Sequence record: NC_019407.1
Length of the DNA stretch: 64,000 bases
Direction: 5' to 3' (one strand)
Of this stretch, positions 1-64,000 are shown one piece after another (positions within the stretch are counted from its first letter, which is position 1; the number at the start of each line of letters is the position of its first letter). The position numbers were made by a program, and so were the translations under genes. The notes beneath the pieces are model-generated. The model was not told the origin of the DNA and searched no databases. It saw only the letters and a program-made list of their open reading frames with translations.

Positions 1-601
1 CCAGGGTGTCCTCGGCCGAGGTGTGGAGGATCGAGAAGCCCCCAGCCCGGTTCCAGGCCACGCAGTTGGCGACGCGGTCGTCGATCAGGATTTGGTGGTC
101 GGAGTGCTTGCGGTGCATGAATTCCTGCTTCTTGGCCGAGGTCGTGCAGATGAAGCGGTGGTCCTCGATCCGGATGCGATCGGGCACCATGCCGGCCACG
201 GCCTCGTCCCCGGAGAACATCTTGGCGAACGCCTCGGGCAGAAGCGTCTCCTCGATCCAGCGCCGCTTGCCATAGGCCGCGCCCAGCCAGTAGGGGTGGA
301 TCAGGAAGTCCTCGTCCGTCGCCCCGAACTTGGGTGAGGCGGTCAGGATGATCGGATCGGCCTCGAACACCGCCGTGTAGAGGTCGACGGCGCCGGGCAT
401 GAACGGCAGGGTCTCGAAGAAGTTCGTGCCCTCGATCTTGCGGTACATCCCCTGCTTCCAGAGGTTGGCTTCGTCGTCCATCGCGTGGCTCGACTTGTTG
501 TACTCGGGATCGGGCTCAAACCCGAGCCGGCGGATGCCCTCGTCGAAGTCGGCCAGGACACCGTCCATGTCGAGATAGATGGCGAAGTTCTTCAGGTTCA
601 T
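1..601 (-). CDS. HAD-superfamily 5'(3')-deoxyribonucleotidase-like protein (3' end outside window)
   Basis: Hand translation MNLKNFAIYLDMDGVLADFD...IILTASP...ILIDDRVAN shows HAD motif I (DxDGV) and motif IV (IDD). Absent from the ORF track because its stop lies beyond position 1. Confidence 0.85.
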   Translation of the reverse strand, partial: MNLKNFAIYLDMDGVLADFDEGIRRLGFEPDPEYNKSSHAMDDEANLWKQGMYRKIEGTNFFETLPFMPGAVDLYTAVFEADPIILTASPKFGATDEDFLIHPYWLGAAYGKRRWIEETLLPEAFAKMFSGDEAVAGMVPDRIRIEDHRFICTTSAKKQEFMHRKHSDHQILIDDRVANCVAWNRAGGFSILHTSAEDTL

Positions 602-603
602 GG

Positions 604-801
604 TCACTCCGGAAATTGCGCGTGCAGCCCCATGGCGATGCGCGCCAGTTCGTAGGCGGTCTTGGTCTCCAACTCGCAGGTCGGCGTGCGCTCGATCTTG
701 AGTTGGTCGCTCATCATGTGGATGGCGTGGATGATGTCGCTCTTGCGCCTCTTCTCGTAGTAGCGGTGCGACGCGGTGGCGCGGATTTCGACGATCGCCA
801 T
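604..801 (-). CDS. hypothetical protein
   Basis: Start moved to MAIVEIR, which gives an ATGA overlap with the upstream gene. Confidence 0.7.
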   Translation of the reverse strand: MAIVEIRATASHRYYEKRRKSDIIHAIHMMSDQLKIERTPTCELETKTAYELARIAMGLHAQFPE

Positions 802-1070
802 CAGTCCGCGAACTCCCAGGACAGACACAGTTCGCGAGCCACCGAGAGACCGTCATCGGGCAGGTAGGTCGCGCAGAGCCGTTCGGCGGCGATCTGGGCC
901 TCGGCCTTTTGTTCCAATTCCCTGGAGACGGGCTGCGAGCGTGGCATCCGGATCGTAATCCATCCCGACGCCGTCCCCGTGTCGTAGCGAGACCCCACCG
1001 GCTTGACGCCGGTAATCTCGTGGACGATCGCCCGCGCGCGGGCGCCCTTTTGCCGCTTGGTGAGTTCCAT
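801..1070 (-). CDS. hypothetical protein
   Basis: ORF in the tightly packed minus-strand chain. Confidence 0.75.
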   Translation of the reverse strand: MELTKRQKGARARAIVHEITGVKPVGSRYDTGTASGWITIRMPRSQPVSRELEQKAEAQIAAERLCATYLPDDGLSVARELCLSWEFAD

Positions 1071-1072
1071 GT

Positions 1073-1459
1073 TCAGTCCCCCAGGCCCTGCATGGCGTTG
1101 TCGCGACTGTCCTCGGCGTCGGGCCGAGACGCCAGGGCCGCCAGAAGGTCAACCGAGAGGTGGCGGTTGTAGATCGCCACGCCCTTATATTTGAAAAGCT
1201 CGCTGGCTTCGTGGATCAGAGCCCGCTCAACCGCCGCCCAGGCCGTCTGGACGATCTCGGTGTCGGTGGCGTAGTAGGAGAGCTTCCACTTGCGCCCCTT
1301 CCACATCTCCGGCTCACCGGTGACGGTGTTGACCCCGTCCTTGCAGACGATCTGGAGCCAGACCTCGGTGCGGCTGGTCCCGAGTCGGAACTCGAAGCCA
1401 GGATAGCTCAGGCGGTCGACGATGGTGCGGATCGATTGGGCGCTGCGACGATTCGCCAT
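1073..1459 (-). CDS. hypothetical phage protein
   Basis: 128 aa with a WKGRKWKLS motif, in the packed chain. Confidence 0.8.
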   Translation of the reverse strand: MANRRSAQSIRTIVDRLSYPGFEFRLGTSRTEVWLQIVCKDGVNTVTGEPEMWKGRKWKLSYYATDTEIVQTAWAAVERALIHEASELFKYKGVAIYNRHLSVDLLAALASRPDAEDSRDNAMQGLGD

Positions 1460-1461
1460 GC

Positions 1462-1923
1462 TCAGGGCCTCGACTTGATCAGCTTCTTCTTGCGTCGGGG
1501 CGGGCGCGGCGCGAGCGGGAAGCCGTGATCCGCGTACACGGGTTCGGGCGGCGGGGCGGGGAGGTCCGCCGGGCGTTCCAGGCTAAAGGCGTCCGCGTCG
1601 AGGTCGTAGATCGACACCCGATCGCTGTAGCCGTAGCGGTTGTCATGGTAGGTGATCCCGACGTCTCCCAGGCTGGAGACCATGATCACCCGGCAGGCCT
1701 TGCCCTTGTAGCGGCCGTAGAGCTTCGGCATGAAGCCGGCCTCCTCGATCGCCAGGGTCTCGGTGGCGTTGCCGGCGTTCAGCGCCAGGAAGCCCCGCAC
1801 GATGGCCGGCAGCTTGTAGTCGCAGATCGCGCGGCTGTTGCTGACCTCGTAGGGCATGCCGATCTTGCCCTCCATCAGGGCGCCCAGGACCTCGGCGTCG
1901 CTCAGGGTTTCAGTCTCGGCCAT
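1462..1923 (-). CDS. hypothetical protein
   Basis: 153 aa, GC3-rich, in the packed chain. Confidence 0.8.
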   Translation of the reverse strand: MAETETLSDAEVLGALMEGKIGMPYEVSNSRAICDYKLPAIVRGFLALNAGNATETLAIEEAGFMPKLYGRYKGKACRVIMVSSLGDVGITYHDNRYGYSDRVSIYDLDADAFSLERPADLPAPPPEPVYADHGFPLAPRPPRRKKKLIKSRP

Positions 1924-2179
1924 AGGTGATCCTGTACGGGAGCCCGCCGACGCAGATTTTCCCGCGTCGGCCGTCGGCGGTGGTGAAGCGGAAGCCCTGG
2001 CGGTTCTTGGTGCCGGCGCAGGACCACCATGCGCGGTGGAAGCTGACGACCTCGACGCCGGTGTCGCGCTCGACCAGATGTCGAGCGTGACGCCCCTCCC
2101 AGGTGTAGGCCCAGACCCCGATGGCGAAGAAGACCAGAGTCAGGGAGCCATAGATGGCCCCTTTGACATAGTCCCCCAT
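1910..2179 (-). CDS. small membrane protein
   Basis: N-terminal hydrophobic helix GAIYGSLTLVFFAIGVWAYTW. Confidence 0.75.
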   Translation of the reverse strand: MGDYVKGAIYGSLTLVFFAIGVWAYTWEGRHARHLVERDTGVEVVSFHRAWWSCAGTKNRQGFRFTTADGRRGKICVGGLPYRITYGRD

Positions 2180-2556
2180 CAGGCCGCCACGAGCCCGGTG
2201 ATCACGTCGGTGACGATGCGGCGCTTCTCGGCCGGCATGCCCGCCAGCGCCAGGATCGTCTTGGCGCCGATCTCGGCGACGGCGGTCTCGACGTCGGCCC
2301 GGCCGTCGGTCAGGAACGCCGGATCGTCGACCGGCGGATAGAAGTGCCCGATGTCCTTCTTCAGGAACTGAGCCGCCTCGTAGAGCTTCGAGGACGAGAT
2401 GCGGTTATGCCCGCGCTCGTATTTCTGGACCTGCTGGAAGGTCACGCCGATCGCCTCGGCGAGTTGGCCTTGCGAGAAGCCGGCCGTCTTGCGGGTGTCG
2501 CGCAGCTTGCGCCCCACATAGACGTCGACGGGGTGCGGGGTCTTGTCGTCAGCCAT
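2179..2556 (-). CDS. XRE-family helix-turn-helix transcriptional regulator
   Basis: HPVDVYVGRKLRDTRK..SQGQLAEAIGVTFQQVQKYERGHNRIS, the typical alphaproteobacterial XRE signature; start moved to MADDKT. Confidence 0.93.
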   Translation of the reverse strand: MADDKTPHPVDVYVGRKLRDTRKTAGFSQGQLAEAIGVTFQQVQKYERGHNRISSSKLYEAAQFLKKDIGHFYPPVDDPAFLTDGRADVETAVAEIGAKTILALAGMPAEKRRIVTDVITGLVAA

Positions 2557-3535
2557 GAGCGGCTTCCTCCTTCTGCTTCTTGGACCGCAGGTCGCGGCGG
2601 TGCTTAAAGGCCGCGCGCAGGGCCTGGGTGGTGTCGTCGTGCATGCCCAGGTCCGCCCCATCGGGCGCGACCACGCTGTTCTGGAGGCCGAACCGATAGC
2701 CCTCGGCCGTCAGTTCGTAGACCGCCTGCTCCTCGTGCATCTGGGCGAGGTGGCGATAATATTCGGCCAGCGCCAGTTCGTAGTCGCCCAGGAAGAGGCG
2801 CGCGTTGCGCTCGACGCCGGCGACCTCGGCGCGGAAGGTCAGCAGGAACCGCCCAGGCCCGACATGCGTCAGCTTGTAGCCGTGTTCGGCCAGCACCTCG
2901 TCGACGGTCTTGGTGACCGTGTAGATGTGGAAGGTGTAGACGGCTTCGATGTGGGTGTCGTCGTAGAGATACTCGGACCGGTTTTGATGCTCGCCGATGT
3001 AGGGACCCCACTTGTGGTAGCGCCAGCCGCCGGACGCGGGCTGGTGCTCACGCCGGACTTCCACCATCGAGATGAAGTAGGGCGTGTCCGGATCGTCGAT
3101 CAGGTCGGGGATGCAGGCGAGAAGCTGCTCGGAGCTGTCGCAGACGCCGTAGCTTTCGACCAGATAGGGGATGCGCCTATAGCCCTCGGGGACCGGCGGG
3201 ACCTCGTCCAGGTACTCGGTGTCGAGCACCTCGATCTTGTACTTGTCGTGGAGCAGCTTGATCCGCGCCTCGCGGCGGTCTCCGTCGGCCTTGATCCAGG
3301 CCCGGACCGCAGCGCTGCGTTCCTCCTCGGTCTGCCCGCGTTCGTAGGGCGGACCCCACTTGCTGTCGAGGTCCTCGATCTTTTCGACGATCTCGTACTC
3401 GGGATTCCAGGAGCCCATCGAGTAGACGCCCTGGTGGAGGCGAATGGGCTTGCGGGCGCGGTTGTTCATTTCCGCGATCATCTTGGCGATCGGGTCGACT
3501 TCCGAGGCGGGGCGCAGGGTGATGTCGTAGAGCAT
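2549..3535 (-). CDS. hypothetical phage protein
   Basis: 328 aa from MLYDITLRP (ATGA overlap); contains GGWRYHKWGPYIG. Confidence 0.8.
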   Translation of the reverse strand: MLYDITLRPASEVDPIAKMIAEMNNRARKPIRLHQGVYSMGSWNPEYEIVEKIEDLDSKWGPPYERGQTEEERSAAVRAWIKADGDRREARIKLLHDKYKIEVLDTEYLDEVPPVPEGYRRIPYLVESYGVCDSSEQLLACIPDLIDDPDTPYFISMVEVRREHQPASGGWRYHKWGPYIGEHQNRSEYLYDDTHIEAVYTFHIYTVTKTVDEVLAEHGYKLTHVGPGRFLLTFRAEVAGVERNARLFLGDYELALAEYYRHLAQMHEEQAVYELTAEGYRFGLQNSVVAPDGADLGMHDDTTQALRAAFKHRRDLRSKKQKEEAAHG

Positions 3536-3816
3536 CAGGCGGCGCCCTGGGCGATTTCGTAGGTGATCTTCGAGACGCCGATATCGACCACGAACCGGTC
3601 GGGCGAGCCGTCGAACACGTAGTTGGCCTGACACCCAATCGGCATCATCTTGCCGTTGTCCATCCAGATCGCGTCCGGCGTGGCCTCGACCACGCCGCGC
3701 ACCTGCGCCTGGGCCGGAGAAGGTTGCATCTCCACGCCGCCCACGGTGATCGCCACGGCCGCGAGACGCGCGCCCGGCTGGTTCAACTTGGCGATCAGGT
3801 CCTGGATCGAGTTCAC
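3535..3816 (-). CDS. hypothetical protein
   Basis: GTG start after GGAGG, directly downstream of the class-B promoter. Confidence 0.75.
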   Translation of the reverse strand: MNSIQDLIAKLNQPGARLAAVAITVGGVEMQPSPAQAQVRGVVEATPDAIWMDNGKMMPIGCQANYVFDGSPDRFVVDIGVSKITYEIAQGAA

Positions 3817-3832
3817 GCGGCCTCCTTCTGTC

Positions 3833-3876
3833 GTTGTGTCGACATAAGCTCTAGCCGTGGTTTTCCGGCCTGTCAA
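3833..3876 (-). promoter_or_regulatory. class-B promoter cassette (variant box)
   Basis: TTGACA-N17-TAGAGC-N7-GACACAAC, then GGAGG. Confidence 0.8.
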
Positions 3877-3892
3877 CACACAACCGCCAAGG

Positions 3893-3928
3893 GTCAAAAG
3901 AAAACCGCCGCCCCGAAGGACGGCGGTC
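3893..3928 (-). terminator. Rho-independent terminator
   Basis: ACCGCCGTCC-TTCG-GGGCGGCGGT followed by TTTCTTTT on the minus strand. Confidence 0.88.
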
Positions 3929-3953
3929 ATGACAGAGCATGTCAGGAGGGACG

Positions 3954-6077
3954 TCAGACGTCCAGAGCGAAGGCCGGCGGGGAGACGTCCGGCTTCTGAA
4001 TGATGAATCCCCGATCCAAGAGGGGCGGGAAGACCTGCTTGAGCACGCCGGCCGCGACCCCGGCTTCCTCGGCGATTTCGGCGAACGTGAAGGCCTCGCG
4101 CTGACCGGCGCTGGCGACAAACAGATCGTTGAGCGCCAGGATCACCGCGCCCGCCGGACTGATCTCGTAGGCCATGTCGAAATTCGGGTCTTCCGACAGC
4201 CGCAGCAGGCCTTCCGCCTCCAGGTTCGCGATGAGCGCCTTGAGTTGGTCGACCTTGACCGCGCCAAGATGGGTTTGGATTTCCCAGGGCGCCGCCGGCT
4301 CCTCGGCGCGCACGGCTTGCAGCGTCGCGATCAAGGCGATCGCCGGCATGGCCCGCACGATCATCTCGTCGCCAACCGTCAGGTCCGGGGTGTTGACCAG
4401 CAGGTCATTGATCACCGCGTCGCCGTGGGTCTCGACATAGGTCCGCAGCCGCTTGAGGGCGACCAGGAAATCGTCCTTGGTGATCGGCTCGATGCGGAAG
4501 GTCAGGAGCGGGTCGGTCGGAATCTCCGAGAAGTAGGCCCGACCCCGGTGGCTCCAGCCCTCGACCACATGCAGGAAGAGATCGATCGGCATGGCGACGG
4601 CGCCAAAGCCCAGTCGCGCATCGTCCGTCGCCTCCTCGACCTGCGCCAAGGCGTTGTCGATCGCTTCGAGCGTGAAGCCCCCGACAAGGCCGTTTTCCGC
4701 CGCGTCCAGCACGTTGGCCGCTTCTTCGGTGCCGAGCCCTTCGACGACCATTTCCGAGGCCTCCTGAGCCGTTTCCTGCGGCAGGGCGTCGGCGAGCTTG
4801 CTCATCGCCTCGGCGACGCCGCTCGTGTCGAGTTCCAGCTTCAGGGCCAGCTTCTCGGGACGCGCCGAGTAGGGCACGCCCTGGATCACCACGGCGCCCA
4901 GGTCGCCGACGACGCGCTTGGTCACTTCCAGATAGGCGTAGCGCGAGGCGGCGTTGAGCAGCGACAGCCGTTCGAAGACGATCTGCTGCTCCTGCTCGCG
5001 CGACAGGATGCCCGTCTCCAGGATGAACAGCGGCTCGGAGCCATCCAGCGGGGGCTTGGCCTCGCCGTCGTCTTCCGGAAGGTCCTCGTCGAAATCGGCG
5101 CCGCTGATCGGCTCGCTCTCCGGCGGGGTGAAGCGGATGCCCGGCTCGCGGGGCGGTTCGGCGGGAGTGGCGTCGTCGAGAGGCATGTCGGTCCTTTGAG
5201 GCTTGGAGGTGATGAAGAGCGTGGTGAGATCGACGTCCCAGACCCCGCGCCCGTCGGTGAAGAGCGCCATGAAGGTCCCCAGGCGCGCATCCCAGCGGAT
5301 GGTCTGGATCACGCCGTTGACGTCGCCATAGACGCCGGTCGCCCCCACGAGTTCATCGCGCAGGACCTCCGCATGGTCGTGGCACTCACCAAGCGTCGCC
5401 GGACGCACGGCGTGGAACGGGTATTGCTGATAGGCGCCCGGCGGCGAGACGAGGCGGACATTGACGTAGAGCGGCCCCAGATAGGTGTGGGCGTCGCGCA
5501 GGAAGCCGACCACGGTCTCCCCGTCGTTCTGGGTCGCCACCACGGGCATGCCGGCGCAGTTAGCCGTCAGGACCGCCGGATAGTCCTGGGGATAGGCCAC
5601 GGCGTAAAGGTGGAGATGATCACCCCGACGCTGGGCCTTCCAGTCGGCGACGCGACCGGCCGGCACGCGCGTGGCCCCAAACTCCGGCGTCTCCTCGATC
5701 AAGACGCCGCCGTCCGGAAGGTCCGCCTGCCCGACGTAAGGAACGACCTCGCTATGGCTGACGCTCCAGGCGGGCTTGGGAAATTGCGGGGTGATCATGA
5801 TCTTCTCGGTGAAGGTGAGATTGATGGCGTCGGCGTAGTGGACATACGGGCCGACCGGGGTAGTCCAGGGCGGATCGCCCTTGCGGATGTCCGACAGCGG
5901 CACCGCGACGTGCCTGCCGTTGGGCTGGACGATGTCGGCCAGGATGCGCGGCGGCTGGTGAATCAGGGTCACGACGTGCCCCTCGCCCGCCTCGAAGGTG
6001 CGGCTCTTGGGCCACCAGACCTTGGACCCGGTCCAGTGGATCGACTGGATGACGAGGTCTTGTTCGGTCCCGATCAT
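3954..6077 (-). CDS. large hypothetical protein with a possible C-terminal winged helix
   Basis: 707 aa with an acidic Pro-rich linker; ends FTFAEIAEEAGV...LLDRGFI. Confidence 0.8.
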   Translation of the reverse strand: MIGTEQDLVIQSIHWTGSKVWWPKSRTFEAGEGHVVTLIHQPPRILADIVQPNGRHVAVPLSDIRKGDPPWTTPVGPYVHYADAINLTFTEKIMITPQFPKPAWSVSHSEVVPYVGQADLPDGGVLIEETPEFGATRVPAGRVADWKAQRRGDHLHLYAVAYPQDYPAVLTANCAGMPVVATQNDGETVVGFLRDAHTYLGPLYVNVRLVSPPGAYQQYPFHAVRPATLGECHDHAEVLRDELVGATGVYGDVNGVIQTIRWDARLGTFMALFTDGRGVWDVDLTTLFITSKPQRTDMPLDDATPAEPPREPGIRFTPPESEPISGADFDEDLPEDDGEAKPPLDGSEPLFILETGILSREQEQQIVFERLSLLNAASRYAYLEVTKRVVGDLGAVVIQGVPYSARPEKLALKLELDTSGVAEAMSKLADALPQETAQEASEMVVEGLGTEEAANVLDAAENGLVGGFTLEAIDNALAQVEEATDDARLGFGAVAMPIDLFLHVVEGWSHRGRAYFSEIPTDPLLTFRIEPITKDDFLVALKRLRTYVETHGDAVINDLLVNTPDLTVGDEMIVRAMPAIALIATLQAVRAEEPAAPWEIQTHLGAVKVDQLKALIANLEAEGLLRLSEDPNFDMAYEISPAGAVILALNDLFVASAGQREAFTFAEIAEEAGVAAGVLKQVFPPLLDRGFIIQKPDVSPPAFALDV

Positions 6078-6499
6078 GCGGACGCCGCCGCGCCGGCCGG
6101 CGTCAAGCCGTAGATGGTGGGGCCTCGCGGCGACTTGCCGATCGCGACCACTTCCAGATAGCCCATATTGTTCAAAGCCTTTGCCGTTTCATGATCGGGA
6201 TGGTCGGTGAAGACGTTGAGCCGCCCGCCTTCGCCCATCGCCTGGGCGGCGCGCAGAAGGCTCGCCTCGGCTTCGGTCAGGGTGACCAGGGCGACGTCCT
6301 CCAGCGCCACGTCGATCACGCAGGTCTGACCCTGATGAACGAACTCGATGATCGCCAGCCGGCGATAGGTCCCCGGCAGGACCGCGAGGCAGACGCCTCG
6401 GACCTCGACCTTCTGGCGGGCGGTGATCGGGAGATAGAGGCTCGTCTTGACGGCCTTGCCCTTGAGGGACAGATGCTCGTGCGTCGCCAGCGGGATCAT
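6074..6499 (-). CDS. hypothetical protein
   Basis: ATGA overlap; C-terminal LNNMGYLEVV...YGLTPAG resembles a wHTH wing. Confidence 0.78.
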   Translation of the reverse strand: MIPLATHEHLSLKGKAVKTSLYLPITARQKVEVRGVCLAVLPGTYRRLAIIEFVHQGQTCVIDVALEDVALVTLTEAEASLLRAAQAMGEGGRLNVFTDHPDHETAKALNNMGYLEVVAIGKSPRGPTIYGLTPAGAAASA

Positions 6500-6741
6500 G
6501 GCTCGACCTTCCGGACAGTGTAGGAGAATTCGTCGTGGACGCGACCGTCGAAACTAGCCTCGTAGCCGGGGCCGAGTTCGGCCAGGATGCGCGCCTCGAT
6601 CTCGGCGAAGTCGATTTTCGCCATCGCCTGTTCGGCCGCCCGCATCTGCTGGAGGAAGCCGTCCTTGATCTGGCGCCCCGCCTCGGTGCGGATCGGGATG
6701 TTCTGGATCGGCGGCTCGGATTTCGACAGACGCTCGCCCAT
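6496..6741 (-). CDS. hypothetical protein
   Basis: 81 aa from MGERLSK, with ATGA overlaps at both ends. Confidence 0.7.
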   Translation of the reverse strand: MGERLSKSEPPIQNIPIRTEAGRQIKDGFLQQMRAAEQAMAKIDFAEIEARILAELGPGYEASFDGRVHDEFSYTVRKVEP

Positions 6742-7289
6742 CAGGCCCTCCGGCGATAGACCCGCACCGGGCGGGTGGGGAGGCGTTTCTCGGGCGGCTT
6801 GTAGGCGACCAGAGCATGGCTGATGCAGTAGACGCCCGCCTCGGCGCGGCACCCGCAATGGCCAAAGTCCGGCGAGTTCGGGTCGCCATAGGGCCAGCGG
6901 CACATTCCGCGCTTGAGTTCGGCCGTCGCGAACAGCCGCGCCGGGCGCGGCGGGATGACCGCCGTTCCTTCGGGGACCAGGGCGAGCTTGGGCTTGGCCG
7001 GCGGAGCGGGCTTTTCGACCTTCTTGGGCTTGCGCGCCGTGGCCTTCTTGACCTTGCGGACCTGGATGCCCAGGCCGCGCGTCTTCTTGCGGCGGGCGGT
7101 CGGAGGCGGAACCTTCTCGCCCAGTTCGCCGGCGGCCTTCAGTCGGTCGGCCTTGCCGCAGACGGCGCTCTTGGTGCGCGGCACGCTCAGGCGCTGACCG
7201 ATCTCCTTGGTCCCGACCGGCTCCGCCCAGAGCTTCTTGAGCAGGGCGATGTCCTCGTCCGGCCAGTCGGAATTCCGCTTCTTCACCAC
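6741..7289 (-). CDS. gcrA: GcrA-like cell-cycle transcriptional regulator
   Basis: N-terminal WPDEDIALLKKLW...TKSAVCGKADRL and C-terminal CRWPYGDP...FGHCG...YCISH match the two conserved GcrA domains, joined by a basic Pro-rich linker. Confidence 0.92.
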   Translation of the reverse strand: MVKKRNSDWPDEDIALLKKLWAEPVGTKEIGQRLSVPRTKSAVCGKADRLKAAGELGEKVPPPTARRKKTRGLGIQVRKVKKATARKPKKVEKPAPPAKPKLALVPEGTAVIPPRPARLFATAELKRGMCRWPYGDPNSPDFGHCGCRAEAGVYCISHALVAYKPPEKRLPTRPVRVYRRRA

Positions 7290-7296
7290 GCTTGCA

Positions 7297-7476
7297 CTAC
7301 TCCTTGATCTCGACGCTCTTGGGCGGATTGGGATGAGGAACGAAGACCAGGGCCACGTCCTGACCGCCGGTATAGCGCGTGCGCCGACTGTAGAGCCAGC
7401 CGCCTTCCACCGCCAACCGCTCGGTCACCTGACCATCGGCTTCGTCGATCTTTTCCCACTTGGACTTCTTAGCCAT
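7297..7476 (-). CDS. small hypothetical protein (59 aa, below the ORF-track cutoff)
   Basis: Hand translation MAKKSKWEKIDEADGQVTERLAVEGGWLYSRRTRYTGGQDVALVFVPHPNPPKSVEIKE, preceded by GAGGGG. Confidence 0.78.
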   Translation of the reverse strand: MAKKSKWEKIDEADGQVTERLAVEGGWLYSRRTRYTGGQDVALVFVPHPNPPKSVEIKE

Positions 7477-7497
7477 CTTCCCCTCGAATTTGGCGGC

Positions 7498-7526
7498 ACC
7501 CTAGAGGAGCGTTCGAGTGTTGACAA
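7498..7526 (-). promoter_or_regulatory. leftward sigma70-type promoter for the gcrA cluster
   Basis: TTGTCA-N17-TAGGGT on the minus strand. Confidence 0.65.
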
Positions 7527-7560
7527 GCACCAATGTCGCTGGCTTTCGAGTGTTGACAAG
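7512..7560. repeat. 16-bp direct repeat TTCGAGTGTTGACAAG x2
   Basis: Exact copies at 7512-7527 and 7545-7560. Confidence 0.9.
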
Positions 7561-7597
7561 TCCGGTGCTCGTCTATAGGGGAGACCGGGACGACAAC
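7553..7597 (+). promoter_or_regulatory. class-B promoter cassette
   Basis: TTGACA-N17-TAGGGG-N7-GACGACAAC, then AAGGAG. Confidence 0.8.
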
Positions 7598-7611
7598 GAA
7601 AGGAGCCTGCC

Positions 7612-7920
7612 ATGCGCTATGTGCTCGACTATGCCGACGACCGGGACAAGCCGGTCTACACCGATTTCCAGGCCGGCGACCGCAAGGCGGCCATCGCCAA
7701 GGCCAAGCGCCTGCTCGCCAAGGCGATCAAGACCGTCGATTTCTCGCTCCACGGGGCCTATATCTTCGTCGATCCGACGGGCGTCGCCCGCGACGTCGAC
7801 GACATGATCCCGTTCGGGATGCTGAGCACGATGGCCTACGCCAGCATCATCACCCCGTCGATGATCTCGTTCGACGACCGCGACGCCAAGGCGGCGATCG
7901 CCGCGAGGCTCGCCCAATGA
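7612..7920 (+). CDS. hypothetical protein
   Basis: First gene after the promoter, with SD AGGAG. Confidence 0.85.
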   Translation: MRYVLDYADDRDKPVYTDFQAGDRKAAIAKAKRLLAKAIKTVDFSLHGAYIFVDPTGVARDVDDMIPFGMLSTMAYASIITPSMISFDDRDAKAAIAARLAQ

Positions 7921-8129
7921 TGGATCGTCAGGACGTCAAGCCCGGCTTCATCTATCGCGGCGGCAAGAACGGAACCCTGCGTCAGATCGTGAGCTATGGG
8001 GCGACCGAGGATTTCGTCTGCTGGGCCAATCCCCACGATCGCCTGCCCTACGGCGGCTTCATCTCCACCATCTGCACGTCCAGGACGTCGTTCGCCCGCT
8101 GGGCCGACAAGATCGAGGAAGAGGTCTGA
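7917..8129 (+). CDS. hypothetical protein
   Basis: ATGA overlap chain. Confidence 0.75.
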   Translation: MMDRQDVKPGFIYRGGKNGTLRQIVSYGATEDFVCWANPHDRLPYGGFISTICTSRTSFARWADKIEEEV

Positions 8130-8401
8130 TGAACACCTTCTTCCTCCGGCAGACCAAACGGGATGAGCAGGGTCGACGCTACTTTGAGTTCGTCGATCCT
8201 GACCTGACCCAGCGCCTCTATGTCCGCAAGCCGCCGGACGACTGGTCCGAGGGCTTCCCGATCGTCCTGGAGGACTTCGTCGATGGCAAGCCCGCCGGCT
8301 CCATCATCTGCCCGGCCGGGAAGAAGCGGGGGCACGGCTTCGCGGCCTTCTTCAAGGCCAACCCCAAGGATTTCCGCAAGCTCAAGAAAGGTCGCCTATG
8401 A
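8129..8401 (+). CDS. hypothetical protein
   Basis: TGATG overlap chain. Confidence 0.75.
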   Translation: MNTFFLRQTKRDEQGRRYFEFVDPDLTQRLYVRKPPDDWSEGFPIVLEDFVDGKPAGSIICPAGKKRGHGFAAFFKANPKDFRKLKKGRL

Positions 8402-8655
8402 GGATTCCCCAGCCCGTCGAGTTCACCGTGGCCGACCTCATCGCCCACCTCGCGACCCTGCCCCAGGACGCCAAGGTCGGCGTGCGCGGCGGGTTCGGGG
8501 GCTTCCGGCCGCTCGACGAGATCGCCCCGATCGAACTCGTCACCTTCTACGGCGAGACCGACGTCGACCGCATGACGCTGGCGACCGCCGACCCCATCGC
8601 CATCAACTGGAAGGGCAAGCGCGGCGAGCCCTTCACGGCCATCATTCTCGACTAG
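8398..8655 (+). CDS. hypothetical protein
   Basis: ATGA overlap; TVADLIAHLATLPQD motif. Confidence 0.78.
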   Translation: MRIPQPVEFTVADLIAHLATLPQDAKVGVRGGFGGFRPLDEIAPIELVTFYGETDVDRMTLATADPIAINWKGKRGEPFTAIILD

Positions 8656-8663
8656 GAGGACCC

Positions 8664-8903
8664 ATGACCAACCGTGTCTGGATTGAACTCGAACCGTCCG
8701 CGTCCGAGGGCCACGCCCGCGCCGCCGCCGCGTCGGCCATGCTGAAGCGCCTGGGTGTCGACGTCGGCGTCCACAAGCCGGTGTTCTGGCACGAGCGCAA
8801 TGAGCGCTACTGCTTCACGCTCGACGCCTCGGGCGTCTACGTCGAGGCCGAGGACCACGGCCACTGGTACAACCTCGATTTCCTGGCGGGCGCCGATGTC
8901 TGA
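8664..8903 (+). CDS. hypothetical protein
   Basis: Start moved to MTNRVW after GGAGGA. Confidence 0.78.
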   Translation: MTNRVWIELEPSASEGHARAAAASAMLKRLGVDVGVHKPVFWHERNERYCFTLDASGVYVEAEDHGHWYNLDFLAGADV

Positions 8904-9291
8904 GGTCTTCCCGCCGATCCGCCCCCGCGAGGCCAGGGACGAGGAAATCCACGGCTTCGTCGTCCGCTACGGCTGGTTCTGGAACGTGACCCTGCTGAAC
9001 GGCACGATCCTGGCCTTCGATCCCGACGATGTCGACCCCTGCCGCTACGGCGTGACGGGCAAGGACGACTTCCGCAACCTCGCCGGCGCGCCCGAGACGA
9101 TCGCGTCCTACGAGTGCGTCCAGGGCTGGCACGCCAAGGCCAAGCACCTCTCGGGCTGGACCGAACGTCATGACGACCGGCTCGAAGCCCTGCGGACGGC
9201 CTATCGCCGCCTGGAGGAGCAGCGCGAGCGCAACAGCCGCGCCCTGGAGGAGCACGGCGGCATCTTCAAGTTTCTGGAAGGTCAGGACTGA
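8896..9291 (+). CDS. hypothetical protein
   Basis: Start moved to MSEVFPP; overlap chain. Confidence 0.75.
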   Translation: MSEVFPPIRPREARDEEIHGFVVRYGWFWNVTLLNGTILAFDPDDVDPCRYGVTGKDDFRNLAGAPETIASYECVQGWHAKAKHLSGWTERHDDRLEALRTAYRRLEEQRERNSRALEEHGGIFKFLEGQD

Positions 9292-9533
9292 TGCAGAGGA
9301 CCCTCCATTCGACCGGCCAGGAACTCTCGGTCAAGTTCAAGTTCCCCAATGAAAACCTGACCTTGACCGTGCATGCCGAACAGGACAGCCCGATGGCGTT
9401 CCTCTGGGTCGAAGGTCGCTCGGTCGACTATTTCGAGAAGCTCCTGAGCTTCGAGCCGGCCGATCTCGATCTCTTGATCGCCACCCTGTCCGAGGCGCGC
9501 AAGATGATCCGCGAGCGCGAGCCGCAGGTCTGA
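9291..9533 (+). CDS. hypothetical protein
   Basis: TGATG overlap chain. Confidence 0.75.
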   Translation: MQRTLHSTGQELSVKFKFPNENLTLTVHAEQDSPMAFLWVEGRSVDYFEKLLSFEPADLDLLIATLSEARKMIREREPQV

Positions 9534-9534
9534 C

Positions 9535-9789
9535 ATGCTGACCAAGGACGAGATCACCTTCGCGGGCCTGATCAAGGCCATGGAGGACGCCCGCCGCACC
9601 GCCAAGGCGGCGGGCGATCTCGTCAGCACGGCCGAGATCGACCGCTGGTTCAAGGAACACGCGCCGATCATCCGGGAGGTCCGCGACAAGGCCGAGGCCG
9701 ACGAATTCGACGCTGGCGCGAGAGTGTTGACAACCTCTGAGGAAGGGGCTAAAGACACCCTCGACGACAGCGAAAGGAGCCTGCCTTGA
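9535..9789 (+). CDS. hypothetical protein
   Basis: 84 aa; the 3' end overlaps the next promoter. Confidence 0.7.
   Translation: MLTKDEITFAGLIKAMEDARRTAKAAGDLVSTAEIDRWFKEHAPIIREVRDKAEADEFDAGARVLTTSEEGAKDTLDDSERSLP
9727..9771 (+). promoter_or_regulatory. class-B promoter cassette
   Basis: TTGACA-N17-TAAAGA-N7-GACGACAGC, then AAGGAG. Confidence 0.8.
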
Positions 9790-10805
9790 CCGACTTCCCG
9801 ATCATCCGCGCCGCCATCTCGCCCCGCCGGGCCGCCCAATTCGACGCCGCCCTGGCGAACGTGAAGGCCTTCACCGAGGAAGGCGTCCTGATCAAGGCCG
9901 AGTGGAACGACATCAAGGACACGTTCAGCCGCGCGATCGCCGAGACCTGGGACGCGTTCAAGGACAAGGAATACTACCCCCGCGCCCGCCAGGGCGAGCA
10001 CGAGAACGTCGGCAAGCTCTACTGGGAGCTTCTGAGCCCCTACCCCCATGTCCTGGCCGGCTATCTGAAGAAGGTCCAGAACGCCAAGAACATCGAGCCG
10101 GCGATCCTGCGCGACTTCCCGATCGCCTTCTTCAGCGAGGCCCTGCCGCTCAACGACATGCTGGTCGCCCTGAAGCCGCTGATCGGCAAGCGCGCGCCGA
10201 AGAAGACCAAGGTCCAGATCGAGCGCGAGGGCAAGGAGCGGACCTGTCAGGTCTGCGGTCGCGGCATCCTGGCCGAGAACGGTCGGATCGCCCACCATGG
10301 CTATCAGCGCCCCGGCATGGGCTATCAGACCCCCTCGTGCAGCGGCGCCCTGGAACTGCCCTTCGAGATCAGCCGCGACGCCCTGGGCGCCGACATCGAA
10401 AACCTCAAGGCCTATCGCGCCCGCCGGCAGACCTATCGCTCCGACGTCAACCTGGAACTGGTCAGCCTGCCGGTCAAGTATCAGGTCTCCGAGCAGGACC
10501 CGCGCCGCGCGCCGGGCTTCAAGCACGTGGTCGACAAGATGATCCACGTCACCCGCGCCGACTGGGACGCCCAGAAGGCCGAAACCCCCGAGGCCTTCGC
10601 CGGCAAGTACGGGCCGCGCAAGCCCAACTACACCTACGAGCCCTTCACCTTCGACGCCCTGAAGGCCCAGGTCCTGGGCGTGGTCGACGGCGAGATCGAG
10701 TTCATCACCGGCACGATCCGGGCGCAGCAGAAGCGCTATGACGACTGGAAGCAGACGATGGAGTTCGTCGATGGCCAGTACCGGATGCTGGAGGTCGCGG
10801 CTTGA
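9786..10805 (+). CDS. hypothetical protein with a putative Zn-binding motif
   Basis: 339 aa, TTG start; CQVC...HHG...C motif. Confidence 0.82.
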   Translation: MTDFPIIRAAISPRRAAQFDAALANVKAFTEEGVLIKAEWNDIKDTFSRAIAETWDAFKDKEYYPRARQGEHENVGKLYWELLSPYPHVLAGYLKKVQNAKNIEPAILRDFPIAFFSEALPLNDMLVALKPLIGKRAPKKTKVQIEREGKERTCQVCGRGILAENGRIAHHGYQRPGMGYQTPSCSGALELPFEISRDALGADIENLKAYRARRQTYRSDVNLELVSLPVKYQVSEQDPRRAPGFKHVVDKMIHVTRADWDAQKAETPEAFAGKYGPRKPNYTYEPFTFDALKAQVLGVVDGEIEFITGTIRAQQKRYDDWKQTMEFVDGQYRMLEVAA

Positions 10806-10840
10806 GCGGCGTCGACACCGAAAGCTACAAGGAGGTCCGC

Positions 10841-11002
10841 ATGCTGACGCTTCAGGCCGCCGCGCTTCTCACGCGCCTCGTCGCCGAACGGGACGCGGCC
10901 AGCGGCGCGCATAAGACCGGCATGCGTAAGCTCGTCCTCAAGGCCGAGGAGGCTTACAACGCCTGCTTGAGCATGGAAGAACTCATGGACGGAGCCGTCT
11001 GA
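10841..11002 (+). CDS. small hypothetical protein
   Basis: ATG after AAGGAGG. Confidence 0.7.
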   Translation: MLTLQAAALLTRLVAERDAASGAHKTGMRKLVLKAEEAYNACLSMEELMDGAV

Positions 11003-11397
11003 TGCGCTTCACCTCCCAGACCCAGCCCCACTGCCGCTGCTGCGCCAAGCCGATCAAGAAGCACACCCGCCGGCACTATTTCGGCTCCAGGGAAGCCAAG
11101 GACAACGGTTGGTCGCTCGACCGGATCGAGACCCCGATGTCGGAGGACGAACTGCGCCGGCTGGTGAACGGTCATATCGTCTCGTTCGCCTGGAGCCACG
11201 ACGTCACCTACGACGCCAACTACAAGGCCGTGCGGAAGAAGACCCACATCGCCTGGGCCAACGTCTGGGACGGCGAGACCTACGAGGACGGTTATTTCTG
11301 CACCCTGCGGTGCGCCGCCGCGTTCGGGAGCATGGTCGCCGAGCACTATCCCGATATCCACACCCAGGCCTACGCCGACTTCAAGGACAAGCGATGA
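11002..11397 (+). CDS. hypothetical Cys-rich protein
   Basis: CRCC and CTLRC motifs; overlap chain. Confidence 0.78.
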   Translation: MRFTSQTQPHCRCCAKPIKKHTRRHYFGSREAKDNGWSLDRIETPMSEDELRRLVNGHIVSFAWSHDVTYDANYKAVRKKTHIAWANVWDGETYEDGYFCTLRCAAAFGSMVAEHYPDIHTQAYADFKDKR

Positions 11398-12116
11398 ACG
11401 ACGAGATCAAGAGAACCCACGAGGCCTACGGGATCATCGGCTATAGCCACACCCAGGGCGACACCGATCTGGTCGGCGTCGACTACGCCCAGGGCCACTA
11501 TGTGACCCTGACGATCAAGACGGCCATCGCCTATGAGGGTGAGACCCATGACCGCTTCCACGGCGACAAGTACATCTGCAAGGTGGCGATGAGCGAGGTC
11601 CAGTGGGCCGCCTTCATCGCCAATCCGAACCGGGGTGACGGCGTGCCCTGCACCTTGCAGTTCTATCGCGATCCGCTGACCGGCGAGACCAAGCACCCGA
11701 AGTATCATCGCGAGCAAATGACCCGCGTCGAGCGCACCCGCGAGGCCGTCACCGCCCGCGCCATGGCCCTGTCGACCAAGGTCAAGGAGGCCCAGGCCGA
11801 GCTTCAGCGGCTGATGGACGGCGGCCCGATCAAGAAGGGTGATCTGAAGACGCTCAAGGACCTGCTCTACTTCGCCAACCAGGACATGGAGTCGAACCTC
11901 GGCTACTTCGTCGAGCGGGTGGAGGAGACCATCGACAAGGCGGTGGTCGACGCCAAGGCCCAGGTCGACGCCCATCTCGACTTCGTGGTTCGCGAACTAG
12001 GGGTGCGGGCTCTGGGCGCGCGGCTCCAGGAGGCCATCGACGCGGGCCATGATCCCGGCTCCGTGGGGCAGGCCCTGATCGGGCTCGTGGCGCCGCCGGA
12101 GGCAGACCCGACGTGA
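11394..12116 (+). CDS. hypothetical phage protein
   Basis: Start moved to MNDEIK; GDGVPCTL motif; coiled-coil C-terminal half. Confidence 0.82.
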   Translation: MNDEIKRTHEAYGIIGYSHTQGDTDLVGVDYAQGHYVTLTIKTAIAYEGETHDRFHGDKYICKVAMSEVQWAAFIANPNRGDGVPCTLQFYRDPLTGETKHPKYHREQMTRVERTREAVTARAMALSTKVKEAQAELQRLMDGGPIKKGDLKTLKDLLYFANQDMESNLGYFVERVEETIDKAVVDAKAQVDAHLDFVVRELGVRALGARLQEAIDAGHDPGSVGQALIGLVAPPEADPT

Positions 12117-12358
12117 GCCGCCGGTTCCTCAACCGCTGGGCCGAGGCGGTCGACGGCTCGCCCCAGTCCAAGCCCTTCCGGACCAAGGGCCTGTCGTTCG
12201 CCCATGCCCGCAGGACGGCGCGGGAGACCCAAGGGGTCGTCGCCGTCGAACACCAAGAACCCGTCAGCGACGCCTCGCCCAACTGGGCGGTGATCGAGCG
12301 CTGGGAATTCTATCCCGACGGCCGTGAGCGCCGCACCCTCAAGCTGGAGACCGTCTGA
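12113..12358 (+). CDS. hypothetical protein
   Basis: GTGA overlap. Confidence 0.7.
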   Translation: MSRRFLNRWAEAVDGSPQSKPFRTKGLSFAHARRTARETQGVVAVEHQEPVSDASPNWAVIERWEFYPDGRERRTLKLETV

Positions 12359-12359
12359 C

Positions 12360-12857
12360 ATGACCCGCAGCACCGCCGACATCATCGCCCGCATCAAGGT
12401 CCTGGAGGAGGACCCCACCGACTTCTTCGGCTTCCAGGCCAATGATCTGGTCTGCTACCTGCCGTTCGAGGCCGCCAAGCCTTGGCTGAATGAAAACGCA
12501 ACGCCCGAGGTCTGGACGCCCAACGTCAACACTCCCGAGGCGATCAAGCAGGTCATCCTCGACTACATGGAGTTCGCCTGGGACAAGGCCAACAACCGGC
12601 GCGGCCTGTCGGCCGGGCGCTCGCTCGACCACATGAAGGCGTGGCTCTGGATGCTGGACGAGGACGCGGCCTGGGTCGCGGCCCTGAAGCTCTCCGACTA
12701 CACCCACTACGGCAAGCCGCAGCTTCGCGCGATCTGCAAGCGTTTCGGCTGGGACTGGACCGCCTGGGACGACGGCGCCTGGGGCAACAGCGAACACCGC
12801 GAAATCGACGTCAGGCCCGAGGACGTCCCCGAGGTCGGGATCGTCGAGCCGGCCTGA
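12360..12857 (+). CDS. hypothetical phage protein
   Basis: Start moved to MTRSTAD; YMEFAWDKANNRRGLSAGRS motif. Confidence 0.82.
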   Translation: MTRSTADIIARIKVLEEDPTDFFGFQANDLVCYLPFEAAKPWLNENATPEVWTPNVNTPEAIKQVILDYMEFAWDKANNRRGLSAGRSLDHMKAWLWMLDEDAAWVAALKLSDYTHYGKPQLRAICKRFGWDWTAWDDGAWGNSEHREIDVRPEDVPEVGIVEPA

Positions 12858-12878
12858 ATCTTTCCTGGCGCGAAAGTG

Positions 12879-12924
12879 TTGACAAGGTTCTGGGAACTCC
12901 TCTATACCCACGCTCGACGACAAC
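12879..12924 (+). promoter_or_regulatory. class-B promoter cassette
   Basis: TTGACA-N18-TATACC-N7-GACGACAAC, then GAGGAG. Confidence 0.85.
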
Positions 12925-12937
12925 GAGAGGAGTTCCC

Positions 12938-14698
12938 ATGGCCGAGACCATGTCCCTGAGTTTCCGGATCGAAGGCGCCGCCCTGGTGGAACGGGCGCGC
13001 GATCGCGTCATCGAAGGTAACTGGGAGCACGGCCTGCGCATCCTGGTCGAGGGCCTGCACGGCATGTCCTACGAACTCGCGATCGACATCCTGCTCGGCA
13101 AGCACACCCTGGGCGGCTGGTCCTCGGACCCCGAGGGCGTCTATCTCACCGACCAGGACCCGGAGGACGAGACTTTCAAGCGCTACAAGAAAACCCTCGA
13201 CTACCAGTTCGCCGGCGTCTTCAAGCTGGACGACGGCCGGATCATGCGCCCCTACGCGGTGGTCGACAGCTTCTCCAAGATCGACTTCGACTCTAGGGTC
13301 CGCTTCCTGCGGCTGGCCCAGGGCTCGGACCCGGTGTTCTCGCGCCCCAAGCGCTATCACGACCCCCGCGCCGAGATCAACGGCGAGGAGATCGACTGGG
13401 CCTATCGCGCCCTGCACTACGCCGACGAGCCGACCCAGGACATCGTCCGTCTGGTCCGCATGGAGGGCTTCCACCCCACGATCCGGGCGGCGGTCCTGTT
13501 CAAGGAAGTCCGCGACTACCCCAAGCTCCTGCTCCCGAAGGTCGAGACCGACGCCCAGAAGGCCGTCGACGTGGCGATCAAGGCCCAGCGTGGTCTCTCC
13601 AAGCGCGGGCACGTCTACGAGTATGGCGCTGGTCAGGACTTCGACAAGGAGCACTACAAGACCACCATGGGGATCGATCAGGTCCCCACCGCCTGGACCG
13701 TGCGCAATCCGAAGTACGTCGATCCCGACGCCAAGTTCGTGAAGGACACCCTGGCCGAGATCGACGGCGACAAGCGCCCGGCGCCGGCCGGTGATTACGC
13801 CGGCGCCATGAACCGGATGATCAAGGACGAGATGGACGGCGGCATGGACATCAGCGCGGCCGTCGCCATGACCCAGGCCAAGATGGCGCTGCTGGGCGGC
13901 ATGGCCGAGGACCCCGAGCAGCGCCTGCGGGCGATCAACGACGCCTACGCCGCCAAGTACGAGAAGGCCGAGGGCCGCAGCGTCGAGGAGTACCGCAAGG
14001 CCATCATCGCCCAGGCCGGCGATGATTTCTTCGATCTCGCGTACACGGATGTGAACGGCAAGGACGTCGTCCTGAAGGTCCCGACCGCGCCGTTCGAGCA
14101 GTGGGCGCTCTGGCGCACGGCCGGCTCCCACCTCGCCAAGCCCTGGAAGCGGGTGACCTACACCGGCTTCAAGACGTTCGGCGATGACCCCTATCACACC
14201 GACTGGGTGCTGGGCGCCGGGCTCAATCCCGAGGATTGGCCGATCATCGAGGCCGACAACCCGCCGCTCCACAAGGCCGCCTGGGACAAGCGCTTCCGGC
14301 TGGCCGAGGAGAAGCTGGGCGGCAACATGCGCGTCCTGCTCGGCAAGGGCTTCGTGACCGGCAAGATCGTGATGCTCAAGCCGGGCGAGGCCCTGTCACC
14401 GGGCGAGATCGGTGTGATCCGCAACGCCGGCCCCGACTACGTTCAGGCCGCCCAGAGCGCGATCGAGCACAACACCGCCTTGATCTGCGAGAACGGCGGC
14501 AGCGTCGCCCACCTCGTGGTCGAGTACCTGGACAAGCCCCTGCGCCTGACCCGGATCGAGAACGCGCGCAAGATTTTCAAGGACGGCATGACCGTCTACC
14601 TCGACTTTGACAAGTCGACGCGAGAGATCGCCAAGGGCGGCCTGGGGCCGAGCCCTGCCGATCTTGGCCTCGACACGGAATGGGAGATTTTCGAATGA
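12938..14698 (+). CDS. protein with a C-terminal PEP-utiliser mobile (phosphohistidine swivel) domain
   Basis: 586 aa from MAETMS; C-terminal GFVTGKIV...PGEIGVI...P...ALICENGGSVAH...DGMTVYLD resembles the PEP-utiliser mobile-domain pattern, with the His retained. Confidence 0.75.
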   Translation: MAETMSLSFRIEGAALVERARDRVIEGNWEHGLRILVEGLHGMSYELAIDILLGKHTLGGWSSDPEGVYLTDQDPEDETFKRYKKTLDYQFAGVFKLDDGRIMRPYAVVDSFSKIDFDSRVRFLRLAQGSDPVFSRPKRYHDPRAEINGEEIDWAYRALHYADEPTQDIVRLVRMEGFHPTIRAAVLFKEVRDYPKLLLPKVETDAQKAVDVAIKAQRGLSKRGHVYEYGAGQDFDKEHYKTTMGIDQVPTAWTVRNPKYVDPDAKFVKDTLAEIDGDKRPAPAGDYAGAMNRMIKDEMDGGMDISAAVAMTQAKMALLGGMAEDPEQRLRAINDAYAAKYEKAEGRSVEEYRKAIIAQAGDDFFDLAYTDVNGKDVVLKVPTAPFEQWALWRTAGSHLAKPWKRVTYTGFKTFGDDPYHTDWVLGAGLNPEDWPIIEADNPPLHKAAWDKRFRLAEEKLGGNMRVLLGKGFVTGKIVMLKPGEALSPGEIGVIRNAGPDYVQAAQSAIEHNTALICENGGSVAHLVVEYLDKPLRLTRIENARKIFKDGMTVYLDFDKSTREIAKGGLGPSPADLGLDTEWEIFE

Positions 14699-14991
14699 GC
14701 GAGAAGTGGCAACCGGTGGAGGAAGCCGCCAATAACCTCTCCGGCTGGAACGTGCGCTCGGCCCAGATGGCGGTCGCCGGCGGGACCCTCTATCGGACGA
14801 TCGTCTCGCGCGACAGCCAGGGCGCCGCGCCGGCGGTGAGCACCACCTTCGTCCCGGACGCCGCGCCGCAGTTCACCGTCCAGGTGACCGACGAGGACCT
14901 CCGGAGCCTTGCCGAGTGCAAGGACGTCGCCAGGGCGCGCAGCCTGTTCCGGGGCATCCTGAAGGCCCACGGCCTGGAGATCATCGCCTAG
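14695..14991 (+). CDS. hypothetical protein
   Basis: MAVAGGTLYR...TFVP motif, similar to 7297-7476. Confidence 0.78.
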   Translation: MSEKWQPVEEAANNLSGWNVRSAQMAVAGGTLYRTIVSRDSQGAAPAVSTTFVPDAAPQFTVQVTDEDLRSLAECKDVARARSLFRGILKAHGLEIIA

Positions 14992-15216
14992 ATGCCGGTC
15001 TACGAACTCTCCGTCACCGCGATCCACCGCGACACCGTCACGATCGAGGCCGATAGCGAGGAGGCGGCCCGCGCCCGCATCCTCGAAGAAGGCTATGCCA
15101 ATGGGGACGACATAAAGTCGGTTCACCACGATGTCGATCCGGAGATCGAGATCGGCGACGCGCGCGATGTGACGGACGAGCAGTGGATCATCAGCACCTC
15201 GGACGAGGAGGACTAA
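14992..15216 (+). CDS. small acidic hypothetical protein (DpnD/PcfM-like pattern)
   Basis: VTIEADSEEAARARI pattern. Confidence 0.7.
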   Translation: MPVYELSVTAIHRDTVTIEADSEEAARARILEEGYANGDDIKSVHHDVDPEIEIGDARDVTDEQWIISTSDEED

Positions 15217-15726
15217 ATGGCCGACTTCAGCCGCGCCCGCCGGTCCATGGAGACCGCCGACCTGATCGAACGCCTCAAGGCCCTCTACGACCTGGAGGAC
15301 GCCCGCGATATCCCAGACGAGGAGACCAAGGCCGCCTTGAAGGAGGCGGTGGTCCATCTTGGGAGCCTGCATGCGCAGGTCGAGGCCGAGCGCGCCATGG
15401 TCAAGACGGTCATGGACCAGTCCCAGGGCTACAAGACTCTGCTCCTGACGGCGTCTGAGGACCCGGACTTCAAGCGGGCGGCCTCGCAAATTCGCCTGAT
15501 GGATACCTATCCCCCGCGTCTGCGGGTGGCTGTCAACACCTTCCAGAGGGCGATGGACGAGGCCGGACATCTCTCGGGGCCGGAGGGCCGCAAGATCAAC
15601 GACCTGATCCAGGGCCATCTCCAACATGACCTCGCCGGCGTCATGGGGATGTCGATGAGCTACAATATCCGCGCCGCCGTCGCCGCGCTTCACGGCCTTC
15701 CGACCCCGGAGTCCAAGACCGAATGA
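15217..15726 (+). CDS. hypothetical protein
   Basis: SD GAGGAGG; packed chain. Confidence 0.8.
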   Translation: MADFSRARRSMETADLIERLKALYDLEDARDIPDEETKAALKEAVVHLGSLHAQVEAERAMVKTVMDQSQGYKTLLLTASEDPDFKRAASQIRLMDTYPPRLRVAVNTFQRAMDEAGHLSGPEGRKINDLIQGHLQHDLAGVMGMSMSYNIRAAVAALHGLPTPESKTE

Positions 15727-15935
15727 GCCGTCGCTACACCGGCCCGCGCTTCTGGATCGAGGAGGACGGACGCGTCCACAAAATCCTCGACGGGGTCTCC
15801 GAGGTCGTCACCACCCTGACCGGGGACGAATTGAAGCTCCTGCGGGCCTGTGGCTGGCGGATCGGCTCGTCCACCCGTCGCTACGCCTACAACCCCGCCC
15901 ACCTTCTCCGCAACGCCCTGGGAGCCGCCAAATGA
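15723..15935 (+). CDS. hypothetical protein
   Basis: ATGA overlap. Confidence 0.72.
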   Translation: MSRRYTGPRFWIEEDGRVHKILDGVSEVVTTLTGDELKLLRACGWRIGSSTRRYAYNPAHLLRNALGAAK

Positions 15936-16504
15936 TCGATCCGAAAGCCAAACTCGCCGACCAAGTCGCCGGCCTCGGCCGTGACGGCGCCCGGCTCTGC
16001 GCCGAGGTACAGGAGCGATGCACCAACAACATCGCCGACGCCGTGCTGGAATTCGTCGCCGACGCCGAGACGATTATCGAGCGCCAGCAAAAGCGCGTCG
16101 ATGAACTCCAGGCCTCGACGGGGCGGCGGATGCACGTCGAGCGGGCCTATCTGCGGGTGATCCAGGAGTTCATCGCCGCCAAGCGCCTGCCGAGCCTGTC
16201 GGCGTTCCATGACGCGGTCGGCATGCTCCAGGCCCAGACCGAGCAGATGAACGGCGACATCGAGCGGCTCGCGGCCTACCTCCGCCAACTGGACCGGCGC
16301 GCCATGGACCCCAAGCTGAAGGACCTCGTGGAGCACCTGGACTTCTACATCTTCCACGAGTTGATGCGGAAGATACACTATATCGAGCATTTCGTCCTGC
16401 GAGACGCCCGCCTCGCCCTGGTCAGCCTGACCGAGGCCGACTTCGGGCGGATGGGGCTGGGCGAGCGGCCCGAGCCCCCGGTCAGCCAGGACATGCCGTC
16501 ATGA
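15932..16504 (+). CDS. hypothetical helical protein
   Basis: ATGA overlap. Confidence 0.78.
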   Translation: MIDPKAKLADQVAGLGRDGARLCAEVQERCTNNIADAVLEFVADAETIIERQQKRVDELQASTGRRMHVERAYLRVIQEFIAAKRLPSLSAFHDAVGMLQAQTEQMNGDIERLAAYLRQLDRRAMDPKLKDLVEHLDFYIFHELMRKIHYIEHFVLRDARLALVSLTEADFGRMGLGERPEPPVSQDMPS

Positions 16505-16731
16505 TCGAGCACGTCTGGCGCCGTGATCCGCGCGGTCCCGCCTATGGCTTCCAGCGCCTGGACCTGGACGAGGCCCTGAAGATCGTCGCGGTCGAGAAGC
16601 AGGACTTCCTCCTCCATCTGGTCGCGGTCTTGCACGAGAACAACCTCCTGCGCGACGCCGACGTCATGGAACTGCTCGGCAAGGGCTGGGCGCTCGACTC
16701 CTACGACCTCCATCACATCGACGACGATTAG
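16501..16731 (+). CDS. hypothetical protein
   Basis: ATGA overlap. Confidence 0.75.
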   Translation: MIEHVWRRDPRGPAYGFQRLDLDEALKIVAVEKQDFLLHLVAVLHENNLLRDADVMELLGKGWALDSYDLHHIDDD

Positions 16732-16734
16732 GCG

Positions 16735-16779
16735 TTGACAACACTCTCGCGCCAACATAGAACCGCCCTCGACGACAAC
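16735..16779 (+). promoter_or_regulatory. class-B promoter cassette
   Basis: TTGACA-N17-TAGAAC-N7-GACGACAAC, then GAGGAGG. Confidence 0.88.
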
Positions 16780-16791
16780 GAGGAGGCTTCG

Positions 16792-17175
16792 ATGAAACTC
16801 GCGACCCAAGACCGCACCGATCCGCGCCTGAACGCGCGCTACCGTCTCGCCAAGGCGGTGTTCTATTACGGCGGCCCGCACGAGTACCCGATCCACCTGA
16901 ACGACTGGTGGAACGAGGTGACGCCGGCCGACGTCGAGGACCGCATCTCCGAACTCTGCCGCGAACTGTCCAAGCTGTCGGGCCAGACCCTGGCGCCGGC
17001 GACCTTCTACGAGCGGATGAAGCTGGGCTTCGTCGACCTCCCGGAAGTGAAGGACGAGGACTTCGCCGCCCTGTCGGAGACGACCCGCAACAACCTGCTC
17101 GCCATGCAGGACCGCTTCTCGGTCCACGGGAGCGGCTTCATGCTCTACTGGAACATCGTCAAAGAGGAGGCCTGA
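16792..17175 (+). CDS. hypothetical protein
   Basis: Start moved to MKLATQD after GAGGAGG. Confidence 0.82.
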   Translation: MKLATQDRTDPRLNARYRLAKAVFYYGGPHEYPIHLNDWWNEVTPADVEDRISELCRELSKLSGQTLAPATFYERMKLGFVDLPEVKDEDFAALSETTRNNLLAMQDRFSVHGSGFMLYWNIVKEEA

Positions 17176-17178
17176 GCC

Positions 17179-17538
17179 TTGGATCGCAACGACCCCGCCC
17201 AGCCCATGTGCAAGATCGCCGTCCTGGCCGGCCCCCTGTGGGAGGTCGACACCGACAACTGCGAGACCTTGCTGGTCCCGATCAAGGACGTCCCGCACCC
17301 CTGCGCCGAGAACTTCCAGGACGAGATCGACATGGCCTTCAACATGAGCGGCGAGGCCATGGACTGGCGCCGCGTCGAGGGCTACGCCGCCGTCCTGCGC
17401 GATCCTCGCGGCGCGGACATGTCGCCCGTCGAGGGGCCGTTCGCGACCGCCGAGGAGGCTTTCGCCTACGTCAAGGATCAGTGGAGCGACCGCGTCCCCG
17501 GCTCGATGGGGCTGGCGCCCTACGAGGCCCCGCAATGA
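17179..17538 (+). CDS. hypothetical protein
   Basis: TTG start after GAGGAGG. Confidence 0.75.
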   Translation: MDRNDPAQPMCKIAVLAGPLWEVDTDNCETLLVPIKDVPHPCAENFQDEIDMAFNMSGEAMDWRRVEGYAAVLRDPRGADMSPVEGPFATAEEAFAYVKDQWSDRVPGSMGLAPYEAPQ

Positions 17539-17804
17539 TCAAGGTGACGCGCGGCATGACCTGGGCTGACGCCGGCCGCTGCTCCAAGACCGACTGGACC
17601 GCGTGGCTCATCCCCGCCGGCCCGCTGATCGCGGCGCTGCCCTTCGCCGCCCTGACCGGCGCGTGCCTGTCGATCAAGGACCCGACCCACACCAATCTGG
17701 CCATCGCCTTGCTGCCCGGCGCGGCGATGCTCTTCAACGGCTGGATGGCGACGTTCGCCTTCGACCAGTTCCTGCGTGGACGGGCCGGCGAGGAGGTGCG
17801 CTGA
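17535..17804 (+). CDS. small membrane protein (2 TM)
   Basis: Start at MIKVTRG; two hydrophobic segments. Confidence 0.75.
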   Translation: MIKVTRGMTWADAGRCSKTDWTAWLIPAGPLIAALPFAALTGACLSIKDPTHTNLAIALLPGAAMLFNGWMATFAFDQFLRGRAGEEVR

Positions 17805-17805
17805 C

Positions 17806-18234
17806 ATGAAGCTCTTCATCATCATCCTGGCGGCGATCCTGTGGCTGGGCGACACCGCCCGCGCCCAGTCCCTGCCGTTCCGCCTGACCCAGCCGCTGAA
17901 CTACGGCAGTGATCTCCACTACACCGAGACGCGCGACGCGTCCGCCTCGCGCGAGCCGCTCAAGCGGGTGATCGTCGACCTGTCGCGCTCGTCCACGGTG
18001 GTCATCGAGCGGGCCTGGACCTATGCCGAACTCGCCGGCGCCCAGACGACCTGCGGCGAGATCGTCCTGAACGGCCGTCGTCAGAGATTCGTCCTCCAGG
18101 AAGGCCCCAAGACCGCCGTGATCGGCCCGGCGGTGCCCGCCTACTTCTGGTCGCTCGACGTGCCGGACTACCAGTTCCGCAACGCCGGGTGCCTGCGCGA
18201 CCGCGCCGCCCTGATCATCCCGCCGAGGTTCTGA
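17806..18234 (+). CDS. putative secreted protein
   Basis: MKLFIIILAAILWLGDTARA-Q is a Sec-type signal peptide with an AxA site. Confidence 0.75.
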   Translation: MKLFIIILAAILWLGDTARAQSLPFRLTQPLNYGSDLHYTETRDASASREPLKRVIVDLSRSSTVVIERAWTYAELAGAQTTCGEIVLNGRRQRFVLQEGPKTAVIGPAVPAYFWSLDVPDYQFRNAGCLRDRAALIIPPRF

Positions 18235-18250
18235 TCCTGGCGTTCTTGTG

Positions 18251-18295
18251 TTGACAAGGCCGGCGCCGCTGGCCTAGAACGTCGTGGACGACAAC
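18251..18295 (+). promoter_or_regulatory. class-B promoter cassette
   Basis: TTGACA-N18-TAGAAC-N6-GACGACAAC, then AGGAGGG. Confidence 0.85.
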
Positions 18296-18305
18296 AGGAG
18301 GGACC

Positions 18306-18662
18306 ATGCCGCTCTACGACTTTCCGACCGGACCGACCACGATGGAGGACATCGAGGCGTTCGTCGCCGGCGCCCAGGCGGTGGTGACCGCCCAACTGGC
18401 CAAGGCCTTTCCCGGCGTGTCCGCGCCGGTCCTGGAGATCGCGCCGGTTCACCCGAGCAGCCAGTTCGCCAAGATCGTCGCGGTCGACGCCAGCCAGCGC
18501 TCGGCCTGGGCGTTCGTCCGACTGGAGAACGGCCTGATCTACAAGCCCTCGTCGTGGAAGGTGCCGGCCAAGCATGCGCGTGGCACGATCCACACCGCCG
18601 CGCACGGCGCCGAGTACGTCGACTGGACCGGCCCGCGCTACGTGAAGGACCTGCGTCGATGA
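18306..18662 (+). CDS. hypothetical phage protein
   Basis: GLIYKPSSWKVPAKHARGTI motif. Confidence 0.85.
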   Translation: MPLYDFPTGPTTMEDIEAFVAGAQAVVTAQLAKAFPGVSAPVLEIAPVHPSSQFAKIVAVDASQRSAWAFVRLENGLIYKPSSWKVPAKHARGTIHTAAHGAEYVDWTGPRYVKDLRR

Positions 18663-18925
18663 GGAACTTCTCCGTTCTCCTGTCGCTGCATGACGAGCGC
18701 CGCCTCTACGTGGTCGAGGCGTCGGACCCCGGCAAGGCGGTGGCCTTCGCCAAGCGCGTGGCGGCGGCGCACGACACCGTCGGCTCCAACTGGGAGATGG
18801 AAGTCGTCTTCCACGGCGCTTCCTACCTCGCCATGAAGGGCGCTTCCGTCAAGGTCATCGATCTGCGCTCCAGCGCGCAGGAACAGGAACCGGTGCCGCA
18901 CGCTCAGCGTGGGGGTGGCTGCTGA
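18659..18925 (+). CDS. hypothetical protein
   Basis: Start moved to MRNFSV; ATGA overlap. Confidence 0.72.
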   Translation: MRNFSVLLSLHDERRLYVVEASDPGKAVAFAKRVAAAHDTVGSNWEMEVVFHGASYLAMKGASVKVIDLRSSAQEQEPVPHAQRGGGC

Positions 18926-19338
18926 TGCGCGTCGAGGACGGAAAGGCCATCGTCGATGACGTCTGGGCGGTGGTCAAGGGCCACCTGCCCGGCGCCATCC
19001 ATTTCGTGCGCCTCAACTGGGCCGGTCGCCTGCTGCACGGCGGCGACATGCTCCACTACTGGGGCATCCAACAGCCGACCCAGATTCCCGGCGTCGCCTA
19101 TGTCTGGGACGACGAGACCAATGACGGCCCGCTCGGTGGCTGGATGGGTCCGGAGACCAAGATCATCGCCCGCTTCGCCGACCAGCGCCAGGGCCTGGAC
19201 GTCCTGCGCGCGGCGATGGAGACCAAGGCGCGCTTCGACGCCCTGGTCCGCCAGGGCGAGGACCTGCTGCTCGCCCTCAAGGTCCAGCGTGACCAAGCCC
19301 TGTTCGCGGCCCTGACCCAGGGGGTTTCCGAGGCATGA
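18925..19338 (+). CDS. hypothetical protein
   Basis: TGATG overlap. Confidence 0.78.
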   Translation: MRVEDGKAIVDDVWAVVKGHLPGAIHFVRLNWAGRLLHGGDMLHYWGIQQPTQIPGVAYVWDDETNDGPLGGWMGPETKIIARFADQRQGLDVLRAAMETKARFDALVRQGEDLLLALKVQRDQALFAALTQGVSEA

Positions 19339-19745
19339 GCTTTGCGATCCGCTACTTCCCCGGCCCGCGTCTGGGCTATGGCAAGGTCGTTTCCCGGCAT
19401 GGGATGCACGTCCTCTTTCAGGCCTATGTCGGGAATGAGCCCCAGCCTGGGACCCTGCCCGAGGTCGTTCACTGGGACGACATCATCGAAGGTCGCTTTG
19501 CCTCGGTCGCCAAGGTCATCCTGGCGATCGACGAATCGATGCGCTGGTTCAAGGCCTTGGAAGCCGAACGCGGCGCCGAGCAGTCCGCCGAGGTCCTCAT
19601 GACGCATCTACGGCGCTATGAGCGCGACGACTGCGAGGTTTGCCACGGCGCGCGCGGCGGGGTGCGGGGCAACGAGAACATCGTCGATGGCAAGGTGGTC
19701 TGTGACTACTGCACCATGGACATCCTCGACGCGAGGAAAAGCTGA
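19335..19745 (+). CDS. hypothetical protein with a C-terminal Zn finger
   Basis: CEVC...CDYC. Confidence 0.78.
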   Translation: MSFAIRYFPGPRLGYGKVVSRHGMHVLFQAYVGNEPQPGTLPEVVHWDDIIEGRFASVAKVILAIDESMRWFKALEAERGAEQSAEVLMTHLRRYERDDCEVCHGARGGVRGNENIVDGKVVCDYCTMDILDARKS

Positions 19746-19966
19746 TGGGGGCCTACGCCTACTGCCAGAACCCCGACTGCGGCGCGCCGCAGGATCGCCC
19801 GACGGCCCGCGAGGTCATGGAGCGCGAACGCCGCTGCTACGCCTGCGGCAAGGACGTCCCGGTCTATGACGACTTGGCCGACGTCCTGGAGCGGATGGAG
19901 AGCCGGATCGACGATCTGGAAGCCGAGGTCAAAGCCCTGAAGGGAGAGACCGATGGGCCTGCGTAA
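19745..19966 (+). CDS. small Zn-ribbon protein
   Basis: CQNPDC...CYAC plus a short coiled coil. Confidence 0.78.
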   Translation: MGAYAYCQNPDCGAPQDRPTAREVMERERRCYACGKDVPVYDDLADVLERMESRIDDLEAEVKALKGETDGPA

Positions 19967-20309
19967 AATCCCGCCGCGCTCCTCCTGGTGGATGGGCTAT
20001 GCTCTCAGCACGGCGTTCAAGAAGCCCTCGCACGAGGAGCGGATCGCCCGGCTGCGCGCCGTTCAAGGGCATAGGCTCTCGGGCGCCCAGATGCGCGACC
20101 CACTCATGAAGAAGCTGGTGCGCGAGGGCCTCGTGCGCCTGCATCGCTCGTCGAACGCCGAGCATTACAAGAGCGCCCGAGGCGGCTTCATGAAGTCCAC
20201 CGAGGCCTATCTGACGCCGGCCGGCGAAGCCTATCTGGCGGACCCGACGCCGCATCACGTCCCGAAGTCCGAGCGGACCGAGAAGACCAAGGGGGTGCGG
20301 GGCAAATGA
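19953..20309 (+). CDS. hypothetical protein (wHTH-like)
   Basis: LMKKLVREGLV...YLTPAG. Confidence 0.75.
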   Translation: MGLRKIPPRSSWWMGYALSTAFKKPSHEERIARLRAVQGHRLSGAQMRDPLMKKLVREGLVRLHRSSNAEHYKSARGGFMKSTEAYLTPAGEAYLADPTPHHVPKSERTEKTKGVRGK

Positions 20310-20704
20310 CCGCGACCCGCCAGGAAATCAAGGACGTCCTCGACCGCGTGGCGAACCTGCGCGAGCCCGACCGTGAAGTCGAGCTTGCCGTCTGGAACAT
20401 CGTCAGCACCCAGGGGCGCTGGGCGTGGCACACCCATCATGAGACGATCCACCAGATCGCCAGCGATGGGCGATATGGCTACGGCATCTGCTCGCTGGAG
20501 CGGCTGACCTCGTCGATCAACGACGTGTTGTCGTTCGCCCACTATGCCGATCTCCATTCCCTCGAACTCCTGGAGAAGGGTCTGGCGCGGGTCAAGTTGC
20601 TTCCGCGTCATCTCTACGACCAGGACTACGACGTCCAATTCTTCCTTTGCCGCGACATGCTCATGGTGATCCTGGAGCATTGTCTTGAGAAAGCCAACGC
20701 ATGA
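20306..20704 (+). CDS. hypothetical protein
   Basis: ATGA overlap; PDREVELAVW motif. Confidence 0.78.
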   Translation: MTATRQEIKDVLDRVANLREPDREVELAVWNIVSTQGRWAWHTHHETIHQIASDGRYGYGICSLERLTSSINDVLSFAHYADLHSLELLEKGLARVKLLPRHLYDQDYDVQFFLCRDMLMVILEHCLEKANA

Positions 20705-21090
20705 GCTTCGTCTATCTTGCGATCCCCTACACCTCCCAACTGGAGGACGAGGCCGAAGCCAAGGCCGAGCGCGACGCCCGAATGGTCGAATTCTGGAAGG
20801 CCGCCGCCTTTCTGATCGACCGGGGCGATCACGTCGTCTCGCCCATGACCCTGGAGCCGGCCCTGGTCGCCGTGCCCGACATGCCCTACCGCTGGGAGCA
20901 CTGGAAGGAATACTCGATCAAGATGATCGGGATTTCGTCGAAGCTGGTGGTTCTGCAATTGCCCGGCTGGTCGACCAGCCGGGGTGTCATCGGCGAGATG
21001 CACGCGGCGGGCGAAGCCGGCATCGAGATCGAGTTCCTGACCCTTCAGACGGTCGCGACGTGGTTGAGCACCAGGGAGATTGAAGCGTGA
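20701..21090 (+). CDS. DUF1937-like protein (nucleoside 2-deoxyribosyltransferase-like fold)
   Basis: VYLAIPYT...VVSP...W...LVVLQLPGWSTSRGVIGE pattern. Confidence 0.75.
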   Translation: MSFVYLAIPYTSQLEDEAEAKAERDARMVEFWKAAAFLIDRGDHVVSPMTLEPALVAVPDMPYRWEHWKEYSIKMIGISSKLVVLQLPGWSTSRGVIGEMHAAGEAGIEIEFLTLQTVATWLSTREIEA

Positions 21091-21542
21091 TCCAGTTCCT
21101 CAAGGACATCACGGGCGTCACCGCGCGCGCCGAAGCCCTGGAGCGCGCAAAAGCCAAGGCCCTGCATGCCAATCAGTTGGCCCAGGCGCGCAAGGTCGGG
21201 GAATTTCAGGTGGTGCAGGAAGACCGCAAACTCTTCCACTATCAACTGTTTCTCACCCCCTCCACGCTCGACGGGTCTTGGTTTTACCTGGGGAGCTACG
21301 GCCACATCTGTAGCCGGGTCAACGCCCACTCCTTCTCGTCTCTGGAAGAGGCCAAGGTGGCGGGTGCGGCGGCGGGCGCTCAATGCCGCGAGCGCATCGC
21401 CGGCGAGATGGAGCGCCAGCAGCAGTTCCGCAATATCTACGCCCCGCCGGAGTTCCTGGCCAAATCCGTCAACGCCTTCAAGTCGAGTGAGGACCTGCTG
21501 ATCGAGGTCGCGCGGACGGTGTCCCAGAGGTACCAGCGATGA
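21087..21542 (+). CDS. hypothetical protein
   Basis: GTGA overlap. Confidence 0.75.
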   Translation: MIQFLKDITGVTARAEALERAKAKALHANQLAQARKVGEFQVVQEDRKLFHYQLFLTPSTLDGSWFYLGSYGHICSRVNAHSFSSLEEAKVAGAAAGAQCRERIAGEMERQQQFRNIYAPPEFLAKSVNAFKSSEDLLIEVARTVSQRYQR

Positions 21543-21805
21543 GCGCGGTCGCTCTGAAGTTCGACACGCTCGCCGACGCCGAGATGGCGGTCGCCCAGGC
21601 GCTCTATGAGCACTGGGTGCGGAGCGAGCGCGCGCGCCATGTCACCTGGAACATCCCCGGCTGGGTCGAGCCGCCCGCCTGGGCGGACATGAACTGGACC
21701 GAGCGCACGCACTGGCTGGTCGAGGCCGGCCTCGTCGTCGACTGCCTGCTCGAATTCGTCAAGAACAACCCCGGCGCCTATGGAGAGAGCCATGAACCGT
21801 CGTGA
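21539..21805 (+). CDS. hypothetical protein
   Basis: ATGA overlap. Confidence 0.75.
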   Translation: MSAVALKFDTLADAEMAVAQALYEHWVRSERARHVTWNIPGWVEPPAWADMNWTERTHWLVEAGLVVDCLLEFVKNNPGAYGESHEPS

Positions 21806-22412
21806 ACTGATCCTGGGCGCCGGCGCGGTCGTCGCGGCCTCGGCCCTGCCGAGCGTGGTCGAGGCCGCGCGCATCGAGCCCATTCGACGCTTGCTCCTGG
21901 AAAGCGGCTTCGTCCAGCACGAGACCTTCGCCACCTCTTGGATGGCGATCTGGACGGAAGACTCCCACGCCTCGCGGCATGCCGAGGTCGTCCGGGCCTG
22001 GATCGACGAGACGGTCCAGAGCGGCTATCTCAAGTGTGGCGGCGAGACCTACATCCTCGATAAGCACGTGCGGCTTCCGCAGGTGGACTTCACGATCTCC
22101 CCGGCCGACAAGGTCTGGTCGCACTGGTCGGGCTGGGTCGAGGAGGCAGGGCTGAAGGTCGTCGTGCGCGTGCTCGCGTCCGATCCCCAGGTCGATGCGA
22201 CCTTCGATCCGGTCTATCTGATGAAGACCCGCTGGCAGACCGACGGGACCCAGGCTCCGGAGGAGACTCGCTACCTCGTCCGCCGGCCGCTCCTGCGTTA
22301 CCACGAGGAACGCGAGCTTCGCTACGCCCTCGGGGACACCGCCGGCTACTCGCCGAACTCGTTGATCGAGTTCGACAATAGCTGGCTTCTCGATATGGCG
22401 AAGTCCGCATGA
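21792..22412 (+). CDS. protein with a twin-arginine (Tat)-like signal peptide
   Basis: MNRRELILGAGAVVAASALPSVVEA-A. Confidence 0.72.
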   Translation: MNRRELILGAGAVVAASALPSVVEAARIEPIRRLLLESGFVQHETFATSWMAIWTEDSHASRHAEVVRAWIDETVQSGYLKCGGETYILDKHVRLPQVDFTISPADKVWSHWSGWVEEAGLKVVVRVLASDPQVDATFDPVYLMKTRWQTDGTQAPEETRYLVRRPLLRYHEERELRYALGDTAGYSPNSLIEFDNSWLLDMAKSA

Positions 22413-22912
22413 TCCGCTCGACCGGAGAAGCGCCTGAGACCCGCGCCGGCCGTCTTGCCGAGGGCTATGCCGCGCAGAAAGCCGTGATCAAGAAGCTGCT
22501 GGACAGTCCGCCCGAGGTGGTGAACGCCCATTGGCAGCATCTGAGCGCGATGATCTGGGCGCACTGTGATCTGCGGGTCCTCGGGGAGTGGCAGGAACGG
22601 CCGGTCCGGGGCTGGATCGCCGAGCACATCAACGCCCCGTTCGACATCTGCCTTTCCCAGGACGGGAACGGCCGCACGATCAGCGATACTGATCTGGCGA
22701 TCTCGATGATCTCCAATCTGCTCCCGACGGCCTCGATCGAAATTAGAAAGTGGCCTCCCGGCGGAATCCAGATGCCCTGGGAGTTGAGGCTGGACACGCG
22801 CTTCAGCGCCGGCCGCCACCAGGGCCTTCTCTGGGGTTTCGGTCACAACATCGCCCAGGCCGCTTGGCGCGCCTATTTCAGCTACGTCAACAAGGAGCCC
22901 ACCGATGTCTGA
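22409..22912 (+). CDS. hypothetical protein
   Basis: ATGA overlap. Confidence 0.75.
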   Translation: MIRSTGEAPETRAGRLAEGYAAQKAVIKKLLDSPPEVVNAHWQHLSAMIWAHCDLRVLGEWQERPVRGWIAEHINAPFDICLSQDGNGRTISDTDLAISMISNLLPTASIEIRKWPPGGIQMPWELRLDTRFSAGRHQGLLWGFGHNIAQAAWRAYFSYVNKEPTDV

Positions 22913-23123
22913 CGTCTTCGACGAGGTCGAGCGCCGCCTGAACCGCCGGCGTCCCGGCTTCTGGATTCACAAGGCCGCCATCGCGATCATCGTGGTGATC
23001 GGCCTGTTGGTCGTCGCTGGCGGCGCCATCCAGGTCTTCAATCCGACCCTGGCGGTCCAGTGGCAGGCCAAGCAGGATGCGGCCTATGACCGCGCCTACG
23101 AAGAAGCCCGGCGGGCCGAGTGA
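22905..23123 (+). CDS. small membrane protein
   Basis: Single TM AAIAIIVVIGLLVVAGGAI. Confidence 0.78.
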   Translation: MSDVFDEVERRLNRRRPGFWIHKAAIAIIVVIGLLVVAGGAIQVFNPTLAVQWQAKQDAAYDRAYEEARRAE

Positions 23124-23614
23124 TGGTGATCTTCGCGCCCGAATACACCTGGGAGGAGATCGGCACCGATGTCGCCGTCGGCCTGACCGAGGCGGTGATC
23201 CGGGGCGAGGCCGCGCCGGTCTGCGTCGGCTCCTCGCTGCACGCCATGGAATTCCACGTCATCTGGCGCGGCGATCTCTACCGGGCCTTCACCGGCATGG
23301 GGAGCGATCCCGACTGGACCTGCGCCGAGAAGGGCGTGCGGGTCCCCCATCCGCTGGACGGCAAGAAGATCGACGAGATCGAGAAGGACCGGCATCGCGA
23401 CGAGGAACGCTACCGCCGCGAGATCGAGACCATGCCCGGCCGGCACCTCTACATCTGCCGCAAGACCGATGACCTCCAGGACATCCTCGCCCGCATCCCG
23501 ATGGACCTGCGGATGCGCCACGAGATGTCGAACATGATCACCCTCCTGGCCCGGATGATGCTGGTCCAGAACTCCACCCGCACGCTTTCCCGCTCCAAAC
23601 TCGACCGGTTCTGA
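23120..23614 (+). CDS. hypothetical protein
   Basis: GTGA overlap. Confidence 0.75.
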   Translation: MMVIFAPEYTWEEIGTDVAVGLTEAVIRGEAAPVCVGSSLHAMEFHVIWRGDLYRAFTGMGSDPDWTCAEKGVRVPHPLDGKKIDEIEKDRHRDEERYRREIETMPGRHLYICRKTDDLQDILARIPMDLRMRHEMSNMITLLARMMLVQNSTRTLSRSKLDRF

Positions 23615-23615
23615 C

Positions 23616-24137
23616 ATGACCACCCAACGCCTCGATTTTTCCAGCGACGTCAACTGGCCCCCGAAGGTCGACTTCGATCTCAAGAAGCTGCGCTACGACG
23701 TGGCGGTCGAAATCCTGGAGACCCTGTGGCCCAAGCACCGCCACGACAAGCGCCACGACCTGTCGCTGCTGGGCTCGCTCTGCAAGGTCAAGTTCGGCGC
23801 GGCGGGCTTCAAGGCCGACGACATCAAGGAGCAGACCCTGGCGGTCATGCGCACGCTCGAAGCGGCCAACTTCGTGCGCAACGACGGCGGCGACTGGCAC
23901 CTGACGGCGACCGGGGCGATCTGGGTCCTGGTGGCCCGGACTGCGCCCTCGGGCTGGGCGACCGAGAGCGCCCTGCTCCACCACATCGAACTGGCGACCT
24001 TCCCCGCCGCCGAGATCATCTGGGCGGTCGAGTCCTGCCCCTATTTCCACATCCGCAAGGGAAGCCTGTTCGACGACAAGGTCTTCGATCTCCAGGCCTA
24101 CCAGCAGCCGCTCGATGGGTGGAACGGATGGCGCTGA
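23616..24137 (+). CDS. hypothetical protein (wHTH-like centre)
   Basis: MRTLEAANFV...WHLTATG. Confidence 0.75.
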   Translation: MTTQRLDFSSDVNWPPKVDFDLKKLRYDVAVEILETLWPKHRHDKRHDLSLLGSLCKVKFGAAGFKADDIKEQTLAVMRTLEAANFVRNDGGDWHLTATGAIWVLVARTAPSGWATESALLHHIELATFPAAEIIWAVESCPYFHIRKGSLFDDKVFDLQAYQQPLDGWNGWR

Positions 24138-24664
24138 CCCCCGAGGCCTGGGACAGCCTGATCCTCAACCTGCGGACCGCCGCCGAGGACAAGGACCGCG
24201 AGGCCTGGGACGACGCGATCCAGGCTCTGGAAGCCGCCTTCGATGAGCATGTCGAGGGGCCGCTGGAGAGCCATCCCAACACCCTGGCCTGGAAGAAGAG
24301 CCTCGAAGAGAAGACGCGGTTCCTGGCCGGCTGGCGCCACTGGGGCGGCGGGGCGCGCGACGTCCCCGACGCCTACCGGGGCGACCCGCACTTCAACCGG
24401 GGCCGGTCCGGCGCGGCGATCGCCCAGGACATGAGCGCGGTGAAGGACCTTGACGCGTGTCACCACCCGGTCAAGCATCGGATCGCCGGCGGGGATAATC
24501 AGGTCCTGCCGCGCCACCCGGCCGTCTACGGCTCCTACGCGGTCGAAATCTGCCGCCTCTGCCGGGGGTGGACCCTGGTTCAGCACGGGACGCCCCGGTG
24601 GCGTCCTGGTCCGTACTATGACGCCTACGAGAAGGCGACGCGCGAGGAAGAGGAGCGCTGCTGA
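24128..24664 (+). CDS. hypothetical protein
   Basis: Start moved to MALTPEAW. Confidence 0.75.
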   Translation: MALTPEAWDSLILNLRTAAEDKDREAWDDAIQALEAAFDEHVEGPLESHPNTLAWKKSLEEKTRFLAGWRHWGGGARDVPDAYRGDPHFNRGRSGAAIAQDMSAVKDLDACHHPVKHRIAGGDNQVLPRHPAVYGSYAVEICRLCRGWTLVQHGTPRWRPGPYYDAYEKATREEEERC

Positions 24665-25359
24665 TGCTCTATGTGTTCGGGGATATCCACGGCCGCCTCG
24701 ACCTCCTGGAGAAGGCGCGACACGAAATCCGTGTACGCGGCGACTGCACGCAGATGATCTTCCTCGGGGACTATGTCGATCGCGGTCCCGAGAGCAAGGG
24801 CGTCGTCGAGGCCGTGATGGCGCTTCAGGCCCAGGGCGAGATCGCCCTGATGGGCAACCACGAGGAAATGATGCTGACCGCCTGTCAGATCAAGTCCTAC
24901 AACGCCATGTCCAAGCTCTGGGTGTCGAACGGCGGCAAGCAGACCCTGAAGTCCTACGGGGCCGGCGACAATGCCTGGAACGCCAAATGGGACCTGATCC
25001 CCCAGGAGCACGTCGACTGGCTGGCGCGGCTCAAGCCGATCCACGAGACGCCGGGGCGGGTGTTCGTTCACGCCGGCCTCGCGCCGGGGGTGGCGATCAA
25101 GATGCAGGAGGAGGAACACCTTCTCTGGATCAGGGACAAGTTCCTCAACGCCTCGGCCGCCCAGTTCGAAAAGCACGTCGTCCACGGCCACACCCACACC
25201 CATGCGCGCAAGAAGATCGAAGAGCCCGAGCTTCTCGCGCATCGGACCAACCTCGACACCGGGGCCTTCTACACGGGCGTCCTGGCCGTCGGGGTGTTCG
25301 ACCCGGACGGCTACGGCGGACCCGAGGAGGTGCTGTTGATCCGCGAGGACGACGCATGA
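24664..25359 (+). CDS. calcineurin-like metallophosphoesterase (lambda/PphA-type Ser/Thr phosphatase family)
   Basis: GDIHG, GDYVDRG, GNHE, FVHAG and HGHT motifs. Confidence 0.93.
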   Translation: MLYVFGDIHGRLDLLEKARHEIRVRGDCTQMIFLGDYVDRGPESKGVVEAVMALQAQGEIALMGNHEEMMLTACQIKSYNAMSKLWVSNGGKQTLKSYGAGDNAWNAKWDLIPQEHVDWLARLKPIHETPGRVFVHAGLAPGVAIKMQEEEHLLWIRDKFLNASAAQFEKHVVHGHTHTHARKKIEEPELLAHRTNLDTGAFYTGVLAVGVFDPDGYGGPEEVLLIREDDA

Positions 25360-25940
25360 TCCCCGACTTCGTCCAGAAGGCTCGCAAGCTCCTGGGCCTC
25401 TACGGCGACAAGCCCAAGGTCAAGCCGGTCGATCCCGCCGCGCCGCTGGGTAGGGCGAACGGCGGGCAGGTCTTCGGCTCGCCGGTTCCGCAGGTCGTTT
25501 CCGGAAGCAGTCATGGCTTCATGGGCGGCCCTGGCGGCGGATCGATCCACACCGGCTCGGGTCACGGCGTCATCATGATGGGGGCGGGCGGTGGCGGCTC
25601 GGCTCAAATCCTGGTCTATAACGGCGCGACGACGACGTGGGCGCCAATGCCCGAGGCCGTGGTCAAGACGGTCGAGAAGCCCAAGACGCGGCCCGGCCTG
25701 ACGGCGGGAGAGGACGAGGTCATCACGACCATGGTTCGCTATGGCGATGTCGAACTGGTCCTGGAGCGCGACCGCAGGTTCGCCTTCGTCCGTTTCGGTC
25801 TGGAGCTTGCCTATCCCCGCGTCTCGGGCCGGATGCTCAAGTCCTTGATCAAGAAGGGCTATCTGAAAGCTATCGAGCATGACGAGATGGGCGGGCCGCA
25901 GGTGGTGGTGGTCGTGGCGGGCAAGGTTGCAGTCTGCTGA
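25356..25940 (+). CDS. hypothetical protein with a Gly-rich centre and wHTH-like C-terminus
   Basis: Start moved to MIPDFVQ. Confidence 0.75.
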   Translation: MIPDFVQKARKLLGLYGDKPKVKPVDPAAPLGRANGGQVFGSPVPQVVSGSSHGFMGGPGGGSIHTGSGHGVIMMGAGGGGSAQILVYNGATTTWAPMPEAVVKTVEKPKTRPGLTAGEDEVITTMVRYGDVELVLERDRRFAFVRFGLELAYPRVSGRMLKSLIKKGYLKAIEHDEMGGPQVVVVVAGKVAVC

Positions 25941-25960
25941 ATTTTGTTGGCGTTAGAACG

Positions 25961-26012
25961 TTGACAGCCTCGGCGTGATGTCATAAAAGCCTCCTCGACG
26001 ACAACGAGGAGG
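25961..26012 (+). promoter_or_regulatory. class-B promoter cassette
   Basis: TTGACA-N17-TAAAAG-N7-GACGACAAC; CCTCCTCG/CGAGGAGG inverted repeat. Confidence 0.88.
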
Positions 26013-26017
26013 CCCAC

Positions 26018-26437
26018 ATGGCTTACGCAATTCCGGACCTGAGCACGTTCACGTTCCACGACCCCAAGGTCGAACGGTTCGCCAAGGCGATGATCTCGAC
26101 GATCGAGACTGCTCAGACCATCCTCACGGCCTTCGCCAACGATCTCGCCGACAATCCTCTTCAGGCGTTCGAGCATAGCTACGGCGCCAAGATGGCCGCC
26201 GCCCACAGGGACGTCGCCAAGGGGCTGCTCAACGAGGTTCTCGACGCGCTGCTGCACGGTCAGGACAAGACCTGGGCCTACATCGGCCAGGACCTGCGCG
26301 AGCGGCTGATGTATCGCGTGATCTACGCGGCCTCGAACCCGCCGCGCTCGACCAACGTCGAAGGCAACGACATGGCCCGCTTCGTCCTGCGCGCCGAGGC
26401 CGACATGCTCGACCGCATGACCAAGAGCCGCTTCTGA
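26018..26437 (+). CDS. hypothetical protein
   Basis: SD GAGGAGG. Confidence 0.85.
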   Translation: MAYAIPDLSTFTFHDPKVERFAKAMISTIETAQTILTAFANDLADNPLQAFEHSYGAKMAAAHRDVAKGLLNEVLDALLHGQDKTWAYIGQDLRERLMYRVIYAASNPPRSTNVEGNDMARFVLRAEADMLDRMTKSRF

Positions 26438-26751
26438 TGCGGATCGTCGACTTCGCGACGTTCGTGACGCTTCCGGCTGGGACCCTCTACCAGGAGATCG
26501 ACCAGTACGGGAGCCCCATCAGCGCCCTGGCGATCCGCCACGACGTGCTGTTCGACGGCGATCGCCCGTTCGACTTCATCTACGAGGAAATCCTCTACCA
26601 GACGGCCGACGGCTTCCTGGGCGACCCGCCGAAGCTGGCCGAGTTGGGGACCAAGCGCTGGGGGCTCTTCGATGACGAGACCCTGTTCATCGTCTACGAG
26701 ACGCAGGACCGCGCCCGGCTGGCCAAGATCATCCTGGGAGATGCCGCATGA
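26437..26751 (+). CDS. hypothetical protein
   Basis: TGATG overlap. Confidence 0.78.
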   Translation: MRIVDFATFVTLPAGTLYQEIDQYGSPISALAIRHDVLFDGDRPFDFIYEEILYQTADGFLGDPPKLAELGTKRWGLFDDETLFIVYETQDRARLAKIILGDAA

Positions 26752-27131
26752 AGCCGCTCGACGAACGCATCCGTGACGCGATCGACACCCCGCGCCCGGC
26801 CTGGATCGAGCGCGTCGGGAGCCGCTATCAGGTGATCACCAAGGGCGTGCTGTTCCCGAACACGCGCAACCCGGTCGGCAAGACCTGGGCGCTGCGCTCT
26901 GGCGCCCTGACCTACATCCGTCAGCAGTATCTCACCCTGCTGGAGGGCGACTGCCCGCTGCCGGCCGCGACCCAGGAGCAGCGCGACGCCTACCAGAACG
27001 AAGGGCGCGAGCGCCGCGCCGTCGTCGAGCAGTTGGCGACGGAACTGGATCGGCCCTACACGGACGTCTGGCGCGTGGTCCGCGACCTGGAAGCCCAGGG
27101 CCTGCTCCGCTTCGAGGAGGCCCGCCCATGA
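26748..27131 (+). CDS. hypothetical protein (C-terminal wHTH-like)
   Basis: VWRVVRDLEAQGLL. Confidence 0.78.
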   Translation: MKPLDERIRDAIDTPRPAWIERVGSRYQVITKGVLFPNTRNPVGKTWALRSGALTYIRQQYLTLLEGDCPLPAATQEQRDAYQNEGRERRAVVEQLATELDRPYTDVWRVVRDLEAQGLLRFEEARP

Positions 27132-27349
27132 CGCCGCAGACCCAGAGGACCTTCATCCTGTCCGGCGTGGGCTTCTTCCTCGGCTTCCTGCTGGTGTTTG
27201 GCCTCATGAGCGCCACGCAGGCCTCCTACAACCGAGGCTATCGAGACGCCAAGGCCGACACGCGCCGGGACGAGCCGGCATGCTTCGTCACCGAGCGCTG
27301 CTACCTGGGCCAGGACGCCGACGGGCGGTGGTTCATCGAGCCGAAATAG
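27128..27349 (+). CDS. small membrane protein
   Basis: TM FILSGVGFFLGFLLVFGLM. Confidence 0.78.
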   Translation: MTPQTQRTFILSGVGFFLGFLLVFGLMSATQASYNRGYRDAKADTRRDEPACFVTERCYLGQDADGRWFIEPK

Positions 27350-27363
27350 TTGGCGTTCAAGTG

Positions 27364-27408
27364 TTGCCAAGCCTCTCGGCTTGCGCTACACCCATCGTCG
27401 ACGACAAC
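27364..27408 (+). promoter_or_regulatory. class-B promoter cassette
   Basis: TTGCCA-N17-TACACC-N7-GACGACAAC, then GAGGAGG. Confidence 0.8.
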
Positions 27409-27421
27409 GAGGAGGCCCCCC

Positions 27422-27616
27422 ATGCCACACCTGAGCAAGACGCCGTTCGACTTCGACTTCACCAGTGACGCTTTGGCGGCAACGCTGGAATTCGAGCGCA
27501 ACACCGCCGAGTTCTACCGCTACGAGACAGTCTTCACATCCGGTCGTGCGGCAATCCACGTTCTCGTCATGGAAGAAGACGGGAATTTCGTCGGCTTCGT
27601 CTCGGGTGAAGCCTGA
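27422..27616 (+). CDS. hypothetical protein
   Basis: Start moved to MPHLSK after GAGGAGG. Confidence 0.78.
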   Translation: MPHLSKTPFDFDFTSDALAATLEFERNTAEFYRYETVFTSGRAAIHVLVMEEDGNFVGFVSGEA

Positions 27617-27984
27617 TGCAACACCTCGACCCCCGCATCGGCGTCCTGAACTCGGGCGTCTACTACGCCTTCGTCGACGGCTACGACAAGCCCGAGACGC
27701 GCGGCACGCTCGAAGAGGTCGAGATCGCCCTGGGCCTGCGCGCTGCGAAGCCGACTCCGACCAAGCGCATCGTCGCCGCCCAGCCGGCCGTCAAGTCCTA
27801 CTCGGTCCACATGCGGTTCGAATATCCGGGCTGGAGCTACGTCGACGGCATCACCTACGAGGGCATGCTCGGTCGCACGAAGGCCGAAGCGATCCGCAAC
27901 GCCCGCGCCGAGGCCTTTGCCGACGGTCACCTGGGTGTCGGTCAGGGCCGCGTGTGGTTCAAGGCCACGGAAGAAGACGCCTAA
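27616..27984 (+). CDS. hypothetical protein
   Basis: TGATG overlap. Confidence 0.8.
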   Translation: MQHLDPRIGVLNSGVYYAFVDGYDKPETRGTLEEVEIALGLRAAKPTPTKRIVAAQPAVKSYSVHMRFEYPGWSYVDGITYEGMLGRTKAEAIRNARAEAFADGHLGVGQGRVWFKATEEDA

Positions 27985-27985
27985 G

Positions 27986-28219
27986 ATGAGCCGCATCCGC
28001 GTCATCGACCGCGACGGGTTCATGCAGGGCTGGGTCGACGCCCGCGTCGGCCTGCCGACCTATTCTGGCCCCGTCACCCGCTGGACCGAGAAGGGCTCGT
28101 TCTGGACCACCGGCGCCGACGGTGAAGAACGCCTGTGGAAGGCCGGCAATCACCAGCCCTGCGTCTACAAGAGCAAGCTCCGCAAGAGCGACATCATCCA
28201 CGAACGATCGGAGGGCTAA
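27986..28219 (+). CDS. hypothetical protein
   Basis: Start moved to MSRIRV. Confidence 0.72.
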   Translation: MSRIRVIDRDGFMQGWVDARVGLPTYSGPVTRWTEKGSFWTTGADGEERLWKAGNHQPCVYKSKLRKSDIIHERSEG

Positions 28220-28220
28220 C

Positions 28221-28535
28221 GTGAGTCTGATGACCTATCTGGCCGGCGCGGCAGTCACCGGCGCGGCCCTCTCGGTGTACGTCTTCAAGGTCCGGGCGCC
28301 GGTGGTGAGGGAGACCTACACCCACACCTGGGGCTACGTCAAAACTGACGACGTGGGCGAGACCGGCAACGTGATCATGGCCATCGCCGTCTTCGCGGCG
28401 ATCTGGCCCCTGACGGCCGCCCTTGGGATCGTCATGGGTCTCTGGCATGTCCTGGTCCGCACCGTCGACGGTGCGTGGCGACGCAAGACCGATCGCCGCG
28501 AGACCACCTACGTTGGTCACCACCCCTATCTGTGA
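28221..28535 (+). CDS. small membrane protein (2 TM)
   Basis: GTG or ATG start after GGAGGG; two hydrophobic segments. Confidence 0.72.
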   Translation: MSLMTYLAGAAVTGAALSVYVFKVRAPVVRETYTHTWGYVKTDDVGETGNVIMAIAVFAAIWPLTAALGIVMGLWHVLVRTVDGAWRRKTDRRETTYVGHHPYL

Positions 28536-28564
28536 CCGCCGCCAGCCTCGCTGGCTTCAGTGTG

Positions 28565-28593
28565 TTGACGGCGCGTCGATCGCCCGCTAAGAA
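28565..28593 (+). promoter_or_regulatory. sigma70-type promoter with a degenerate downstream box
   Basis: TGTG-TTGACG-N17-TAAGAA; downstream GACGGTCAC. Confidence 0.65.
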
Positions 28594-28651
28594 GGGCTGA
28601 CGGTCACGCTCTGGCTGCATGAATTTTCAATCCGAAAGGGGCCTTAAGTCC

Positions 28652-30682
28652 ATGGATTTCCACGTCTTTAAGACGGCTGTCGCCAAGCAGTGGGCCGCGA
28701 TGACCAAGGGTGACGCGACCTTGTTCCGCGTCGACGTCGACAAGGACCTCCTGTGGTCGACCTACCTGAAGGCGTTCCCGGCCGGGACCGATCCGATCTT
28801 CCGCGAGCGCTCCGAGCACGACTGCTCGTGCTGCCGCAACTTCATCCGAAACGCCGGCGACGCCGTGGCGGTGGTCAACGGCCAGATCGTCACGATCTGG
28901 GACTGGCCGATCGAGGGCGAGCCGGCCTATCAGCAGGTCTCCCAGACCCTGGCGGCGCTGGTCCGTTCGCGCCCGGTGCGCGACATCTTCCTGCACGACC
29001 AGAAGACCATCGGGACCGACAAGAACGTCGAGACCATGCTGGGCGGCGACGTCACCTGGAACCACTTCTTCGTCAATGTCCCCTCGCGCTTCGTCAAGAA
29101 GGGTAAGGACATCCCGACCGCGCTCCACATCCCGCGCACCGCGCAGGAGACGCTTCTGCGCGCCGTGACCGAGATCACCGACGAGGCGATCGACACGGTG
29201 CTGGACCTGATCGCCCAGAACGCGCTCTATCGCGGGGCCGAACACAAGTCGGCGGTGGTGGCGTTCCAGAAGGCCAAGAAGACCTTCGAGGGCCTGTCGG
29301 CCGCCGACAAGGCGCTGAAGGCCTGGGTCAACGTCGCGAGCGGTGAAATCTGGGGCTCGGTCTCGGGCATCCGGAGCACGGTGATCGGCTCGCTGCTGGT
29401 CGACCTGTCGGCTGACGTCGACCTGGAGGACGCGGTCAAGAAGTTCGAGGCCAAGGTCGCGCCGCACAACTACAAGCGCACGACCGCCCTGGTGACCAAG
29501 AAGCAGATCGAGAACGCCAAGAAGACGATCTCCGACCTGGGCCTGACCTCGGCCCTGGAGCGGCGCTACGCCGTCCTCAAGGACGTGTCGATCAACGACG
29601 TGCTGTTCGCCGACCGCGACGCCAAGTCGGTGATGAACGACGTCTTCGACGATCTGGCCGCCGACGTCGCCGAGAAGACCAAGTCCTACGACAAGGTCGA
29701 GGAGGTCTCGATCGACAAGTTCCTGTCCGACATCCTCCCGAGGGTGTCGAGCGTCGAGGCCCTGGTCGAGAACCGCCTGACGAGCAATTTCGTCAGCCTG
29801 ATCGCGCCGGTCGATCCGACCGCCGGCTCCCTCTTCAAGTGGGGGAACAACTTCTCCTGGTCCTATGCCGGGGAGGTGGCGGACTCGATCAAGGCCCGCG
29901 TCAAGGCGGCCGGCGGCAACGTCACCGGCGATCTCTGCTGCCGTCTGGCGTGGTTCAACTATGACGACCTCGACTTCCACATGAAGGAACCGGGCGGCAA
30001 CCTGATCTACTTCCGCCAGAAGTCCTCGCCCTACACGGGCGGGCGCCTCGACGTCGACATGAACGCCGGCGGGGGCCATACCCGCGAGCCGGTCGAGAAC
30101 ATCTTCTACGGCGATCGCCGGACGATGAAGGAAGGCGTCTACGAACTGATGGTCCATCAGTTCAGCAAGCGCGAGTCCAGCAACGTCGGCTTCGAGGTGG
30201 AGATCGACTACCTGGGCTCGATCACCCGCTATGCCTACACCACCGCCCTGCGCCCGGATCAGGTCGTCAAGGTGGCGCAGTTCAAGTACAGCCACGCGCG
30301 CGGCATCGAGTTCATCTCCTCGCTTCCGGCCTCGTCGGCGAGCAAGGACGTCTGGGGCGTCAAGACCGAGACCTTCCGCAGGGTCAACGTCATCATGCTC
30401 TCGCCCAACCACTGGGAAGGCGAGCCGGGCGTGGGGAACAAGCACTGGTTCTTCATGCTGGACGGGGGCGTCAACGAGGACGGCGCCCGTGGCTTCTACA
30501 ACGAGTTCCTGAAGGACAGCCTCACGCCCCACCGTCGCGTCTTCGAGATGCTGGGGTCCAAGCTGAAGCCCGCGCCGGCGGCGGAACAACTCTCCGGCCT
30601 GGGCTTCTCCTCGACCAAGCGCGACGAACTCGTCGTGCGCGTCAAGGGGGCCTTCACCCGTACCCTCAAGATCAAATTCTAA
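28652..30682 (+). CDS. large phage protein with a C-terminal YfaP/DUF2135-like domain
   Basis: EHDCSCCRNF near the N-terminus; LAWFNYDDLDFHMKEPGG...GGRLDVDMN...PVENI pattern. Confidence 0.8.
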   Translation: MDFHVFKTAVAKQWAAMTKGDATLFRVDVDKDLLWSTYLKAFPAGTDPIFRERSEHDCSCCRNFIRNAGDAVAVVNGQIVTIWDWPIEGEPAYQQVSQTLAALVRSRPVRDIFLHDQKTIGTDKNVETMLGGDVTWNHFFVNVPSRFVKKGKDIPTALHIPRTAQETLLRAVTEITDEAIDTVLDLIAQNALYRGAEHKSAVVAFQKAKKTFEGLSAADKALKAWVNVASGEIWGSVSGIRSTVIGSLLVDLSADVDLEDAVKKFEAKVAPHNYKRTTALVTKKQIENAKKTISDLGLTSALERRYAVLKDVSINDVLFADRDAKSVMNDVFDDLAADVAEKTKSYDKVEEVSIDKFLSDILPRVSSVEALVENRLTSNFVSLIAPVDPTAGSLFKWGNNFSWSYAGEVADSIKARVKAAGGNVTGDLCCRLAWFNYDDLDFHMKEPGGNLIYFRQKSSPYTGGRLDVDMNAGGGHTREPVENIFYGDRRTMKEGVYELMVHQFSKRESSNVGFEVEIDYLGSITRYAYTTALRPDQVVKVAQFKYSHARGIEFISSLPASSASKDVWGVKTETFRRVNVIMLSPNHWEGEPGVGNKHWFFMLDGGVNEDGARGFYNEFLKDSLTPHRRVFEMLGSKLKPAPAAEQLSGLGFSSTKRDELVVRVKGAFTRTLKIKF

Positions 30683-30701
30683 CGGAAGGACCTGAAAGAC
30701 C

Positions 30702-31124
30702 ATGAGCACCGACCTCTTCGAAATCGCCGCGCGCGAGAAGTTCCGCTTCGACAGCCCCAAGGGTCTCCTGGGCGTGGAAGAACTGTTCGACCTGCCGCTG
30801 ACCAGCACCGTCGCCGGCAAGGCCAACCTGAACGACATCGCCGTCGACCTGTTCAAGCAGATCAAGGACCTCGACAACATCTCGTTCGTCACGCCCAAGA
30901 AGGTCGACCCCTCGATCGGTCAGCGCCTGGACATCGTCAAGCGGGTGATCGAGATCAAGCAGGCCGAGAACGCGGCAAAGCTGAAGACCGCCCAGGACAA
31001 GGAGACCCTGCGCATCCTCGACGAGGCGATCGCCGCCAAGAAGTCCGAGAAGATCGCCGGCACCTCGCTGGAAGACCTGGAAGCCCAGCGCGCGGCCCTG
31101 CTCTCGGGCGGCGCCTCGGCCTAA
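30702..31124 (+). CDS. hypothetical phage protein, probable partner of the upstream gene
   Basis: LFEIAAREKFRFDSPKG..VEELFDLPL; coiled-coil C-terminus. Confidence 0.82.
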   Translation: MSTDLFEIAAREKFRFDSPKGLLGVEELFDLPLTSTVAGKANLNDIAVDLFKQIKDLDNISFVTPKKVDPSIGQRLDIVKRVIEIKQAENAAKLKTAQDKETLRILDEAIAAKKSEKIAGTSLEDLEAQRAALLSGGASA

Positions 31125-31150
31125 GCCTCCGGGCAGGCTGACATAGGCGC

Positions 31151-31206
31151 TTGACAACACTCTCGCGCCAACATAGAAGGGCCTCCGACGACAACGCCGG
31201 AGGCCC
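31151..31206 (+). promoter_or_regulatory. class-B promoter cassette
   Basis: TTGACA-N17-TAGAAG-N7-GACGACAAC; GGGCCTCCG/CGGAGGCCC inverted repeat. Confidence 0.88.
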
Positions 31207-31211
31207 TTTTC

Positions 31212-31664
31212 ATGCCTTATCCGATCCAGATCGATCCCATCATCCTCGCCCTCGGCAGCGCCTGGAAGGCGGCCGACGCCTTGGCGCTCGACCTGCGCCA
31301 CAAGTGGTCCTGCGCCACCAATGACCGCAGCGCCTATGAGGCCTGGAAGGTCGCCGACGATGTGCGCAACGCCGCCTTCAAGGCCATGACCTACGCCCTG
31401 CCCGATCCGGGCAAGCCGGTGTTCATCAGCCCGACCGACTGGCTGGCCGACAAGGACAACTGGCGCACCGAGTACGCGCCGGTCCGGGTCTGGAACGGCG
31501 CGGACCACTACAAGGACTGGTACCCGTGCCTGGGCCACTACGAGTTCAACGTTCGCACCGGCGAGCGCTTCTACCGTGGGGCCGAGATGTTCGACCGCTG
31601 CGTCGAGGAGGCCGCCCGGCGCAATGCCGAGTACGCGGCATACTACGCCAAGCAGGCCGCATGA
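31212..31664 (+). CDS. hypothetical protein
   Basis: SD GGAGG. Confidence 0.82.
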   Translation: MPYPIQIDPIILALGSAWKAADALALDLRHKWSCATNDRSAYEAWKVADDVRNAAFKAMTYALPDPGKPVFISPTDWLADKDNWRTEYAPVRVWNGADHYKDWYPCLGHYEFNVRTGERFYRGAEMFDRCVEEAARRNAEYAAYYAKQAA

Positions 31665-31867
31665 CCGTCTCCCCCGAACTCGCCGCGCTCCTGGATGAGC
31701 AGCCCAAGGACAGCCCTCAAGCGGTCACGGCCTGGATGGCGAGGAAACTGGCCGATCGCCTGATCGTGGCCGTCCGGACGATGGACCGCCAGTCGGCCGA
31801 TTACGAAGTCCAAGACGTCGCCGATGACCTGATCAAGCTCGCCAACATCGAAGAGTTCGGCGAATGA
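31661..31867 (+). CDS. hypothetical protein
   Basis: Start moved to MTVSPEL. Confidence 0.72.
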   Translation: MTVSPELAALLDEQPKDSPQAVTAWMARKLADRLIVAVRTMDRQSADYEVQDVADDLIKLANIEEFGE

Positions 31868-32109
31868 AATCCGTTCAGGTCCAGCGCGGCAAGACCACCT
31901 ACCACGTCACCTTCGACGAGGCCGGGCAGGTCTCGTCGATCATCGGCGTCGCGGTGGTCGGCAAGGTCCCGCGCTACAAGGGCGGCACGCGCCGCATCAC
32001 CTATTCCGGCGCCGGCAACGGCTGGCACGCCAGCGCCGGCCGCCCCATCCCCATGCAGCTTCGCCCGATCGCGGACGAGGCGTTCCAGATCAAGGAGGCC
32101 CAGTCTTGA
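31864..32109 (+). CDS. hypothetical protein
   Basis: ATGA overlap. Confidence 0.75.
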   Translation: MKSVQVQRGKTTYHVTFDEAGQVSSIIGVAVVGKVPRYKGGTRRITYSGAGNGWHASAGRPIPMQLRPIADEAFQIKEAQS

Positions 32110-32909
32110 GCGACTTCCAGCTTTCCGCCCAGCACCAGCGGATCGTCAACAACACGATCGACGCGCTGGACTATCTCTTCCGGCGCAACGGCGAGCCGTC
32201 CTCGGGCGGCGAGATGCCGTTCAACCGGCTCGATCTCGGGAGCATCGCCGACAACATCTCGGCCGTCCTGGCGGTGCTCCCCAGCCACGCCGACATCCTG
32301 ACGAAGTACCTCTTCATCGCCCAGGGGCTGCTTCGCGAGATCGCCAACTACCACGCGGCCAAGCCTGACGAACTGCGCCGGATGGCGCAGGCCCTGCGCC
32401 CCTTCTACAAGACCCGCGCCGCCGCTGGTCTGTCGCCGGCGGCCCAGCAGACCCTCGATTTCATGGTCGAAGGCCTGCGCTTCCTGGCCGAGAACGACTG
32501 CGAGCCTCCGTCGGGTGGCGAGCAGATGTACAACCGCATCTCGCTTCTGAGCCGCACCGGCTCGGACGCCAAGCGCCTGCGCCAGGAGGCCCCCAACCTC
32601 GACGTGGTGATCACCCAGGTCGAGGCCCTGTTCATCGACCTCTGGCATTATCGCGCCATCGCCCTGAAGGACGTCCAGGACGCCTTGGAGGTCCTGGAGC
32701 CCTACTATGTTCCGCCCGCCTGGACGGTCGCGCCGGCCCCTGCGCCGGCTAAGCCCGCCGCCCGCATCGTCTCGAAGGCCGAGGCCCTGGAACTCCTCGA
32801 CCACATCGCCACGACGGCCTCCGTCCTGCGGATGCAGATGGGACCGGCCAACGCCGACATCACACTGGAGCGAGTCAAGACGCTCGAAGCCTTCGTCAAT
32901 CAGCAATAG
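32106..32909 (+). CDS. hypothetical protein with an internal tandem duplication
   Basis: EPSSGGEMPFNR...LRPFY and EPPSGGEQMYNR...LEPYY. Confidence 0.8.
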   Translation: MSDFQLSAQHQRIVNNTIDALDYLFRRNGEPSSGGEMPFNRLDLGSIADNISAVLAVLPSHADILTKYLFIAQGLLREIANYHAAKPDELRRMAQALRPFYKTRAAAGLSPAAQQTLDFMVEGLRFLAENDCEPPSGGEQMYNRISLLSRTGSDAKRLRQEAPNLDVVITQVEALFIDLWHYRAIALKDVQDALEVLEPYYVPPAWTVAPAPAPAKPAARIVSKAEALELLDHIATTASVLRMQMGPANADITLERVKTLEAFVNQQ

Positions 32910-32917
32910 GGGCCAGC

Positions 32918-33367
32918 ATGACCACTCCGCTCTGTCTGAATCCGGACGGCGCCGACTTCCAGGCCCAGGCCGTCCTCGCCCTGGTCCGCTTCGTCATCGG
33001 CGACGACTTCGAGCCGTCCTGGAACGCCCAGAAGCAGGTCTTCGAGGGCGAGCCCCAGGTCGCCCGCTTCGATAGCCCGCGCTGCCACGGCTACGTGATC
33101 TGGCTGGTCGATCACCGCGCGGCGGTGTTCGGCGGCGAGGCCCGGCAGATCAACATCACCCTCTACCAACACGGGGTCAGCGACGAGATCGTCATCAACG
33201 CGTGGCTGGGCGAAACCAACCGCTGGATGGTCCCGACCTATCACGACATGCCCGGCCTCGATCTGATGTTCAGGCACGTGACCTTCCGCTGCCTGGACGT
33301 CAAGTCGGCCGCCTACTACGTCGCCGACCTGATGAAGGAGTTCTGGGCCGAGGGCTCGCCGCGATGA
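32918..33367 (+). CDS. hypothetical protein
   Basis: Packed chain. Confidence 0.78.
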   Translation: MTTPLCLNPDGADFQAQAVLALVRFVIGDDFEPSWNAQKQVFEGEPQVARFDSPRCHGYVIWLVDHRAAVFGGEARQINITLYQHGVSDEIVINAWLGETNRWMVPTYHDMPGLDLMFRHVTFRCLDVKSAAYYVADLMKEFWAEGSPR

Positions 33368-33666
33368 GCGACCACGATGCCTGCCTGACCAACTGGGTCC
33401 TCTGCGACGCGCCCGGCGGCGGGCTGGTGGTGATCGGCGAAATCATGGCCGACAAGCGCGGGCGCTGGCCGGACGGGCGGCTCATCCACACCTCGCTCCT
33501 CCAGGTCAAGGCCGAGGCGGTGGCGCCGGGCGCGGTGGTCGCCACGCTCAACTCCCGCTACATCCTGGGGCGCAAGGCCGAGGAGATCACCGTCCGGCAC
33601 TTCGTCGGGGCGATGCTCGCCCGCGTCGCGATCAGACCGCTTGACAACACTCTCGCGCCAACATAG
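33364..33666 (+). CDS. hypothetical protein
   Basis: Start at MSDHDA; G.I..DKRGRWPDG..IHTS...TLNSRY motif. Confidence 0.75.
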   Translation: MSDHDACLTNWVLCDAPGGGLVVIGEIMADKRGRWPDGRLIHTSLLQVKAEAVAPGAVVATLNSRYILGRKAEEITVRHFVGAMLARVAIRPLDNTLAPT

Positions 33667-33685
33667 AAGGTTCCTCGACGACAAC
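33641..33685 (+). promoter_or_regulatory. class-B promoter cassette
   Basis: TTGACA-N17-TAGAAG-N7-GACGACAAC. Confidence 0.88.
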
Positions 33686-33688
33686 GGC

Positions 33689-33718
33689 TGTCCGAAATTT
33701 GTAGACGGATTTCGGACA
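33689..33718 (+). promoter_or_regulatory. leader hairpin or operator
   Basis: Perfect inverted repeat TGTCCGAAAT-N10-ATTTCGGACA between the promoter and the SD. Confidence 0.7.
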
Positions 33719-33733
33719 TAGAGGAGCAACCCG

Positions 33734-34117
33734 ATGGCCCAGCGCCTGAAGATCAAGGAAGTCGTGGTGGCGCAGCAGGACGCTGTCTACCACTGGCGTG
33801 GCGAGGAAGGTGACGAGTATCAGGTCATGAGCCTCGTCCACGTCCAGACCCTGGACGGCCGCTGGTTCCTGATGCCGGCCATGCGCCCCTACACGCGCGC
33901 CGAGGAGGCCGCGTTCGACGAGGCCTGCGGCGAAATCCTGTTTGGGATGAAGACCCGCTACTCGGACCCGCAGGCCTTCGCCGCCATCGTCCGCGCCGCC
34001 GGCTCGATCGATCCTGATCTGTGGGTCGAGTATCAGCCCGACACCCGCACCCTGGAAGAGAAGTTCCACGACGACTGGGTCGAGGAACAGTTCGACCGCC
34101 AACGCTTCGCCGCCTGA
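33734..34117 (+). CDS. hypothetical protein
   Basis: SD GAGGAG. Confidence 0.82.
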   Translation: MAQRLKIKEVVVAQQDAVYHWRGEEGDEYQVMSLVHVQTLDGRWFLMPAMRPYTRAEEAAFDEACGEILFGMKTRYSDPQAFAAIVRAAGSIDPDLWVEYQPDTRTLEEKFHDDWVEEQFDRQRFAA

Positions 34118-34127
34118 GGAGGACCCG

Positions 34128-34595
34128 ATGAGCTACCAACAAGCCCTGATGGACGCCCAGGCCGCGTTCCACGCCCACGAGATGGACGTCAACGACCGCG
34201 CCTGGGAGCGCTGGCTCAAGAAGCTGGAGGACGTCCTCGGCTTCGATGTCGACGCCGACAACTCCAAGGAGGCCAAGGCCTTCCACTGCGACATGGGCTA
34301 CTCGCTCGACGAGACCTTCGAGATGTTCGACAAGGGCATGAGTGTCGAGCAGGCCCGCGTCGCCATCCTGCGCGCGTGCTACGAGGCCGCCGCCCGCGCT
34401 GCTGGCGTGGGCCTGGACGCCCTGGTCGAGGCCGAGGCGCGCGCCGTCGCCACCCGCGACGCCCTGCCTGAAAAGCGCAAGGTGGACCGCGAGCAGTACG
34501 CCCGCTACGCCGAACTGCTGGGCAAGATGATCGCCCGCATCCGCGAGGTCGGCGACGACTCGGGCGCGGCGCTTGAGAAGGCGTTCGGCCAATGA
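34128..34595 (+). CDS. hypothetical protein
   Basis: SD GAGGAGG. Confidence 0.82.
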   Translation: MSYQQALMDAQAAFHAHEMDVNDRAWERWLKKLEDVLGFDVDADNSKEAKAFHCDMGYSLDETFEMFDKGMSVEQARVAILRACYEAAARAAGVGLDALVEAEARAVATRDALPEKRKVDREQYARYAELLGKMIARIREVGDDSGAALEKAFGQ

Positions 34596-34819
34596 GCGGC
34601 GGTCTCCACATGCGCCGGATCGATCACCCGCCGGGCCACGAGCTACATGGCGTCACCGAGCGCGAGTTCGAGTGGTTCGGCAAGTCCTACCACGTGCGCA
34701 AGGAGTCCGGCGCCGTGCGGGTCTGGGTCCGCAAGAAGCGCGGGAGCCACTATCGCTTCCTGGCGCGCGACAGCGTGATCGCCGCCTGCGTCCGCCAAGC
34801 CTCGGGGCTCTTCCAATGA
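34592..34819 (+). CDS. hypothetical basic protein
   Basis: ATGA overlap. Confidence 0.72.
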   Translation: MSGGLHMRRIDHPPGHELHGVTEREFEWFGKSYHVRKESGAVRVWVRKKRGSHYRFLARDSVIAACVRQASGLFQ

Positions 34820-35208
34820 GCCGCCCGTCGATCGCGGTGGTCGCCGCCACGCCGGCCCTGGCGCCCATGCACTGGGAGATCGTCGACCTCCAGGTCTGCG
34901 ACGACAGCCGGGTCAAGCTGAACGGCGATGGGACGATGTTCGCCCGCGCCGCCGATCCGACGGCGCTGGGCTGGATTCCGTTCAAGATCGTCCTGGGCTG
35001 CTTTGAGACCTTCGCCGACGCCTACGAGGCCCGCAACAAGGCCCGGTCGCTCTGGTTCAAAGCGGCCGAAACGGTCGACGCCGCCGCCGAGGCGGTGGTC
35101 GCCGCAGAACAGGCCCTGGCGCGCGCCCGCGCCGTCCAGGCCCAAGCTGAAAGCGCCCAGCGCGCGTCCTGTCGCGAGCCGTTCCTCGGCACGCCCACCG
35201 ACTACTAG
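34816..35208 (+). CDS. hypothetical protein
   Basis: Start moved to MSRPSI. Confidence 0.75.
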   Translation: MSRPSIAVVAATPALAPMHWEIVDLQVCDDSRVKLNGDGTMFARAADPTALGWIPFKIVLGCFETFADAYEARNKARSLWFKAAETVDAAAEAVVAAEQALARARAVQAQAESAQRASCREPFLGTPTDY

Positions 35209-35216
35209 GAGGTCCC

Positions 35217-35594
35217 ATGCGCAAGCCCAAGAAGACCGAGCAGGCCTATATCGTGTCGGGGACGTGGCCGTTTCCGACCGACATGCTGCGCTACGACGAC
35301 GCCCGCCCGGCGACCGAGGGCGACGCCAACCTGATCAAGGCCCTGGAGAGCGAGGACCCCTCGCTTTCAGACCTGCGCAACCGCGTCCAGATCAAGCTGA
35401 TCCGCCCGGCCAACGGCCTGCCCGCCGTCAAGCGCTGGGAGTCCTTCCTCTGGAAGGTCGTGGGCGGCGACGAGGAGGTCGCGGCGGACGTGGCGTGGCG
35501 CGAGGCCCTGGATAACCGCGACGCCCTGCGCAAGTCCGGCCTCGCCAAGCTGACCCCCGCCGAGCGCGCCGCGCTCAATCTCGACATCCGCTAG
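35217..35594 (+). CDS. hypothetical protein
   Basis: SD GGAGG; FPTDMLRYD motif. Confidence 0.82.
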   Translation: MRKPKKTEQAYIVSGTWPFPTDMLRYDDARPATEGDANLIKALESEDPSLSDLRNRVQIKLIRPANGLPAVKRWESFLWKVVGGDEEVAADVAWREALDNRDALRKSGLAKLTPAERAALNLDIR

Positions 35595-35608
35595 GACAAG
35601 GAGGTCCC

Positions 35609-36094
35609 ATGCCCTGCAATTCCGAATATCAACAGCCGAACGCGCGCGAAGCCGAGTCCAAGAAGGTCGCCGGCCTGCTGGTCTATGTCCACGATAAGCT
35701 GGGCCGCACCGATCTTTCGAGCAGCATCCGTACCATCGCCAACATCTATTACGGCGCGCCCGGCCGTTGCGATGAACTGACCGAACGGCTCTGCTCGATG
35801 CTGCGCGACCTGACGGTCGATGAGCAGAACGAGGTCATCTACGACGGCCGCAATCCCAAGGCGCGCGAACTGGCCGACTGGTGGGAGCGCCACCAGGAGC
35901 ATGACCGCAAGCGCGCCGAGGCCGAAGCCCAGGCCGCCAAGCCCACGCTGAAGCAAGCCGTCTCGGCGGTGATCGCCCAACTCGACTATTCGGCCGACGG
36001 CAAGGTGTTCCCGACCGAAGGCGGCGAGGCCCTGCCGCCGAAACTGGCCCAGGCGTTGAACGCCATGACCGACGCCTGGAACGACGGGCGCTGA
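35609..36094 (+). CDS. hypothetical protein
   Basis: SD AAGGAGG; starts MPC; LADWWERHQEHDRKR motif. Confidence 0.82.
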   Translation: MPCNSEYQQPNAREAESKKVAGLLVYVHDKLGRTDLSSSIRTIANIYYGAPGRCDELTERLCSMLRDLTVDEQNEVIYDGRNPKARELADWWERHQEHDRKRAEAEAQAAKPTLKQAVSAVIAQLDYSADGKVFPTEGGEALPPKLAQALNAMTDAWNDGR

Positions 36095-36111
36095 TCGTTG
36101 GCTCCGATGTG

Positions 36112-36157
36112 TTGACAAGAAGCGGCGGCCTCCTGTAGAAGCATCCTCGACGACAAC
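36112..36157 (+). promoter_or_regulatory. class-B promoter cassette
   Basis: TTGACA-N18-TAGAAG-N7-GACGACAAC, then AGGAGG. Confidence 0.85.
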
Positions 36158-36170
36158 AGGAGGCCCCGCC

Positions 36171-36665
36171 TTGACCGACACCATCGCGCCCGGAACCGAG
36201 TTCGAAGACGCCGTCGCCCTCGGCGTCGAGATCATCCAGTCCAAGCCGCCGCACCTGACCGCCCGTGAGGCGGTCGAGAAGTTCCAGCACCAGCCGGACG
36301 AGTTCCGCCTGCTGGTGACCCGCTTCAACAAGGCGACCGCCGCCTTGCCGGCGGTGGTCCACGGCCACCAGTTGCAGTCGACCTGCGCCAAGTGGGTGCT
36401 CGACTCGGCCCAGCGGTTGATCGACCTGCCGTTCGAGACGATCGAGCAGCGCGTGGCGTTCTACGCCAAGCAGATGACGCTCCCGGCCTACGGCTACCTG
36501 ATGGATCGCTACAAGGACCGGCTCGACGCCAAGATCGCCATCATCCGGGCCTGCCTGGAAGACCGCAACCACGTCGGTGCCAGCTACAACCTTGGCATCC
36601 TGGAAGAGGACTTCCAGGAGATGGTCGACCGTCACGACGATCTGGTCTCGGACGGCTACCCTTGA
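36171..36665 (+). CDS. hypothetical protein
   Basis: TTG start after AGGAGG. Confidence 0.8.
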   Translation: MTDTIAPGTEFEDAVALGVEIIQSKPPHLTAREAVEKFQHQPDEFRLLVTRFNKATAALPAVVHGHQLQSTCAKWVLDSAQRLIDLPFETIEQRVAFYAKQMTLPAYGYLMDRYKDRLDAKIAIIRACLEDRNHVGASYNLGILEEDFQEMVDRHDDLVSDGYP

Positions 36666-36672
36666 TGGGCGC

Positions 36673-36701
36673 TTGCAGCCGTCACAACTCCAGCCTAGCT
36701 T
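36673..36701 (+). promoter_or_regulatory. possible sigma70-type promoter
   Basis: TTGCAG-N17-TAGCTT upstream of a two-gene unit. Confidence 0.45.
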
Positions 36702-36737
36702 CCTCGCGCCGCGCTGTTGCGGTCATGAGGATTCGAA

Positions 36738-36998
36738 ATGGACAGGCTGAAAATCAAGCTCTTCGCCAAGGGTGTGCGGACCTCGTCCGAAGCGCTGCTC
36801 GACGCGATCGAGGCGCTTCCGGAGGGGCCGGAGAAGGATGCGGTGGTCGCGGCCGAGAAGCAGTTGCACGCGCGGCTGAACTGGGGCGCGGCGAAGGCCG
36901 GCGAGTTCTTCGGGGACGAGTCGATCTCCAGGCTCGCCACCCAGCGCACCGGCGGCGAGGACAAGCCGGACGCCCCCGAGGTTCCGCCCGGCGGCTGA
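36738..36998 (+). CDS. small protein with a Gly/Pro-rich C-terminal tail
   Basis: SD GAGGA; ends QRTGGEDKPDAPEVPPGG. Confidence 0.75.
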   Translation: MDRLKIKLFAKGVRTSSEALLDAIEALPEGPEKDAVVAAEKQLHARLNWGAAKAGEFFGDESISRLATQRTGGEDKPDAPEVPPGG

Positions 36999-37008
36999 CG
37001 GGTGCGTC

Positions 37009-37533
37009 ATGGGCCTGACGGGCTGCACCTTCGCAGTCCTGACGGCCGGCTCGGTCGCCTATGCGATCGACCGTGGCGGCAAGGCGCTGAAGCTCAGCGC
37101 CTTCCTGCTGCTGGCGTCCTGGGCGTTCTCGGTCACCCTGGGCCAGACCCTCAACGCGGGCATGAAGCCCTATGTCTACGCCTGGGTCGACGCCCTGTTC
37201 GCCGGCGCGATGGGGATATTGATCTCCGCCCGACTTCAGCGCTGGCGGGTCGCCCTCTTCACCCTGGCGATCGCCCAGATGAGCCTCCACCTGATCATGA
37301 TCGGGGTCTGGGATTTCTCGCTGCACGCGCGGCGCCTCCACATCCTGGCCCTCAACCTGACCTACGGCCTGGAACTCTTCGTCCTGACGATCGGGGCGGC
37401 GACCTATCGCGTCGAGGCCGAGGACGACATGCCGGCGGTGATCGAGGTCCAGCACCGCTTGATCGGGACCGACGACGGCCGCGTTCTCGATTGGCTTGAA
37501 TGTGTTGACAAAGCCAGAGAACCCGTCCTATAA
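37009..37533 (+). CDS. multi-pass membrane protein (about 5 TM)
   Basis: Several hydrophobic segments separated by short polar loops. Confidence 0.8.
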   Translation: MGLTGCTFAVLTAGSVAYAIDRGGKALKLSAFLLLASWAFSVTLGQTLNAGMKPYVYAWVDALFAGAMGILISARLQRWRVALFTLAIAQMSLHLIMIGVWDFSLHARRLHILALNLTYGLELFVLTIGAATYRVEAEDDMPAVIEVQHRLIGTDDGRVLDWLECVDKAREPVL

Positions 37534-37550
37534 GCTCCCTCGACGACAAC
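37505..37550 (+). promoter_or_regulatory. class-B promoter cassette
   Basis: TTGACA-N18-TATAAG-N7-GACGACAAC, then GAGGAGG. Confidence 0.88.
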
Positions 37551-37562
37551 GAGGAGGCCCCC

Positions 37563-37994
37563 ATGCCGAAGACAAGTCCCGCGACCCTCTCCCGCGCCCT
37601 GGCCTATCTGGCGATCACCGGCGGGACCTCCTGCCTGACCATCAACACCCGCGTGGCCATGCACCCCTACTACGATCTGGTGCCGCGCGTGGTCAAACTC
37701 GGCGAGACCGAGTTGACCCTGCACGTCTACAAGCTCAACGCCGAGGGCAAGGCCCTGGCCGAGAAGTCCAAGCTCTGGCGCGGTCACCAGAAGCTCCTCG
37801 ACATGGGCTTCCAGTTCAAGAAGAACCGCCGGCGCCAGTCGTCGCGCTTCCTGTCCTACGAGCATGCCGAGCACATGGAGCGCAAGAGCCTGCGCGGCGC
37901 CTTCATCTCCGGCGATCGGGTCTACGCCCAGCCGGCGCCGGGCCAGACGCCCGAGGGCAAGAAGGACTGGGACTACATCGAGGTGACCCTGTGA
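37563..37994 (+). CDS. hypothetical basic protein
   Basis: SD GAGGAGG. Confidence 0.82.
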   Translation: MPKTSPATLSRALAYLAITGGTSCLTINTRVAMHPYYDLVPRVVKLGETELTLHVYKLNAEGKALAEKSKLWRGHQKLLDMGFQFKKNRRRQSSRFLSYEHAEHMERKSLRGAFISGDRVYAQPAPGQTPEGKKDWDYIEVTL

Positions 37995-38350
37995 GCCAAC
38001 GCACCGCGATCGACATCCTCCGCCACGCCGCCGAACTTCTGGAGACGCGCGGCTGGGGCCAGGGCACGGCCATCGTCAATACGGCCGACGCCGGCGGCGC
38101 CCTCTGCGCCAACATCGCGCTGGGTCACGCCTCGGTCCGCATCGATCCTAAGGACTACGCCGCCTACACCGGCACCCAGGTCGCCCTCCTGAAGCATCTG
38201 GGGATCGACCTGGGGCCGGCGCTGCTCCAGAAGACGACCAAGGCCAGCCTGATCATCGAGTGGAACGACGCGCCCGAGCGCACCGCCCGCGAGGTGACCG
38301 ACGCCCTGCGCGGCGCGGCCGACGGCCTTAGCCAAGAGGTGCAGCCTTGA
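37991..38350 (+). CDS. DUF6197-like protein
   Basis: AAELLETRGWGQG...C...WNDAPERTAREVTDALRGAA. Confidence 0.72.
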   Translation: MSQRTAIDILRHAAELLETRGWGQGTAIVNTADAGGALCANIALGHASVRIDPKDYAAYTGTQVALLKHLGIDLGPALLQKTTKASLIIEWNDAPERTAREVTDALRGAADGLSQEVQP

Positions 38351-38721
38351 TCACTCCCGTCCAGCACATCCTCACCCGTGCGGCCTCGATGCTCGAAGAG
38401 CGCGGCTGGGGCCAAGGCAACGACACGATCCGGACGGCCGACCAGGGCGGCGCCATGTGCCTCAACCTCGCCCTGGGCGCGGTGCCCAACGAGGACTTGG
38501 AGACCTTCCGCGCGGCCCAGTACGCCCTCATCAACCATCTGGGCCTGGAGGTGGTCACCGAATATGATCGCTTCGCCGGCCTGATGCGCGAGATGCCGGG
38601 CGTGACCCTGGTCAACTGGAACGACGCGCCGGGGCGCACGGCCCAGGAGGTGATCCACGCCCTGCGCGCGACGGCGCTGTCGGTGGTGGTCGACGCCCTA
38701 GCGGCGGAGGCCCTGGCCTGA
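38347..38721 (+). CDS. DUF6197-like protein (paralogue)
   Basis: AASMLEERGWGQG...C...WNDAPGRTAQEVIHALRATA. Confidence 0.72.
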   Translation: MITPVQHILTRAASMLEERGWGQGNDTIRTADQGGAMCLNLALGAVPNEDLETFRAAQYALINHLGLEVVTEYDRFAGLMREMPGVTLVNWNDAPGRTAQEVIHALRATALSVVVDALAAEALA

Positions 38722-39065
38722 TGCCGCGTCCCGCCCAACGCCGCCATGCCCTCTACCTGCTGGTCGTCAGTTGCGGCCCGCTGGTGATCATGAAGGGGCC
38801 GGAGGCCTTCACCCCCTGGCCGGTCCTGCGCAAGGCGATCCTCAAGACCATGCGCGAGGCGCACGGGCTGAAGGCCTCCGAGGTCTCGGCCGTCGAGGGT
38901 CTCGCCGATCCGCGCAGCGAAGACCCGCAAGACCGCAACGCCGTCGAGAAGTTCGCCGCCGCCTTCGCCGGCTCGGACAACTTCCCGGCCTTCCATCTCT
39001 ACGCCTGGACCGGCGAAGGCTTCGCCCTGGTCCGCGTCCCTCTGGAACAGGAGACCGCCGCCTGA
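38721..39065 (+). CDS. hypothetical protein
   Basis: TGATG overlap. Confidence 0.75.
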   Translation: MPRPAQRRHALYLLVVSCGPLVIMKGPEAFTPWPVLRKAILKTMREAHGLKASEVSAVEGLADPRSEDPQDRNAVEKFAAAFAGSDNFPAFHLYAWTGEGFALVRVPLEQETAA

Positions 39066-39721
39066 TGCCGCTCTACCTGACCCAGTACCCCCTCGACTGG
39101 CCCGGCACGACGGCCAAGGGCAGCGCCAAGACGACGCTGTTCGCCCGCGATTACGTCGAGGCCGAGGCGTTCTGCAAAGCCCGCAAGCTGGGCGAGGTCC
39201 TGATCGATCCCGCCGAGCACATCACCGCCCGCGACGCCTCCGTGCTCAACCACATGCGGCCCGAAATGCCCTCGGACCTCCTGCGGCGCCGGCGCTACAG
39301 CGATGCGCTCCACGCTGGGGCCTTCCTGTCGTTCGTGGGGCTGAAGTCCGGCTATCTTCAGGTCGAGGAACTGCTGGGCGATGTCTCGCCCGTCCACGAA
39401 CTGGCCCACTGGGTGATGTTCCGGGACATGCACGCGGAAAGAGGCGCGGCTTGGCCGCCGCCTTCAGCCAAAGTGCTGATGAGCCATGCCGATCGTCTGG
39501 AGATCATGGAACGGCAGGTCCCCGGCTTCCACCCCCGCTCGGTGTCGTACACCGAACGACGGGGGCTCCCGGTCGAAAGCTGGGAACGCGCCGAGGCGAT
39601 CCGGCAATGGGACCTGGAGAAGCTCGCAGGCTTCGCCGATGACTATCCGCGCCAGCGCCGGATCGTCCAACGTCAACGCAAGAAGCGCGCTGAGAAGATC
39701 GCGCGACTGGAGAACGCATGA
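39065..39721 (+). CDS. hypothetical protein
   Basis: Start moved to MPLYLTQ. Confidence 0.78.
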   Translation: MPLYLTQYPLDWPGTTAKGSAKTTLFARDYVEAEAFCKARKLGEVLIDPAEHITARDASVLNHMRPEMPSDLLRRRRYSDALHAGAFLSFVGLKSGYLQVEELLGDVSPVHELAHWVMFRDMHAERGAAWPPPSAKVLMSHADRLEIMERQVPGFHPRSVSYTERRGLPVESWERAEAIRQWDLEKLAGFADDYPRQRRIVQRQRKKRAEKIARLENA

Positions 39722-40251
39722 CCCCGACCGATGAGCTTTTGAACCGCGCCGCCCAGCGCCTGGAACAGCGCGGCGGGCGAGACGCCTACAGCGCCCTGCT
39801 CGACGTCTCGCAAGGCGGTGAGAGCATCGCCGAGGCCTTGGAGGCGGTGATCCTCCACCTGGGCCTGCCCTATGATCCGACCCGTCGTCTGCGCGGGCCG
39901 GTCCTGCGCTGGTGCCTCGCCGAGGACCGCACCCAGACCCAGGTGCTGGGCGCCCTGCGTGGCGCGGCCCTGTCCATCAAAAAGGCCCGCATGAGGGACC
40001 CCTACGAGATCATCAACGGCTGGTGGTGGCTGAGCTTCGCCGACGACACCGGCTTCCTGGGCGTGGCGGTCCTGCACGCCGAGAGCTTCGACGCGGCGCT
40101 GCGCAAGAGCGGCGCCACCGGGCTCAATCCGGGCGGCTCGGTCCAGGGCGTGCCCCTCCCCGAGGAGTACGTCCCGGCCGAACCCTATCGCAATCGCCTG
40201 CTGAACGCGGCCGAAGCCATCTCCGCCGGCGGGATCAAGGTGAGCGCATGA
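39718..40251 (+). CDS. hypothetical protein with a degenerate DUF6197-like N-terminal half
   Basis: RAAQRLEQRGG...W...EDRTQTQVLGALRGAA. Confidence 0.72.
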   Translation: MTPTDELLNRAAQRLEQRGGRDAYSALLDVSQGGESIAEALEAVILHLGLPYDPTRRLRGPVLRWCLAEDRTQTQVLGALRGAALSIKKARMRDPYEIINGWWWLSFADDTGFLGVAVLHAESFDAALRKSGATGLNPGGSVQGVPLPEEYVPAEPYRNRLLNAAEAISAGGIKVSA

Positions 40252-40727
40252 CCGAGACCCGCATCTACAACGGCGCGGCCGGCGCCATCTTCATCCGCAA
40301 CCCCAAGTACGGGGTGATCGAGACCGACTCCCTGGTGGTGATCGACCGCCCGGACGACCTCGACCATCACGGCCTGATCGGGCGGCTCCACATCCAGCCC
40401 GGCATGGACACGGTGATCGTCAAGGCCGGCGTCGTCCACGTCAACGTCTATCCGTGTCAGGTCCGGCCGCTGAAGCTGGGCGAGCGGATCGGCGACCCCG
40501 AGGCCAACGCCCACCTCAACCAGATCGCCGAGATGGTCGGCGAGGGCGAGGACGTCGGGGCGGCCTGGGAGAGCGTCCAGGCGATCATCACCGAGCGGGA
40601 CAACCTCAAGACGGCGGCCGAGCGCGTGCGTGACTGCCTGCGGTCGGCCAACCTGACCGACTCGGTGCAGGATGTCCGCTACGAGATCGAGACGGCCGCA
40701 AATTTCATCGCCGAGGCCCTGTCATGA
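40248..40727 (+). CDS. hypothetical protein
   Basis: Start moved to MTETRIY. Confidence 0.78.
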   Translation: MTETRIYNGAAGAIFIRNPKYGVIETDSLVVIDRPDDLDHHGLIGRLHIQPGMDTVIVKAGVVHVNVYPCQVRPLKLGERIGDPEANAHLNQIAEMVGEGEDVGAAWESVQAIITERDNLKTAAERVRDCLRSANLTDSVQDVRYEIETAANFIAEALS

Positions 40728-41485
40728 AGGTCCCGCTGAAGCAATGCCCGCCCGGCCCGTTCCTCTATGAGGGCGTCCTGGGCTTCAAGACCGAGTACGG
40801 GGCGATGTCCACGCGCGAGCTTCCGAGCCCGCCGCTGTCGGGACGCCACCAGCGCGAGTGGTACGTCACCGACCACGCCGACGCCTATTGCATGTCGTCC
40901 GGCGAGGCCTTCTGGGCGGGCGCCAAGACGCGCGAGGAGCGGGACGAACTCCTGGTCCAGCCGCTCTACGAGGGCTGGCTGAAGCTCAACCGTCCGAGCG
41001 ATCGCGAGCCCTCCGCCCTGGAACGGGCCTTGGTCGAGTGCATCGCCGTCGCCTCGCTCTATGATAATCCCGCCGGGGTCTACGCCAAAAACATCCTGGA
41101 CGCGATCAAGACGGGCGGCGATGAAGGCCTCAAGGCGCTTGCCTCGCCGCTCTCCGAAGTGGTGCGTGAGCGTGATCGCTTGAAGCAGGCGATCGACACG
41201 GCCCTGGTCCAGATCAGCGGTGGTCTCTGCTACTTCACGGCCGACGCCAAGCACGCCCAGCTTCGTGACGCCGAGAAGACCCTGGAGCGGGCGCTGAATG
41301 GCGACGAGACCCCGTTCGAAAAGCGGGTCTATGGCGAAGAGCCGGCGGCCGACTGGAGCCTGGAGCTTCACGTCTTTCACGCCGCCAACAACCCCGACCT
41401 GCCGCAGGCCACGCGGGAGCTTCTCAAGACCCTGTGGAAGGCCTACTGCGAGATGGAACAACGCTGCGAAGGAGCCTCGACTTGA
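40724..41485 (+). CDS. hypothetical protein
   Basis: CPPGPFLY...GFKTEYG...GEAFWAGA motif. Confidence 0.8.
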   Translation: MKVPLKQCPPGPFLYEGVLGFKTEYGAMSTRELPSPPLSGRHQREWYVTDHADAYCMSSGEAFWAGAKTREERDELLVQPLYEGWLKLNRPSDREPSALERALVECIAVASLYDNPAGVYAKNILDAIKTGGDEGLKALASPLSEVVRERDRLKQAIDTALVQISGGLCYFTADAKHAQLRDAEKTLERALNGDETPFEKRVYGEEPAADWSLELHVFHAANNPDLPQATRELLKTLWKAYCEMEQRCEGAST

Positions 41486-42030
41486 ACATTCTGCAAGACC
41501 TCCTCGCTCACCCCGAGAACATGACGGACGCCTACGCGTCCTGCATCTCGATGCGGATCGGCGACACCCTGGCCAGCCCTCGGCGCCAGGACCTCTTCGA
41601 TCTGGCGACCACCCTGACCTCGATCTCGCACGCCCTGCTGGCCCAGGCCCCGCAGGAGGTGCGCAACGTCCTGATCCACGACAAGGGCGACATGGGCGAT
41701 CCGGTCATGGTCGCCTTCCGCCTCGGGCAATTGTCCATGGCCGGGGAGATCATGGGCTACGAGGCGTCCCGCCGGGCCGATGACGACATCGTCGAGGTGG
41801 TTCGCGCCCATCGCGGGTTCCTCGCCGACATCGCCGCCGGCCGCAACACCCAGCGCGAACTCGCCGCCCAGTTCGGGATGTCGGGTCGGGAGGTCCGCGT
41901 CACCCTGCGGCTCCTCGGGAGCAAGGGCCTCGTCAACACCGTGCTCGGCAAGAAGGTCGGCGAGTTCGAGGCACGGCTGACGCCACTGGCCGAATCGGTG
42001 CTCGACCAGATCAGGAAGGCCGCCGCATGA
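41482..42030 (+). CDS. putative winged-helix DNA-binding protein
   Basis: TQRELAAQFGMSGREVRVTLRLLGSKGLV...ARLTPLA; TTG start. Confidence 0.75.
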   Translation: MNILQDLLAHPENMTDAYASCISMRIGDTLASPRRQDLFDLATTLTSISHALLAQAPQEVRNVLIHDKGDMGDPVMVAFRLGQLSMAGEIMGYEASRRADDDIVEVVRAHRGFLADIAAGRNTQRELAAQFGMSGREVRVTLRLLGSKGLVNTVLGKKVGEFEARLTPLAESVLDQIRKAAA

Positions 42031-42383
42031 GCGAGGGTGCCAAGCGCAAGCGGGCCGCCCGGCGCGCGCCGCAAAAGACGCTGATCGAAAAGCTCGACAC
42101 GATTCTCGACGAGAGCCTCGCCGGGATCGAGCATCCCTCGCAGGTGGCGATCAATGTCTGCGTGCCCCGCGCGGACCTTCAGGAGGCCGTCAGGGGCCTG
42201 AAGCTGCGGGAGGTGTCCACCGGCCTGCCCGAGGACTTCCTGGTCGCCTGGGACGATCTGCGACGGGCGATCACCGCTGTCGAGACCGCCAGCCTCTACT
42301 CGATCGGCGAGGCCGTTCGGTGGCTGGAGGAAGAGCGCATGAAGTTCGACACCAAGGTTCGCGACACGGCAAGGTACGCATGA
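42027..42383 (+). CDS. hypothetical protein
   Basis: ATGA overlap. Confidence 0.75.
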   Translation: MSEGAKRKRAARRAPQKTLIEKLDTILDESLAGIEHPSQVAINVCVPRADLQEAVRGLKLREVSTGLPEDFLVAWDDLRRAITAVETASLYSIGEAVRWLEEERMKFDTKVRDTARYA

Positions 42384-42706
42384 CTCCCAAGACCTTCATC
42401 GACAAGTTGCGGGTCGGCGCTCAGAAGGCGCTCGCTCGCTCCAGGGCCTGGACGCCCGAGGAGAACATCGTGCTCCAGACCCTGGTCTGGGCGCCGGCCA
42501 ACATCCAGCAGCGCTCGGACCTCTATGTGGCGGGCGTCATGCGCGGCATGCTGGCCTTGATCTCGACCATGAGCGGCAAGGTCTCCGAGGAGATCAAGAC
42601 CCTCCTGTGGATGGCCGGCGAGGCAACCGAGACCAACGCGCCCGTGCCGGATGATCAGGTCCTGACGGCGCTGGCGGCCCTCGACGGCCTGCATGCGAGG
42701 GGCTGA
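42380..42706 (+). CDS. hypothetical protein
   Basis: Start moved to MTPKTF. Confidence 0.75.
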   Translation: MTPKTFIDKLRVGAQKALARSRAWTPEENIVLQTLVWAPANIQQRSDLYVAGVMRGMLALISTMSGKVSEEIKTLLWMAGEATETNAPVPDDQVLTALAALDGLHARG

Positions 42707-43101
42707 TGGTCAGCGCCTACCAGCAATCGCTCAACGCCCAGGCCTCGGGTCTGTCGACCCAGGCTGATCCGCTCGCCCGAGGCTATTGGAAGAACGGCCA
42801 GTGGGTGCGCAACTCGCTGCACGATCGCCTCAAGGCCTACATCGCCAGGGTCCCGGACGTGGAGTTCCATCGCTACTCGACGCGCCCGGCCGGCGCGATC
42901 ACCGTCCGGGGCATTTCGCCCAACGCCTATGTCCCGGTCACCGACCAGAGGAGCCCGCCGGCCCCGTTCAGCAAGGACAGGTGGTGCTACATGCCCAAGA
43001 CGATGCGCGCCCTGGTCGAGGAGGGCGTCCTCATGGTCGCCAGCCTCGACGTCCAGATGGACGGCAGCACCAAGGTGGCGATCTACAAGCCGGTGCGCTG
43101 A
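42706..43101 (+). CDS. hypothetical protein (wHTH-like C-terminus)
   Basis: PKTMRALVEEGVL. Confidence 0.75.
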   Translation: MVSAYQQSLNAQASGLSTQADPLARGYWKNGQWVRNSLHDRLKAYIARVPDVEFHRYSTRPAGAITVRGISPNAYVPVTDQRSPPAPFSKDRWCYMPKTMRALVEEGVLMVASLDVQMDGSTKVAIYKPVR

Positions 43102-43379
43102 TGCGACGGTTCATGCGCGCCCCCAGCCTGTCGACCTATCCGATCCCCTACCAGCTTGAGCGCTACCTGCTCAACAACCGCGACGTGCGGCTGGTGCGCT
43201 GCCGTGACGGCTGGCGTCTCCAGGGCCGAACCGGCGTCTTCCATCGATCCCGTGTACCCGGCACCGGGCGCTACTCCTGGCGGTCGGTGGCGATCTGCCT
43301 GGACAGCCTCTGCGTGATCGAGAGCTATGACGAGACCATGCGCCCCGACGTCGTCGGGCTCGCCAAGGACGTGGTGTGA
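43101..43379 (+). CDS. hypothetical protein
   Basis: Start moved to MRRFMR. Confidence 0.7.
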   Translation: MRRFMRAPSLSTYPIPYQLERYLLNNRDVRLVRCRDGWRLQGRTGVFHRSRVPGTGRYSWRSVAICLDSLCVIESYDETMRPDVVGLAKDVV

Positions 43380-43741
43380 TGGTCTGGTGGGACCCTCAGG
43401 CGCGGGTCAAGAGCCACTGGTCCTACGATCCGAAGGACGGCACGCGCCCCTATTACATGTTCGACGGCCGGCGCTACAAGAGCGCCATCGCCGCCGCCAC
43501 CGCCGAGGTGCTGAGCAATCGCCTGTGGGCGCTGTTCGACGTCCTCCCGATCCTGCTGCGCTGCGCCGACGGCTCCTATGTCGTCGACTGCGAACCGATC
43601 GGGAGCGAGCCGCACCTGCCGGCCCCCGACATCCGGGTCTCCAAGCGCATCGCGCTCGGGCTGGTCGAGGCCGGGCTGCTGCTGATCACCGAGTACAACG
43701 AGCGCGGCGTCCCCGACCGCCTGGAGCTTGCCGCCACATGA
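43376..43741 (+). CDS. hypothetical protein (wHTH-like C-terminus)
   Basis: SKRIALGLVEAGLL. Confidence 0.75.
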   Translation: MMVWWDPQARVKSHWSYDPKDGTRPYYMFDGRRYKSAIAAATAEVLSNRLWALFDVLPILLRCADGSYVVDCEPIGSEPHLPAPDIRVSKRIALGLVEAGLLLITEYNERGVPDRLELAAT

Positions 43742-44004
43742 GAGGCCTTCCCAAACCCGCCGAGGTCCAGCTTCGCCACTACCTCCAGGGCGGTCACTTC
43801 AAGCACCTGATCCGGGCCTATCGCGGCTGGCGGCCCTACAATCCCGCCACCGGGACCATCCACGTCGACAAGCGGTTCTCGACCAAGACGGTCCAGCGGG
43901 CCGTCAGCGCCGGCACGCTCGACGTCTACGAGTTCGACGAGGAGGGGCAGGTCCAGGTCTACGCCCTCGGCGCCCAGTTCCTCGGCTGGAAGTCCTCGTC
44001 ATGA
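43738..44004 (+). CDS. hypothetical protein (wHTH-like)
   Basis: FSTKTVQRAVSAGTLDVYEFDEEGQVQ. Confidence 0.75.
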   Translation: MRGLPKPAEVQLRHYLQGGHFKHLIRAYRGWRPYNPATGTIHVDKRFSTKTVQRAVSAGTLDVYEFDEEGQVQVYALGAQFLGWKSSS

Positions 44005-44309
44005 CCCCGCACGAAAAGGCGATGACCAAGTCGGTGATGCGCATCTGCGACGACATCCGCATGGTCGGCGGCGGGACGGGCGAGGCGACCGCGCTCTGGA
44101 AGTTCGTCTATCGCCCGGCGATCGAGCCGGGGCGCGCCGGGCGCTACGCCCTCGTGACGGCCAAGCTCGACGTCCCCTTGCCAATGCGGGTCACCAGGGG
44201 TTATCGTCGCTGCGAGATGGAGGCGGTGGTCGACGTCGGCTATGCGGGGCTGCGCCCCGTGGCCTGGGACGAAACCGGCCGTGTCCTGGAGTATCGGGGT
44301 CGGGCGTGA
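44001..44309 (+). CDS. hypothetical protein
   Basis: Start moved to MTPHEK. Confidence 0.7.
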   Translation: MTPHEKAMTKSVMRICDDIRMVGGGTGEATALWKFVYRPAIEPGRAGRYALVTAKLDVPLPMRVTRGYRRCEMEAVVDVGYAGLRPVAWDETGRVLEYRGRA

Positions 44310-44926
44310 AAGCCGATTGGCGCGAGACATTGGCGGTCGCTTTTGACCGGCCTCTTCCGGCTGCGGACGAGGTCAAGGACCCCTACGCCTTCGATCCCAC
44401 CGCGCCGGCCATCATCCTCGATTTCGCCACCCCGCCCGAGCCACCGCCCGAGAACGAATATCGTTGGCTGGCCCTGGACGCGGCGGGCGAACCGCTGGGG
44501 GAGTTCTGGACCATCCCGCTGGCGGCCGAGGGGCTCGCCCATATCCTCTATCCAGGCCACGCCCAGATCGTGCGGGGCAACGCCACCAGCCGCCTGCGGG
44601 CCAAGCGCCTGTCACGTCTTTGCGAAGCCCAAAACTGGCGCTGCTGCTACTGCTATGGAGTGATGCGCCTGCCGGTCGAGTGCCTGCCCCAGGCGCCGGA
44701 CATGGCGACCCTGGAGCACCTGCACCGCCAGACCGACGGCGGCGGCGGGCGGCTGGACAATCTGGTCGCCGCCTGCGCGTCCTGCAACTCCCATCGGGGC
44801 GGCTTCACGCCGCTGAAGTGGTGGAAGGTCCGCCAGCGCCTGCTCCCGGTCTGGCCCGCCTGCACGACGATGACCGAGGCCGCTCGCTACAACCTGCGCG
44901 GTTATGGTCCGCTGCGAGCCGGCTAG
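44306..44926 (+). CDS. HNH endonuclease
   Basis: CCYC...ATLEHL...NLVAACASCNSHRG. Confidence 0.88.
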   Translation: MKADWRETLAVAFDRPLPAADEVKDPYAFDPTAPAIILDFATPPEPPPENEYRWLALDAAGEPLGEFWTIPLAAEGLAHILYPGHAQIVRGNATSRLRAKRLSRLCEAQNWRCCYCYGVMRLPVECLPQAPDMATLEHLHRQTDGGGGRLDNLVAACASCNSHRGGFTPLKWWKVRQRLLPVWPACTTMTEAARYNLRGYGPLRAG

Positions 44927-44931
44927 GTGGA

Positions 44932-44979
44932 ACAACCGTTTTTGGTTGTATTTCCGGAATACAACCTTTTTCGGTTGTA
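44932..44979. promoter_or_regulatory. tandem palindromic operator
   Basis: ACAACC-N6-GGTTGT at 44932-44949 and 44961-44978. Confidence 0.75.
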
Positions 44980-44990
44980 GCGCGATTGTG

Positions 44991-45020
44991 TTGACAGGGT
45001 TTACAGAACCGGGCTAGACC
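44991..45020 (+). promoter_or_regulatory. sigma70-type promoter (no GACGACAAC box)
   Basis: TGTG-TTGACA-N18-TAGACC, then GGAGG. Confidence 0.72.
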
Positions 45021-45027
45021 GGAGGCC

Positions 45028-45456
45028 ATGATGGCTTCCGCCCCATTCACCCCGATGCTCCTCAAGGTCGGCGCGACCCGCCGGCGCTTGGCCGCCGCGC
45101 CCCAGCGGGTGCGCGACAAGGTCAACGCCCAGGCGGAGTTCTACACCGACGCCAAGGAGAAGGCCCGCCGGCGCCGGGCGTTCGTCCTGACGGCCCTGCT
45201 CGACGAGTTCCTGCATGGCACGGTGGTGTTCGAGCGCAACGCCCACGGGACCTACGACGCCCATTTCATCGGCACCTCGGCGCAGTTCCAGGCCCTGGAT
45301 CGGCCGAGCGCCCATCTCCTGTTGGGCGCGCGGTGGTCGCTCAAGACCCTACGCTATCCCCTGTCGGTGGGCGATCTGGTGGTCGACGCCATGGACGAGA
45401 ACAGGACGCCGCTGCGGCTGATCCAGCCCCCGATCCTTCCGGAGGACGCGGCGTGA
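45028..45456 (+). CDS. hypothetical protein
   Basis: SD GGAGG. Confidence 0.8.
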   Translation: MMASAPFTPMLLKVGATRRRLAAAPQRVRDKVNAQAEFYTDAKEKARRRRAFVLTALLDEFLHGTVVFERNAHGTYDAHFIGTSAQFQALDRPSAHLLLGARWSLKTLRYPLSVGDLVVDAMDENRTPLRLIQPPILPEDAA

Positions 45457-45809
45457 AGCACCAGACCCAGATGGACCTCAACGGGATCACCCGCGCCGAG
45501 GCCGCCTGCGTCGCCGCCTTGATCCACGGCACGCGGCTGAAGTTCGTCGACCGCGCGCCCGACGGCTATTATCGGGTCGTGGCCATGGTGACGCGTGATC
45601 TCACGCACCAGAAGCCCGACGGGCGGGTGCGGCTGAAGTGCTACGAGCGCAAGTTCTCCCGTCCGACCATCGACAAGCTGGTGGCGCGCAGGGCGCTCCA
45701 GGTCGTCCAGATGGACGAGCAGGGCCGCGTCCAGATCGCCGCCTCGGCCGAGATGGTTCACGCCTGCATGGCGCTGCACGGGATCAGGCTGAAGAGACCG
45801 GGCGGATGA
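45453..45809 (+). CDS. hypothetical protein (wHTH-like)
   Basis: FSRPTIDKLVARRALQVVQMDEQGRVQ. Confidence 0.75.
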   Translation: MKHQTQMDLNGITRAEAACVAALIHGTRLKFVDRAPDGYYRVVAMVTRDLTHQKPDGRVRLKCYERKFSRPTIDKLVARRALQVVQMDEQGRVQIAASAEMVHACMALHGIRLKRPGG

Positions 45810-46135
45810 TCCGGCGCCGCGTCACCCGGCGGCAGGCCGAGGCCAAGGCCGCCTATCGCGTCGCCGACGCGGTGGGCTATCTGGGGCCGCACCATCTCCT
45901 GGTCGAGAAGGTCCCCGGCGGCTGGGTGCTGGTCGATCGCCTGGAGGGCACCTACGCCCGCCGCGAGCCGCAGGACTTCATGACCTGCACGACCGACGAT
46001 CTTTCCGAGGCCACGCGCTGGGCCTGGAACTCGATCACCGAGGCCTGCGCCCAGTGCCACCTATCGCTCCAGGCCATCGCCTGGGATCACCTGCTGCGCC
46101 CGGTCCAGTACACCCTCAACAAGGAGCCCCTGTGA
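45806..46135 (+). CDS. hypothetical protein
   Basis: Start moved to MIRRRV. Confidence 0.72.
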   Translation: MIRRRVTRRQAEAKAAYRVADAVGYLGPHHLLVEKVPGGWVLVDRLEGTYARREPQDFMTCTTDDLSEATRWAWNSITEACAQCHLSLQAIAWDHLLRPVQYTLNKEPL

Positions 46136-46464
46136 GCGCCGCCTTCCGCGTCAAGCGCATCCTCGACTACATCGAGGGCCTGCGCGCCATGGGCGATGGC
46201 CGCCCCGCGACGATCCATGTCGACCACATCCGGGGCGACGTCTACCGCCTGCGGGTGATCGAGGCCAACGGCGAGACGTCCTATGGCTTCTACTCGCCGC
46301 GCCACTACTCGGCCGATCTCATCCCCGCCGCGCGCGGCGTCTTCTCGCGCTTCCGCCTGGGCTCGATCCGCGACGGCGTCATGCTCTGGCGCGAGAACGC
46401 GGACCTGGAGATGATCTCCTGCGACCACCGCCAGCGGCCGATCGACTTCGTCGTCCGCGCCTAA
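46132..46464 (+). CDS. hypothetical protein
   Basis: GTG start after AAGGAG. Confidence 0.75.
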   Translation: MSAAFRVKRILDYIEGLRAMGDGRPATIHVDHIRGDVYRLRVIEANGETSYGFYSPRHYSADLIPAARGVFSRFRLGSIRDGVMLWRENADLEMISCDHRQRPIDFVVRA

Positions 46465-46474
46465 AGGACCCCCG

Positions 46475-46864
46475 ATGCGCAAACTCTCCCTCTACCAACT
46501 GGCCTGCTTGGCGGTGGTGAAGATTTCGACCACCATGGCGAACGAGCCCCATTCGGGCGGCCCAGGCTTTTGCACCTTTGAGCGTCTCCCCCAGTCCAGG
46601 TTCTGGGGCTTCTTCCGCGACGGTCAGCCCCTGATGATACGGCAAGATCGCGAGTTCTCCTACCCGTCGATCACCATCAGCCGTGGCCTCTTCGATCCCA
46701 CCCTCTTCCCCCTCGTGAGTGTCAACATGCTCCGGAACGATGACGGATATCACGCGGTCCTCGAACGCCTCGGGGAATGGGACAGCGATCGCTACCAGAT
46801 CATCCCGCCGCCCAATGGGCATCTGACGCTGTCCCGCAAAAGCGGCCTATGTCGCGAACCGTGA
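46475..46864 (+). CDS. hypothetical protein
   Basis: SD AAGGA. Confidence 0.68.
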   Translation: MRKLSLYQLACLAVVKISTTMANEPHSGGPGFCTFERLPQSRFWGFFRDGQPLMIRQDREFSYPSITISRGLFDPTLFPLVSVNMLRNDDGYHAVLERLGEWDSDRYQIIPPPNGHLTLSRKSGLCREP

Positions 46865-46876
46865 CCGTCATGACGC

Positions 46877-46905
46877 TTGACACGCCCGCAGGGCCGCGCT
46901 AACCA
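46877..46905 (+). promoter_or_regulatory. sigma70-type promoter
   Basis: TTGACA-N17-TAACCA. Confidence 0.65.
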
Positions 46906-46924
46906 TTTTCCTTAACGCAACCCA

Positions 46925-47038
46925 TACGAAAATCCTGGTCCAGGGCGCCGCTGAACAGGCTCCCCGGCCGCGCGAAGCCCCGGACCCCAAAAGGGTGTCG
47001 CCCGAGGGCGCCGTAGGCGGACGCCAAATTTTTTCGTA
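46925..47038 (+). ncRNA. candidate structured 5' leader RNA
   Basis: Closing stem TACGAAAA/TTTTCGTA enclosing several short GC hairpins (ACCC-CAAAA-GGGT, CGCC-CGAG-GGCG). Confidence 0.4.
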
Positions 47039-47057
47039 AGAATGAGGAAATACATCC

Positions 47058-48179
47058 ATGCCCCGTGGTCCGCTGGTCGAGAAGTACGTCAAGGGCAAGC
47101 TCTACAGCCAGCGCCAGTTCCGCCGGCTCATCATCGACACCCTGCGGGCCATCCTCGATCTGCCCGGCTACGAGAAGGGCGCGCGCGCCCGCGATATCGC
47201 CGACAAGTTCGGCGATCCCGCCTGGGTCGAGGCCGAGAACCTGCGGCTGATCGCCGTCACCCTGAACAACCTCAAGACCCAGGGGCTGGTCAAGCAGATC
47301 GAGCGCGGGCTCTACAAGGTCAACGAGGCCAAGGTCGATCTGGGCCTGGACCAGATGGAGCAGACCGAGCAGACCATCGCCGAGGTCCTGCGGGCCGAAG
47401 GGGGCTACGCCAAGCGCCGGGTGATCGACCGCGAGCACGACGCCGACAGCCAGTCGACCGACGCCAAGGCCGGCGACATCCAGCGCACCCTCACCCGCGT
47501 GCTGATGAACAGCCAACGAATCCAGAAGGCCTACGGGGGGATGGTCTACGCGTTCTACAACCTCCCCCAGGCCGAATTGTCCCTCCTGCCCCAGATGGGG
47601 AAGTGGCTCCACCTCCAGTCGGCCGCCGCCACCCGCATGCTGACCGGCCAACCCTCCCACGAGGTCTACGGCCTGATCGAGAAAGCCACCCGCCTCCAGT
47701 ACCGCCACATCGGGGCGGTCTTCAAGTTCGTGATCGACCACATCGACGAGGACTTCGCCGACGCCGCGCGCGGCTTTGAGCCCCTGCACGAGGCGATGGC
47801 CGAATTCAACGACGCCTTCTCGGACGTCAACGCCGGCGCCCGGAACAAGATCGAGGACCGGTTCGGCCCCGAAGGCGAAGACCACCGCCAGATGCGCGAG
47901 GCCGGCAAGACCTACACCGAGATCGACGACGCGCGCGAAGCGGCCTTGCGCGCCTACGACGCCGAAGCCCCGCTGCGGCTGATCGACCTCTTCTGCGAGG
48001 GGAACCCCCAGGCCCACGAGCGCGCGCCGCTCTCTTTCTACGAGGCGTTCGCCGACTGGGCGATGCTAGACGCGGCCCAACTCAGCCGGGGCATCCTCGT
48101 CGCCGACTTCACCCGCGCCAAGCGGATCAAGAAGCTCGACGACCGGGAAGACGGCCCGCTGCCCGGCTATGAGGGCTGA
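47058..48179 (+). CDS. putative DNA-binding protein with N-terminal winged-helix domain(s)
   Basis: ARARDIADKF...VTLNNLKTQGLVKQIERGLYKV; SD GAGGA. Confidence 0.78.
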   Translation: MPRGPLVEKYVKGKLYSQRQFRRLIIDTLRAILDLPGYEKGARARDIADKFGDPAWVEAENLRLIAVTLNNLKTQGLVKQIERGLYKVNEAKVDLGLDQMEQTEQTIAEVLRAEGGYAKRRVIDREHDADSQSTDAKAGDIQRTLTRVLMNSQRIQKAYGGMVYAFYNLPQAELSLLPQMGKWLHLQSAAATRMLTGQPSHEVYGLIEKATRLQYRHIGAVFKFVIDHIDEDFADAARGFEPLHEAMAEFNDAFSDVNAGARNKIEDRFGPEGEDHRQMREAGKTYTEIDDAREAALRAYDAEAPLRLIDLFCEGNPQAHERAPLSFYEAFADWAMLDAAQLSRGILVADFTRAKRIKKLDDREDGPLPGYEG

Positions 48180-48224
48180 TCGGCTGGAGGCCCAAAAGGG
48201 CTGGCCGCTCTGGGTTTGTCAACC

Positions 48225-48485
48225 AAAGCCCTACTCCTCTATGGTCCATAAAGGTACACATATTAAATACATTCTTAGTTTACTCTGTATATGTAAACCT
48301 CTCCCTATACTCTCTATACCCTCTAAAAGCTAACCTAATTAAATACATAGTTAGTAATATGTGTGTCTTTCTACCATTTTACTACCCATTTATTTATTAT
48401 AGTTAGTTTTTCTCCTATAGTGTAGGGTAGAGAAGAGAAGAAAGGATGAAAAGTGGACTATCTACTAAATGAATAGATAATAATC
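48225..48485. other. AT-rich island (origin-like)
   Basis: Hand count of 52 G+C in 180 nt (about 29 percent) over 48241-48420, against a GC-rich background; ATTAAATACAT x2, ATAGTTAGT x2, ACACATATTA/TAATATGTGT inverted repeat. Confidence 0.7.
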
Positions 48486-48774
48486 CCTGCCGGGCAGACC
48501 TCGAAATTGGCGTCGAGCAAATCCCGAGCAAATCCTGGTCGCCTCGCCGCCTCGCCGAGGGGATCGACACGGTATGCAGGACCCGGAGGGAGAGCGGAGC
48601 GTGTCCAGGCCGTGTCGGCGAACCCGTCGATCGTCGACCACCTGTCCCGCCCCACCCGTCGACCGTCCTGCCCGTCAACCGTCCTGCCGAGAAACGACCC
48701 GTCATCCAACACGGCGTCCAGGTCCCGGAGGGCAAGAGCCCGATAGGGCGGGTTCGGGCCGTGTCGGCGGGGAG

Positions 48775-48809
48775 TTGACAGTCGTTGATCACGACGCTAG
48801 ACGTCGTGA
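48775..48809 (+). promoter_or_regulatory. promoter with a palindrome centred on the -10
   Basis: TTGACA-N17-TAGACG; TCACGACG-CTAGA-CGTCGTGA. Confidence 0.7.
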
Positions 48810-48831
48810 ATCTTGACATACGCCCGTCTGC

Positions 48832-49596
48832 ATGAGAGACGTGGTTAACGAGATGGGCTGCTCCAAGGCCCCTCGGGAGCCACCCATGCCGACCCCCACC
48901 ACCCTCCGCTCGACCTCGCCGTCCGATCCACGCCCCACCGCCATCGACCCTGACGTCCTGGCCCTGGCGATCGGCAAGGTCCTGCCCGACATCCTGGGCT
49001 GGGCGCGTCTGCGCCAGCCGGGCTTTGGCGAGGCCGATGTCCGCCATGCGGTGGTCGAGGCGCTGCACATCGCCGGCCTGGACGCCTTCCGCCTCGGCGT
49101 GGTCCTGGCCTCGAAGTTCAACTGGTCGGTCGACTACAGCCTCGTGCGCCTGCTCGACAGCGTCATCGAGGCCCTGCCGACCGCCTATCGGGCGGTGACC
49201 GGCCGCTGGGTCGCCCGCACCGGCATCCGCTTTCCGGCCAAGGAAGGCGACACCATCGAGTTCTTCGACGCGGCCGGTCGCCGCCGCGTCGGCAAGGTGG
49301 TCGGGGTCTCGGGCCTGACCGCCACGGCCTATGTCCAGCCCGCCGTCGGCACCGAGTTCACCGACCCGCCGATCGAGATCGCCGCCGAGGCGGTCGCCGC
49401 CAACGTCACCCAGAAGCGCTACCAGCCCGAGCACCCGATCCTGGGCGCACGCTACGATGACGCCCCGAAACTTGGGGCTCTGGCCGAGGCCGAACGCGCC
49501 CGCCGCACTGACGCGGCGGCTTCGCCGAGAACGCCGGCGCCCCACCCGCACCTGACCGACTTCCGCCCGGACCCTGACGGGCCGGCCATCGCCTGA
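48832..49596 (+). CDS. hypothetical protein
   Basis: 254 aa ORF; the exact start is uncertain. Confidence 0.72.
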   Translation: MRDVVNEMGCSKAPREPPMPTPTTLRSTSPSDPRPTAIDPDVLALAIGKVLPDILGWARLRQPGFGEADVRHAVVEALHIAGLDAFRLGVVLASKFNWSVDYSLVRLLDSVIEALPTAYRAVTGRWVARTGIRFPAKEGDTIEFFDAAGRRRVGKVVGVSGLTATAYVQPAVGTEFTDPPIEIAAEAVAANVTQKRYQPEHPILGARYDDAPKLGALAEAERARRTDAAASPRTPAPHPHLTDFRPDPDGPAIA

Positions 49597-49605
49597 GACC
49601 CTCCC

Positions 49606-49779
49606 ATGAGCCTTTCCTTCAACGACGATCCCGAGCAATGCGTGCGTGACGCGCTGGACCTCGACCTGGACGAGGTGGCGGTGGTCTGCCGCGACGCCTC
49701 GGGCGAGGTCTATGTCCTGGCCTCCACCAAGGGCCGGCGCCTGGAACGCCTGCTCGCCGACGGGGTCGACCTGACGTGA
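49606..49779 (+). CDS. small hypothetical protein (57 aa, not in the ORF track)
   Basis: Hand translation MSLSFNDDPEQCVRDALDLDLDEVAVVCRDASGEVYVLASTKGRRLERLLADGVDLT; GTGA overlap with the next gene. Confidence 0.68.
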   Translation: MSLSFNDDPEQCVRDALDLDLDEVAVVCRDASGEVYVLASTKGRRLERLLADGVDLT

Positions 49780-50291
49780 AGATCATCGGCGTCGATCCGG
49801 GCATCGCCGGCGGCGTCGTGCTGCTGGACACCAAGGCCTGCACCCTGGCGGTTCACGACATGCCGACCGAGCCCTCGACCAAGGGCCGGCGGCTGGCGTC
49901 CTCGGCCCTCTTGACCGTCTTCCTGCACGACGTCGCCCCCGATCACATCTTCCTCGAAGAGGTCGGGGTCCGGCCCGGCGAGGGCGCGGTCGGGGCCTTT
50001 TCGTTCGGTCGGGGCATGGGACGTCTGGAGGGCGTGGCGGCTGGCACCCGCACCCCGCTGACCATGGTCACGCCCCAGGAATGGAAGCGCGTCACCAAGA
50101 CCCCGGCCGACAAGAAGCGCGCCATCGCCCGCGCCTACCAACTCTTCCCCCGCTGCGTGAAGCTCTTCCAGGGGCCGCGCGGCGGTGAAAAGGACGGGCG
50201 CGCCGAAGCCGCCCTGATCGCCTTCTACGGGGCGATGAAGCTCGGCGCCGTTCCCTCCTCTCCCATCGACCCGGCGGAGTTTCCGGCTTGA
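49776..50291 (+). CDS. ruvC: RuvC-like Holliday junction resolvase
   Basis: IIGVDPG, FLEEV, FSFGRGMG and DGRAEAALIA motifs. Confidence 0.88.
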   Translation: MKIIGVDPGIAGGVVLLDTKACTLAVHDMPTEPSTKGRRLASSALLTVFLHDVAPDHIFLEEVGVRPGEGAVGAFSFGRGMGRLEGVAAGTRTPLTMVTPQEWKRVTKTPADKKRAIARAYQLFPRCVKLFQGPRGGEKDGRAEAALIAFYGAMKLGAVPSSPIDPAEFPA

Positions 50292-50923
50292 CCCAGCCCC
50301 AGTACCTGACGCGCCAAGCGCTTTTCCGCCGCCGCCATCGCGGCGATATTTGGCCCGTCCATGACGAGATGGATTACGCCGCCAGCGCCACCACCGTCAT
50401 CGACGATCCGCGCGAGCCCAACATCGTCCCGACCGGGGTGCTCGACGCGGCCGGCGAGATGCTGCTGAAGGTCCACATGCCGATCAAGGTCCCGCTGGGC
50501 TTCGCCATCCCGCCGGTCGAACGCGACGACGCCGACGAAGTGGTCTCCTACGTCCCCGAGAGCCAGTTGATCGTTTCCGACATCGGCCTGGGTCGCGGCT
50601 ATGTCACCCCCGAGGAAGCCGACGCCGGCGAGATCGACGGCCATGAGGCCCACGAGGAACATCCCGGTCAGGCCTCGATCCGCATCCCCGCCACCAAGGA
50701 GGTGATCGCCGCCCACGGGGCCATGGGCGAGGCGGCCGAACGGGTCGCCGATCAGGTCACCGCCCTGCATGGCGATCTCACCCCCGAGGGGATCATCGTG
50801 CTGCGCGGTCTGATCGCCGCCCAGGGCGAGGCGCTGATCGCCTTCCTCCAGGCGGCTCACACCGCGCGGGCCGAGGGTGGTGAAGAAGACGAGGACGAGG
50901 ACGATGGCCCCGAAGAAGCCTGA
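50288..50923 (+). CDS. hypothetical acidic protein
   Basis: TTG start overlapping the ruvC stop. Confidence 0.72.
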   Translation: MTQPQYLTRQALFRRRHRGDIWPVHDEMDYAASATTVIDDPREPNIVPTGVLDAAGEMLLKVHMPIKVPLGFAIPPVERDDADEVVSYVPESQLIVSDIGLGRGYVTPEEADAGEIDGHEAHEEHPGQASIRIPATKEVIAAHGAMGEAAERVADQVTALHGDLTPEGIIVLRGLIAAQGEALIAFLQAAHTARAEGGEEDEDEDDGPEEA

Positions 50924-51209
50924 CCTCTCGACCCGGTCGGGCGCGGCCCGCCATAGCGCCGAGCGCGACAAGGCCCTCGACGCGGCGGTCGCCGCCTTCC
51001 ACGAGGCGGTGCGGATGTACACGGGCCTGACCGCCCAGGCCAACCTCAACAAGGTCCGCCCGGCCATCGTCGAGGAGTACCGCTTCGGGGCGATCGCCGC
51101 CTTCGAAGCCCTGCTCGACAACATGAAGACCGCCTCCGACGCCCTGGTGATCCTCAACGCCGTGCGCGGGGCCTCCCCGCCCGACAAGCCCAAACGCACC
51201 GAGCTTTAG
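50904..51209 (+). CDS. hypothetical protein
   Basis: Start moved to MAPKKP after GAGGA. Confidence 0.72.
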   Translation: MAPKKPDLSTRSGAARHSAERDKALDAAVAAFHEAVRMYTGLTAQANLNKVRPAIVEEYRFGAIAAFEALLDNMKTASDALVILNAVRGASPPDKPKRTEL

Positions 51210-51212
51210 ATC

Positions 51213-52088
51213 ATGCCGCGCCTTTCCAACGATCGCCACGAGATGTACGCCCTGATGCGGGCCAAGGGCATGAAGCCCCAGGCCGCCGCCCAAGCCGCCG
51301 GCTTCGTGGCCGGCTCGTCGATCTACGCCGAACTGGAGAAGGACCCCGAGGTCCAGGCGCGCGCCCAGGAACTGCTCGACGAGAACAACCTCAAGCGCGA
51401 GCAGATGCGCACCGCCGCCACCGAGGCGGCCAAGGTCGTCGGTCAGGTCTCGGGCCTGTCCAAGGCCTGGGTGCTTCAGAAGCTGGCCGAGAACGCCCAG
51501 ATGGCGGCCCAGGACGGCGACTACAAGGAGAGCAACGCCGCCCTCAAGCTGATCGGCGACGAGTTCGGCATGTTCAGCGGCGCCTCCTCGGAAGGGACCG
51601 AGGGCCAGAACGGCGAGCGCGTCTACGACCTCGACGGGCTGAGCGCCCTCCTCGTCAAGGGAACCTCGGCGATCCCCGTCCCGCCGCCCAAGGTCGACCC
51701 CTCCGCCGCCTTCGACCTGATCGCCGGCAACGGGGCCGCCGCCCGCCGCGCCCGCGAGAGCCGGGCCTTCTCCGACGGCGAGGAAAGCGACGCGGTGTTC
51801 TCCGAGGACGCCGATATCGACGCGGTCATGGACGGGGCCTGGAGCGGCCCCAGCCCCGACGACTACCTGGAGGCCGAAAATTCGCGCCAGGAGGCCCCTG
51901 AAGCCGCTGACCGACCCGAGCCCCCGGCCGACCCCGTTCCGGCCGCTGGCGACCCCGCGCAGGAGCCGGGAACCTGGGAGCAGATCGATCCCAAGACCTC
52001 CCCCGAAGCGATCATGGCGCGCATCCAAGCCGCCGGCCAATCCCCGACTTCCAGCGATGACCGGCCCAAGCGCCGCTCCTCGCGCTGA
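51213..52088 (+). CDS. terS: terminase small subunit
   Basis: N-terminal HTH (RHEMYA...G.KPQAAAQAAGF) and KAWVLQKL...SNAALKLIG...GMF; directly upstream of terL. Confidence 0.8.
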   Translation: MPRLSNDRHEMYALMRAKGMKPQAAAQAAGFVAGSSIYAELEKDPEVQARAQELLDENNLKREQMRTAATEAAKVVGQVSGLSKAWVLQKLAENAQMAAQDGDYKESNAALKLIGDEFGMFSGASSEGTEGQNGERVYDLDGLSALLVKGTSAIPVPPPKVDPSAAFDLIAGNGAAARRARESRAFSDGEESDAVFSEDADIDAVMDGAWSGPSPDDYLEAENSRQEAPEAADRPEPPADPVPAAGDPAQEPGTWEQIDPKTSPEAIMARIQAAGQSPTSSDDRPKRRSSR

Positions 52089-52100
52089 CCCTAGAACGCC

Positions 52101-54833
52101 GTGAGCTACTATCCGATCGAGGACCGCGCCAAGGCCCGGTCCGTCGTCAAGAACCTGCTGGACCTTCAGCGCGAGGCGGTCAAGGCCTCGCGCGGCGGCC
52201 TGATCCTGCCGCCCGACCAGAAGGCGATCATCACCCAGGTCACCGAGACCGAGGACCCGGCCCGCTGGGTCGATCTGCTGGGTCAGTTCGCCGATCGCGT
52301 CCAGACCGATCACCTCGCCCGGCTCAAGCCCCTGGCCAAGCACGACTTCAACGCCTTCTGCGAATACGTCAATCCCGAGGAGGCCCCGGCCTCCAAGTGG
52401 CACGTCTACCTGACCTCGCTCCTCCAGGAGATCGAGAACAACCACGAGCTTGAGCGCTTCGTGCTCAACTGCCCGCCCGGTCACGCCAAGCCGCTCGACG
52501 TCGACACCGAGGTCCTGATGGCCGACGGGTCCTGGAAGCGCCTGGGCGACATCGAGGTCGGAGAATACGTGGTCGGCGAGAGCGGCGCGCGTTGCAAGGT
52601 CACCGCCGTCCATGAGCAGGGCGATCTCGCCACCCTGAAGATCACCACCGCCCACGGCCGCCAGATCATCGCCGCCCCCGACCACGCCTTCCGGGTCGGC
52701 GCCACCTGGAAGGAGGCGGGCAAGCTGCGGCCGGGCGACGCGCTGTCCGTGGTCGGCGCCGCCAACCTCAACTACGACGCCAGCGGCAAGACCATCGATC
52801 ACTTCGAGCTTGCCGCCTACCTCCAGGCCAAGGGCGGACGCTCCTACTTCCACCGCGTCCACAAGAGCGGGCCGAAGACCTACCGCAACGTCTTCCTGTG
52901 GACCTCCGACCACCGCGAGGCCAGCAAGATCAGCGCCTGCCTCAAGCGCCTGGGGATCGCCTTCAAGGGGCGCCTCGCCAAGCATGAGCAGGTCTGGAAG
53001 ATGCGGCTCGCCACCGAATGGGGCGACGCCCTGGCCGAGGAGTACGGCCTGGACGCGCGGATCGACGCGCGCCGGGTTCCGGCCTTTGTCACGAAAGGTG
53101 ACGAGGAGCAGATCGCCCGCTACCTGTCGACCTACACCTCTCTGGCCGGCGAGGCGCCTGACCGCTACACCATCGCGCGCATCATCCTCTACTTCAAGAA
53201 CCCGGCCTTCGCCCGCGACATCCAGCGCCTGTTCGCCGTGGTCGGCGTCAACGCCCGCATCGAGGGGCGCAAGACCGGCCGCACCCGGCTGATCCTGTCG
53301 GGGCCGGACCTGGAGGCCTACTTCGCCGCCGGCCTGACCTACACCGGTCCCAACGCCGACAAGCTCGACGACAAGCGCGCGGCCTTCCCGACCGCGCCCT
53401 CGCTGCTGGCCGACACCGTCACCTGGATCGAGCCGCACGCCGTGCGCCCCTGCCGCTGCCTGACCGTCGAGGACGAGCACACCTTCATCGCCGAAGGGGT
53501 GGTGGTCCACAACTCGACCTACGCCTCGCGCCTGTTCGTGGCGTGGCGCCTGGGGCGCGATCCGCGCCAGAAGATCATCGGCGGGGGCCACTCCCAGCGC
53601 TTCGTCGAGAACGAGTTCTCCGGCAAGATTCGCAACCTCGTGCGCACCCCGCAATATCGCGACGTCTTCCCCGACGTGGTCATCGACCACGCCACCTCGG
53701 CCAAGGACATGTGGGCGATCGCCGGGCACGGCGGGCAGTACGCCGCCAAGGGCGCGGGGCAGGCCATCCACGGTCTGCGCGCCCACTTCGTCTGCGTCGA
53801 CGACCCCTACCGGTCGATCGAAGTGGCCGAGTCCGCGATCGAGCGCGAGAAGATCAAGACGTGGTTCTTCGGCGACGTTGGCTCGCGTTTGTTGCCGCTC
53901 GCCAAAGTATTCCTCATCATGACGCGCTTCCATGAGGAAGATTTGACCGGGGAGATCATCAAACTCAACCAAGAAGTTCTTACCGGCGCCGACCGTTATC
54001 ACATCGTTGAAGCGCCCGCCCTGTGCTACGACCCCGAGAACGACGTCCTGGGCCGCGCCCTGGGCGAAGTTTTGTGGGACTACTATGACTTGCATTATTT
54101 CAAGCGCAAGCGGTCCGAGTGGAAGTACCAAAGATTTGCTTTGGTTTATCAACAACTTGCCGACGCGGCCTCGGACACCTCCATCGCGTCCAAGTTTCAG
54201 ACCTATGATCACCTGCCGCACCTGGAGCCGAAGGTGCTCAAGGCCCGGCTTGACGCGGGTCACGCCGACGAGCGCGGGCGGCCGATTCCGGACCGCAAGG
54301 AGCACTTCCGGCGGGTGGTGGTCAGCGTCGACTCGGCCAACAAGCCCGGCGCCCGCAACGACTACAGCGTCGCCCAGGTCTGGGGGGAGACCCACGCCCG
54401 CAAGCACTACCTGATCTACCAGGAGCGCAAGAAGGTCGACATCACCGGCCTGACCGAGATGATCGAGCGGGTGGCCAAGCGCTACGAGGTCGACGCCATC
54501 CTGGTCGAAGACAAGGGCAACGGCACCGCCTACATCCAGGCGCGGGGCCAGACCGACAGCCAGCGGCGGCTCGCCCCGGCCCCGATCGAGGCGATCCAGG
54601 TCCCGAGCACCTATTCCAAGGAGTTCCGCTTCAACGAGATCGTCCCGATGATCGAGGCCGGCGAGGTCTTCCTGCCGGGCAAGGCCCCGTGGCTCGACCT
54701 GCTGATCCGCGAAATCGGTCAGTTCCCCGAAGGCGCCCATGACGACCAAGTCGACGCCATGACGCAGTACCTCCGCTGGGCCAAGTCCAAGCGCACGCGG
54801 TTTGGCGCGCGCAAGGTCGGCTCGATGGGCTGA
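52101..54833 (+). CDS. terL: terminase large subunit (intein-containing precursor)
   Basis: Walker A PPGHAK|ST, Walker B VCVDDP, IMTRFHEED, and nuclease motifs SVDSA, LVEDKGNG and HDDQVDA. Confidence 0.95.
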   Translation: MSYYPIEDRAKARSVVKNLLDLQREAVKASRGGLILPPDQKAIITQVTETEDPARWVDLLGQFADRVQTDHLARLKPLAKHDFNAFCEYVNPEEAPASKWHVYLTSLLQEIENNHELERFVLNCPPGHAKPLDVDTEVLMADGSWKRLGDIEVGEYVVGESGARCKVTAVHEQGDLATLKITTAHGRQIIAAPDHAFRVGATWKEAGKLRPGDALSVVGAANLNYDASGKTIDHFELAAYLQAKGGRSYFHRVHKSGPKTYRNVFLWTSDHREASKISACLKRLGIAFKGRLAKHEQVWKMRLATEWGDALAEEYGLDARIDARRVPAFVTKGDEEQIARYLSTYTSLAGEAPDRYTIARIILYFKNPAFARDIQRLFAVVGVNARIEGRKTGRTRLILSGPDLEAYFAAGLTYTGPNADKLDDKRAAFPTAPSLLADTVTWIEPHAVRPCRCLTVEDEHTFIAEGVVVHNSTYASRLFVAWRLGRDPRQKIIGGGHSQRFVENEFSGKIRNLVRTPQYRDVFPDVVIDHATSAKDMWAIAGHGGQYAAKGAGQAIHGLRAHFVCVDDPYRSIEVAESAIEREKIKTWFFGDVGSRLLPLAKVFLIMTRFHEEDLTGEIIKLNQEVLTGADRYHIVEAPALCYDPENDVLGRALGEVLWDYYDLHYFKRKRSEWKYQRFALVYQQLADAASDTSIASKFQTYDHLPHLEPKVLKARLDAGHADERGRPIPDRKEHFRRVVVSVDSANKPGARNDYSVAQVWGETHARKHYLIYQERKKVDITGLTEMIERVAKRYEVDAILVEDKGNGTAYIQARGQTDSQRRLAPAPIEAIQVPSTYSKEFRFNEIVPMIEAGEVFLPGKAPWLDLLIREIGQFPEGAHDDQVDAMTQYLRWAKSKRTRFGARKVGSMG
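52491..53513 (+). mobile_element. intein (341 aa) with a degenerate LAGLIDADG domain
   Basis: Starts PLDVDTEVLMADGSWKRLGDI; block B APDH; block F CRCLTV..EHTF; ends VVHN followed by Ser+1. Confidence 0.92.
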
Positions 54834-54905
54834 CGAGGCCCGTTAACCACGTTTGTTAACCTCCGCCGGGGCCTTAACCCTAACACGGCGAGGGTTAACA
54901 GGCCA

Positions 54906-55066
54906 GGGACCCTTCGAAATTAACCTTTCGGGGACCCTGGGAAATCGTAAGGCGGGGACCCTGGCCATTTTCCGCCTGGGGACCCTCCAAAATTCACCGT
55001 CGGGGACCCTGGGAAATTCATCTTCCGGGGACCCTGGCAAATTCAAAGCCGGGGACCCTGGCGAAT
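54906..55066. repeat. 7-copy tandem array with a 24-25 bp period (core GGGACCCT..AAT)
   Basis: Cores at 54906, 54931, 54955, 54979, 55003, 55028 and 55052. Confidence 0.93.
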
Positions 55067-55067
55067 C

Positions 55068-55271
55068 ATGGAGCCGACGATGGCCGGATTTCTCAACCTG
55101 ATCCCGAACCTCGCGCCGTTCGCGCTTTGGGGAATCCTCCTCTGGATCGCCGCCGAGGTGGTCTGGAGCGTCTGCCTCTGGGTCTATGGCCTGCGAACCC
55201 TGTTCAAGCTGCACCGTGACGATGTGGCCGAGGCCCTGACCCTGGAGCGGGCTCTGGCGCCGTTCGACTGA
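55068..55271 (+). CDS. small membrane protein
   Basis: Hydrophobic FALWGILLWIAAEVVWSVCLWVY. Confidence 0.62.
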   Translation: MEPTMAGFLNLIPNLAPFALWGILLWIAAEVVWSVCLWVYGLRTLFKLHRDDVAEALTLERALAPFD

Positions 55272-55340
55272 CCCAAGTCACGGACTGTAGGTTTCGTGAC
55301 AAGGTGAGATATTCCACAACGATTTCAAAGGCTTACTGCG

Positions 55341-55589
55341 ATGTCGATCCGCACGTTCTTCCACGATCTGGCCGTCCGTTTCGTCGTTTTGGGGTGGATT
55401 TTTGCCCGAAAACCGCTGAAATGGGCTCCAAAAGGGCATAATTTTCAGCCCAAACCGCCGGTCCAGGTCGGCGCCCTGGCGGCCGGCTCGCTCCTCGCCC
55501 TCAGTCTGGCGCTCGGCGGGCTCTGGTTCCGCTTCACGTTTCCGGACAAAAGTCAAGTGGTCTCGCGCCGGCCGCAGGCTATGTCATAG
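55341..55589 (+). CDS. small membrane protein
   Basis: Two hydrophobic segments. Confidence 0.55.
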   Translation: MSIRTFFHDLAVRFVVLGWIFARKPLKWAPKGHNFQPKPPVQVGALAAGSLLALSLALGGLWFRFTFPDKSQVVSRRPQAMS

Positions 55590-55650
55590 ACCGTGGGCTT
55601 CGTGACCAGATCACGCTTCCGTTACCGCTCCAGCCCTTGTGAGGCCTCGG

Positions 55651-55755
55651 ATGTTCGCCTTTCTCCGCCGGCTCAGCCTCGCCGCCGTCCATGGCGTGCT
55701 CTGGGCGATCCTCCTGGCGATGTACGCCGTGGGCGGGCCGCGCCGCGCGCCCTAA
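55651..55755 (+). CDS. 34-aa hydrophobic peptide (not in the ORF track)
   Basis: Hand translation MFAFLRRLSLAAVHGVLWAILLAMYAVGGPRRAP; GAGG upstream. Confidence 0.5.
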   Translation: MFAFLRRLSLAAVHGVLWAILLAMYAVGGPRRAP

Positions 55756-55807
55756 AGCGCCATATCTGACGCCTAAGGCCCCCTAAGGCCTCATCTGTGA
55801 GACATTC

Positions 55808-55843
55808 AACGCCCTCGTGTTCCTCTGAACGCGGGGGCGTTTT
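55808..55843 (+). terminator. Rho-independent terminator
   Basis: AACGCCCTCGTGTTC-CTCT-GAACGCGGGGGCGTT followed by TT. Confidence 0.7.
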
Positions 55844-55951
55844 GACGTCGGCGCATTTTTGACTTGACGCGCGAGCGTTTTGACGCGGGCGCATTTTCGA
55901 TTCGACGCGCGAGCGTTTTGACGTCCGAGCATTTTTCAACTTGACGTCGTT
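55837..55951. repeat. 3 x 38-bp tandem repeat
   Basis: GCGTTTTGACG..GCATTTT..(C/T)T(T/C)GACG units at 55837, 55875 and 55913. Confidence 0.88.
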
Positions 55952-55975
55952 CCATTTACCGGGAGCGCCTTAGGG

Positions 55976-56142
55976 TTAACGCCGGCCGCCGAGCCCTGGG
56001 GCGATTTACCACCGCCACGTTAACCTAACGCCTGTTAACCTATCGGTTGTTAAGGTTAACGCCCCGTTAGGGTTAACGCCCCTTAACCCTGCCCGCGTTA
56101 AGGTTAACGCGCCCGCCGCCCGGCCCTACCCGTTAACCTTAA
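55976..56142. repeat. TTAA/GTTAAC cluster
   Basis: 11 TTAA in 167 bp, including GTTAAGGTTAAC twice and its reverse complement once. Confidence 0.8.
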
Positions 56143-56194
56143 CCGCCAGACCCCCGCGCCCAGGCCCTACCCGGTAGGGCCTGACGGCCCTACC
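56122..56194. repeat. GGCCCTACC x3 with a perfect inverted repeat
   Basis: Copies at 56122, 56163 and 56186; GGCCCTACC-C-GGTAGGGCC at 56163-56181. Confidence 0.75.
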
Positions 56195-56253
56195 GGGTAT
56201 GACCCCGCGCCCCGGCGGAGGCCAGGGACCGCCCCGGCGCTTTTTCGCGCCCG

Positions 56254-56285
56254 TTTACCTTTTGTTAACGTCTGGCCTCTAGGGT
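56254..56285 (+). promoter_or_regulatory. CtrA-box promoter P1
   Basis: TTTA-N7-TTAA-N11-TAGGGT. Confidence 0.75.
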
Positions 56286-56333
56286 CGCCCTTGTCCCCGC
56301 CGCACTCCCGCGCCGGGCAAGGAGCTTCCCGCC

Positions 56334-56519
56334 ATGGTCCCCGACTCGATCATGAACCCCCGCGACCACTTCCACCGCCTGCGCGAGGAAACCGCCCGCG
56401 CTCTGGTCGAGGCCTTCGCCGAAACCGACCCCGGCGAGGATTACCGCGCCGAGGAAAAGGCCGGCGCGTGGGTTGTCGCCTATTACGACGCGGCGGGCGA
56501 ATTCGTCGCCTATCTCTAA
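56334..56519 (+). CDS. small hypothetical protein
   Basis: SD AAGGAG after P1. Confidence 0.75.
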   Translation: MVPDSIMNPRDHFHRLREETARALVEAFAETDPGEDYRAEEKAGAWVVAYYDAAGEFVAYL

Positions 56520-56543
56520 CCGCCTTCGCCCCCTGGCGCCGCG

Positions 56544-56575
56544 TTAACGGTTTGTTAACATGTCGGCGCCAGGGT
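56544..56575 (+). promoter_or_regulatory. CtrA-box promoter P2
   Basis: TTAA-N7-TTAA-N11-CAGGGT. Confidence 0.75.
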
Positions 56576-56618
56576 CGCCCTAGCCCGGCGCGTCGCCGCG
56601 CCTTCGGAGAAAACCGCC

Positions 56619-57422
56619 ATGCTCTACACCCCCGCCGCCCGCCGCCTTCGCGGCTATCGCGAAACCGCCGCGAAGAACGCCGAAATTCACGCCCGCCCGC
56701 ACATGGCCGGCAACGTCGCCGGCTACAACGAGTCGGTGTGGCCGACGACGGCGCTAGGCGTCGCCGCCAAGGCCGGCGCCTTCAAGCGCCCCGAAACCGC
56801 CGGCAACTGGTCGGAGGATCGCAAAGCCTATTACGCCCCCGCGTGGCCGGCCGGCTGGCGCGTGCTGGGCACGGCCGAAGAGGTCTGCCGCAAGGAAGGA
56901 TCGCGCCGGGTGGAACATTCCGGATGGTACACGACGCCCGACGACTACAGCGCCACGCTTTCGGGCTATGTGCTGCAAATCCCCGCCCGCGACGGGGTCG
57001 CCCAATACGTCGCCGGGACCGCCCATAGTGAATGGGACGGGGTGACCCTCTACCCCGCCGACCGCTACGACAACCCGCTTGACGCGGCGAGCGCCGCCGA
57101 CCGTCACGCCGAACGCGACGCCGAAGAGGAACGCGAATATCAAACCGCGTGGCAAGCGGGCCAGCGCTACGCCGAACTCGGCGCCGAAGCCAAGGAGGCC
57201 CGCAAGGAAGCGCTGGCGATCCTCGCCGAACGCCGCAAGGTCAAGGGGCTGGAAACCCCCGCCTTGTGCGGCGCGATCCGGGCGCAGGTCGAGGCCCTGC
57301 TAGGCCGGATCGAAGAGGCGCGCGAGGCCCGCGCCAAGCTCAAGGAAGGCGAGGATTCGCGCCTCATGTTCTACCCCTCCGCCCGCCTCGTCGCGGCCTT
57401 CAATGACGGGGCGGCCGGGTGA
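56619..57422 (+). CDS. hypothetical protein
   Basis: SD GGAG; 267 aa. Confidence 0.82.
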   Translation: MLYTPAARRLRGYRETAAKNAEIHARPHMAGNVAGYNESVWPTTALGVAAKAGAFKRPETAGNWSEDRKAYYAPAWPAGWRVLGTAEEVCRKEGSRRVEHSGWYTTPDDYSATLSGYVLQIPARDGVAQYVAGTAHSEWDGVTLYPADRYDNPLDAASAADRHAERDAEEEREYQTAWQAGQRYAELGAEAKEARKEALAILAERRKVKGLETPALCGAIRAQVEALLGRIEEAREARAKLKEGEDSRLMFYPSARLVAAFNDGAAG

Positions 57423-57628
57423 AGGTCGCCCGCGACGCCTTCGCCGTGTTCTGGACCCTCCCCGCCGGAGGGGTCCAATTTCATGCGGACATGAAACGGG
57501 CGCTCTACCCGACCGCCCGCGACGCCGCCCGCGCTTTTCGCGCCATGTTCCCCCGTGACCGCGTTCGGAGCGTCCGCGACGCCTCCGGCCGCTTCCTGGC
57601 CTTCAAGGAGTCCAACCCGTGCGCCTGA
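57419..57628 (+). CDS. hypothetical protein
   Basis: GTGA overlap. Confidence 0.68.
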   Translation: MKVARDAFAVFWTLPAGGVQFHADMKRALYPTARDAARAFRAMFPRDRVRSVRDASGRFLAFKESNPCA

Positions 57629-57900
57629 CTAGCTACAACGTCAACGGAACCGGCTTTAAGGGCGGCTCCGCCCCGCCCGTCCCCGCCCAAGGCCTGACCG
57701 GGCACGCCGACGGCTTGAACCTTTGGGTTCCCTCGCGCGAGCATATCGCCGCCATGCTCCCGCAACGCTGGCGCCACGCCTTCGCCCACGCGGCGTTTTG
57801 GTATGACGCGCACGACAACAAAAAGCCGTGCCGCGCCGACCTCTACGACTCGCGCGGCCGGTACCTGACTCAGGTCTGGGCGCACCCGGTTTTCAGCTAG
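57619..57900 (+). CDS. hypothetical protein
   Basis: GTG start after AAGGAG. Confidence 0.7.
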   Translation: MRLTSYNVNGTGFKGGSAPPVPAQGLTGHADGLNLWVPSREHIAAMLPQRWRHAFAHAAFWYDAHDNKKPCRADLYDSRGRYLTQVWAHPVFS

Positions 57901-57906
57901 GCCAGG

Positions 57907-57941
57907 ACGCCCCGGAAGATTTTCCGGGGCGTTTACCTTTT
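57907..57941 (+). terminator. Rho-independent terminator overlapping P3
   Basis: ACGCCCCGGAA-GATT-TTCCGGGGCGT followed by TTACCTTTT. Confidence 0.8.
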
Positions 57942-57963
57942 GTTAACTTCTGGCCTCTAGGGT
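57932..57963 (+). promoter_or_regulatory. CtrA-box promoter P3
   Basis: TTTA-N7-TTAA-N11-TAGGGT. Confidence 0.78.
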
Positions 57964-58021
57964 GACTTTCGCCGCCGGGCAATCCCGCCCGCCGGACCCT
58001 CTTTCAAGGATTGCTCCCGTC

Positions 58022-59074
58022 ATGACCTCTCATTCCATGGTCGCGCACCGTTGGGCGCAGGACGACGAGAACGGCCGCACCGCGCGCGGCTTCAACATGT
58101 ATTTCGAGCGCTACGGGCGCGGCGCCGACCGCGTCAACGTGATTTTTTCCTACGGGACTCACTTCCCGGCCGCCGCCTTCGTGACCGACGCGCACGGCCG
58201 CCGCGTGGTCCTCTACACGACGCACCGCCGGAGCGTTTCGACCGCGAAACACCTTTCCCACATCCGCCACGCGATTCCGTCGGGCGTGCCGGTGTTTTCC
58301 GTGCCGAACGTGTCGCGGATGCACAAGCCGGGCGGCGCGGGCGACTTCCACGGGGACAACCTGCGCGCCTATATCGAGAGCGCCGCCGGCCTCGCCGAAA
58401 AGGCCAAGCGCGCCCGCGTCAACGGCCCTTGGCTGCTTAGCCAAGCCCGCGACCAACTCGCCGAAGCGCAACGCTACGCCGACGCCTTCAAGGTCAAGGG
58501 CTTCAAGGTCCCGGCCTTGGAAGACGTCGCCGGCCAATGGGCGAAGATGACGGCCGCCAAGGCGCGGGCCGAAGCCAAGGCCCGCAAGGAAGCCGAAAAG
58601 CGCGCCCGCGAAGCCCGCGAAGCCGAACGGCTCGCCGACGCCGAAGCCTTCGCCGCTTGGATGCGCGGCGAGCGCCAGAGCGCCCCGTTTAGCTACCGGG
58701 TGCGCGATGACGGGACCGTCTATCTTCGCCGCTTCCGGGGCGTGGTCCGCGACCTGCGCAGCCAAGAGCGCGACGGCTCGCGCGTCGATGAACTGCAAAC
58801 CTCGCAAGGCGCGGCCGTGCCGTGGGAACACGCGGTCAAGGCCTTCCGGTTCATCAAGCTTTGCCGCGAACGCGGCGAGAGCTTCCACCGCAACGGCCGG
58901 GTGATTCGCGTCGGACACTTCCAAGTTGACGCGATCAGCCCGAACGGGGACATGACGGCCGGTTGCCACCGGTTCGCGTGGGATGAAATCGAACGCATCG
59001 CCAGGGCCGAAGGGGTTTTCGACCTCCCCGCCGACGCCGGCGCCGTCGAAACCCGGCAAGCCGAACCGGCCTAA
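58022..59074 (+). CDS. hypothetical protein
   Basis: Start moved to MTSHSMV after AAGGA; IFSYGTHFP motif; coiled-coil centre. Confidence 0.82.
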   Translation: MTSHSMVAHRWAQDDENGRTARGFNMYFERYGRGADRVNVIFSYGTHFPAAAFVTDAHGRRVVLYTTHRRSVSTAKHLSHIRHAIPSGVPVFSVPNVSRMHKPGGAGDFHGDNLRAYIESAAGLAEKAKRARVNGPWLLSQARDQLAEAQRYADAFKVKGFKVPALEDVAGQWAKMTAAKARAEAKARKEAEKRAREAREAERLADAEAFAAWMRGERQSAPFSYRVRDDGTVYLRRFRGVVRDLRSQERDGSRVDELQTSQGAAVPWEHAVKAFRFIKLCRERGESFHRNGRVIRVGHFQVDAISPNGDMTAGCHRFAWDEIERIARAEGVFDLPADAGAVETRQAEPA

Positions 59075-59092
59075 GCCTCCCCGCCCCTCTCG

Positions 59093-59119
59093 CGCCCCGG
59101 CTCCCCGCCGGGGCGTTTT
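59093..59119 (+). terminator. Rho-independent terminator
   Basis: CGCCCCGG-N7-CCGGGGCG-TTTT. Confidence 0.82.
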
Positions 59120-59129
59120 CGTGTACGCG

Positions 59130-59161
59130 GTAACCTTTTGTTAACTTCTGGCCTCTAGGGT
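59130..59161 (+). promoter_or_regulatory. CtrA-box promoter P4
   Basis: GTAA-N7-TTAA-N11-TAGGGT. Confidence 0.75.
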
Positions 59162-59209
59162 GACTTTCGCCGCCGGGCAATCCCGCCCGCCGGCCAAGGA
59201 TCGCAGACT

Positions 59210-59509
59210 ATGAATCTTTTCGTTGTCGCCATTGACCCCGCCCTCATCCCTTCGGCCGCCGGCTTTGTGGTCGCCTCCCCCTACGGGTGCGGCAAGTGGC
59301 GCGCGTGCGTCGGGAGCGAGGCGGACATGATCGCGCTTCGCGACAAGATGCGCCGCGCGCACCCGGCCCCGGAAGGCTACAGCGTCCAGCCCCTGGCGTC
59401 GTTCCTGGCCTATCTGGAGACGGTCGGGCAAAGCCCTTATGACCAGTTTCGCGCCCGCGACGCCGCCGCCCGCATCCTTGACACCCTGACAACGCACCTC
59501 GCCGCCTAG
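59210..59509 (+). CDS. hypothetical protein
   Basis: SD AAGGA after P4. Confidence 0.78.
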   Translation: MNLFVVAIDPALIPSAAGFVVASPYGCGKWRACVGSEADMIALRDKMRRAHPAPEGYSVQPLASFLAYLETVGQSPYDQFRARDAAARILDTLTTHLAA

Positions 59510-59518
59510 CCCCGCCTA

Positions 59519-59548
59519 GCCCCCGGCCGCGCGCCGGGGGCGCTTTTC
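59519..59548 (+). terminator. Rho-independent terminator
   Basis: GCCCCCGG-N7-CCGGGGGC followed by GCTTTT. Confidence 0.7.
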
Positions 59549-59568
59549 CCTCGAAAGGATCGCCGACC

Positions 59569-59877
59569 ATGACAACCCGTCTTATCGCCGTTCGCGCGCC
59601 GACCGCCGCCGAACTCGCCGACCCGTCCAGCCGCGCGGGCGGCGCCGAAGTCGTCTTTGTGCGGCGCGACCGCGAAGGCCGCACGCGCCTTGTGTTCGCC
59701 GCGACCTGCTACGGCTCATATCAGCAATGGGGCGAAACCCGCGACGTGCTCGCCGACAACGTCGAGGCGGTCACCGTCTGGGCCGAAGGTATGGCGGCCG
59801 TCGCCGACCTCATCGACGAGGACGACGATTTCGAGGGCGACGACGCCCCGGCCGAAGACGACGACGGGGAGGCGTGA
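59569..59877 (+). CDS. hypothetical protein with an acidic tail
   Basis: SD AAGGA. Confidence 0.78.
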   Translation: MTTRLIAVRAPTAAELADPSSRAGGAEVVFVRRDREGRTRLVFAATCYGSYQQWGETRDVLADNVEAVTVWAEGMAAVADLIDEDDDFEGDDAPAEDDDGEA

Positions 59878-59880
59878 GCC

Positions 59881-60300
59881 ATGCGCACAACCAAGGCTCA
59901 ACGCTTCGCCGCCATCGCCTTTGACGCCCTGGCCAAGGCCCTAAGCGAGCCGCGCCAAGCCGTCGCCCGCGTGACCAAATGGGAGGGCGCGGGTCATAGC
60001 TTCGCCAACCTGCAACGCGATTATGAGCGGTACGGCCCCGGCTCGCGCTCATGGTTCGGCCGGGCTGAAATGCGCTTCTTTGGGACGCGCCTAGAGGCCG
60101 CGCCGCTGGATTTCCCGGCGCTGGGCTGCACCCTCTTTCTGACCTCCGAAACCCCGCCCGGCGCCGGCCGGGTCTGGACCCTTCGCGCCTATGTCTGGGC
60201 TTCGGCCGATATCACCACGCTAACCCATGGCGACGAAACCGACGCGGCGACCGCGCAAGCGGCCTTTGACCTGCTTTGGAGGGTCCTTTCGCAGCGGTAA
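59881..60300 (+). CDS. hypothetical protein
   Basis: SD GGAGG; the stop codon lies in the P5 box. Confidence 0.75.
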   Translation: MRTTKAQRFAAIAFDALAKALSEPRQAVARVTKWEGAGHSFANLQRDYERYGPGSRSWFGRAEMRFFGTRLEAAPLDFPALGCTLFLTSETPPGAGRVWTLRAYVWASADITTLTHGDETDAATAQAAFDLLWRVLSQR

Positions 60301-60328
60301 CCTTTTGTTAACTTCTGCCCGCTAGGGT
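60297..60328 (+). promoter_or_regulatory. CtrA-box promoter P5
   Basis: GTAA-N7-TTAA-N11-TAGGGT. Confidence 0.75.
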
Positions 60329-60376
60329 CTTCTTGCGGCCGGGCAATCCCGCCCGGCCGCCCAAGGATTGGACCGC

Positions 60377-60649
60377 ATGACCCGCGCTCAAGCCCTCGCC
60401 GAAATGAACGCCCTTCCCGGTATCATCGCCTCCTTTGAGCGCGAGACGGGTGAATATCGCGTCACCCTGCGCTTTGGTCCGCTCCCCATGGGGCGCGGCG
60501 CCCAAGAGTGGATGCACGCGCGCCGCGAAGCCGTCGCCAGCTACAGCGACGACAAGGCCGACGCCCTGGCCACCGCCCGCGACATGTCCGCCCGCTGGGA
60601 GGCGATGAGCGCCGAAGAGCGTTCGCGCCTCTATCATAACCCCGCCTAA
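60377..60649 (+). CDS. hypothetical protein
   Basis: ATG 9 nt after AAGGA. Confidence 0.78.
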   Translation: MTRAQALAEMNALPGIIASFERETGEYRVTLRFGPLPMGRGAQEWMHARREAVASYSDDKADALATARDMSARWEAMSAEERSRLYHNPA

Positions 60650-60715
60650 AGCCCCGCGCGCCGCCCTGGCCTTCGCCGGGGCGGCTCCCTCAACCCCTCG
60701 CAAGGATCGCACCCC

Positions 60716-61000
60716 ATGACCGCCCGTAAGCCCCTGACCAAGGAACAAAAGGCCCGCCGCCGCGCGACCCGTCGCGCCGCCCGCCTCAACTGGTCGGATG
60801 AGCGCCGCGCTCGCGAATTCGAGCGTCAAGCCCGCTTCTTCCTGATGATCGCCACCCACGCCCAAGGCGCCGGCCAAGGCCAGGAAGCCGCCCGCCTCGC
60901 CACGGTCGCGCAACGCAAGGTCACAAACTGGCGCATGGCGCAGGCCTGCGCCCGGATTAACGCCCTGGCCGCGCATCCGTTCGCGGCCGTGGTCGCCTAA
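60716..61000 (+). CDS. Arg-rich hypothetical protein
   Basis: SD AAGGA. Confidence 0.75.
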   Translation: MTARKPLTKEQKARRRATRRAARLNWSDERRAREFERQARFFLMIATHAQGAGQGQEAARLATVAQRKVTNWRMAQACARINALAAHPFAAVVA

Positions 61001-61013
61001 GGAGGCCCGCCCG

Positions 61014-61196
61014 ATGACGCACCCTCACGCCCTGGCGCTGATCGCCCTCGCTGAAAAGGTGTTGCCGCTTACCCGGCTGCACCCGCTCGACCAACGCGCC
61101 GCCGCCGTCGATCTAATCGGCGACCTCTACCGCCTCGCCGACGATATCGACGCGACCCCGCAAGCCGCCGCCCTGGCGCAACCGAAGGCCGCCTAA
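61014..61196 (+). CDS. small hypothetical protein
   Basis: SD AAGGAGG. Confidence 0.75.
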   Translation: MTHPHALALIALAEKVLPLTRLHPLDQRAAAVDLIGDLYRLADDIDATPQAAALAQPKAA

Positions 61197-61199
61197 GCC

Positions 61200-61790
61200 A
61201 TGAACCCGAACCGCTACCGCCTCGCGCCCCGCGACCGCTTCAGCCGTGAGCTTTCCGAAACGCTCTATCAGGCGGCCGAAGCCGTCGCCCGCGTGATTCC
61301 GCTCATGCCGGAGTCCGCCCCCGATGAGCGCCGCGCGCTGGGCAAGGTCCGCGCCGACCTTCTAACCCATAGCGCCGGCGCCCTTGTTCCCAAGCCGCCG
61401 GCCGCCGTGCTCGCAACCCTCATTTGGGTTGTCGAGATGGCGCAAGATCGCGCCACAAACGCCGATTTCAACACCGCCCAAGAGGGACTCGACGAACACG
61501 AGTCCCTCGCCTTTGTCGCCGACTGGCTGGAGGCCGAAGGCCTAGACGTGACGCCGATTCGCAACGCGCAACCGTCCGCCGACGCCCTGGCCGAACTCGC
61601 CGCCCGCCGCGACGCCGAACAAGCGGCGCTAGACGCCTTGGAGGCCGAAGCCCTGGCCGAAGCGCCGGGCGACGTGATCACCGACATCTTGCGCCCTTAT
61701 CTGGGCTCCATCCTGGCCGAAACCCACGCCGACGACGTGCTAGACGCCCTCACGCGCGCCGGCTTCCAAATCACCCGCAAGGAGGCCTAA
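61200..61790 (+). CDS. hypothetical helical protein
   Basis: Packed chain. Confidence 0.78.
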   Translation: MNPNRYRLAPRDRFSRELSETLYQAAEAVARVIPLMPESAPDERRALGKVRADLLTHSAGALVPKPPAAVLATLIWVVEMAQDRATNADFNTAQEGLDEHESLAFVADWLEAEGLDVTPIRNAQPSADALAELAARRDAEQAALDALEAEALAEAPGDVITDILRPYLGSILAETHADDVLDALTRAGFQITRKEA

Positions 61791-61795
61791 AGCCC

Positions 61796-62365
61796 ATGAC
61801 CGACTCCGCCAAGATCACCGGCGCGCTCGCGCTACTCGCCGTCGCGGCCGATAATCTCCGCCAAGGCCCGGCCATGTCCAAAGCCGCCGACAACGTCACC
61901 AACGTCTGTAACTACGCCCTGACGCGCGCGGCCATGCTCAAGGCCGCCGACCAAATCGGCGAGGCGCTGGAGGCGCTGGGCGCCCTGCAAGCGGGCGGCT
62001 ATGTGATCGCCCGCCGCCGCGACGTTTTCACCGATGCGGGCGAGAAGCTGGGCGACCTGTTGGCGGCGCTTTATGACGCCGTCCCGAACTACGCCGTAAG
62101 ATCGCAGCGCCTCGCCGACGCCCTGGCCCCGGCGCGAAATTACGTCTATCAGCCCCGGTTCCGGGTCAAGCTGGACGCCGCGCCCGGCGCGCTTTTGACC
62201 GACTGCGACACGGGCGCAACGGTCTATTTCCAGCCGGGCGACGACGCCGACGCCTTCCGGGCCGAATTCGCCCCGTGGGTTCACGCCGCCAACGTGACGG
62301 GCGACGGCGCGGCCCTGGCCTCGATGATGAACCCGACCGCCGAAGAGTATTTCAGCCCCGCCTAA
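61796..62365 (+). CDS. hypothetical protein
   Basis: Start moved to MTDSAK after AAGGAGG. Confidence 0.78.
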   Translation: MTDSAKITGALALLAVAADNLRQGPAMSKAADNVTNVCNYALTRAAMLKAADQIGEALEALGALQAGGYVIARRRDVFTDAGEKLGDLLAALYDAVPNYAVRSQRLADALAPARNYVYQPRFRVKLDAAPGALLTDCDTGATVYFQPGDDADAFRAEFAPWVHAANVTGDGAALASMMNPTAEEYFSPA

Positions 62366-62475
62366 GTCATCATTCCTACCGTCTATGACTTGTCACCGGC
62401 CGAAGTCTTACCCGGTGACAGTCTGGGCAAGTAAAGCTCACTCTGGATTTTATGACTTAGCGCAAAGGATTGAAA

Positions 62476-62550
62476 TTGCTCGAAAAATTCCTAGAAGCTC
62501 ACAAAGTCGTTTTCTGGCTGCTCTTGCTGGCCTGTTTGTGGCGCTTTTAA
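62476..62550 (+). CDS. candidate 24-aa hydrophobic peptide
   Basis: TTG start 6 nt after AAAGGA; MLEKFLEAHKVVFWLLLLACLWRF; atypical AT-rich codons. Confidence 0.35.
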   Translation: MLEKFLEAHKVVFWLLLLACLWRF

Positions 62551-62579
62551 CGGTTTGTTAACCCCTGGCCCTCTAGGGT
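62547..62579 (+). promoter_or_regulatory. CtrA-box promoter P6
   Basis: TTAA-N7-TTAA-N12-TAGGGT. Confidence 0.8.
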
Positions 62580-62633
62580 CGAATTCCCGGCGCGGCAATC
62601 CCGCCGCCCGGCCTTCCTTCGGAGCTTCTGATC

Positions 62634-63080
62634 ATGTTCGCTTCCGTGACCCTTCCCGCCCATGACGCCCAAGGCCTGAGCCTCGAAACCGTCCACATGG
62701 TTTTCGCCCGTGAACTGGCGCAACACTTCGAGCACGTAATTTCCGCCCCCGTGATCGAAAGCTGGACCGACGAGGAAACCGGCGCCGTGCAAGAGCAAGC
62801 CGCCGTTTGCTTCACCGTTTCGGCGACCCCGGCCGCGTGGGAAGCCAAGGGCGGCCGGCTCGCGCGCCGGCTGGAAAACCTCGCCGCGCGCTATGCCGCC
62901 GACTGCGACGCCCCGGCCCTGACTGTCACCCATTGCGACGGGCAAACGGTCTATGTCGGCGCTCTGGAAGCCCTGGCGCGCCCCGCCCCGGTGCAAGGCC
63001 CGACCCGCGCGGCGGACCCGGCTTTCCTCCCCCGCCAGCGTGAAGACAAGGCCGCCCGCTTCGATCGCCTGACCGCCTAG
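62634..63080 (+). CDS. hypothetical protein
   Basis: SD GGAG after P6. Confidence 0.78.
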   Translation: MFASVTLPAHDAQGLSLETVHMVFARELAQHFEHVISAPVIESWTDEETGAVQEQAAVCFTVSATPAAWEAKGGRLARRLENLAARYAADCDAPALTVTHCDGQTVYVGALEALARPAPVQGPTRAADPAFLPRQREDKAARFDRLTA

Positions 63081-63098
63081 CCCCTGGCCTCCCCCTAG

Positions 63099-63129
63099 CG
63101 CACCGCCCCTAGAAAGGCGGTGCGCTTTT
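63099..63129 (+). terminator. Rho-independent terminator
   Basis: GCACCGCC-N8-GGCGGTGC followed by GCTTTT. Confidence 0.78.
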
Positions 63130-63138
63130 CTGTGTCTG

Positions 63139-63171
63139 TTTACTTGTTGTTAAGGAATAGCCTGCTAGTGT
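63139..63171 (+). promoter_or_regulatory. CtrA-box promoter P7
   Basis: TTTA-N7-TTAA-N12-TAGTGT. Confidence 0.72.
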
Positions 63172-63222
63172 CTCCTTGTCGGCGGACGCATCCCGCGCCC
63201 GCCCCTTTCTGGATCGCTTCCC

Positions 63223-63615
63223 ATGGCTCGCCCCTCTGACCTGCTCAACGTCAACGCCGCCCGCGTCCTGGCTTGCCTTGAGCCTATCGCCGCCGCCGCT
63301 AAGACGGCCCCGGCCGCCGACCGCGCCGCCCTTTCCTACCTGCTCGACGCTGGCGAGTATGTCGCCGCGTGGCGCCGCAACCTCACGGAAACCGACCGCC
63401 GCAAGGCCTATGGCGCGGCCTGCGCCGCCGAAGCCCTGGCGCTCGCCAACGCCTATCAGCCCGCCACCCTGCAAGGCGGCGCCGTCCGCCGCGCTCTGGG
63501 CGCCTATGCCGCCGCCCTTAAGGTCCTGCTAGACGGGGAGCCGGTTAAGGCGGTCCGCGCCGCCGAAGGCGCGGCGCTTTCGGTCCGCGCTCGCTACGCC
63601 AACACCCGCCTTTAA
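63223..63615 (+). CDS. Ala-rich hypothetical protein
   Basis: ORF after P7; the stop codon lies in the P8 box. Confidence 0.75.
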   Translation: MARPSDLLNVNAARVLACLEPIAAAAKTAPAADRAALSYLLDAGEYVAAWRRNLTETDRRKAYGAACAAEALALANAYQPATLQGGAVRRALGAYAAALKVLLDGEPVKAVRAAEGAALSVRARYANTRL

Positions 63616-63643
63616 CCTCTTGTTAAGACCTCCCGGCTATGGT
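63612..63643 (+). promoter_or_regulatory. CtrA-box promoter P8
   Basis: TTAA-N7-TTAA-N11-TATGGT. Confidence 0.78.
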
Positions 63644-63669
63644 CGGGAGGTCGCAAGGAGACACCCGAC

Positions 63670-63864
63670 ATGACCCGCCCCGGCCCCGCCTCGCTCTTGA
63701 CCCCGCAAGCCCGTTTCTCGTCGCCGCGCGTCCTGATCCTTCCGGGCGCGGCTCCCATGCCGATTCGCCAGCCGCGCGGCCTTTGCGCCGTCGAGTGCGT
63801 CGCCCTTGGCGTGACGCTGGGCGCGGCGCTCTACCTCGCCGCCCGCGTGTTCGGTCTGGTCTGA
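63670..63864 (+). CDS. small protein with a C-terminal TM helix
   Basis: SD AAGGAG; VALGVTLGAALYLAARVFGLV. Confidence 0.7.
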   Translation: MTRPGPASLLTPQARFSSPRVLILPGAAPMPIRQPRGLCAVECVALGVTLGAALYLAARVFGLV

Positions 63865-63927
63865 CCAGACCCCCGCCCCGCCCCCGGTCGGACCGGTCGG
63901 GGGTGTGTCCCATAATGACACACCCCC
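63854..63927. repeat. cluster of perfect palindromes
   Basis: GTCTGGTC-T-GACCAGAC, CCGGTC-G-GACCGG and GGGGGTGTGTC-CCATAAT-GACACACCCCC. Confidence 0.8.
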
Positions 63928-64000
63928 CGCCACCTAGTATCTTTTTTGATTCGGAGGGACCCAAAGGCCCCCTACGTTAACCATTTTTGGCGGCGCCCCC

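Follow-up and report, generated by a model that had tools for sequence, protein, structure and literature searches.

The window analyzed here, a stretch of 64,000 nucleotides, is the right third of the genome of Caulobacter phage CcrMagneto (NC_019407.1), and genome-wide scans were run on the 218,929-bp Magneto genome rebuilt from stretches of the record. On the plus strand, an ORF with the composition of coding DNA (GC3 0.94) encodes CcrMagneto_gp321 (gp321; 47058..48179), a 373-aa protein annotated as hypothetical. It is followed by an AT island (48230..48485, no strand assigned), a GC-rich spacer and gp322 (48886..49596, plus strand), the first gene of a conserved block that comprises gp322, a RuvC-like resolvase, TerS and TerL. 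A tRNA search of the window returned none. The island has 30.9% GC and is the sole such stretch in the genome: over all 218,929 bp it is the only 150-bp stretch below 44% GC, and its minimum of 27% lies ~8.5 SD under the genome mean (66%; window, 66.4%). No other site of the Magneto genome melts as easily. An earlier note on this DNA had put the GC content of positions 48241-48420 at about 29%, and the computed value was 28.9%. The repeats it had listed are all present where it had placed them, i.e., the direct repeats ATTAAATACAT (48262 and 48338) and ATAGTTAGT (48347 and 48399), the inverted repeat formed by ACACATATTA (48256) and TAATATGTGT (48355), and the inverted pair GTTTAC (48278)/GTAAAC (48293). 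The pyrimidine-to-purine switch that it described is also real, with the GC skew passing from ~-0.7 (48260-48360) to ~+0.7 (48400-48480). An exact 11-nt direct repeat was reached in 1.4% of the shuffled islands, and a 10-nt inverted repeat in 15% of them, so that the inverted repeat alone is not significant. The repeats convince only when taken as parts of three units (~60-77 bp) that can be aligned, and through their conservation in other phages.

The short repeats belong to three larger composite units (~60-77 bp), of which two are direct and the third is inverted, and the three align with one another in a three-way alignment. Every unit combines a C-rich box that is conserved with a dyad AT box that is specific to the lineage. 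Unit 1 (48226..48300, plus strand) carries the C-box CCCTACTCCTCTATGG (48229-48244) and then the AT box (48250-48279), and the direct repeat family to which it belongs (D1) has a spacing of 76 bp. In unit 2 (48299..48376, plus strand), the C-box is doubled (48301-48323), and the AT box after it (48326-48355) has an inner dyad, CTAAC and GTTAG separated by 15 nt. Unit 3 (48368..48440, minus strand) is the inverted copy, supported by the inverted pairs I1 and I6 and by the unit alignment. Its AT box (48375-48411) pairs with the AT box of unit 2 to form a 37-nt imperfect palindrome, and its C-box reads on the plus strand as the G-box CCTATAGTGTAGGGTAGAG (48414-48432), after which comes a purine run. 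Inner dyads are also carried by the AT boxes of other islands, e.g., the 12-bp palindrome CTTATTAATAAG of BL10, and symmetry of this kind is typical of DNA to which dimeric proteins bind. The motif that ends the island, TCCTACT..GGGGGTATAGAG (the G-box end motif), is common to all 13 island-bearing lineages compared, and no further copy of this box was found anywhere in the Magneto genome; a phage-wide promoter class was rejected because the box is confined to the island. A small coding ORF within the island was likewise rejected, since the repeat period is no multiple of three and there is no codon-like conservation. The layout proposed in the earlier note, namely an initiator gene, repeats and an AT-rich unwinding element, holds insofar as the gene of a DNA-binding protein adjoins repeats, but the AT-richness lies largely inside the repeated boxes rather than in an unwinding element of its own. 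This is clearest in Bambus and Kabachok, and the GC minimum of their islands is only 34-38%.

The winged-helix nature ascribed to the 373-aa protein that precedes the island was confirmed, and the AlphaFold2 model of gp321 (63 sequences; pLDDT 93.8, pTM 0.85) contains two such domains, winged helix 1 (residues ~16-96) and winged helix 2 (~97-175), together with a helical C-terminal domain (181-363). Each winged helix matched generic winged-helix domains with Z values of 8-8.8 (VIA-align), a likeness of fold only and not of kinship. The fold matches are mostly winged-helix domains of DNA-binding proteins, the IdeR, IclR and MarR types included, and none of the solved initiators stands out among them. 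No Pfam or NCBIfam family was matched by gp321, and searches through PHROGs, PDB profiles, Foldseek (PDB, BFVD), VIA-align and a protein atlas returned only generic winged-helix matches, which were weak in the PDB profile search; the PHROG that was matched, phrog_10876, is of unknown function. There was no match to Rep families among 63 gp321 homologues, a six-frame scan of the Magneto genome with PF01051 (Rep_3) found nothing, and homologues were found neither on 72,556 plasmids nor in GTDB genome contigs. The protein belongs to no known family. It is also the fastest-evolving protein of its block (35-56% identity, as against 63-100% for the downstream gp322-TerS), and winged helix 1 is more conserved (52%) than winged helix 2 (36%).

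Another 12 named phages of Caulobacter and Brevundimonas (Swift, Karma, phiCbK, Rogue, BL10, Ccr5, Bajun, Colossus, PW, BL9, Bambus and Kabachok) share the order gp321 homologue, repeat island and packaging genes, while the pair of gene and island is found as well in four metagenome contigs (L019, L020, L026 and L027); two distant homologues (L018 and L024) are accompanied by no island. A scan of viral contigs turned up only already known phages. Repeats at the matching position, direct, inverted or both, are present in nine further lineages, and in six of these direct repeats occur every ~74-79 bp in two to five copies. The direct repeats of Kabachok include one additional step of 48 bp, and long inverted pairs (30-47 nt) are found in Ccr5, Bajun, Colossus, BL9, Bambus and Kabachok. 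Wherever the flanks of an island-bearing lineage are long enough, the module adjoins the resolvase and terminase block. In phage Ccr5, the flanks are 95-97% identical to those of Magneto, but leader, gene and island all derive from a BL10-like source, and the right recombination break coincides with the island end, at the GC palindrome (48486..48498). The gp321 gene and the island were exchanged together in Ccr5. Gene and island are one inherited module, that is, a DNA-binding protein with its adjoining repeat array.

Upstream of gp321, a promoter-like site was read from the sequence (46877..46905, plus strand; TTGACAC, 14 nt, GCTAACCA), and Magneto, phiCbK, Rogue, BL10 and Ccr5 do not differ in its TTGACA and TAACC parts; this putative promoter fits the Caulobacter sigma-73 pattern. 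The GC-rich leader that follows (46915..47040, plus strand) has at its end a stretch resembling a hairpin, and then a run of T immediately 5′ of the ribosome site. It retains long invariant blocks across lineages in which the gp321 proteins share only 35-56% identity; the consensus fold has few covarying pairs, so that the structure of this leader is putative. On the other side, the right border of the island is marked by the GC palindrome CTGCCGGGCAG (48486..48498), which would form a terminator-like hairpin on the minus strand. Rogue keeps a right-border palindrome with a compensating insertion, Colossus has at this border an equivalent minus-strand hairpin with a T run, and in the latter phage a terminator is annotated after the gene. 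From the minus-strand hairpins of Magneto and Colossus and the Colossus terminator, the site may be shielded from incoming transcription. The GC-rich spacer starts with two tandem copies of the 11-mer CGAGCAAATCC (48514..48535, plus strand), kept in the Shapirovirus group and in Ccr5, and continues as a variable region (48536..48772, no strand assigned) with two copies of a ~45-nt segment (GGWCCCGGAGGG ... GGCCGTGTCGGCG) that begin at 48579 and 48721. The motif GGWCCCGGAGGG is only loosely like the 24-bp array located after terL, and it is not enriched. Depending on the phage, the next gene begins 200-683 bp beyond the end of the island. Ahead of gp322 and the packaging genes lie two tandem promoter-like sites (48775..48837, plus strand), putative P1 (48775-48803; TTGACAG, 14 nt, GCTAGACG) and putative P2 (48813-48837; TTGACAT, 10 nt, GCATGAGA), the latter abutted by a GAATC methylation site (48808-48812). 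These sites are nearly invariant from Magneto to Rogue; a GANTC plus TTGACA motif is found also in Bajun, L019 and L020, and the TTGACA core in Colossus, PW, Bambus, Kabachok, BL9 and L026.

The island and gp321 are a plausible candidate for the replication origin of these phages. The Dolichocephalovirinae have been reported to be stably inherited as replicating episomes with a postulated but unidentified origin (2025; PMC12195562), which makes the module a candidate to test, and the phage genome paper maps a replication gene module and names no origin (PMC3556154). We tentatively favor, at somewhat less than an even chance, a replicon-type origin at which gp321 would bind the units of the island and open the DNA. 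The island would then be a cis-acting DNA site for the assembly of a nucleoprotein complex, and its units would most likely be bound by gp321 through both winged-helix domains; as a guess, the conserved winged helix 1 might read the conserved box, and the variable winged helix 2 the variable AT box. On binding, gp321 would distort and open the one stretch of the genome that melts easily, and the helical C-terminal domain would recruit the host helicase and primase, which are not visibly encoded by the phage. The site could serve lytic replication, the episomal persistence of the phage subfamily, or both. In a bolder version, which is possible but rather doubtful, gp321 would found a new initiator family, with two winged helices and a helical recruitment domain acting on composite iterons of 74-79 bp, and the island would be a plasmid-like replicon for stable Dolichocephalovirinae episomes in Caulobacter, Brevundimonas and other soil bacteria.

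Several results weigh against the origin reading. The GC-skew analysis that the earlier note had suggested as a check did not reveal any switch at the island: the skew tracks gene direction, and so does the skew at codon position 3 in the rebuilt genome. The sole step, at ~200 kb, is opposite in sign to what the usual rule predicts for an origin, and a change of gene class explains it better. DnaA, CtrA, IHF and GANTC motifs were not enriched over shuffles in any of the 13 islands. On the supporting side, six-frame genome scans for a DnaB-type helicase, a Toprim_2 primase and a Prim-Pol found none, which makes a host-recruiting initiator plausible. The module is far from the polymerase and helicase genes, with ~90-120 kb between it and the annotated replication genes (PMC3556154), and the genes that come immediately after it are those of the resolvase and the terminase. 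The unit length, 74-79 bp, is three to four times that of classical iterons. Four RNA-seq runs from phiCbK infection, available as contigs, cross the island, and from these contigs running through it the island may be transcribed; neither strand, ends nor transcripts can be read from them, and DNA carry-over is possible.

Of the other readings, the one that survives best, although we regard it as unlikely, takes gp321 for a transcription factor and the island for an operator or enhancer array, or for an insulator, ahead of the late gp322-resolvase-TerS-TerL operon. The island always has gp321 on one side and the conserved tandem promoters of the packaging genes on the other, no kind of bacterial regulator is commoner than a winged-helix protein acting on a dyad operator (the IdeR, IclR and MarR fold matches belong here), and the codon-position-3 step at ~200 kb suggests a change of gene class here. 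However, the variable distance between the island and the next gene (200-683 bp) means that there is no fixed phasing to the promoters, and the promoters are nearly invariant while the island and gp321 diverge. Furthermore, Ccr5 works with a foreign gp321 and island yet with its native promoters, the three to six units of 60-77 bp far exceed what a promoter-proximal operator needs, and regulation does not require a unique AT island.

Less probable again is a role in DNA maturation or packaging, in which the island would be a site of concatemer processing or terminase loading and gp321 an accessory recognition protein. The linkage of the island to the resolvase, TerS and TerL genes is conserved to the same degree as its linkage to gp321, pac and cos recognition sites typically contain repeat arrays with bends, and one island per genome fits a signal that is needed once per genome. 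Nevertheless, the left genome end has been mapped within terL, ~5.6 kb rightward of the island, where the terminal repeat starts (record position 208984, window position 54055; PMC3556154), and it is adjoined by a separate conserved 24-bp array; TerS, whose phrog matches are small terminase subunits, has its own DNA-binding part.

It is improbable that the units are genes of small structured RNAs or phage-specific promoters of the kind used by single-subunit polymerases (TATAG and then purines). The Magneto island folds better than its shuffles on both strands (z = -1.95 and -3.27), excess folding is seen also in Ccr5, Bajun and BL9, the RNA-library contigs cover the island, and by eye the end motif resembles the start region of T7 or SP6 promoters. 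The islands of Rogue and BL10, on the other hand, show no excess folding, and the inverted unit explains the folding signal; Rfam gave nothing at the gathering threshold and only a chance hairpin in E-value mode, the contigs cannot demonstrate a transcript, DNA carry-over is possible, and the box is used nowhere else in the genome. There was no match to a T7-type RNA polymerase in the genome, a result that says little since the same search was silent in all control genomes. Most improbable of all is a centromere-like partition site of the episome with gp321 as its centromere-binding protein, which would suit both the repeats directly downstream of a DNA-binding protein gene, as in sopC and parS, and the reported episomal inheritance of the subfamily (PMC12195562), but no ParA-type ATPase was found in the genome (AAA_31, PF13614; the control search matched 14/14 control genomes), gp321 lacks ParB, KorB or ribbon-helix-helix features, and the search of 72,556 plasmids yielded no homologue of it.

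The phiCbK-type phages are in standard use for studies of the Caulobacter cell cycle, and with this module as a candidate, the start of their replication becomes a simple question of cloning and marker frequency. What is new here is the composite units, the recurrence of gene and island in 12 phages and four contigs, the repeats of nine further lineages, the joint exchange in Ccr5 and the fold of gp321. No other non-coding site of the genome is at once unique, easily melted, repeat-bearing and deeply conserved, and the module comes with its own fast-evolving DNA-binding protein. If it is an origin, it would provide a new initiator family whose repeats are unusual in design, as well as a replicon on which Caulobacter vectors could be built; if it controls packaging or late transcription instead, it would still be an undescribed control site common to the whole phage subfamily.

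Among known systems, T4 oriF/oriG and the primary origin of T7, in which a promoter is followed by an AT-rich unwinding element, share with the module an AT-rich stretch for opening and a family A DNA polymerase of the phage's own. They differ in that the one sigma-70-like match reading into the Magneto island is weak (9 of 12), and in that the repeat units and the neighboring binding protein have no counterpart there. With lambda cosB (Nu1, IHF) and SPP1 pacL/pacR the island shares the condition of a unique repeat-bearing site beside the terminase genes with a winged-helix reader, here a putative one, but it lies ~5.6 kb from the mapped end, TerS is a separate protein, and another array is located at the end. 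P1 repA-incA, F sopB-sopC and P1 parB-parS likewise have a repeat array immediately 3′ of the gene of its binding protein (putative in our case) and a tie to the plasmid-like maintenance of a phage or plasmid genome, whereas Magneto has neither a ParA partner nor a ParB-type domain, and its units are composite, with one inverted copy. Finally, the iteron replicons (lambda O/ori-lambda, SPP1 G38P/oriL, and the plasmid initiators RepE, pi and RepA of Rep_3) differ in their units of 17-22 bp, as against 74-79 bp here, and DnaA and IHF sites are lacking in the island; gp321 has no sequence kinship to any of their initiators and carries an extra helical domain of ~190 aa, and the site, whose origin role is putative, is located after the gene and ahead of packaging genes. 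In common with these replicons, the gene of a site-specific initiator, here a candidate, adjoins its own direct repeats and easily melted AT-rich DNA, and the direct repeats are combined with an inverted copy. Rep_3 initiators have two winged-helix domains, each of which reads half a repeat, and gp321 likewise has two in its model; and in both cases protein and site evolve fast, as a pair.

The window was 100% identical to Caulobacter phage CcrMagneto (NC_019407.1, 218,929 bp; record position = window position + 154,929), a phiCbK-like siphophage (Dolichocephalovirinae, Shapirovirus) with direct terminal repeats of ~10 kb. The gene of the 373-aa protein gp321 (47058-48179, + strand) is followed by a gap of 707 bp and then by gp322, gp323, a RuvC-like resolvase, two small genes, TerS and an intein-bearing TerL, in that order, and the terminal repeat has its left end at window 54055, within terL (annotation; PMC3556154). 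The earlier note had proposed that this gene and the AT-rich stretch after it (the island, 48230-48485) represent a replication origin with a possible initiator. The low GC content of 48241-48420 was borne out (28.9% vs 66.4% for the window), as were the paired 11-mers and 9-mers and the two inverted pairs, each at its reported position, and the pyrimidine-to-purine strand switch, the composition flipping near 48420. Taken alone, such short repeats are weak evidence, since the 10-nt inverted repeat was matched in 15% of shuffles of the island; the 11-nt direct repeat was matched in 1.4%. When the complete genome was reassembled from record stretches and scanned in 150-bp stretches, the island was the sole stretch below 44% GC in 218,929 bp (minimum 27%), so that the feature is real and present in one copy per genome; it is the easiest DNA to melt in the Magneto genome. 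The second lowest stretch, at 44% GC, belongs to the terminal repeat, close to its inner end, and is hence found in two copies per genome (window 62362-62567; record 8308-8513).

The short repeats are pieces of three longer units: unit 1 (48226-48300) and unit 2 (48299-48376) run in the same direction, and unit 3 (48368-48440) is inverted. Every unit carries a C-rich box, CCCTAC..CTATAG (C-box), and then an AT box of ~30 bp with an inner dyad, which in unit 2 is CTAAC, 15 nt, GTTAG. The inversion of unit 3 accounts for a long imperfect palindrome with 37-nt arms and for the better-than-random folding of the Magneto island (z = -1.95 and -3.27 on its two strands); it also explains the strand switch, because the C-box of unit 3 reads as a G-box, and then purines, on the + strand. 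A GC palindrome (48487-48497) forms the closing border. The C-box was absent from the rest of the Magneto genome, and its assignment to a general phage promoter class was therefore rejected.

The island is identical or nearly so in Swift and Karma, close to identical with scattered changes in phiCbK, and diverged and still AT-rich in Rogue. Homologues of gp321 were found across the whole subfamily, with identities down to 24%, and in nine related phages (Rogue, BL10, Ccr5, Bajun, Colossus, PW, BL9, Bambus and Kabachok) the homologue precedes a gap of 565-1006 bp that holds an AT island (minimum 26-38% GC), followed by a gp322-like gene and the resolvase and, wherever the flank was long enough, by TerS and TerL. 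Repeats were present in the islands of all nine lineages. Direct repeats recur every ~74-79 bp, in two to five copies, in BL10, Ccr5, Colossus, BL9, Bambus and Kabachok (the last with an additional single 48-bp step), and long inverted pairs of 30-47 nt occur in Ccr5, Bajun, Colossus, BL9, Bambus and Kabachok; Bajun has the inverted pair only, and in Rogue the repeats amount to two copies of a short direct repeat at a distance of 95 bp and an inverted pair of 12 nt. All islands share an end motif, TCCTACT..GGGGGTATAGAG, and the C-box is common to all lineages, whereas the AT boxes are lineage-specific, often with perfect dyads. An island also follows the gene in four metagenome contigs with distant homologues (L019, L020, L026 and L027). 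The distant homologues in L018 (6001-7038, P0007) and L024 (8001-9026, P0008, a 279-kb contig) lie among closely packed genes; no AT island follows them and 6-8 kb of flank holds no terminase, so that the family may include members with another role.

Ccr5 and Magneto are 95-97% identical on both flanks of the module, and in Ccr5 the segment spanning the gp321 leader, the gene and the island is BL10-like (78.6% identity). Its right break, at window ~48500, coincides exactly with the island's border; gene and site were thus swapped as one cassette. Furthermore, gp321 is the fastest-evolving protein in the conserved block: Rogue, BL10 and Ccr5 share 56%, 37% and 35% identity with Magneto in this protein, compared with 63-100% in gp322-TerS, encoded downstream. 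Simple adjacency could in part explain the co-transfer in Ccr5; together with the fast evolution, it is still the pattern expected for a protein and its cognate site. A GC-rich leader of ~125 nt (46915-47040), from the promoter-like site of gp321 to the start codon, is better conserved than the gene, with long invariant blocks where the proteins are 35-56% identical; a hairpin-like stretch and a T run directly before the ribosome site form its end, so that it may serve as an attenuator or as an operator of translation. Between gp319 and this leader lies a variable slot (46465-46865). In Magneto it holds gp320 (129 aa), which is missing in Karma and Ccr5; phiCbK and Swift have another gene, of 113 aa, in its place.

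No Pfam or NCBIfam family was matched by gp321, and its PHROG match has no assigned function. A profile search returned 110 relatives, and an AlphaFold2 model with 63 of them aligned (pLDDT 93.8, pTM 0.85) predicted two winged helices (residues ~16-96 and 97-175) and a helical domain (181-363). The fold matches were to generic winged-helix domains only, at Z 8-8.8. Those of the first domain were of IdeR, IclR and MarR type or came from linker histone H1 and the C-terminus of MCM; those of the second were of forkhead type. Proteins with several winged helices, RPC62 among them, were returned as well, and no Rep, ParB or terminase protein stood out as a relative in the structure searches. Winged helix 1 and the C-terminal segment 301-346 are conserved, and winged helix 2 and the mid helical domain are variable, a division that may mirror the conserved and variable boxes of the DNA units.

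The island is probably a functional site bound by gp321. That the module is the replication origin can be proposed only tentatively, at slightly less than even chances. In its favour, the island is unique and most easily melted, it is a repeat array beside a protein that putatively binds specific sites, gene and site evolve together, and in some lineages both borders carry outward-facing terminator-like elements. Six-frame scans of the whole NC_019407.1 detected no DnaB-type helicase, Toprim_2 primase or Prim-Pol, so that the phage would plausibly depend on an adaptor to host enzymes, a further point in favour; gp129, annotated as a 'putative DNA helicase', is of the SNF2 type. On the other side, the GC skew across the genome does not switch at the island, no host-factor sites were found in the islands, gp321 has no kinship to known initiators, the units are very long, the place ahead of the packaging genes is fixed, the polymerase and helicase genes are 90-120 kb off, and the island may be transcribed through. 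Codon-position-3 GC skew of + strand genes was -0.14 to -0.21 at record 160-200 kb, -0.25 to -0.34 at 200-219 kb and -0.21 to -0.31 over 1-80 kb; the step at record ~200 kb (window ~45000) more likely marks a switch of gene class, or of codon bias, than an effect of replication.

The position of the island would suit a regulatory array of the packaging operon. Beyond the GC palindrome, a variable GC-rich spacer (48536-48772) carries two copies of a tandem 11-mer, CGAGCAAATCC, and two of a ~45-nt segment (GGWCCCGGAGGG ... GGCCGTGTCGGCG); between these two segments the sequence is hypervariable, and Magneto, Karma and phiCbK differ there by indels. Two tandem, nearly invariant promoter-like sites (48775-48837) then precede the packaging block, and a GANTC methylation site abuts the second -35 element (TTGACA), a motif also seen in Brevundimonas phage Bajun and metagenome relatives; given that the phage encodes a GcrA homologue (PMC3556154), these sites may be a GcrA/CcrM-type late promoter. 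The spacing from island to promoters is variable, however, and the promoters stay invariant beside a swapped gene and island, so that a regulatory array is unlikely. Synteny with the packaging genes would also fit a packaging or maturation site, which is quite unlikely because the mapped genome end is ~5.6 kb away and has a separate conserved array of its own. That the units are RNA genes or special promoters is improbable, given no Rfam support, a structure inconsistent across lineages and a box not reused elsewhere in the genome. A partition site is highly improbable, since the six-frame scan of the whole NC_019407.1 showed no ParA-type ATPase.

Also in favour of an origin, a report by Mohammadi and Ely (2025) describes phages of this subfamily as maintained in the form of replicating episomes with stable inheritance, and it postulates an unknown origin (PMC12195562). 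The phiCbK genome paper (PMC3556154) mentions no origin, AT-rich region or gp321 gene, and the full-text literature searched with the phage names and origin or AT-rich does not describe the element, subscription papers being mostly outside this scope and an earlier mention possible. The original observation is confirmed and considerably extended, the module is real and its interpretation as an origin is supported in part, and it provides a concrete, easily tested candidate for a question that the field has openly stated. Its layout is initiator-plus-iteron-like, with a protein unrelated to the known ones and with composite units of unusual length.

Follow-up and report, generated by a model that had tools for sequence, protein, structure and literature searches.

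A conserved 24-bp tandem array near the left end of the direct terminal repeat, a candidate terminase recognition site of phiCbK-type phages

Packaging in phage lambda starts from cosB, a multi-site platform inside the packaging-start end which contains three R sites of 16 bp, bound by gpNu1 (TerS), together with an IHF site, within about 120 bp of the nick. Its counterpart cosQ is a single element located tens of bp upstream of the cut (cosN) and needed to finish packaging, and the resulting genome carries 12-nt cohesive ends. Short repeated boxes of 6–7 bp, with a helical phasing of about 10 bp, flank the cut in the pac regions of SPP1/SF6 (pacL, pacC and pacR) and P1 (4 + 3 hexamers), and are bound by a ring-shaped helix-turn-helix small terminase; SPP1 and P1 package by the headful mechanism from a single pac cut and have permuted genomes. 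T7 and T3 have exact direct terminal repeats with repeats at their boundaries (the SRL and SRR heptamer arrays, and pacB), and these junction arrays are implicated in concatemer processing. Tandem units are also found in iterons, such as the seven 22-bp units of R6K gamma, those of RK2 oriV and P1 oriR, and the four units of about 19 bp in the lambda ori. For the phages with long exact terminal repeats (T5, SPO1 and phiCbK types) the choice of the ends and their cutting are poorly understood. In T5 the inner edge of the terminal repeat that enters the cell carries a repeat-rich injection stop signal. To our knowledge, the recognition site of the phiCbK class of TerL is so far undefined.

The stretch of DNA analysed in this study (the window, 64,000 bp) corresponds with 100% identity to the final 64,000 bp of the record of Caulobacter phage CcrMagneto (Magneto, JX100812.1), and a window coordinate is obtained by subtracting 154,929 from the record coordinate. 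The termini of phiCbK were determined by tag ligation, and identical coverage steps were found in Magneto (Gill et al. 2012, PMC3556154); window position 64000 is therefore the right physical genome end. In the same work the direct terminal repeat (DTR) of the phiCbK type was found to be of about 10 kb, like that of T5, and phiCbK TerL was proposed to represent a new packaging class (PMC3556154). The left boundary of the right DTR copy lies between positions 54054 and 54055 and cuts terL at codon 652. Across the phages carrying the array described here the size of the DTR ranges from 10 to 24 kb. The features of the window are listed in Table 1.

Table 1. Location of the tandem array and of the features related to it in the window.
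Feature	Window coordinates	Strand	Basis or remark
RuvC/MOC1-like Holliday-junction resolvase, gp324	49776..50291	+	PHROG 1770 (E = 3e-46); PDB MOC1 6kvn (E = 4e-7)
terS, small terminase	51213..52088	+	PHROG 11494 (E = 3e-181)
terL, intein-containing large terminase	52101..54833	+	Annotation; PMC3556154
DTR, right copy (9,946 bp)	54055..64000	+	GenBank annotation
Four TTAAC boxes (CtrA half-site-like)	54842..54900	.	Directly upstream of the array; not TTAA-N7-TTAA
Seven-unit tandem array	54906..55066	+	Core scan, Tandem Repeats Finder and weight matrix
gp329 (= gp001), small hydrophobic protein, first DTR gene	55068..55271	+	Annotation
Right-terminus element GGGACCCAAAGGCCCCCTACGTTAACCATTTTTGGCGGCGCCCCC	63956..64000	+	45-mer identical in Magneto, phiCbK and Rogue

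The Magneto array is composed of head-to-tail units of the form CC(G/A)GGGACCC-T-nnn-R-A-W-T-T, each followed by a variable spacer of 5–7 nt, and the GGGACCC cores start at positions 54906, 54931, 54955, 54979, 55003, 55028 and 55052. These positions bear out the preliminary description of the window, in which a seven-copy 24-bp array with spacings of 25, 24, 24, 24, 25 and 24 bp had been noted, and the unit layout given there (core, T, 4 nt, AAT or ATT, and variable bases) holds in all the copies. Tandem Repeats Finder reported a repeat of period 24 at 54929-55066, with 5.7 copies and a score of 111. The array had been placed immediately after terL, rightly so since the terL stop codon (54833) is 73 bp upstream, and its 3′ limit is the first DTR gene; no intrinsic terminator was found from the terL stop codon to that gene. 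Its assignment to the edge of the terminal repeat was correct in that the array is inside the DTR, but it is located 852 bp in from the DTR start at 54055.

The sequence GGGGACCCT was found six times in the window, every one inside the array, versus 0.97 occurrences expected, and none of 100 shuffles attained six occurrences. A 25-nt weight matrix was derived from 90 units of 16 phages (consensus CC(G/A)GGGACCC-T-nnn-R-A-(A/T)-T-T). The seven Magneto units scored 23–30 bits under this matrix and no other full-motif site was detected in 214 kb of the Magneto genome, where the best other score was 16 bits or less; the full motif thus amounts to one array per Magneto unit genome. Both the number of GGGGACCCT copies relative to expectation and the uniqueness under the matrix exclude that the array arose by chance. 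Elsewhere in the genome the plain GGGACCC heptamer was observed 27 times versus 36 expected from a third-order Markov model, numbers at which a depletion outside the array is unconvincing.

Across the clade the array is preceded by a module of genes for a RuvC-like resolvase, TerS and TerL, and homologues of the gp324 resolvase were found directly upstream of terS in loci L209–L222 and in phage RXM. Residues 1–137 of TerS match the PDB entry 21di, "Pam5 small terminase" (9 chains, E = 3.5e-14), and the N-terminal region of about 137 amino acids is predicted to be responsible for DNA binding and oligomerisation. The N-terminal 125 amino acids or so are conserved in all the array-bearing loci, and detectable TerS homologues are confined to the array-carrying TerL clade. 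Pam5, the source of the solved TerS, contains no GGGACCC, has no DTR-type layout and encodes a different TerL. The predicted TerS recognition helix diverges (GSxxYxEL versus PSxxNASxL) under an invariant core, and thus the core may be read by another part of TerS, by TerL, by the resolvase or by a host protein. On the other side of the array, the last unit overlaps the ribosome binding site and the start of the first DTR gene in the Shapiro- and Poindexterviruses, and in phiCbK and Rogue this unit is closed by AAGGAG. The true start of gp329 is more likely to be at 55080, to judge from a GGAG Shine-Dalgarno sequence; the PHROG 7368 alignment to this protein starts at residue 5.

In a blastn search with 651 bp around the array, the very distant 280-kb relative Colossus matched across the array alone. 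Seven units are present in Magneto, Ccr10 and Swift, six in phiCbK, BL57, Rogue, BL10, Colossus, CcrPW and Brevundimonas phage Bajun, five in CcrSC, BL9 and Sphingobium phage Lacusarx, nine in Brevundimonas phage Marchewka, and four in Citromicrobium phage RXM. The comparison of copy number in relatives, proposed in the preliminary description, thus gave 4–9 units. In these named phages the array is always downstream of terL and in the same orientation; the phages with an array span 104 kb to 350 kb and comprise those of Caulobacter, Brevundimonas, Sphingobium and Citromicrobium as well as metagenomic relatives. The unit spacing across phages is 22–26 bp (mostly 23–25, mode 24), of which about 17 bp are conserved. 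In six close relatives none of the 39 unit copies had a changed core, the spacers varied, and the only insertions or deletions were of whole units. Where the ends of a phage are annotated, the array is without exception inside the DTR and near its left end, at a distance from this end of 852 bp in Magneto, 844 bp in Rogue and BL10, 355 bp in Colossus, 417 bp in CcrPW and 2316 bp in CcrSC. The array is also found at variable distances from terL, as far as 2.5 kb past it, and ORFs are in some cases interposed. Some 10 kb downstream of its array Bajun has another one, in which one unit is inverted, and therefore the arrays are not strictly unique per genome.

A less biased sample was obtained from loci retrieved by TerL protein similarity with downstream sequence at hand, in which a locus was considered array-positive when at least three same-strand cores were present downstream of terL. 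Arrays were found in 13 of the 16 loci with a TerL of at least 35% identity, mostly no more than 0.7 kb past the terL stop codon, and in none of the 74 loci with a TerL of 34% identity or less (Fisher p = 3e-13). These distant loci, the bulk of the first protein-based search, served as negative controls, and their 206 kb of downstream sequence contained one forward and one reverse core. In more distant members of the array family the second half of the unit is altered, as in GGGACCC-T-N6-8-CAGAA-N3-5-GGCCGG, with the core retained. Locus L207 has the core replaced by GTCCGGAT, and the TerS recognition-helix segment is also altered; this co-variation (n = 1) would fit a TerS that reads the core, but is only suggestive. 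A pattern scan of IMG/VR gave more arrays adjoining TerL homologues of 35–53% identity. The same scan returned many unrelated GGGACCC repeats, for instance collagen-like coding repeats of period 18, 21 and 27. The array family was not found in 185,579 bacterial and archaeal species (one genome each), where the 115 loci recovered were mostly repeats of Actinomycetota and Myxococcota, none of them fitting the unit matrix and none with a TerL. The linkage between terL and the array is partly a matter of synteny, because in this clade the early DTR region always follows terL. Co-inheritance of the array with the terminase is also confounded by shared ancestry.

The extra GGGACCC noticed near 63956 proved to be real, and is 45 nt short of the right genome end. 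The 45-mer GGGACCCAAAGGCCCCCTACGTTAACCATTTTTGGCGGCGCCCCC ends exactly at this genome end, and the sequence upstream of it has diverged among Magneto, phiCbK and Rogue. In CcrPW and CcrSC GGGACCCAAGGCC is retained at an offset of 45–46 nt, with different intervening bases, and in Shapirovirus, Poindextervirus, Colossusvirus PW and Bertelyvirus SC the start of GGGACCCAA(A)GGCC precedes the right boundary by 45–46 nt. Bajun, the ends of which are unmapped, has a matching element in the syntenic intergenic region. The element can be used for prediction of unmapped termini; for Bajun, the predicted right end is close to record position 100,685. The left end of Bajun is predicted at the terL position homologous to codon 652 of Magneto. 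No right-end element was found at the annotated right boundary of BL9, which is annotated inside a CDS. Additional copies of the element are located past the right boundary, 172 bp in Magneto (outside the window) and 72 bp in CcrPW. The right end of Colossus, near which there are two copies, is diffuse. Colossus shows a lone full unit, GGGGACCCTTCGAAATT, 59 nt outside the coverage-defined left end; with this unit 59 nt before the left cut and the six-unit array 355 bp after it, the Colossus units flank the cut. In Shapirovirus there is no unit upstream of the left cut. For a given heptamer to be within 70 nt of a given site the probability by chance is about 0.015.

The TTAAC boxes upstream of the array are invariant in six relatives, clusters of TTAAC/GTTAAC adjoin the array in many of the further phages and loci that were inspected, and a TTAAC box is also contained in the right-terminus element. 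Canonical TTAA-N7-TTAA sites are found in the window only at 56544, 62547 and 63612; the array units do not have this dyad and are thus not canonical CtrA sites. Further regulatory repeats around the array are TTGACG repeats and GTCACG dyads. A high density of CtrA boxes has been reported for the DTRs of phiCbK-like phages (Mascolo et al. 2022, PMC9437464).

Taken as a whole, the evidence is more in favour of a role in packaging than of chance or a coding sequence. We consider it an evenly balanced proposition, judging from sequence comparison, that the array is the terminase loading and recognition site of the phiCbK-type (Dolichocephalovirinae-like) phages. This reading is based on the unique motif, its single direction, the co-inheritance with terS-terL, the placement at the left end of the DTR and the fixed core at the right end. 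The earlier suggestion of a packaging array at the edge of the terminal repeat is in agreement with the terS-terL linkage, the left-end placement and the right-end core, although the array is located 0.35–2.3 kb from the left cut and not beside it. According to the proposed mechanism, the DTRs in the concatemer would present a directional, multi-copy GGGACCC-T-nnn-RAWTT platform, set some hundreds of bp to around 2 kb inward of the left boundary, and each of them would also present one GGGACCCAA(A)GGCC site 45–46 bp inside the right boundary. A sequence-specific component of the terminase holoenzyme, with the small terminase (probably a nonamer ring) as the obvious candidate, would oligomerise on the array, and the array-bound complex would bring TerL for the left-end cut and rightward packaging, while the lone right-hand site would set the terminal cut at a fixed distance. 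We infer both the identity of the binder and that its binding drives cutting and packaging. By analogy with known sites, the array appears best explained as a loading element (cosB- or pac-like) and the single copy as a termination element (cosQ-like). The distance of 355–2316 bp between the left cut and the array is long in comparison with lambda cosB and with SPP1 pacL and pacR, and counts against packaging. Seven tandem 24-bp units are also more iteron-like than any characterised pac or cos site.

There is hardly any probability that the array is coding, that it is a structured RNA or a leader, that it is CRISPR-like or that it is repetitive by chance. ORFs cover it on both strands (54853-55101, plus strand; 54843-55214, minus strand) and as RNA the region gives a fold z-score of -4.1 versus shuffles, but the spacings of 22–26 bp within and between phages disrupt any reading frame, which rules out a coding repeat, and the array is considered non-coding on this ground and because the overlapping ORFs have no credible family match. 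Neither ORF matched Pfam above the curated threshold, the minus-strand one giving a sub-threshold match to Cornifin (E = 0.015, 15.9 bits versus a cut-off of 34.8). The fold z-score is explained by the self-complementary partial dyad CCAGGG-A-CCCTGG; the core being invariant, no covariation or compensatory changes back the helix, and no Rfam family reached its gathering score (the sole hit, sR34, had 21 bits versus 40, E = 0.69). The units had been judged too short for CRISPR, correctly for a period of 24 bp with merely 5–7 variable nt, and there are no cas genes in the Magneto annotation. With chance excluded by the statistics given above, the coding, RNA and chance readings of the array are essentially excluded. 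A sigma-54 promoter (TGGCA-N9-GC), which fits one or two units by eye, is unconserved in relatives, and CsrA-sponge-like GGA repeats were dropped, the GGA being placed in the self-complementary stem; we know of no CsrA in the hosts of the array phages. Control of transcription, by a phage or host DNA-binding protein that would coat the array as an operator of gp001/gp329 or as a roadblock which in concatemers would keep late transcription of terS-terL from reading through into the early DTR genes, seems to us rather unlikely. It would account for an array that abuts the first DTR gene, at its ribosome binding site and start, in the Shapiro- and Poindexterviruses and precedes a small ORF by a short distance in Bajun and Marchewka, and also for the absence of an intrinsic terminator between terL and gp329 and the other regulatory repeats around; a core invariant across alphaproteobacterial hosts would suit a conserved host factor, as for the CtrA boxes (PMC9437464). 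However, downstream of the array in Colossus and CcrPW there is a stretch of about 1.4 kb with no annotated gene, after which the genes are on the opposite strand, and the distance and order with respect to the downstream genes are highly variable. Operators are usually dispersed over several promoters, whereas the full motif occurs here only, such arrays were absent from the 185,579 bacterial and archaeal species (one genome each), and there would be no explanation for the right-terminus copy with its fixed offset. A T5-like signal that stops or pauses injection, if the right end enters first, is very improbable. In size (about 10 kb) the DTR resembles that of T5, 9.1 kb separate the array, located near the inner edge of the DTR, from the right end, and the phage encodes a T5 A1-like protein. 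Against this, the A1-like gene is outside the DTR (PMC3556154) and therefore not expressible from first-step DNA, the distance to the right end shifts with DTR size (10–24 kb) and array position, and two-step transfer is unreported for these phages.

Iterons of a replication origin, which the preliminary description had offered as an alternative, or else a site for maintenance or partition of the plasmid type, on which a phage initiator or partition protein would oligomerise, are the reading that the anatomy of the array fits best, and yet we regard it as unlikely. The anatomy is the textbook one, with 4–9 units in the same orientation, of 22–25 bp, of which about 17 bp are conserved and the rest is a variable spacer, with one array per Magneto unit genome and with changes in copy number by whole units. 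CtrA-type boxes flank the array as they flank the chromosomal origin of Caulobacter; the TTAAC boxes might then tie its activity to the cell cycle of the host, and an episomal pseudolysogen state could be supported by it. Persistence of Dolichocephalovirinae as episomes has been reported (PMC12195562), which would be in agreement with this reading. On the other hand, there is no AT-rich unwinding element (GC of at least 0.51 in every 100-bp window from 54400 to 56600) and, within 700 bp of the array, no DnaA box even with one mismatch allowed. The adjacent genes are not initiator-like, being terL and one for a membrane-type protein of 63–67 amino acids without Pfam domains, and the replication module is more than 100 kb away (replication genes at record positions 80-106 kb). 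GC skew, which switches near 79 kb and 160 kb and not at the array, tracks gene orientation and was rejected as an indicator of an origin since it reflects this orientation only. Iterons usually co-evolve fast with their initiator, whereas the core here is invariant down to 35% TerL identity, and they leave unexplained the lone core whose distance to the right terminus is fixed at 45 nt. Less probable still is that the core is read by a factor conserved in Alphaproteobacteria or in the clade, and not by the helix-turn-helix of TerS, so that the array and the CtrA-type boxes together would act, at the edge of the DTR, as a control point gated by the cell cycle; we take this to be distinctly doubtful. 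An example would be a phage origin or episome-maintenance site that is silent in CtrA-rich swarmer cells. If true, genome-end formation, replication licensing and pseudolysogeny would be coupled.

The array appears to be previously undescribed, since the GenBank records contain no feature at its position, no tandem repeat, iteron or repeat sequence is mentioned by Gill et al. 2012 (PMC3556154), only CtrA boxes and not the array are dealt with by Mascolo et al. 2022 (PMC9437464), and a full-text literature search with the core and "Caulobacter" retrieved a single paper, which is unrelated. As a candidate for end recognition it is concrete and testable, with a core found in phages of at least four host genera, and it could be used as a simple metagenomic marker for the phiCbK-type packaging clade. 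If TerS binds the array, it would be a good model for the reading of 24-bp-spaced tandem sites by a ring-shaped small terminase.

The described system most similar to the array and the right-end element, when these are taken as packaging sites, is that of lambda, in which cosB is likewise a multi-site platform inside the end at which packaging starts, and cosQ, like the right-end copy, is a single element upstream of a cut; both pairs are one-directional and linked to the terminase genes. The differences are in scale and in the ends produced, the array phages having 4–9 units of 24 bp located 0.35–2.3 kb from the cut and blunt-type direct repeats of 10–24 kb instead of cohesive ends. Unlike lambda, they have one core at both places. 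The repeated boxes of SPP1/SF6 and P1 flank the cut as the Colossus units do, but these boxes and their helical phasing contrast with the 24-bp units, with which they share no sequence similarity, and neither headful packaging nor permuted genomes correspond to the array phages. T7 and T3 resemble the array phages in their exact direct terminal repeats with boundary repeats; however, T7 has a repeat of 160 bp with arrays of 7-bp units outside it, and Magneto a repeat of about 10 kb with an array of 24-bp units inside it, and the terminases belong to different families.

With the iterons cited above the array has in common the number, length, spacing and orientation of its units, a conserved core with a variable spacer, and copy-number change by whole units, but it differs from them in its location in the packaging module, in the absence of an adjacent AT-rich element, DnaA box or initiator gene, and in a core conserved far past the usual pairs of iteron and initiator. 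The clusters of CtrA boxes (PMC9437464) share with the array the DTR compartment and the phages in which they occur, and the array can be likened to them also in that these boxes are kept across divergent phages since their reader is conserved. They differ in sequence and distribution, GGGACCC-T-nnn-RAWTT forming one tandem locus and the CtrA sites (TTAA-N7-TTAA) being dispersed upstream of many genes. The array is thus of a familiar kind, a tandem array of protein sites tied to the genome ends; what is new is the use of one core as an array at one end of the DTR and as a single copy with a fixed offset at the other.

The right cut of the CcrMagneto genome was bracketed by two copies of GGGACCCAAGGCCCCC, one at −45 nt and the other 172 bp beyond the right boundary of the direct terminal repeat (DTR), the latter sitting within a hairpin with a 9-bp stem followed by TTTG. 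Elements with the GGGACCC core were also found beyond the main array in phage Bajun, where a second array is located about 10 kb past the first one. In addition, an element of the type seen at the right terminus of CcrMagneto was found in this phage, and its position predicts that the unmapped right end of Bajun would lie near record position 100,685 (Table).

Table. Coordinates of features in CcrMagneto and Bajun.
Feature	Position	Description
gp324	window 49776-50291	existing annotation merely "RNaseH-like"
Unannotated 1,318-aa ORF	window 50793-54749 (−)	antisense to terS and terL
TTAAC/GTTAAGGTTAAC box clusters	window 54842-54900 and 55965-56145	either side of the first three DTR genes
Repeated dyad GTCACGGAC...TTTCGTGAC	window 55277-55303 and 55583-55609	upstream of gp330 and gp331
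38-bp repeat, about 3 copies	window 55829-55946	TTGACG plus GC hairpin, then T-run, per copy
Second GGGACCCAAGGCCCCC copy, CcrMagneto	L272 (record stretch) 10118	outside the window
Second GGGACCC array, Bajun (L404, ON529858.1)	record 94713-94850	5 forward units and 1 inverted, 23-bp spacing
Right-terminus-type element, Bajun (L404, ON529858.1)	record 100640	

The core was replaced in L207, a 225-kb metagenomic relative with a TerL 61% identical. No GGGACCC was found after its terL; in its place, at L207 6855-6955, stands a short array whose core is GTCCGGAT, with GAAAT just before it, and the putative TerS recognition helix is altered in this relative (GSNAHLEL). In three IMG/VR contigs of about 130 kb (L043, L044 and L077), a 25-26 bp unit, CCGGGACCCTCGGGGAACGGGGAGC, is repeated 18-40 times in perfect tandem; this unit has the GGGACCCT core in common with the arrays. 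TerL was not found in the fetched flanks of these repeats, and the phage database gave no match for L043.

The gp324 product is a Holliday-junction resolvase of the RuvC/MOC1 type. A gene of this type is found immediately upstream of terS in all the distant relatives and in phage RXM, and the resolvase thus belongs to a conserved packaging module. In a comparison of terL (window 52101-54833) with L023, L058, L059, L065 and L106, the TerL intein (residues 131-471) was found in the jumbo phages of Caulobacter and Brevundimonas. The more distant array-bearing relatives lack it, and the residues corresponding to 130 and 472 are contiguous there. The 1,318-aa ORF has no annotation and the genes on the other strand are well supported, so it is probably an artefact of high GC content. 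For gp329 (window 55068-55271), the first DTR gene, the annotated start at 55068 lacks a Shine-Dalgarno sequence. A GGAG lies ahead of the ATG at 55080 and residue 5 is the first in the PHROG alignment, which makes 55080 the probable start.

Palindromic hexamers are extremely avoided in CcrMagneto, with at least 14 of them having zero copies in the 204 kb counted (window 1-54054 plus L272-L274). The absent hexamers include CCGCGG (expected count 176), CTCGAG (138), CCCGGG (86), GGGCCC (82), CTGCAG (49), AGATCT (48) and GGATCC (47). Their absence suggests strong selection from restriction systems. This avoidance is not discussed in Gill et al. 2012 (PMC3556154).

The early DTR region contains further repeated elements. 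The TTGACG of the 38-bp repeat resembles the Caulobacter −35 box, and the copies could be a tandem set of early promoters or of terminators. The GTCACGGAC...TTTCGTGAC dyad probably serves as a promoter or operator of the early region; its GTCACGAAA/TTTCGTGAC motif was also found after terL in two distant loci, L207 and L215. Canonical CtrA dyads (TTAA-N7-TTAA) were found in the window only at 56544, 62547 and 63612, all three within the DTR (expected 0), a placement which is consistent with the CtrA-box work in PMC9437464.

Follow-up and report, generated by a model that had tools for sequence, protein, structure and literature searches.

In class II activation, which is typical of OmpR/PhoB-family activators, the activator box takes the place of the -35 element, as the pho box does for PhoB. 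The DNA-binding domain of CtrA is OmpR-like (PMC9437464). Of 44 rows examined for mapped full-motif CtrA promoters of C. crescentus, 31 have the first motif base at -38, -39 or -40, including ccrM, fliQ, fliF, divK and ctrA P2 (Zhou 2015, PMC4287350). In R. sphaeroides, the CtrA box reaches to 23-24 nt from the start, with an invariant A at -11. CtrA also acts on phage promoters. Mascolo et al. 2022 (Front Microbiol 13:918015, PMC9437464) reported a gel shift of the phiCbK gp005 and gp018 promoters by phosphorylated CtrA (CtrA~P), which mutation of the box abolishes, and reporters of both promoters that work in C. crescentus without infection and lose nearly all activity in ctrA(ts) cells. As reported, the reporter assays used the ctrA(ts) host, and the box mutants served in binding assays only. 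Their Table S6 already contains all eight sites of phage Magneto described below, and Magneto is labelled in their tabulated data as a member of the low positional entropy group (LPEG).

The core finding, CtrA-dependent promoters in the terminal repeat, Magneto sites included, is therefore already published (PMC9437464), with the same sites, the same promoters and the same reading, in which the phage senses the host cell cycle via CtrA. There, the sites are treated as binding sites only, and no -10 element, start site, hairpin, terminator or operon is mentioned. We add the fixed spacing that gives a predicted -38/-39 position, a covarying 5' stem-loop in seven units, and the same layout in 58 units of five phages. 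The original prediction held the strict cassette design to be new. The layout is real and absent from Mascolo et al., and it is only a modest addition.

The window, a stretch of 64,000 nucleotides from record NC_019407.1, forms the right end of the genome of the Caulobacter phage CcrMagneto; its positions 56000-64000 correspond to JX100812.1 1946-9946 with a 100% match. What had been called a probable terminal repeat is the annotated one (Table 1). The 10-kb repeat holds 48 copies of the sequence TTAAC, and the remaining 54 kb of the window 3.

Reading the sequence, we found eight CtrA boxes exactly where they had been predicted. Three are perfect TTAA-N7-TTAA matches, against 0 in 100 shuffles, and the other five carry one mismatch. 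The first half-site is TTTA in units 1, 3 and 7, GTAA in units 4 and 5, and TTAA in units 2, 6 and 8. The predicted spacer between box and hexamer is also borne out, being 12 nt long in units 6 and 7 and 11 nt in the other six. The hexamers are of the TAnnnT type (five TAGGGT, and one each of CAGGGT, TAGTGT and TATGGT). The full pattern of box, spacer and hexamer matches exactly eight times in the window, always on the + strand and inside the repeat; neither the remaining 54 kb nor any of 200 shuffles yields a match. Over the ~145 kb that form the rest of the Magneto genome, a loose box occurs only twice. This strongly skewed distribution fits the LPEG phages, whose high-scoring CtrA sites are concentrated in the terminal repeats and are mostly intergenic.

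Table 1. Promoter units and genes in the terminal repeat of CcrMagneto (window positions). Start positions are predicted; scores are PSSM scores per site from Table S6 of Mascolo et al. (range over the eight sites 12.2-19.8).
Feature	Position	Strand	Details	Score or source
Direct terminal repeat, right copy	54055..64000	+	9,946 bp; record 1-9946	annotation
Unit 1	56254..56317	+	box TTTACCTTTTGTTAA 56254-56268; 11-nt spacer; TAGGGT 56280-56285; start ~56292; 5' stem-loop 56296-56317, loop ACUCCC	16.0
gp004	56334..56519	+	61 aa; sole gene of unit 1	annotation
Unit 2	56544..56602	+	perfect box TTAACGGTTTGTTAA 56544-56558; 11-nt spacer; CAGGGT 56570-56575; start ~56582; stem-loop 56587-56602	19.8
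gp005, gp006, gp007	56619..57900	+	267, 69, 93 aa; transcription unit 2	annotation
Unit 3	57905..57995	+	terminator hairpin 57905-57934, T-run extending into box; box TTTACCTTTTGTTAA 57932-57946; 11-nt spacer; TAGGGT 57958-57963; start ~57970; stem-loop 57972-57995, loop AAUCCC	16.0
gp008	58037..59074	+	345 aa; sole gene of unit 3	annotation
Unit 4	59092..59194	+	terminator 59092-59116; box GTAACCTTTTGTTAA 59130-59144; 11-nt spacer; TAGGGT 59156-59161; start ~59168; stem-loop 59169-59194	16.8
gp009, gp010, gp011	59210..60300	+	99, 102, 139 aa; unit 4	annotation
Unit 5	60297..60360	+	box GTAACCTTTTGTTAA 60297-60311, its TAA the gp011 stop codon; 11-nt spacer; TAGGGT 60323-60328; start ~60335; perfect 10-bp stem-loop 60335-60360, folding z -3.4	16.8
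gp012 to gp016	60377..62365	+	five genes; unit 5	annotation
Unit 6	62547..62611	+	perfect box TTAACGGTTTGTTAA 62547-62561; 12-nt spacer; TAGGGT 62574-62579; start ~62586; stem-loop 62587-62611	17.9
gp017	62634..63080	+	148 aa; unit 6	annotation
Unit 7	63097..63203	+	terminator 63097-63126; box TTTACTTGTTGTTAA 63139-63153; 12-nt spacer; TAGTGT 63166-63171; start ~63178; stem-loop 63181-63203, loop AUCCC	12.2
gp018	63223..63615	+	130 aa; unit 7	annotation
Unit 8	63612..63652	+	perfect box TTAACCTCTTGTTAA 63612-63626, containing the gp018 stop codon (TAA); 11-nt spacer; TATGGT 63638-63643	13.5
gp019	63670..63864	+	64 aa; unit 8	annotation

All eight boxes share the strand of their genes and begin 58-105 nt before the start codon. 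The annotation agrees with the claim that each heads 1-5 small genes, giving 16 genes (gp004-gp019) distributed over the units as 1, 3, 1, 3, 5, 1, 1 and 1. The predicted position after a terminator or stop codon likewise holds: terminator-like hairpins end directly before boxes 3, 4 and 7, and stop codons lie inside boxes 5 and 8. A weak terminator-like hairpin ends at 56251, before box 1, and an internal one follows gp009 in unit 4 (59519-59541).

We found no Pfam match for gp004, only PHROGs of unknown function for gp005-gp007, and no informative family in family searches with gp012-gp016. gp008 is one of a family of uncharacterised proteins that is widespread in phages, and its matches in the viral library include DUF8033 proteins; its AlphaFold model (pLDDT 93.9) has no significant PDB match. 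gp011 carries DUF7447. gp017 is the orthologue of phiCbK gp018, with 142 of 149 translated positions identical, stop included.

The same layout appears in 58 units over Magneto, phiCbK, Swift, Rogue and Colossus, with a spacer of 11 nt in 43 and 12 nt in 15; CcrBL10, Karma and a 308-kb relative share it. The A of the hexamer is invariant in the 58 units, and the last T is kept in 55. We notice that G at hexamer positions 3-5 (TAGGGT) is strongly conserved, which a standard -10 element does not explain. An independent repeat finder also recovers the Magneto units, as families D1, D2 and D4, and units 3 and 4 (D2) share 97% identity over 67 nt. Since the units are partly copies of one another, some of their conservation reflects shared descent rather than constraint.

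The 11-12 nt spacer together with the TAnnnT hexamer would make this exactly the host-type arrangement. Judged from the sequence, the Magneto box would begin at -38/-39, the same position as in mapped host CtrA promoters, and no -35 hexamer at the standard distance was found in the units. The original prediction of CtrA-box promoters is supported by the published site table and by the phiCbK binding and reporter data, obtained on near-identical sequences. The Magneto 56544 region is identical to the phiCbK gp005 upstream region at 101 of 102 positions, and the 62547 region to that of gp018 at 113 of 118; the box, spacer and -10 of unit 6 are those of the assayed phiCbK gp018 promoter. Gel shifts and ctrA(ts) expression, which had been proposed as checks, were thus already in hand from this close relative, covering two of the eight orthologous promoters.

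We consider it very probable that the eight units are promoters of the host RNA polymerase holoenzyme activated by CtrA~P. In the proposed mechanism, a CtrA~P dimer would bind the two TTAA half-sites, 11 bp apart, in place of a -35 element, and would recruit or activate polymerase at the weak TAnnnT -10 element lying 11-12 nt downstream. Transcription would start ~7 nt after the hexamer, which gives the first box base its predicted position. In seven units, the transcript would open with a G+C-rich stem-loop, followed by a Shine-Dalgarno sequence and then the 1-5 small genes of unknown function, and the units would be kept apart by terminators or by overlap with the preceding stop codon.

That these genes are the first expressed, as had been predicted, finds no support. 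For all the tabulated host promoters whose full box begins at -38 to -40, activity in swarmer cells (0 min) is never above 0.29 of the maximum, which is reached at 60-140 min (PMC4287350). The published model of Mascolo et al., who assayed the promoters, likewise proposes delayed rather than immediate expression (PMC9437464). Immediate firing, in which CtrA~P present in the infected swarmer cell switches the units on at once, is possible but the less probable timing. Swarmer cells are described as rich in CtrA (Gill 2012), and phage RNA already makes up 14% of transcripts at 15 min in mixed cultures. SciP motifs at -60 to -90 are given as the cause of the silencing of host full-motif promoters in swarmer cells, and no full SciP motif (GCGNC-N5-GNCGC) occurs near any unit; the window holds 11 of them versus 12.4 expected, the nearest ~250 nt upstream. 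SciP, however, is reported to bind CtrA directly as well.

At the predicted mRNA 5' end, seven of the eight Magneto units carry a G+C-rich stem-loop. Over the five phages, it begins 0-6 nt after the predicted start in 55 of 58 units, and the mean folding energy is -14.7 kcal/mol versus -9.0 kcal/mol for random 36-mers of the same repeats (p = 9e-13). Compared with dinucleotide shuffles, the Magneto leaders reach modest z values (-0.4, -0.6, -0.7, -1.4, -3.4, -2.0 and -1.6); the DNA is G+C-rich, so much of the leader stability comes from composition. Stem pairs 3-5 alternate between G-C and C-G yet stay paired, with 132 of 150 positions pairing in register versus 50-70 of 150 when the partner arm is slid. 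Against the variable stem, the loop keeps a conserved sequence, (A)AUCCC. A search of Rfam 15 gave no match at E <= 1 in window positions 54000-64000.

Unit 8 alone among the eight is without this 5' stem-loop. Its inverted repeat at 63627-63652 encloses the -10 hexamer (z -3.7); 9 bp are complementary by reading, and the repeat folds as an 11-pair stem with two further pairs. It is kept in phiCbK through a compensatory change from T-A to C-G.

Stabilising stem-loops at transcript 5' ends are known from the E. coli ompA leader and from early RNA of phage SP82 in B. subtilis. The phage units resemble them in placing a stable stem-loop a few nucleotides from the transcript 5' end, which is here predicted. 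Most likely the stem-loop protects this end from decay, or it may be recognised as an element shared by the units. For stabilisation alone, a conserved (A)AUCCC loop above a variable stem would be superfluous. We raise, tentatively and as an unlikely reading, a shared post-transcriptional control element through which one RNA-binding factor of phage or host would tune or shut off the whole CtrA-driven set. If so, recognition of the shared loop would form a second regulatory layer above CtrA, which is undescribed for these phages.

A different view places the function of the boxes on the DNA itself, where they would titrate CtrA~P and disturb the host cycle, or control replication or packaging, with the promoter role secondary. 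A dense cluster of TTAA half-sites at 55960-56150, without a gene or -10 behind it, fits this view, as do the two copies of the repeat per genome and the comparable TTAA-N7-TTAA clusters in ~350-bp gaps of unrelated metagenomic phages and of phage Delta. The action of CtrA at the host origin offers a model for replication or packaging control. However, titration needs neither strand bias nor fixed spacing, whereas all eight units are co-oriented with their genes, each combining a hexamer at a constant distance with a leader and a ribosome-binding site; two orthologues also drive CtrA-dependent reporters. We regard a primarily DNA-directed role as improbable. Recognition of the long conserved unit by a phage-encoded factor or sigma, with partial or incidental likeness to the CtrA box, is highly improbable: conservation does go further than a CtrA box requires (57/58 units keep C as the fifth box base, 56-57/58 keep TTG at positions 9-11, and G-rich hexamers prevail), partly through the unit selection filter and unit copying, but the reporters work in uninfected cells in a CtrA-dependent manner, box mutations remove CtrA~P binding, and TTGTTA lies only 12-13 nt from the hexamer, too close for a -35 element.

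CtrA-activated promoters remain our preferred reading, by which a virulent phage ties a gene block to the host's master cell-cycle regulator. The timing of these genes in the cell cycle is what the published "lytic deferment" model hinges on, and the base-level picture of the units, with a predicted host-like box position, no SciP motif, terminators and a stem-loop, can guide experiments on that timing.

The units are like host CtrA promoters (PMC4287350) in having a full box, predicted to overlap the -35 region, and in their very probable activation by CtrA~P. The box of the host ccnA small-RNA promoter, TTAACGGTTGCTTAA, matches phage boxes 2 and 6 at all but 2 of 15 positions. Unlike those of the host, the phage boxes are much nearer to the consensus and to each other, with a stereotyped hexamer and leader behind them, and their start positions are predicted where those of the host are mapped. 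As in PhoB/OmpR class II activation, two half-sites with an 11-bp period stand immediately before a weak -10 element. Coliphage T5 offers a parallel at the level of the genome, having a direct terminal repeat of ~10 kb packed with small genes of unknown function and a promoter per group. Pre-early transcription in T5 uses strong constitutive host promoters, whereas the repeat promoters here depend on a cell-cycle regulator; in T5 the repeat genes form a first-step-transfer block that is transcribed first once DNA enters. Gill et al. likewise liken the repeat to that of T5, and the annotation places an A1-like gene in another part of the Magneto genome.

The segment carrying the eight promoter units (window 56000–64000) is 100% identical to positions 1946–9946 of JX100812.1 (Caulobacter phage CcrMagneto, hereafter Magneto). 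A direct terminal repeat is annotated at 1–9946 of this record, and its right copy corresponds to window 54055–64000. The window therefore forms the right-hand end of a genome of 218,929 bp. All eight CtrA boxes of the original prediction are present (see table), which confirms the observation in full. Three are perfect TTAA-N7-TTAA matches, as had been claimed, compared with 0 in 100 shuffles, and of the spacings of 11–12 nt described to the −10 hexamer, six are 11 nt and two are 12 nt. The proposed combination of box and hexamer gives exactly 8 matches, all on the + strand and all within the repeat, with 0 matches in the other 54 kb of the window and 0 in 200 shuffles. TTAAC occurs 48 times in the repeat versus 3 times across the remaining 54 kb of the window, and only 2 loose boxes occur in the remaining ~145 kb of the Magneto genome, fetched as three pieces. 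A repeat finder recovered the units independently.

Positions of promoter units and other elements (window coordinates unless JX100812.1 is named; (-), minus strand)
Feature	Position	Description
Unit 1	56254	gp004
Unit 2	56544	gp005-gp007
Unit 3	57932	gp008
Unit 4	59130	gp009-gp011
Unit 5	60297	gp012-gp016
Unit 6	62547	gp017
Unit 7	63139	gp018
Unit 8	63612	gp019
Tandem array	54929-55066	~5.7 copies of a 24-nt unit containing GGGGACCCTGG
38-nt repeat	55829-55946	three copies, rich in TTTTGACG / TTTTTGACTTGACG; flanked by gp003 and the half-site cluster
Half-site cluster	55960-56150	13 TTAA/TTAG half-sites
Intergenic island	62366-62546	A+T-rich; between gp016 and unit 6
GTCGTGAATCTTGAC copies	48784-48818; JX100812.1 18341, 21287, 32523, 55497, 64390, 77087, 85659(-), 92729(-), 99981(-), 112035	promoter-like 15-mer
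TTAACCAT copies	63977-63984; JX100812.1 18060, 18365, 24841, 64444(-), 85629(-), 96724(-), 99965(-), 106033	ungapped CtrA motif variant

The units head 1, 3, 1, 3, 5, 1, 1 and 1 genes, within the range of one to five given before, and every gene from gp004 to gp019 is annotated as hypothetical. A terminator or stop codon had been described ahead of several boxes. Terminator-like hairpins do end directly 5′ of boxes 3, 4 and 7, and the stop codons of gp011 and gp018 fall inside boxes 5 and 8. In unit 4, a terminator-like hairpin with a T-run (59519–59541) lies between gp009 and gp010 and is followed by no promoter, so that gp010 and gp011 would depend on read-through. We also notice a translation start context, AAGGATCGC-N6-ATGA, repeated ahead of gp009, gp010 and gp013 (59195, 59554 and 60701).

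Searches of Pfam and PHROGs with the 16 unit proteins returned no informative family. The sole Pfam match is DUF7447 in gp011, and the PHROGs matches are all to families of unknown function. PDB sequence searches with gp005 and gp008 gave nothing significant. The fold of gp008 is predicted with a pLDDT of 93.9, and its model has no significant match in the PDB (best E 0.085, TM ≤ 0.18 on query length). All matches to gp008 in a viral library are uncharacterised or DUF8033 proteins, and it has more than 170 relatives in metagenomes. Two metagenomic phage contigs carry a gp008 homologue about 2 kb downstream of a ~350-bp TTAA-N7-TTAA cluster, in the same block of small co-oriented genes.

Scanning the repeats of the related phages phiCbK, Swift, Rogue and Colossus beside that of Magneto revealed 58 units of this design, with a spacer of 11 nt in 43 and 12 nt in 15. 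Their consensus is gcgTTaACcttTTGTTAAgaa.TggccgcTAgggTc, in which some columns are fixed by the selection filter of the scan; in columns free of the filter, C occupies box position 5 in 57/58 units and T ends the hexamer in 55/58. In IMG/VR, the unit was found in Karma, CcrBL10 and a 308-kb relative. Beyond phiCbK-like genomes, the matches are mostly single, lie in A+T-rich contigs and look like chance. The unrelated contig IMGVR_UViG_3300006092_000356 (50% G+C) has three co-oriented boxes at 1356–4300, each with an 11-nt spacer to a TAnnnT hexamer and a ribosome-binding site and ATG 20–30 nt further on, without 5′ stem-loops. This contig suggests that the geometry of box and hexamer is not confined to the phiCbK group.

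A G+C-rich hairpin starts 0–6 nt past the predicted start in 55/58 units. The mean folding energy is −14.7 kcal/mol, versus −9.0 kcal/mol for random 36-mers of the same repeats (p = 9e-13). Against dinucleotide shuffles, seven Magneto leaders reach only z = −0.4 to −3.4, so base composition accounts for part of this stability. Covariation is the stronger evidence. A single MAFFT alignment placed 5-nt and 6-nt loops out of register and was set aside, and pairs were counted by script on a loop-anchored alignment of 14 distinct hairpins. Pairs 1–3 are paired in 14/14; pair 3 is G-C in 6 and C-G in 8, and pairs 4 and 5 likewise flip orientation. In register, 132/150 positions pair, versus 50–70/150 when the 3′ arm is slid by 1–2 nt.

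The stem varies below a conserved loop of (A)AUCCC or a close variant, and other units have unrelated stems, such as GGGCGGCGG-AUCGG-CCGCCGCCC in Colossus. Strand-specific conservation of the loop, with a stem that varies, favours an RNA element over a DNA operator, and we infer that it acts as a 5′ stabiliser or as a recognition element common to the units. In units 3 and 5, the ribosome-binding site contains GGAUUG, a perfect complement of the loop CAAUCC. Pairing of loop and Shine-Dalgarno sequence is not supported among 40 distinct leaders, where the complementarity of own pairs is 2.58 versus 2.30 when permuted (p = 0.07). Rfam has no match within the repeat. Unit 8 is without a 5′ stem-loop; an inverted repeat (63627–63652, z −3.7) encloses its −10 hexamer, and a compensatory change in phiCbK keeps it.

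Another unit type appears in Colossus, at 1888(-), 3453(-), 5076(+) and 8226(-), and in the 308-kb relative (L026/L038). Its post-hexamer sequence contains a conserved GGGCTCTTCGAACCGTAGGGGCG, with a one-base difference at Colossus 8226, and has no ribosome-binding site or start codon in the 60–75 nt after the hexamer. These units, of which the Magneto window has none, may drive small RNAs under CtrA.

Several other elements lie in the repeat. The half-site cluster adjoins unit 1 upstream, with no hexamer or gene behind it. Its half-sites are mostly GGTTAAC in tandem periods of 15 and 17 nt, and a ninth loose full box lies at 56072; Table S6 of Mascolo (PMC9437464) has two low-scoring sites in this region. 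phiCbK, Swift and Colossus retain the cluster, and two metagenomic phages (L049 and L050) have similar clusters of ~350 bp ahead of gene blocks with gp008 homologues. The tandem array, which starts ~95 nt past the stop codon of the large terminase (54833), has a counterpart at this position in phiCbK, Swift, Rogue, Karma and CcrBL10 and could serve packaging or replication as a set of protein-binding sites. The intergenic island shows 90% mean column identity across four phages, high even in Rogue, and its fold is more stable than those of shuffles (z −3.8). Its hairpin GTCACCGG...CCGGTGAC retains pairing in Rogue via a C-G to G-C change, and it also holds an unannotated 58-aa ORF (62385–62561) with a hydrophobic C-terminus. 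A small RNA and a small membrane protein are the two candidate products of the island.

Elsewhere, we notice a second promoter-like element, the exact 15-mer GTCGTGAATCTTGAC, with 11 copies in the unit genome. Each of the ten outside the window precedes, in the same orientation, an annotated gene whose role is in virion structure, lysis or nucleotide metabolism/replication or is unknown (e.g., portal, tail tube, endolysin and nrdA). In at least three copies, an inverted partner (CACGAC-N7-GTCGTG) precedes it, which suggests a dimeric regulator site beside a TTGACA −35 element. The octamer TTAACCAT occurs 9 times in the unit genome, where base composition alone predicts ~1. All copies are intergenic but that at 24841, which overlaps the final codons of gp053, and all share the orientation of the downstream gene but that at 64444, which is on the strand opposite to its neighbours. 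Some lie 7–21 nt past the TTGACA of the 15-mer element. In the host, half-sites over the −10 region repress (Zhou 2015, PMC4287350); by analogy, middle or late promoters of the phage might be further targets of repression by CtrA.

The feature exists and the main reading of it is correct, but it has already been published, both for the phage group and for the CcrMagneto genome itself. In phiCbK-like phages, predicted CtrA sites are concentrated in the terminal repeats (Mascolo et al. 2022, PMC9437464), and all eight Magneto sites are in Table S6 of that study, with scores of 12.2 to 19.8. The CtrA-binding and reporter assays proposed as checks had been run in the close relative phiCbK, with the predicted result: phosphorylated CtrA gel-shifts the upstream regions of gp005 and gp018, box mutation abolishes the shifts, and lacZ fusions of both regions are active in uninfected wild-type cells and almost inactive in a ctrA(ts) strain (PMC9437464). 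The orthologues are Magneto gp005 and gp017, whose upstream regions match those of phiCbK at 101/102 and 113/118 positions, respectively; box, spacer and hexamer are the same, except one spacer base in the gp005 region. PMC9437464 is silent on a −10 element, start sites, hairpins, terminators and operons, and the layout details added here are modest.

The claim that these genes read the host cell-cycle state is supported. That they are expressed first is not: in the part of the Zhou 2015 data (PMC4287350) covered here, the activity of host promoters with a full motif in this geometry is ≤0.29 of its maximum at 0 min and highest at 60–140 min. In the model proposed by Mascolo et al. (PMC9437464), expression waits until the infected swarmer cell has advanced in its cycle. 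RNA-seq of a phiCbK infection time course is public (GEO GSE241057; PMC10688885). The low host activity at 0 min is ascribed to SciP (Zhou et al., PMC4287350). Speaking against a delay, no full SciP motif lies near any of the eight phage units and the motif count is at chance level, so that co-regulation by SciP through the full motif was rejected; the half motif GCGNC is too common in 67% G+C DNA to be informative.

The phage units have no −35-like hexamer at the normal distance of 16–18 nt, and TTGTTA is ruled out as a −35 element, being just 12–13 nt from the hexamer. With predicted starts ~7 nt past the hexamer, the A of TAnnnT falls at −11, and the 11/12-nt spacer makes the box begin at −38 or −39. 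In R. sphaeroides CtrA promoters, the box ends 23–24 nt ahead of the start and A at −11 is invariant. Among C. crescentus full-motif promoters with mapped starts, in the portion of the Zhou 2015 data (PMC4287350) considered, the first motif base is at −38, −39 or −40 in 31/44 rows, including ccrM, fliQ, fliF, divK and ctrA P2. Judged from sequence, the predicted arrangement of the phage units is the same as that of the host, the class II layout in which an OmpR-family activator would stand in for the −35 contact.
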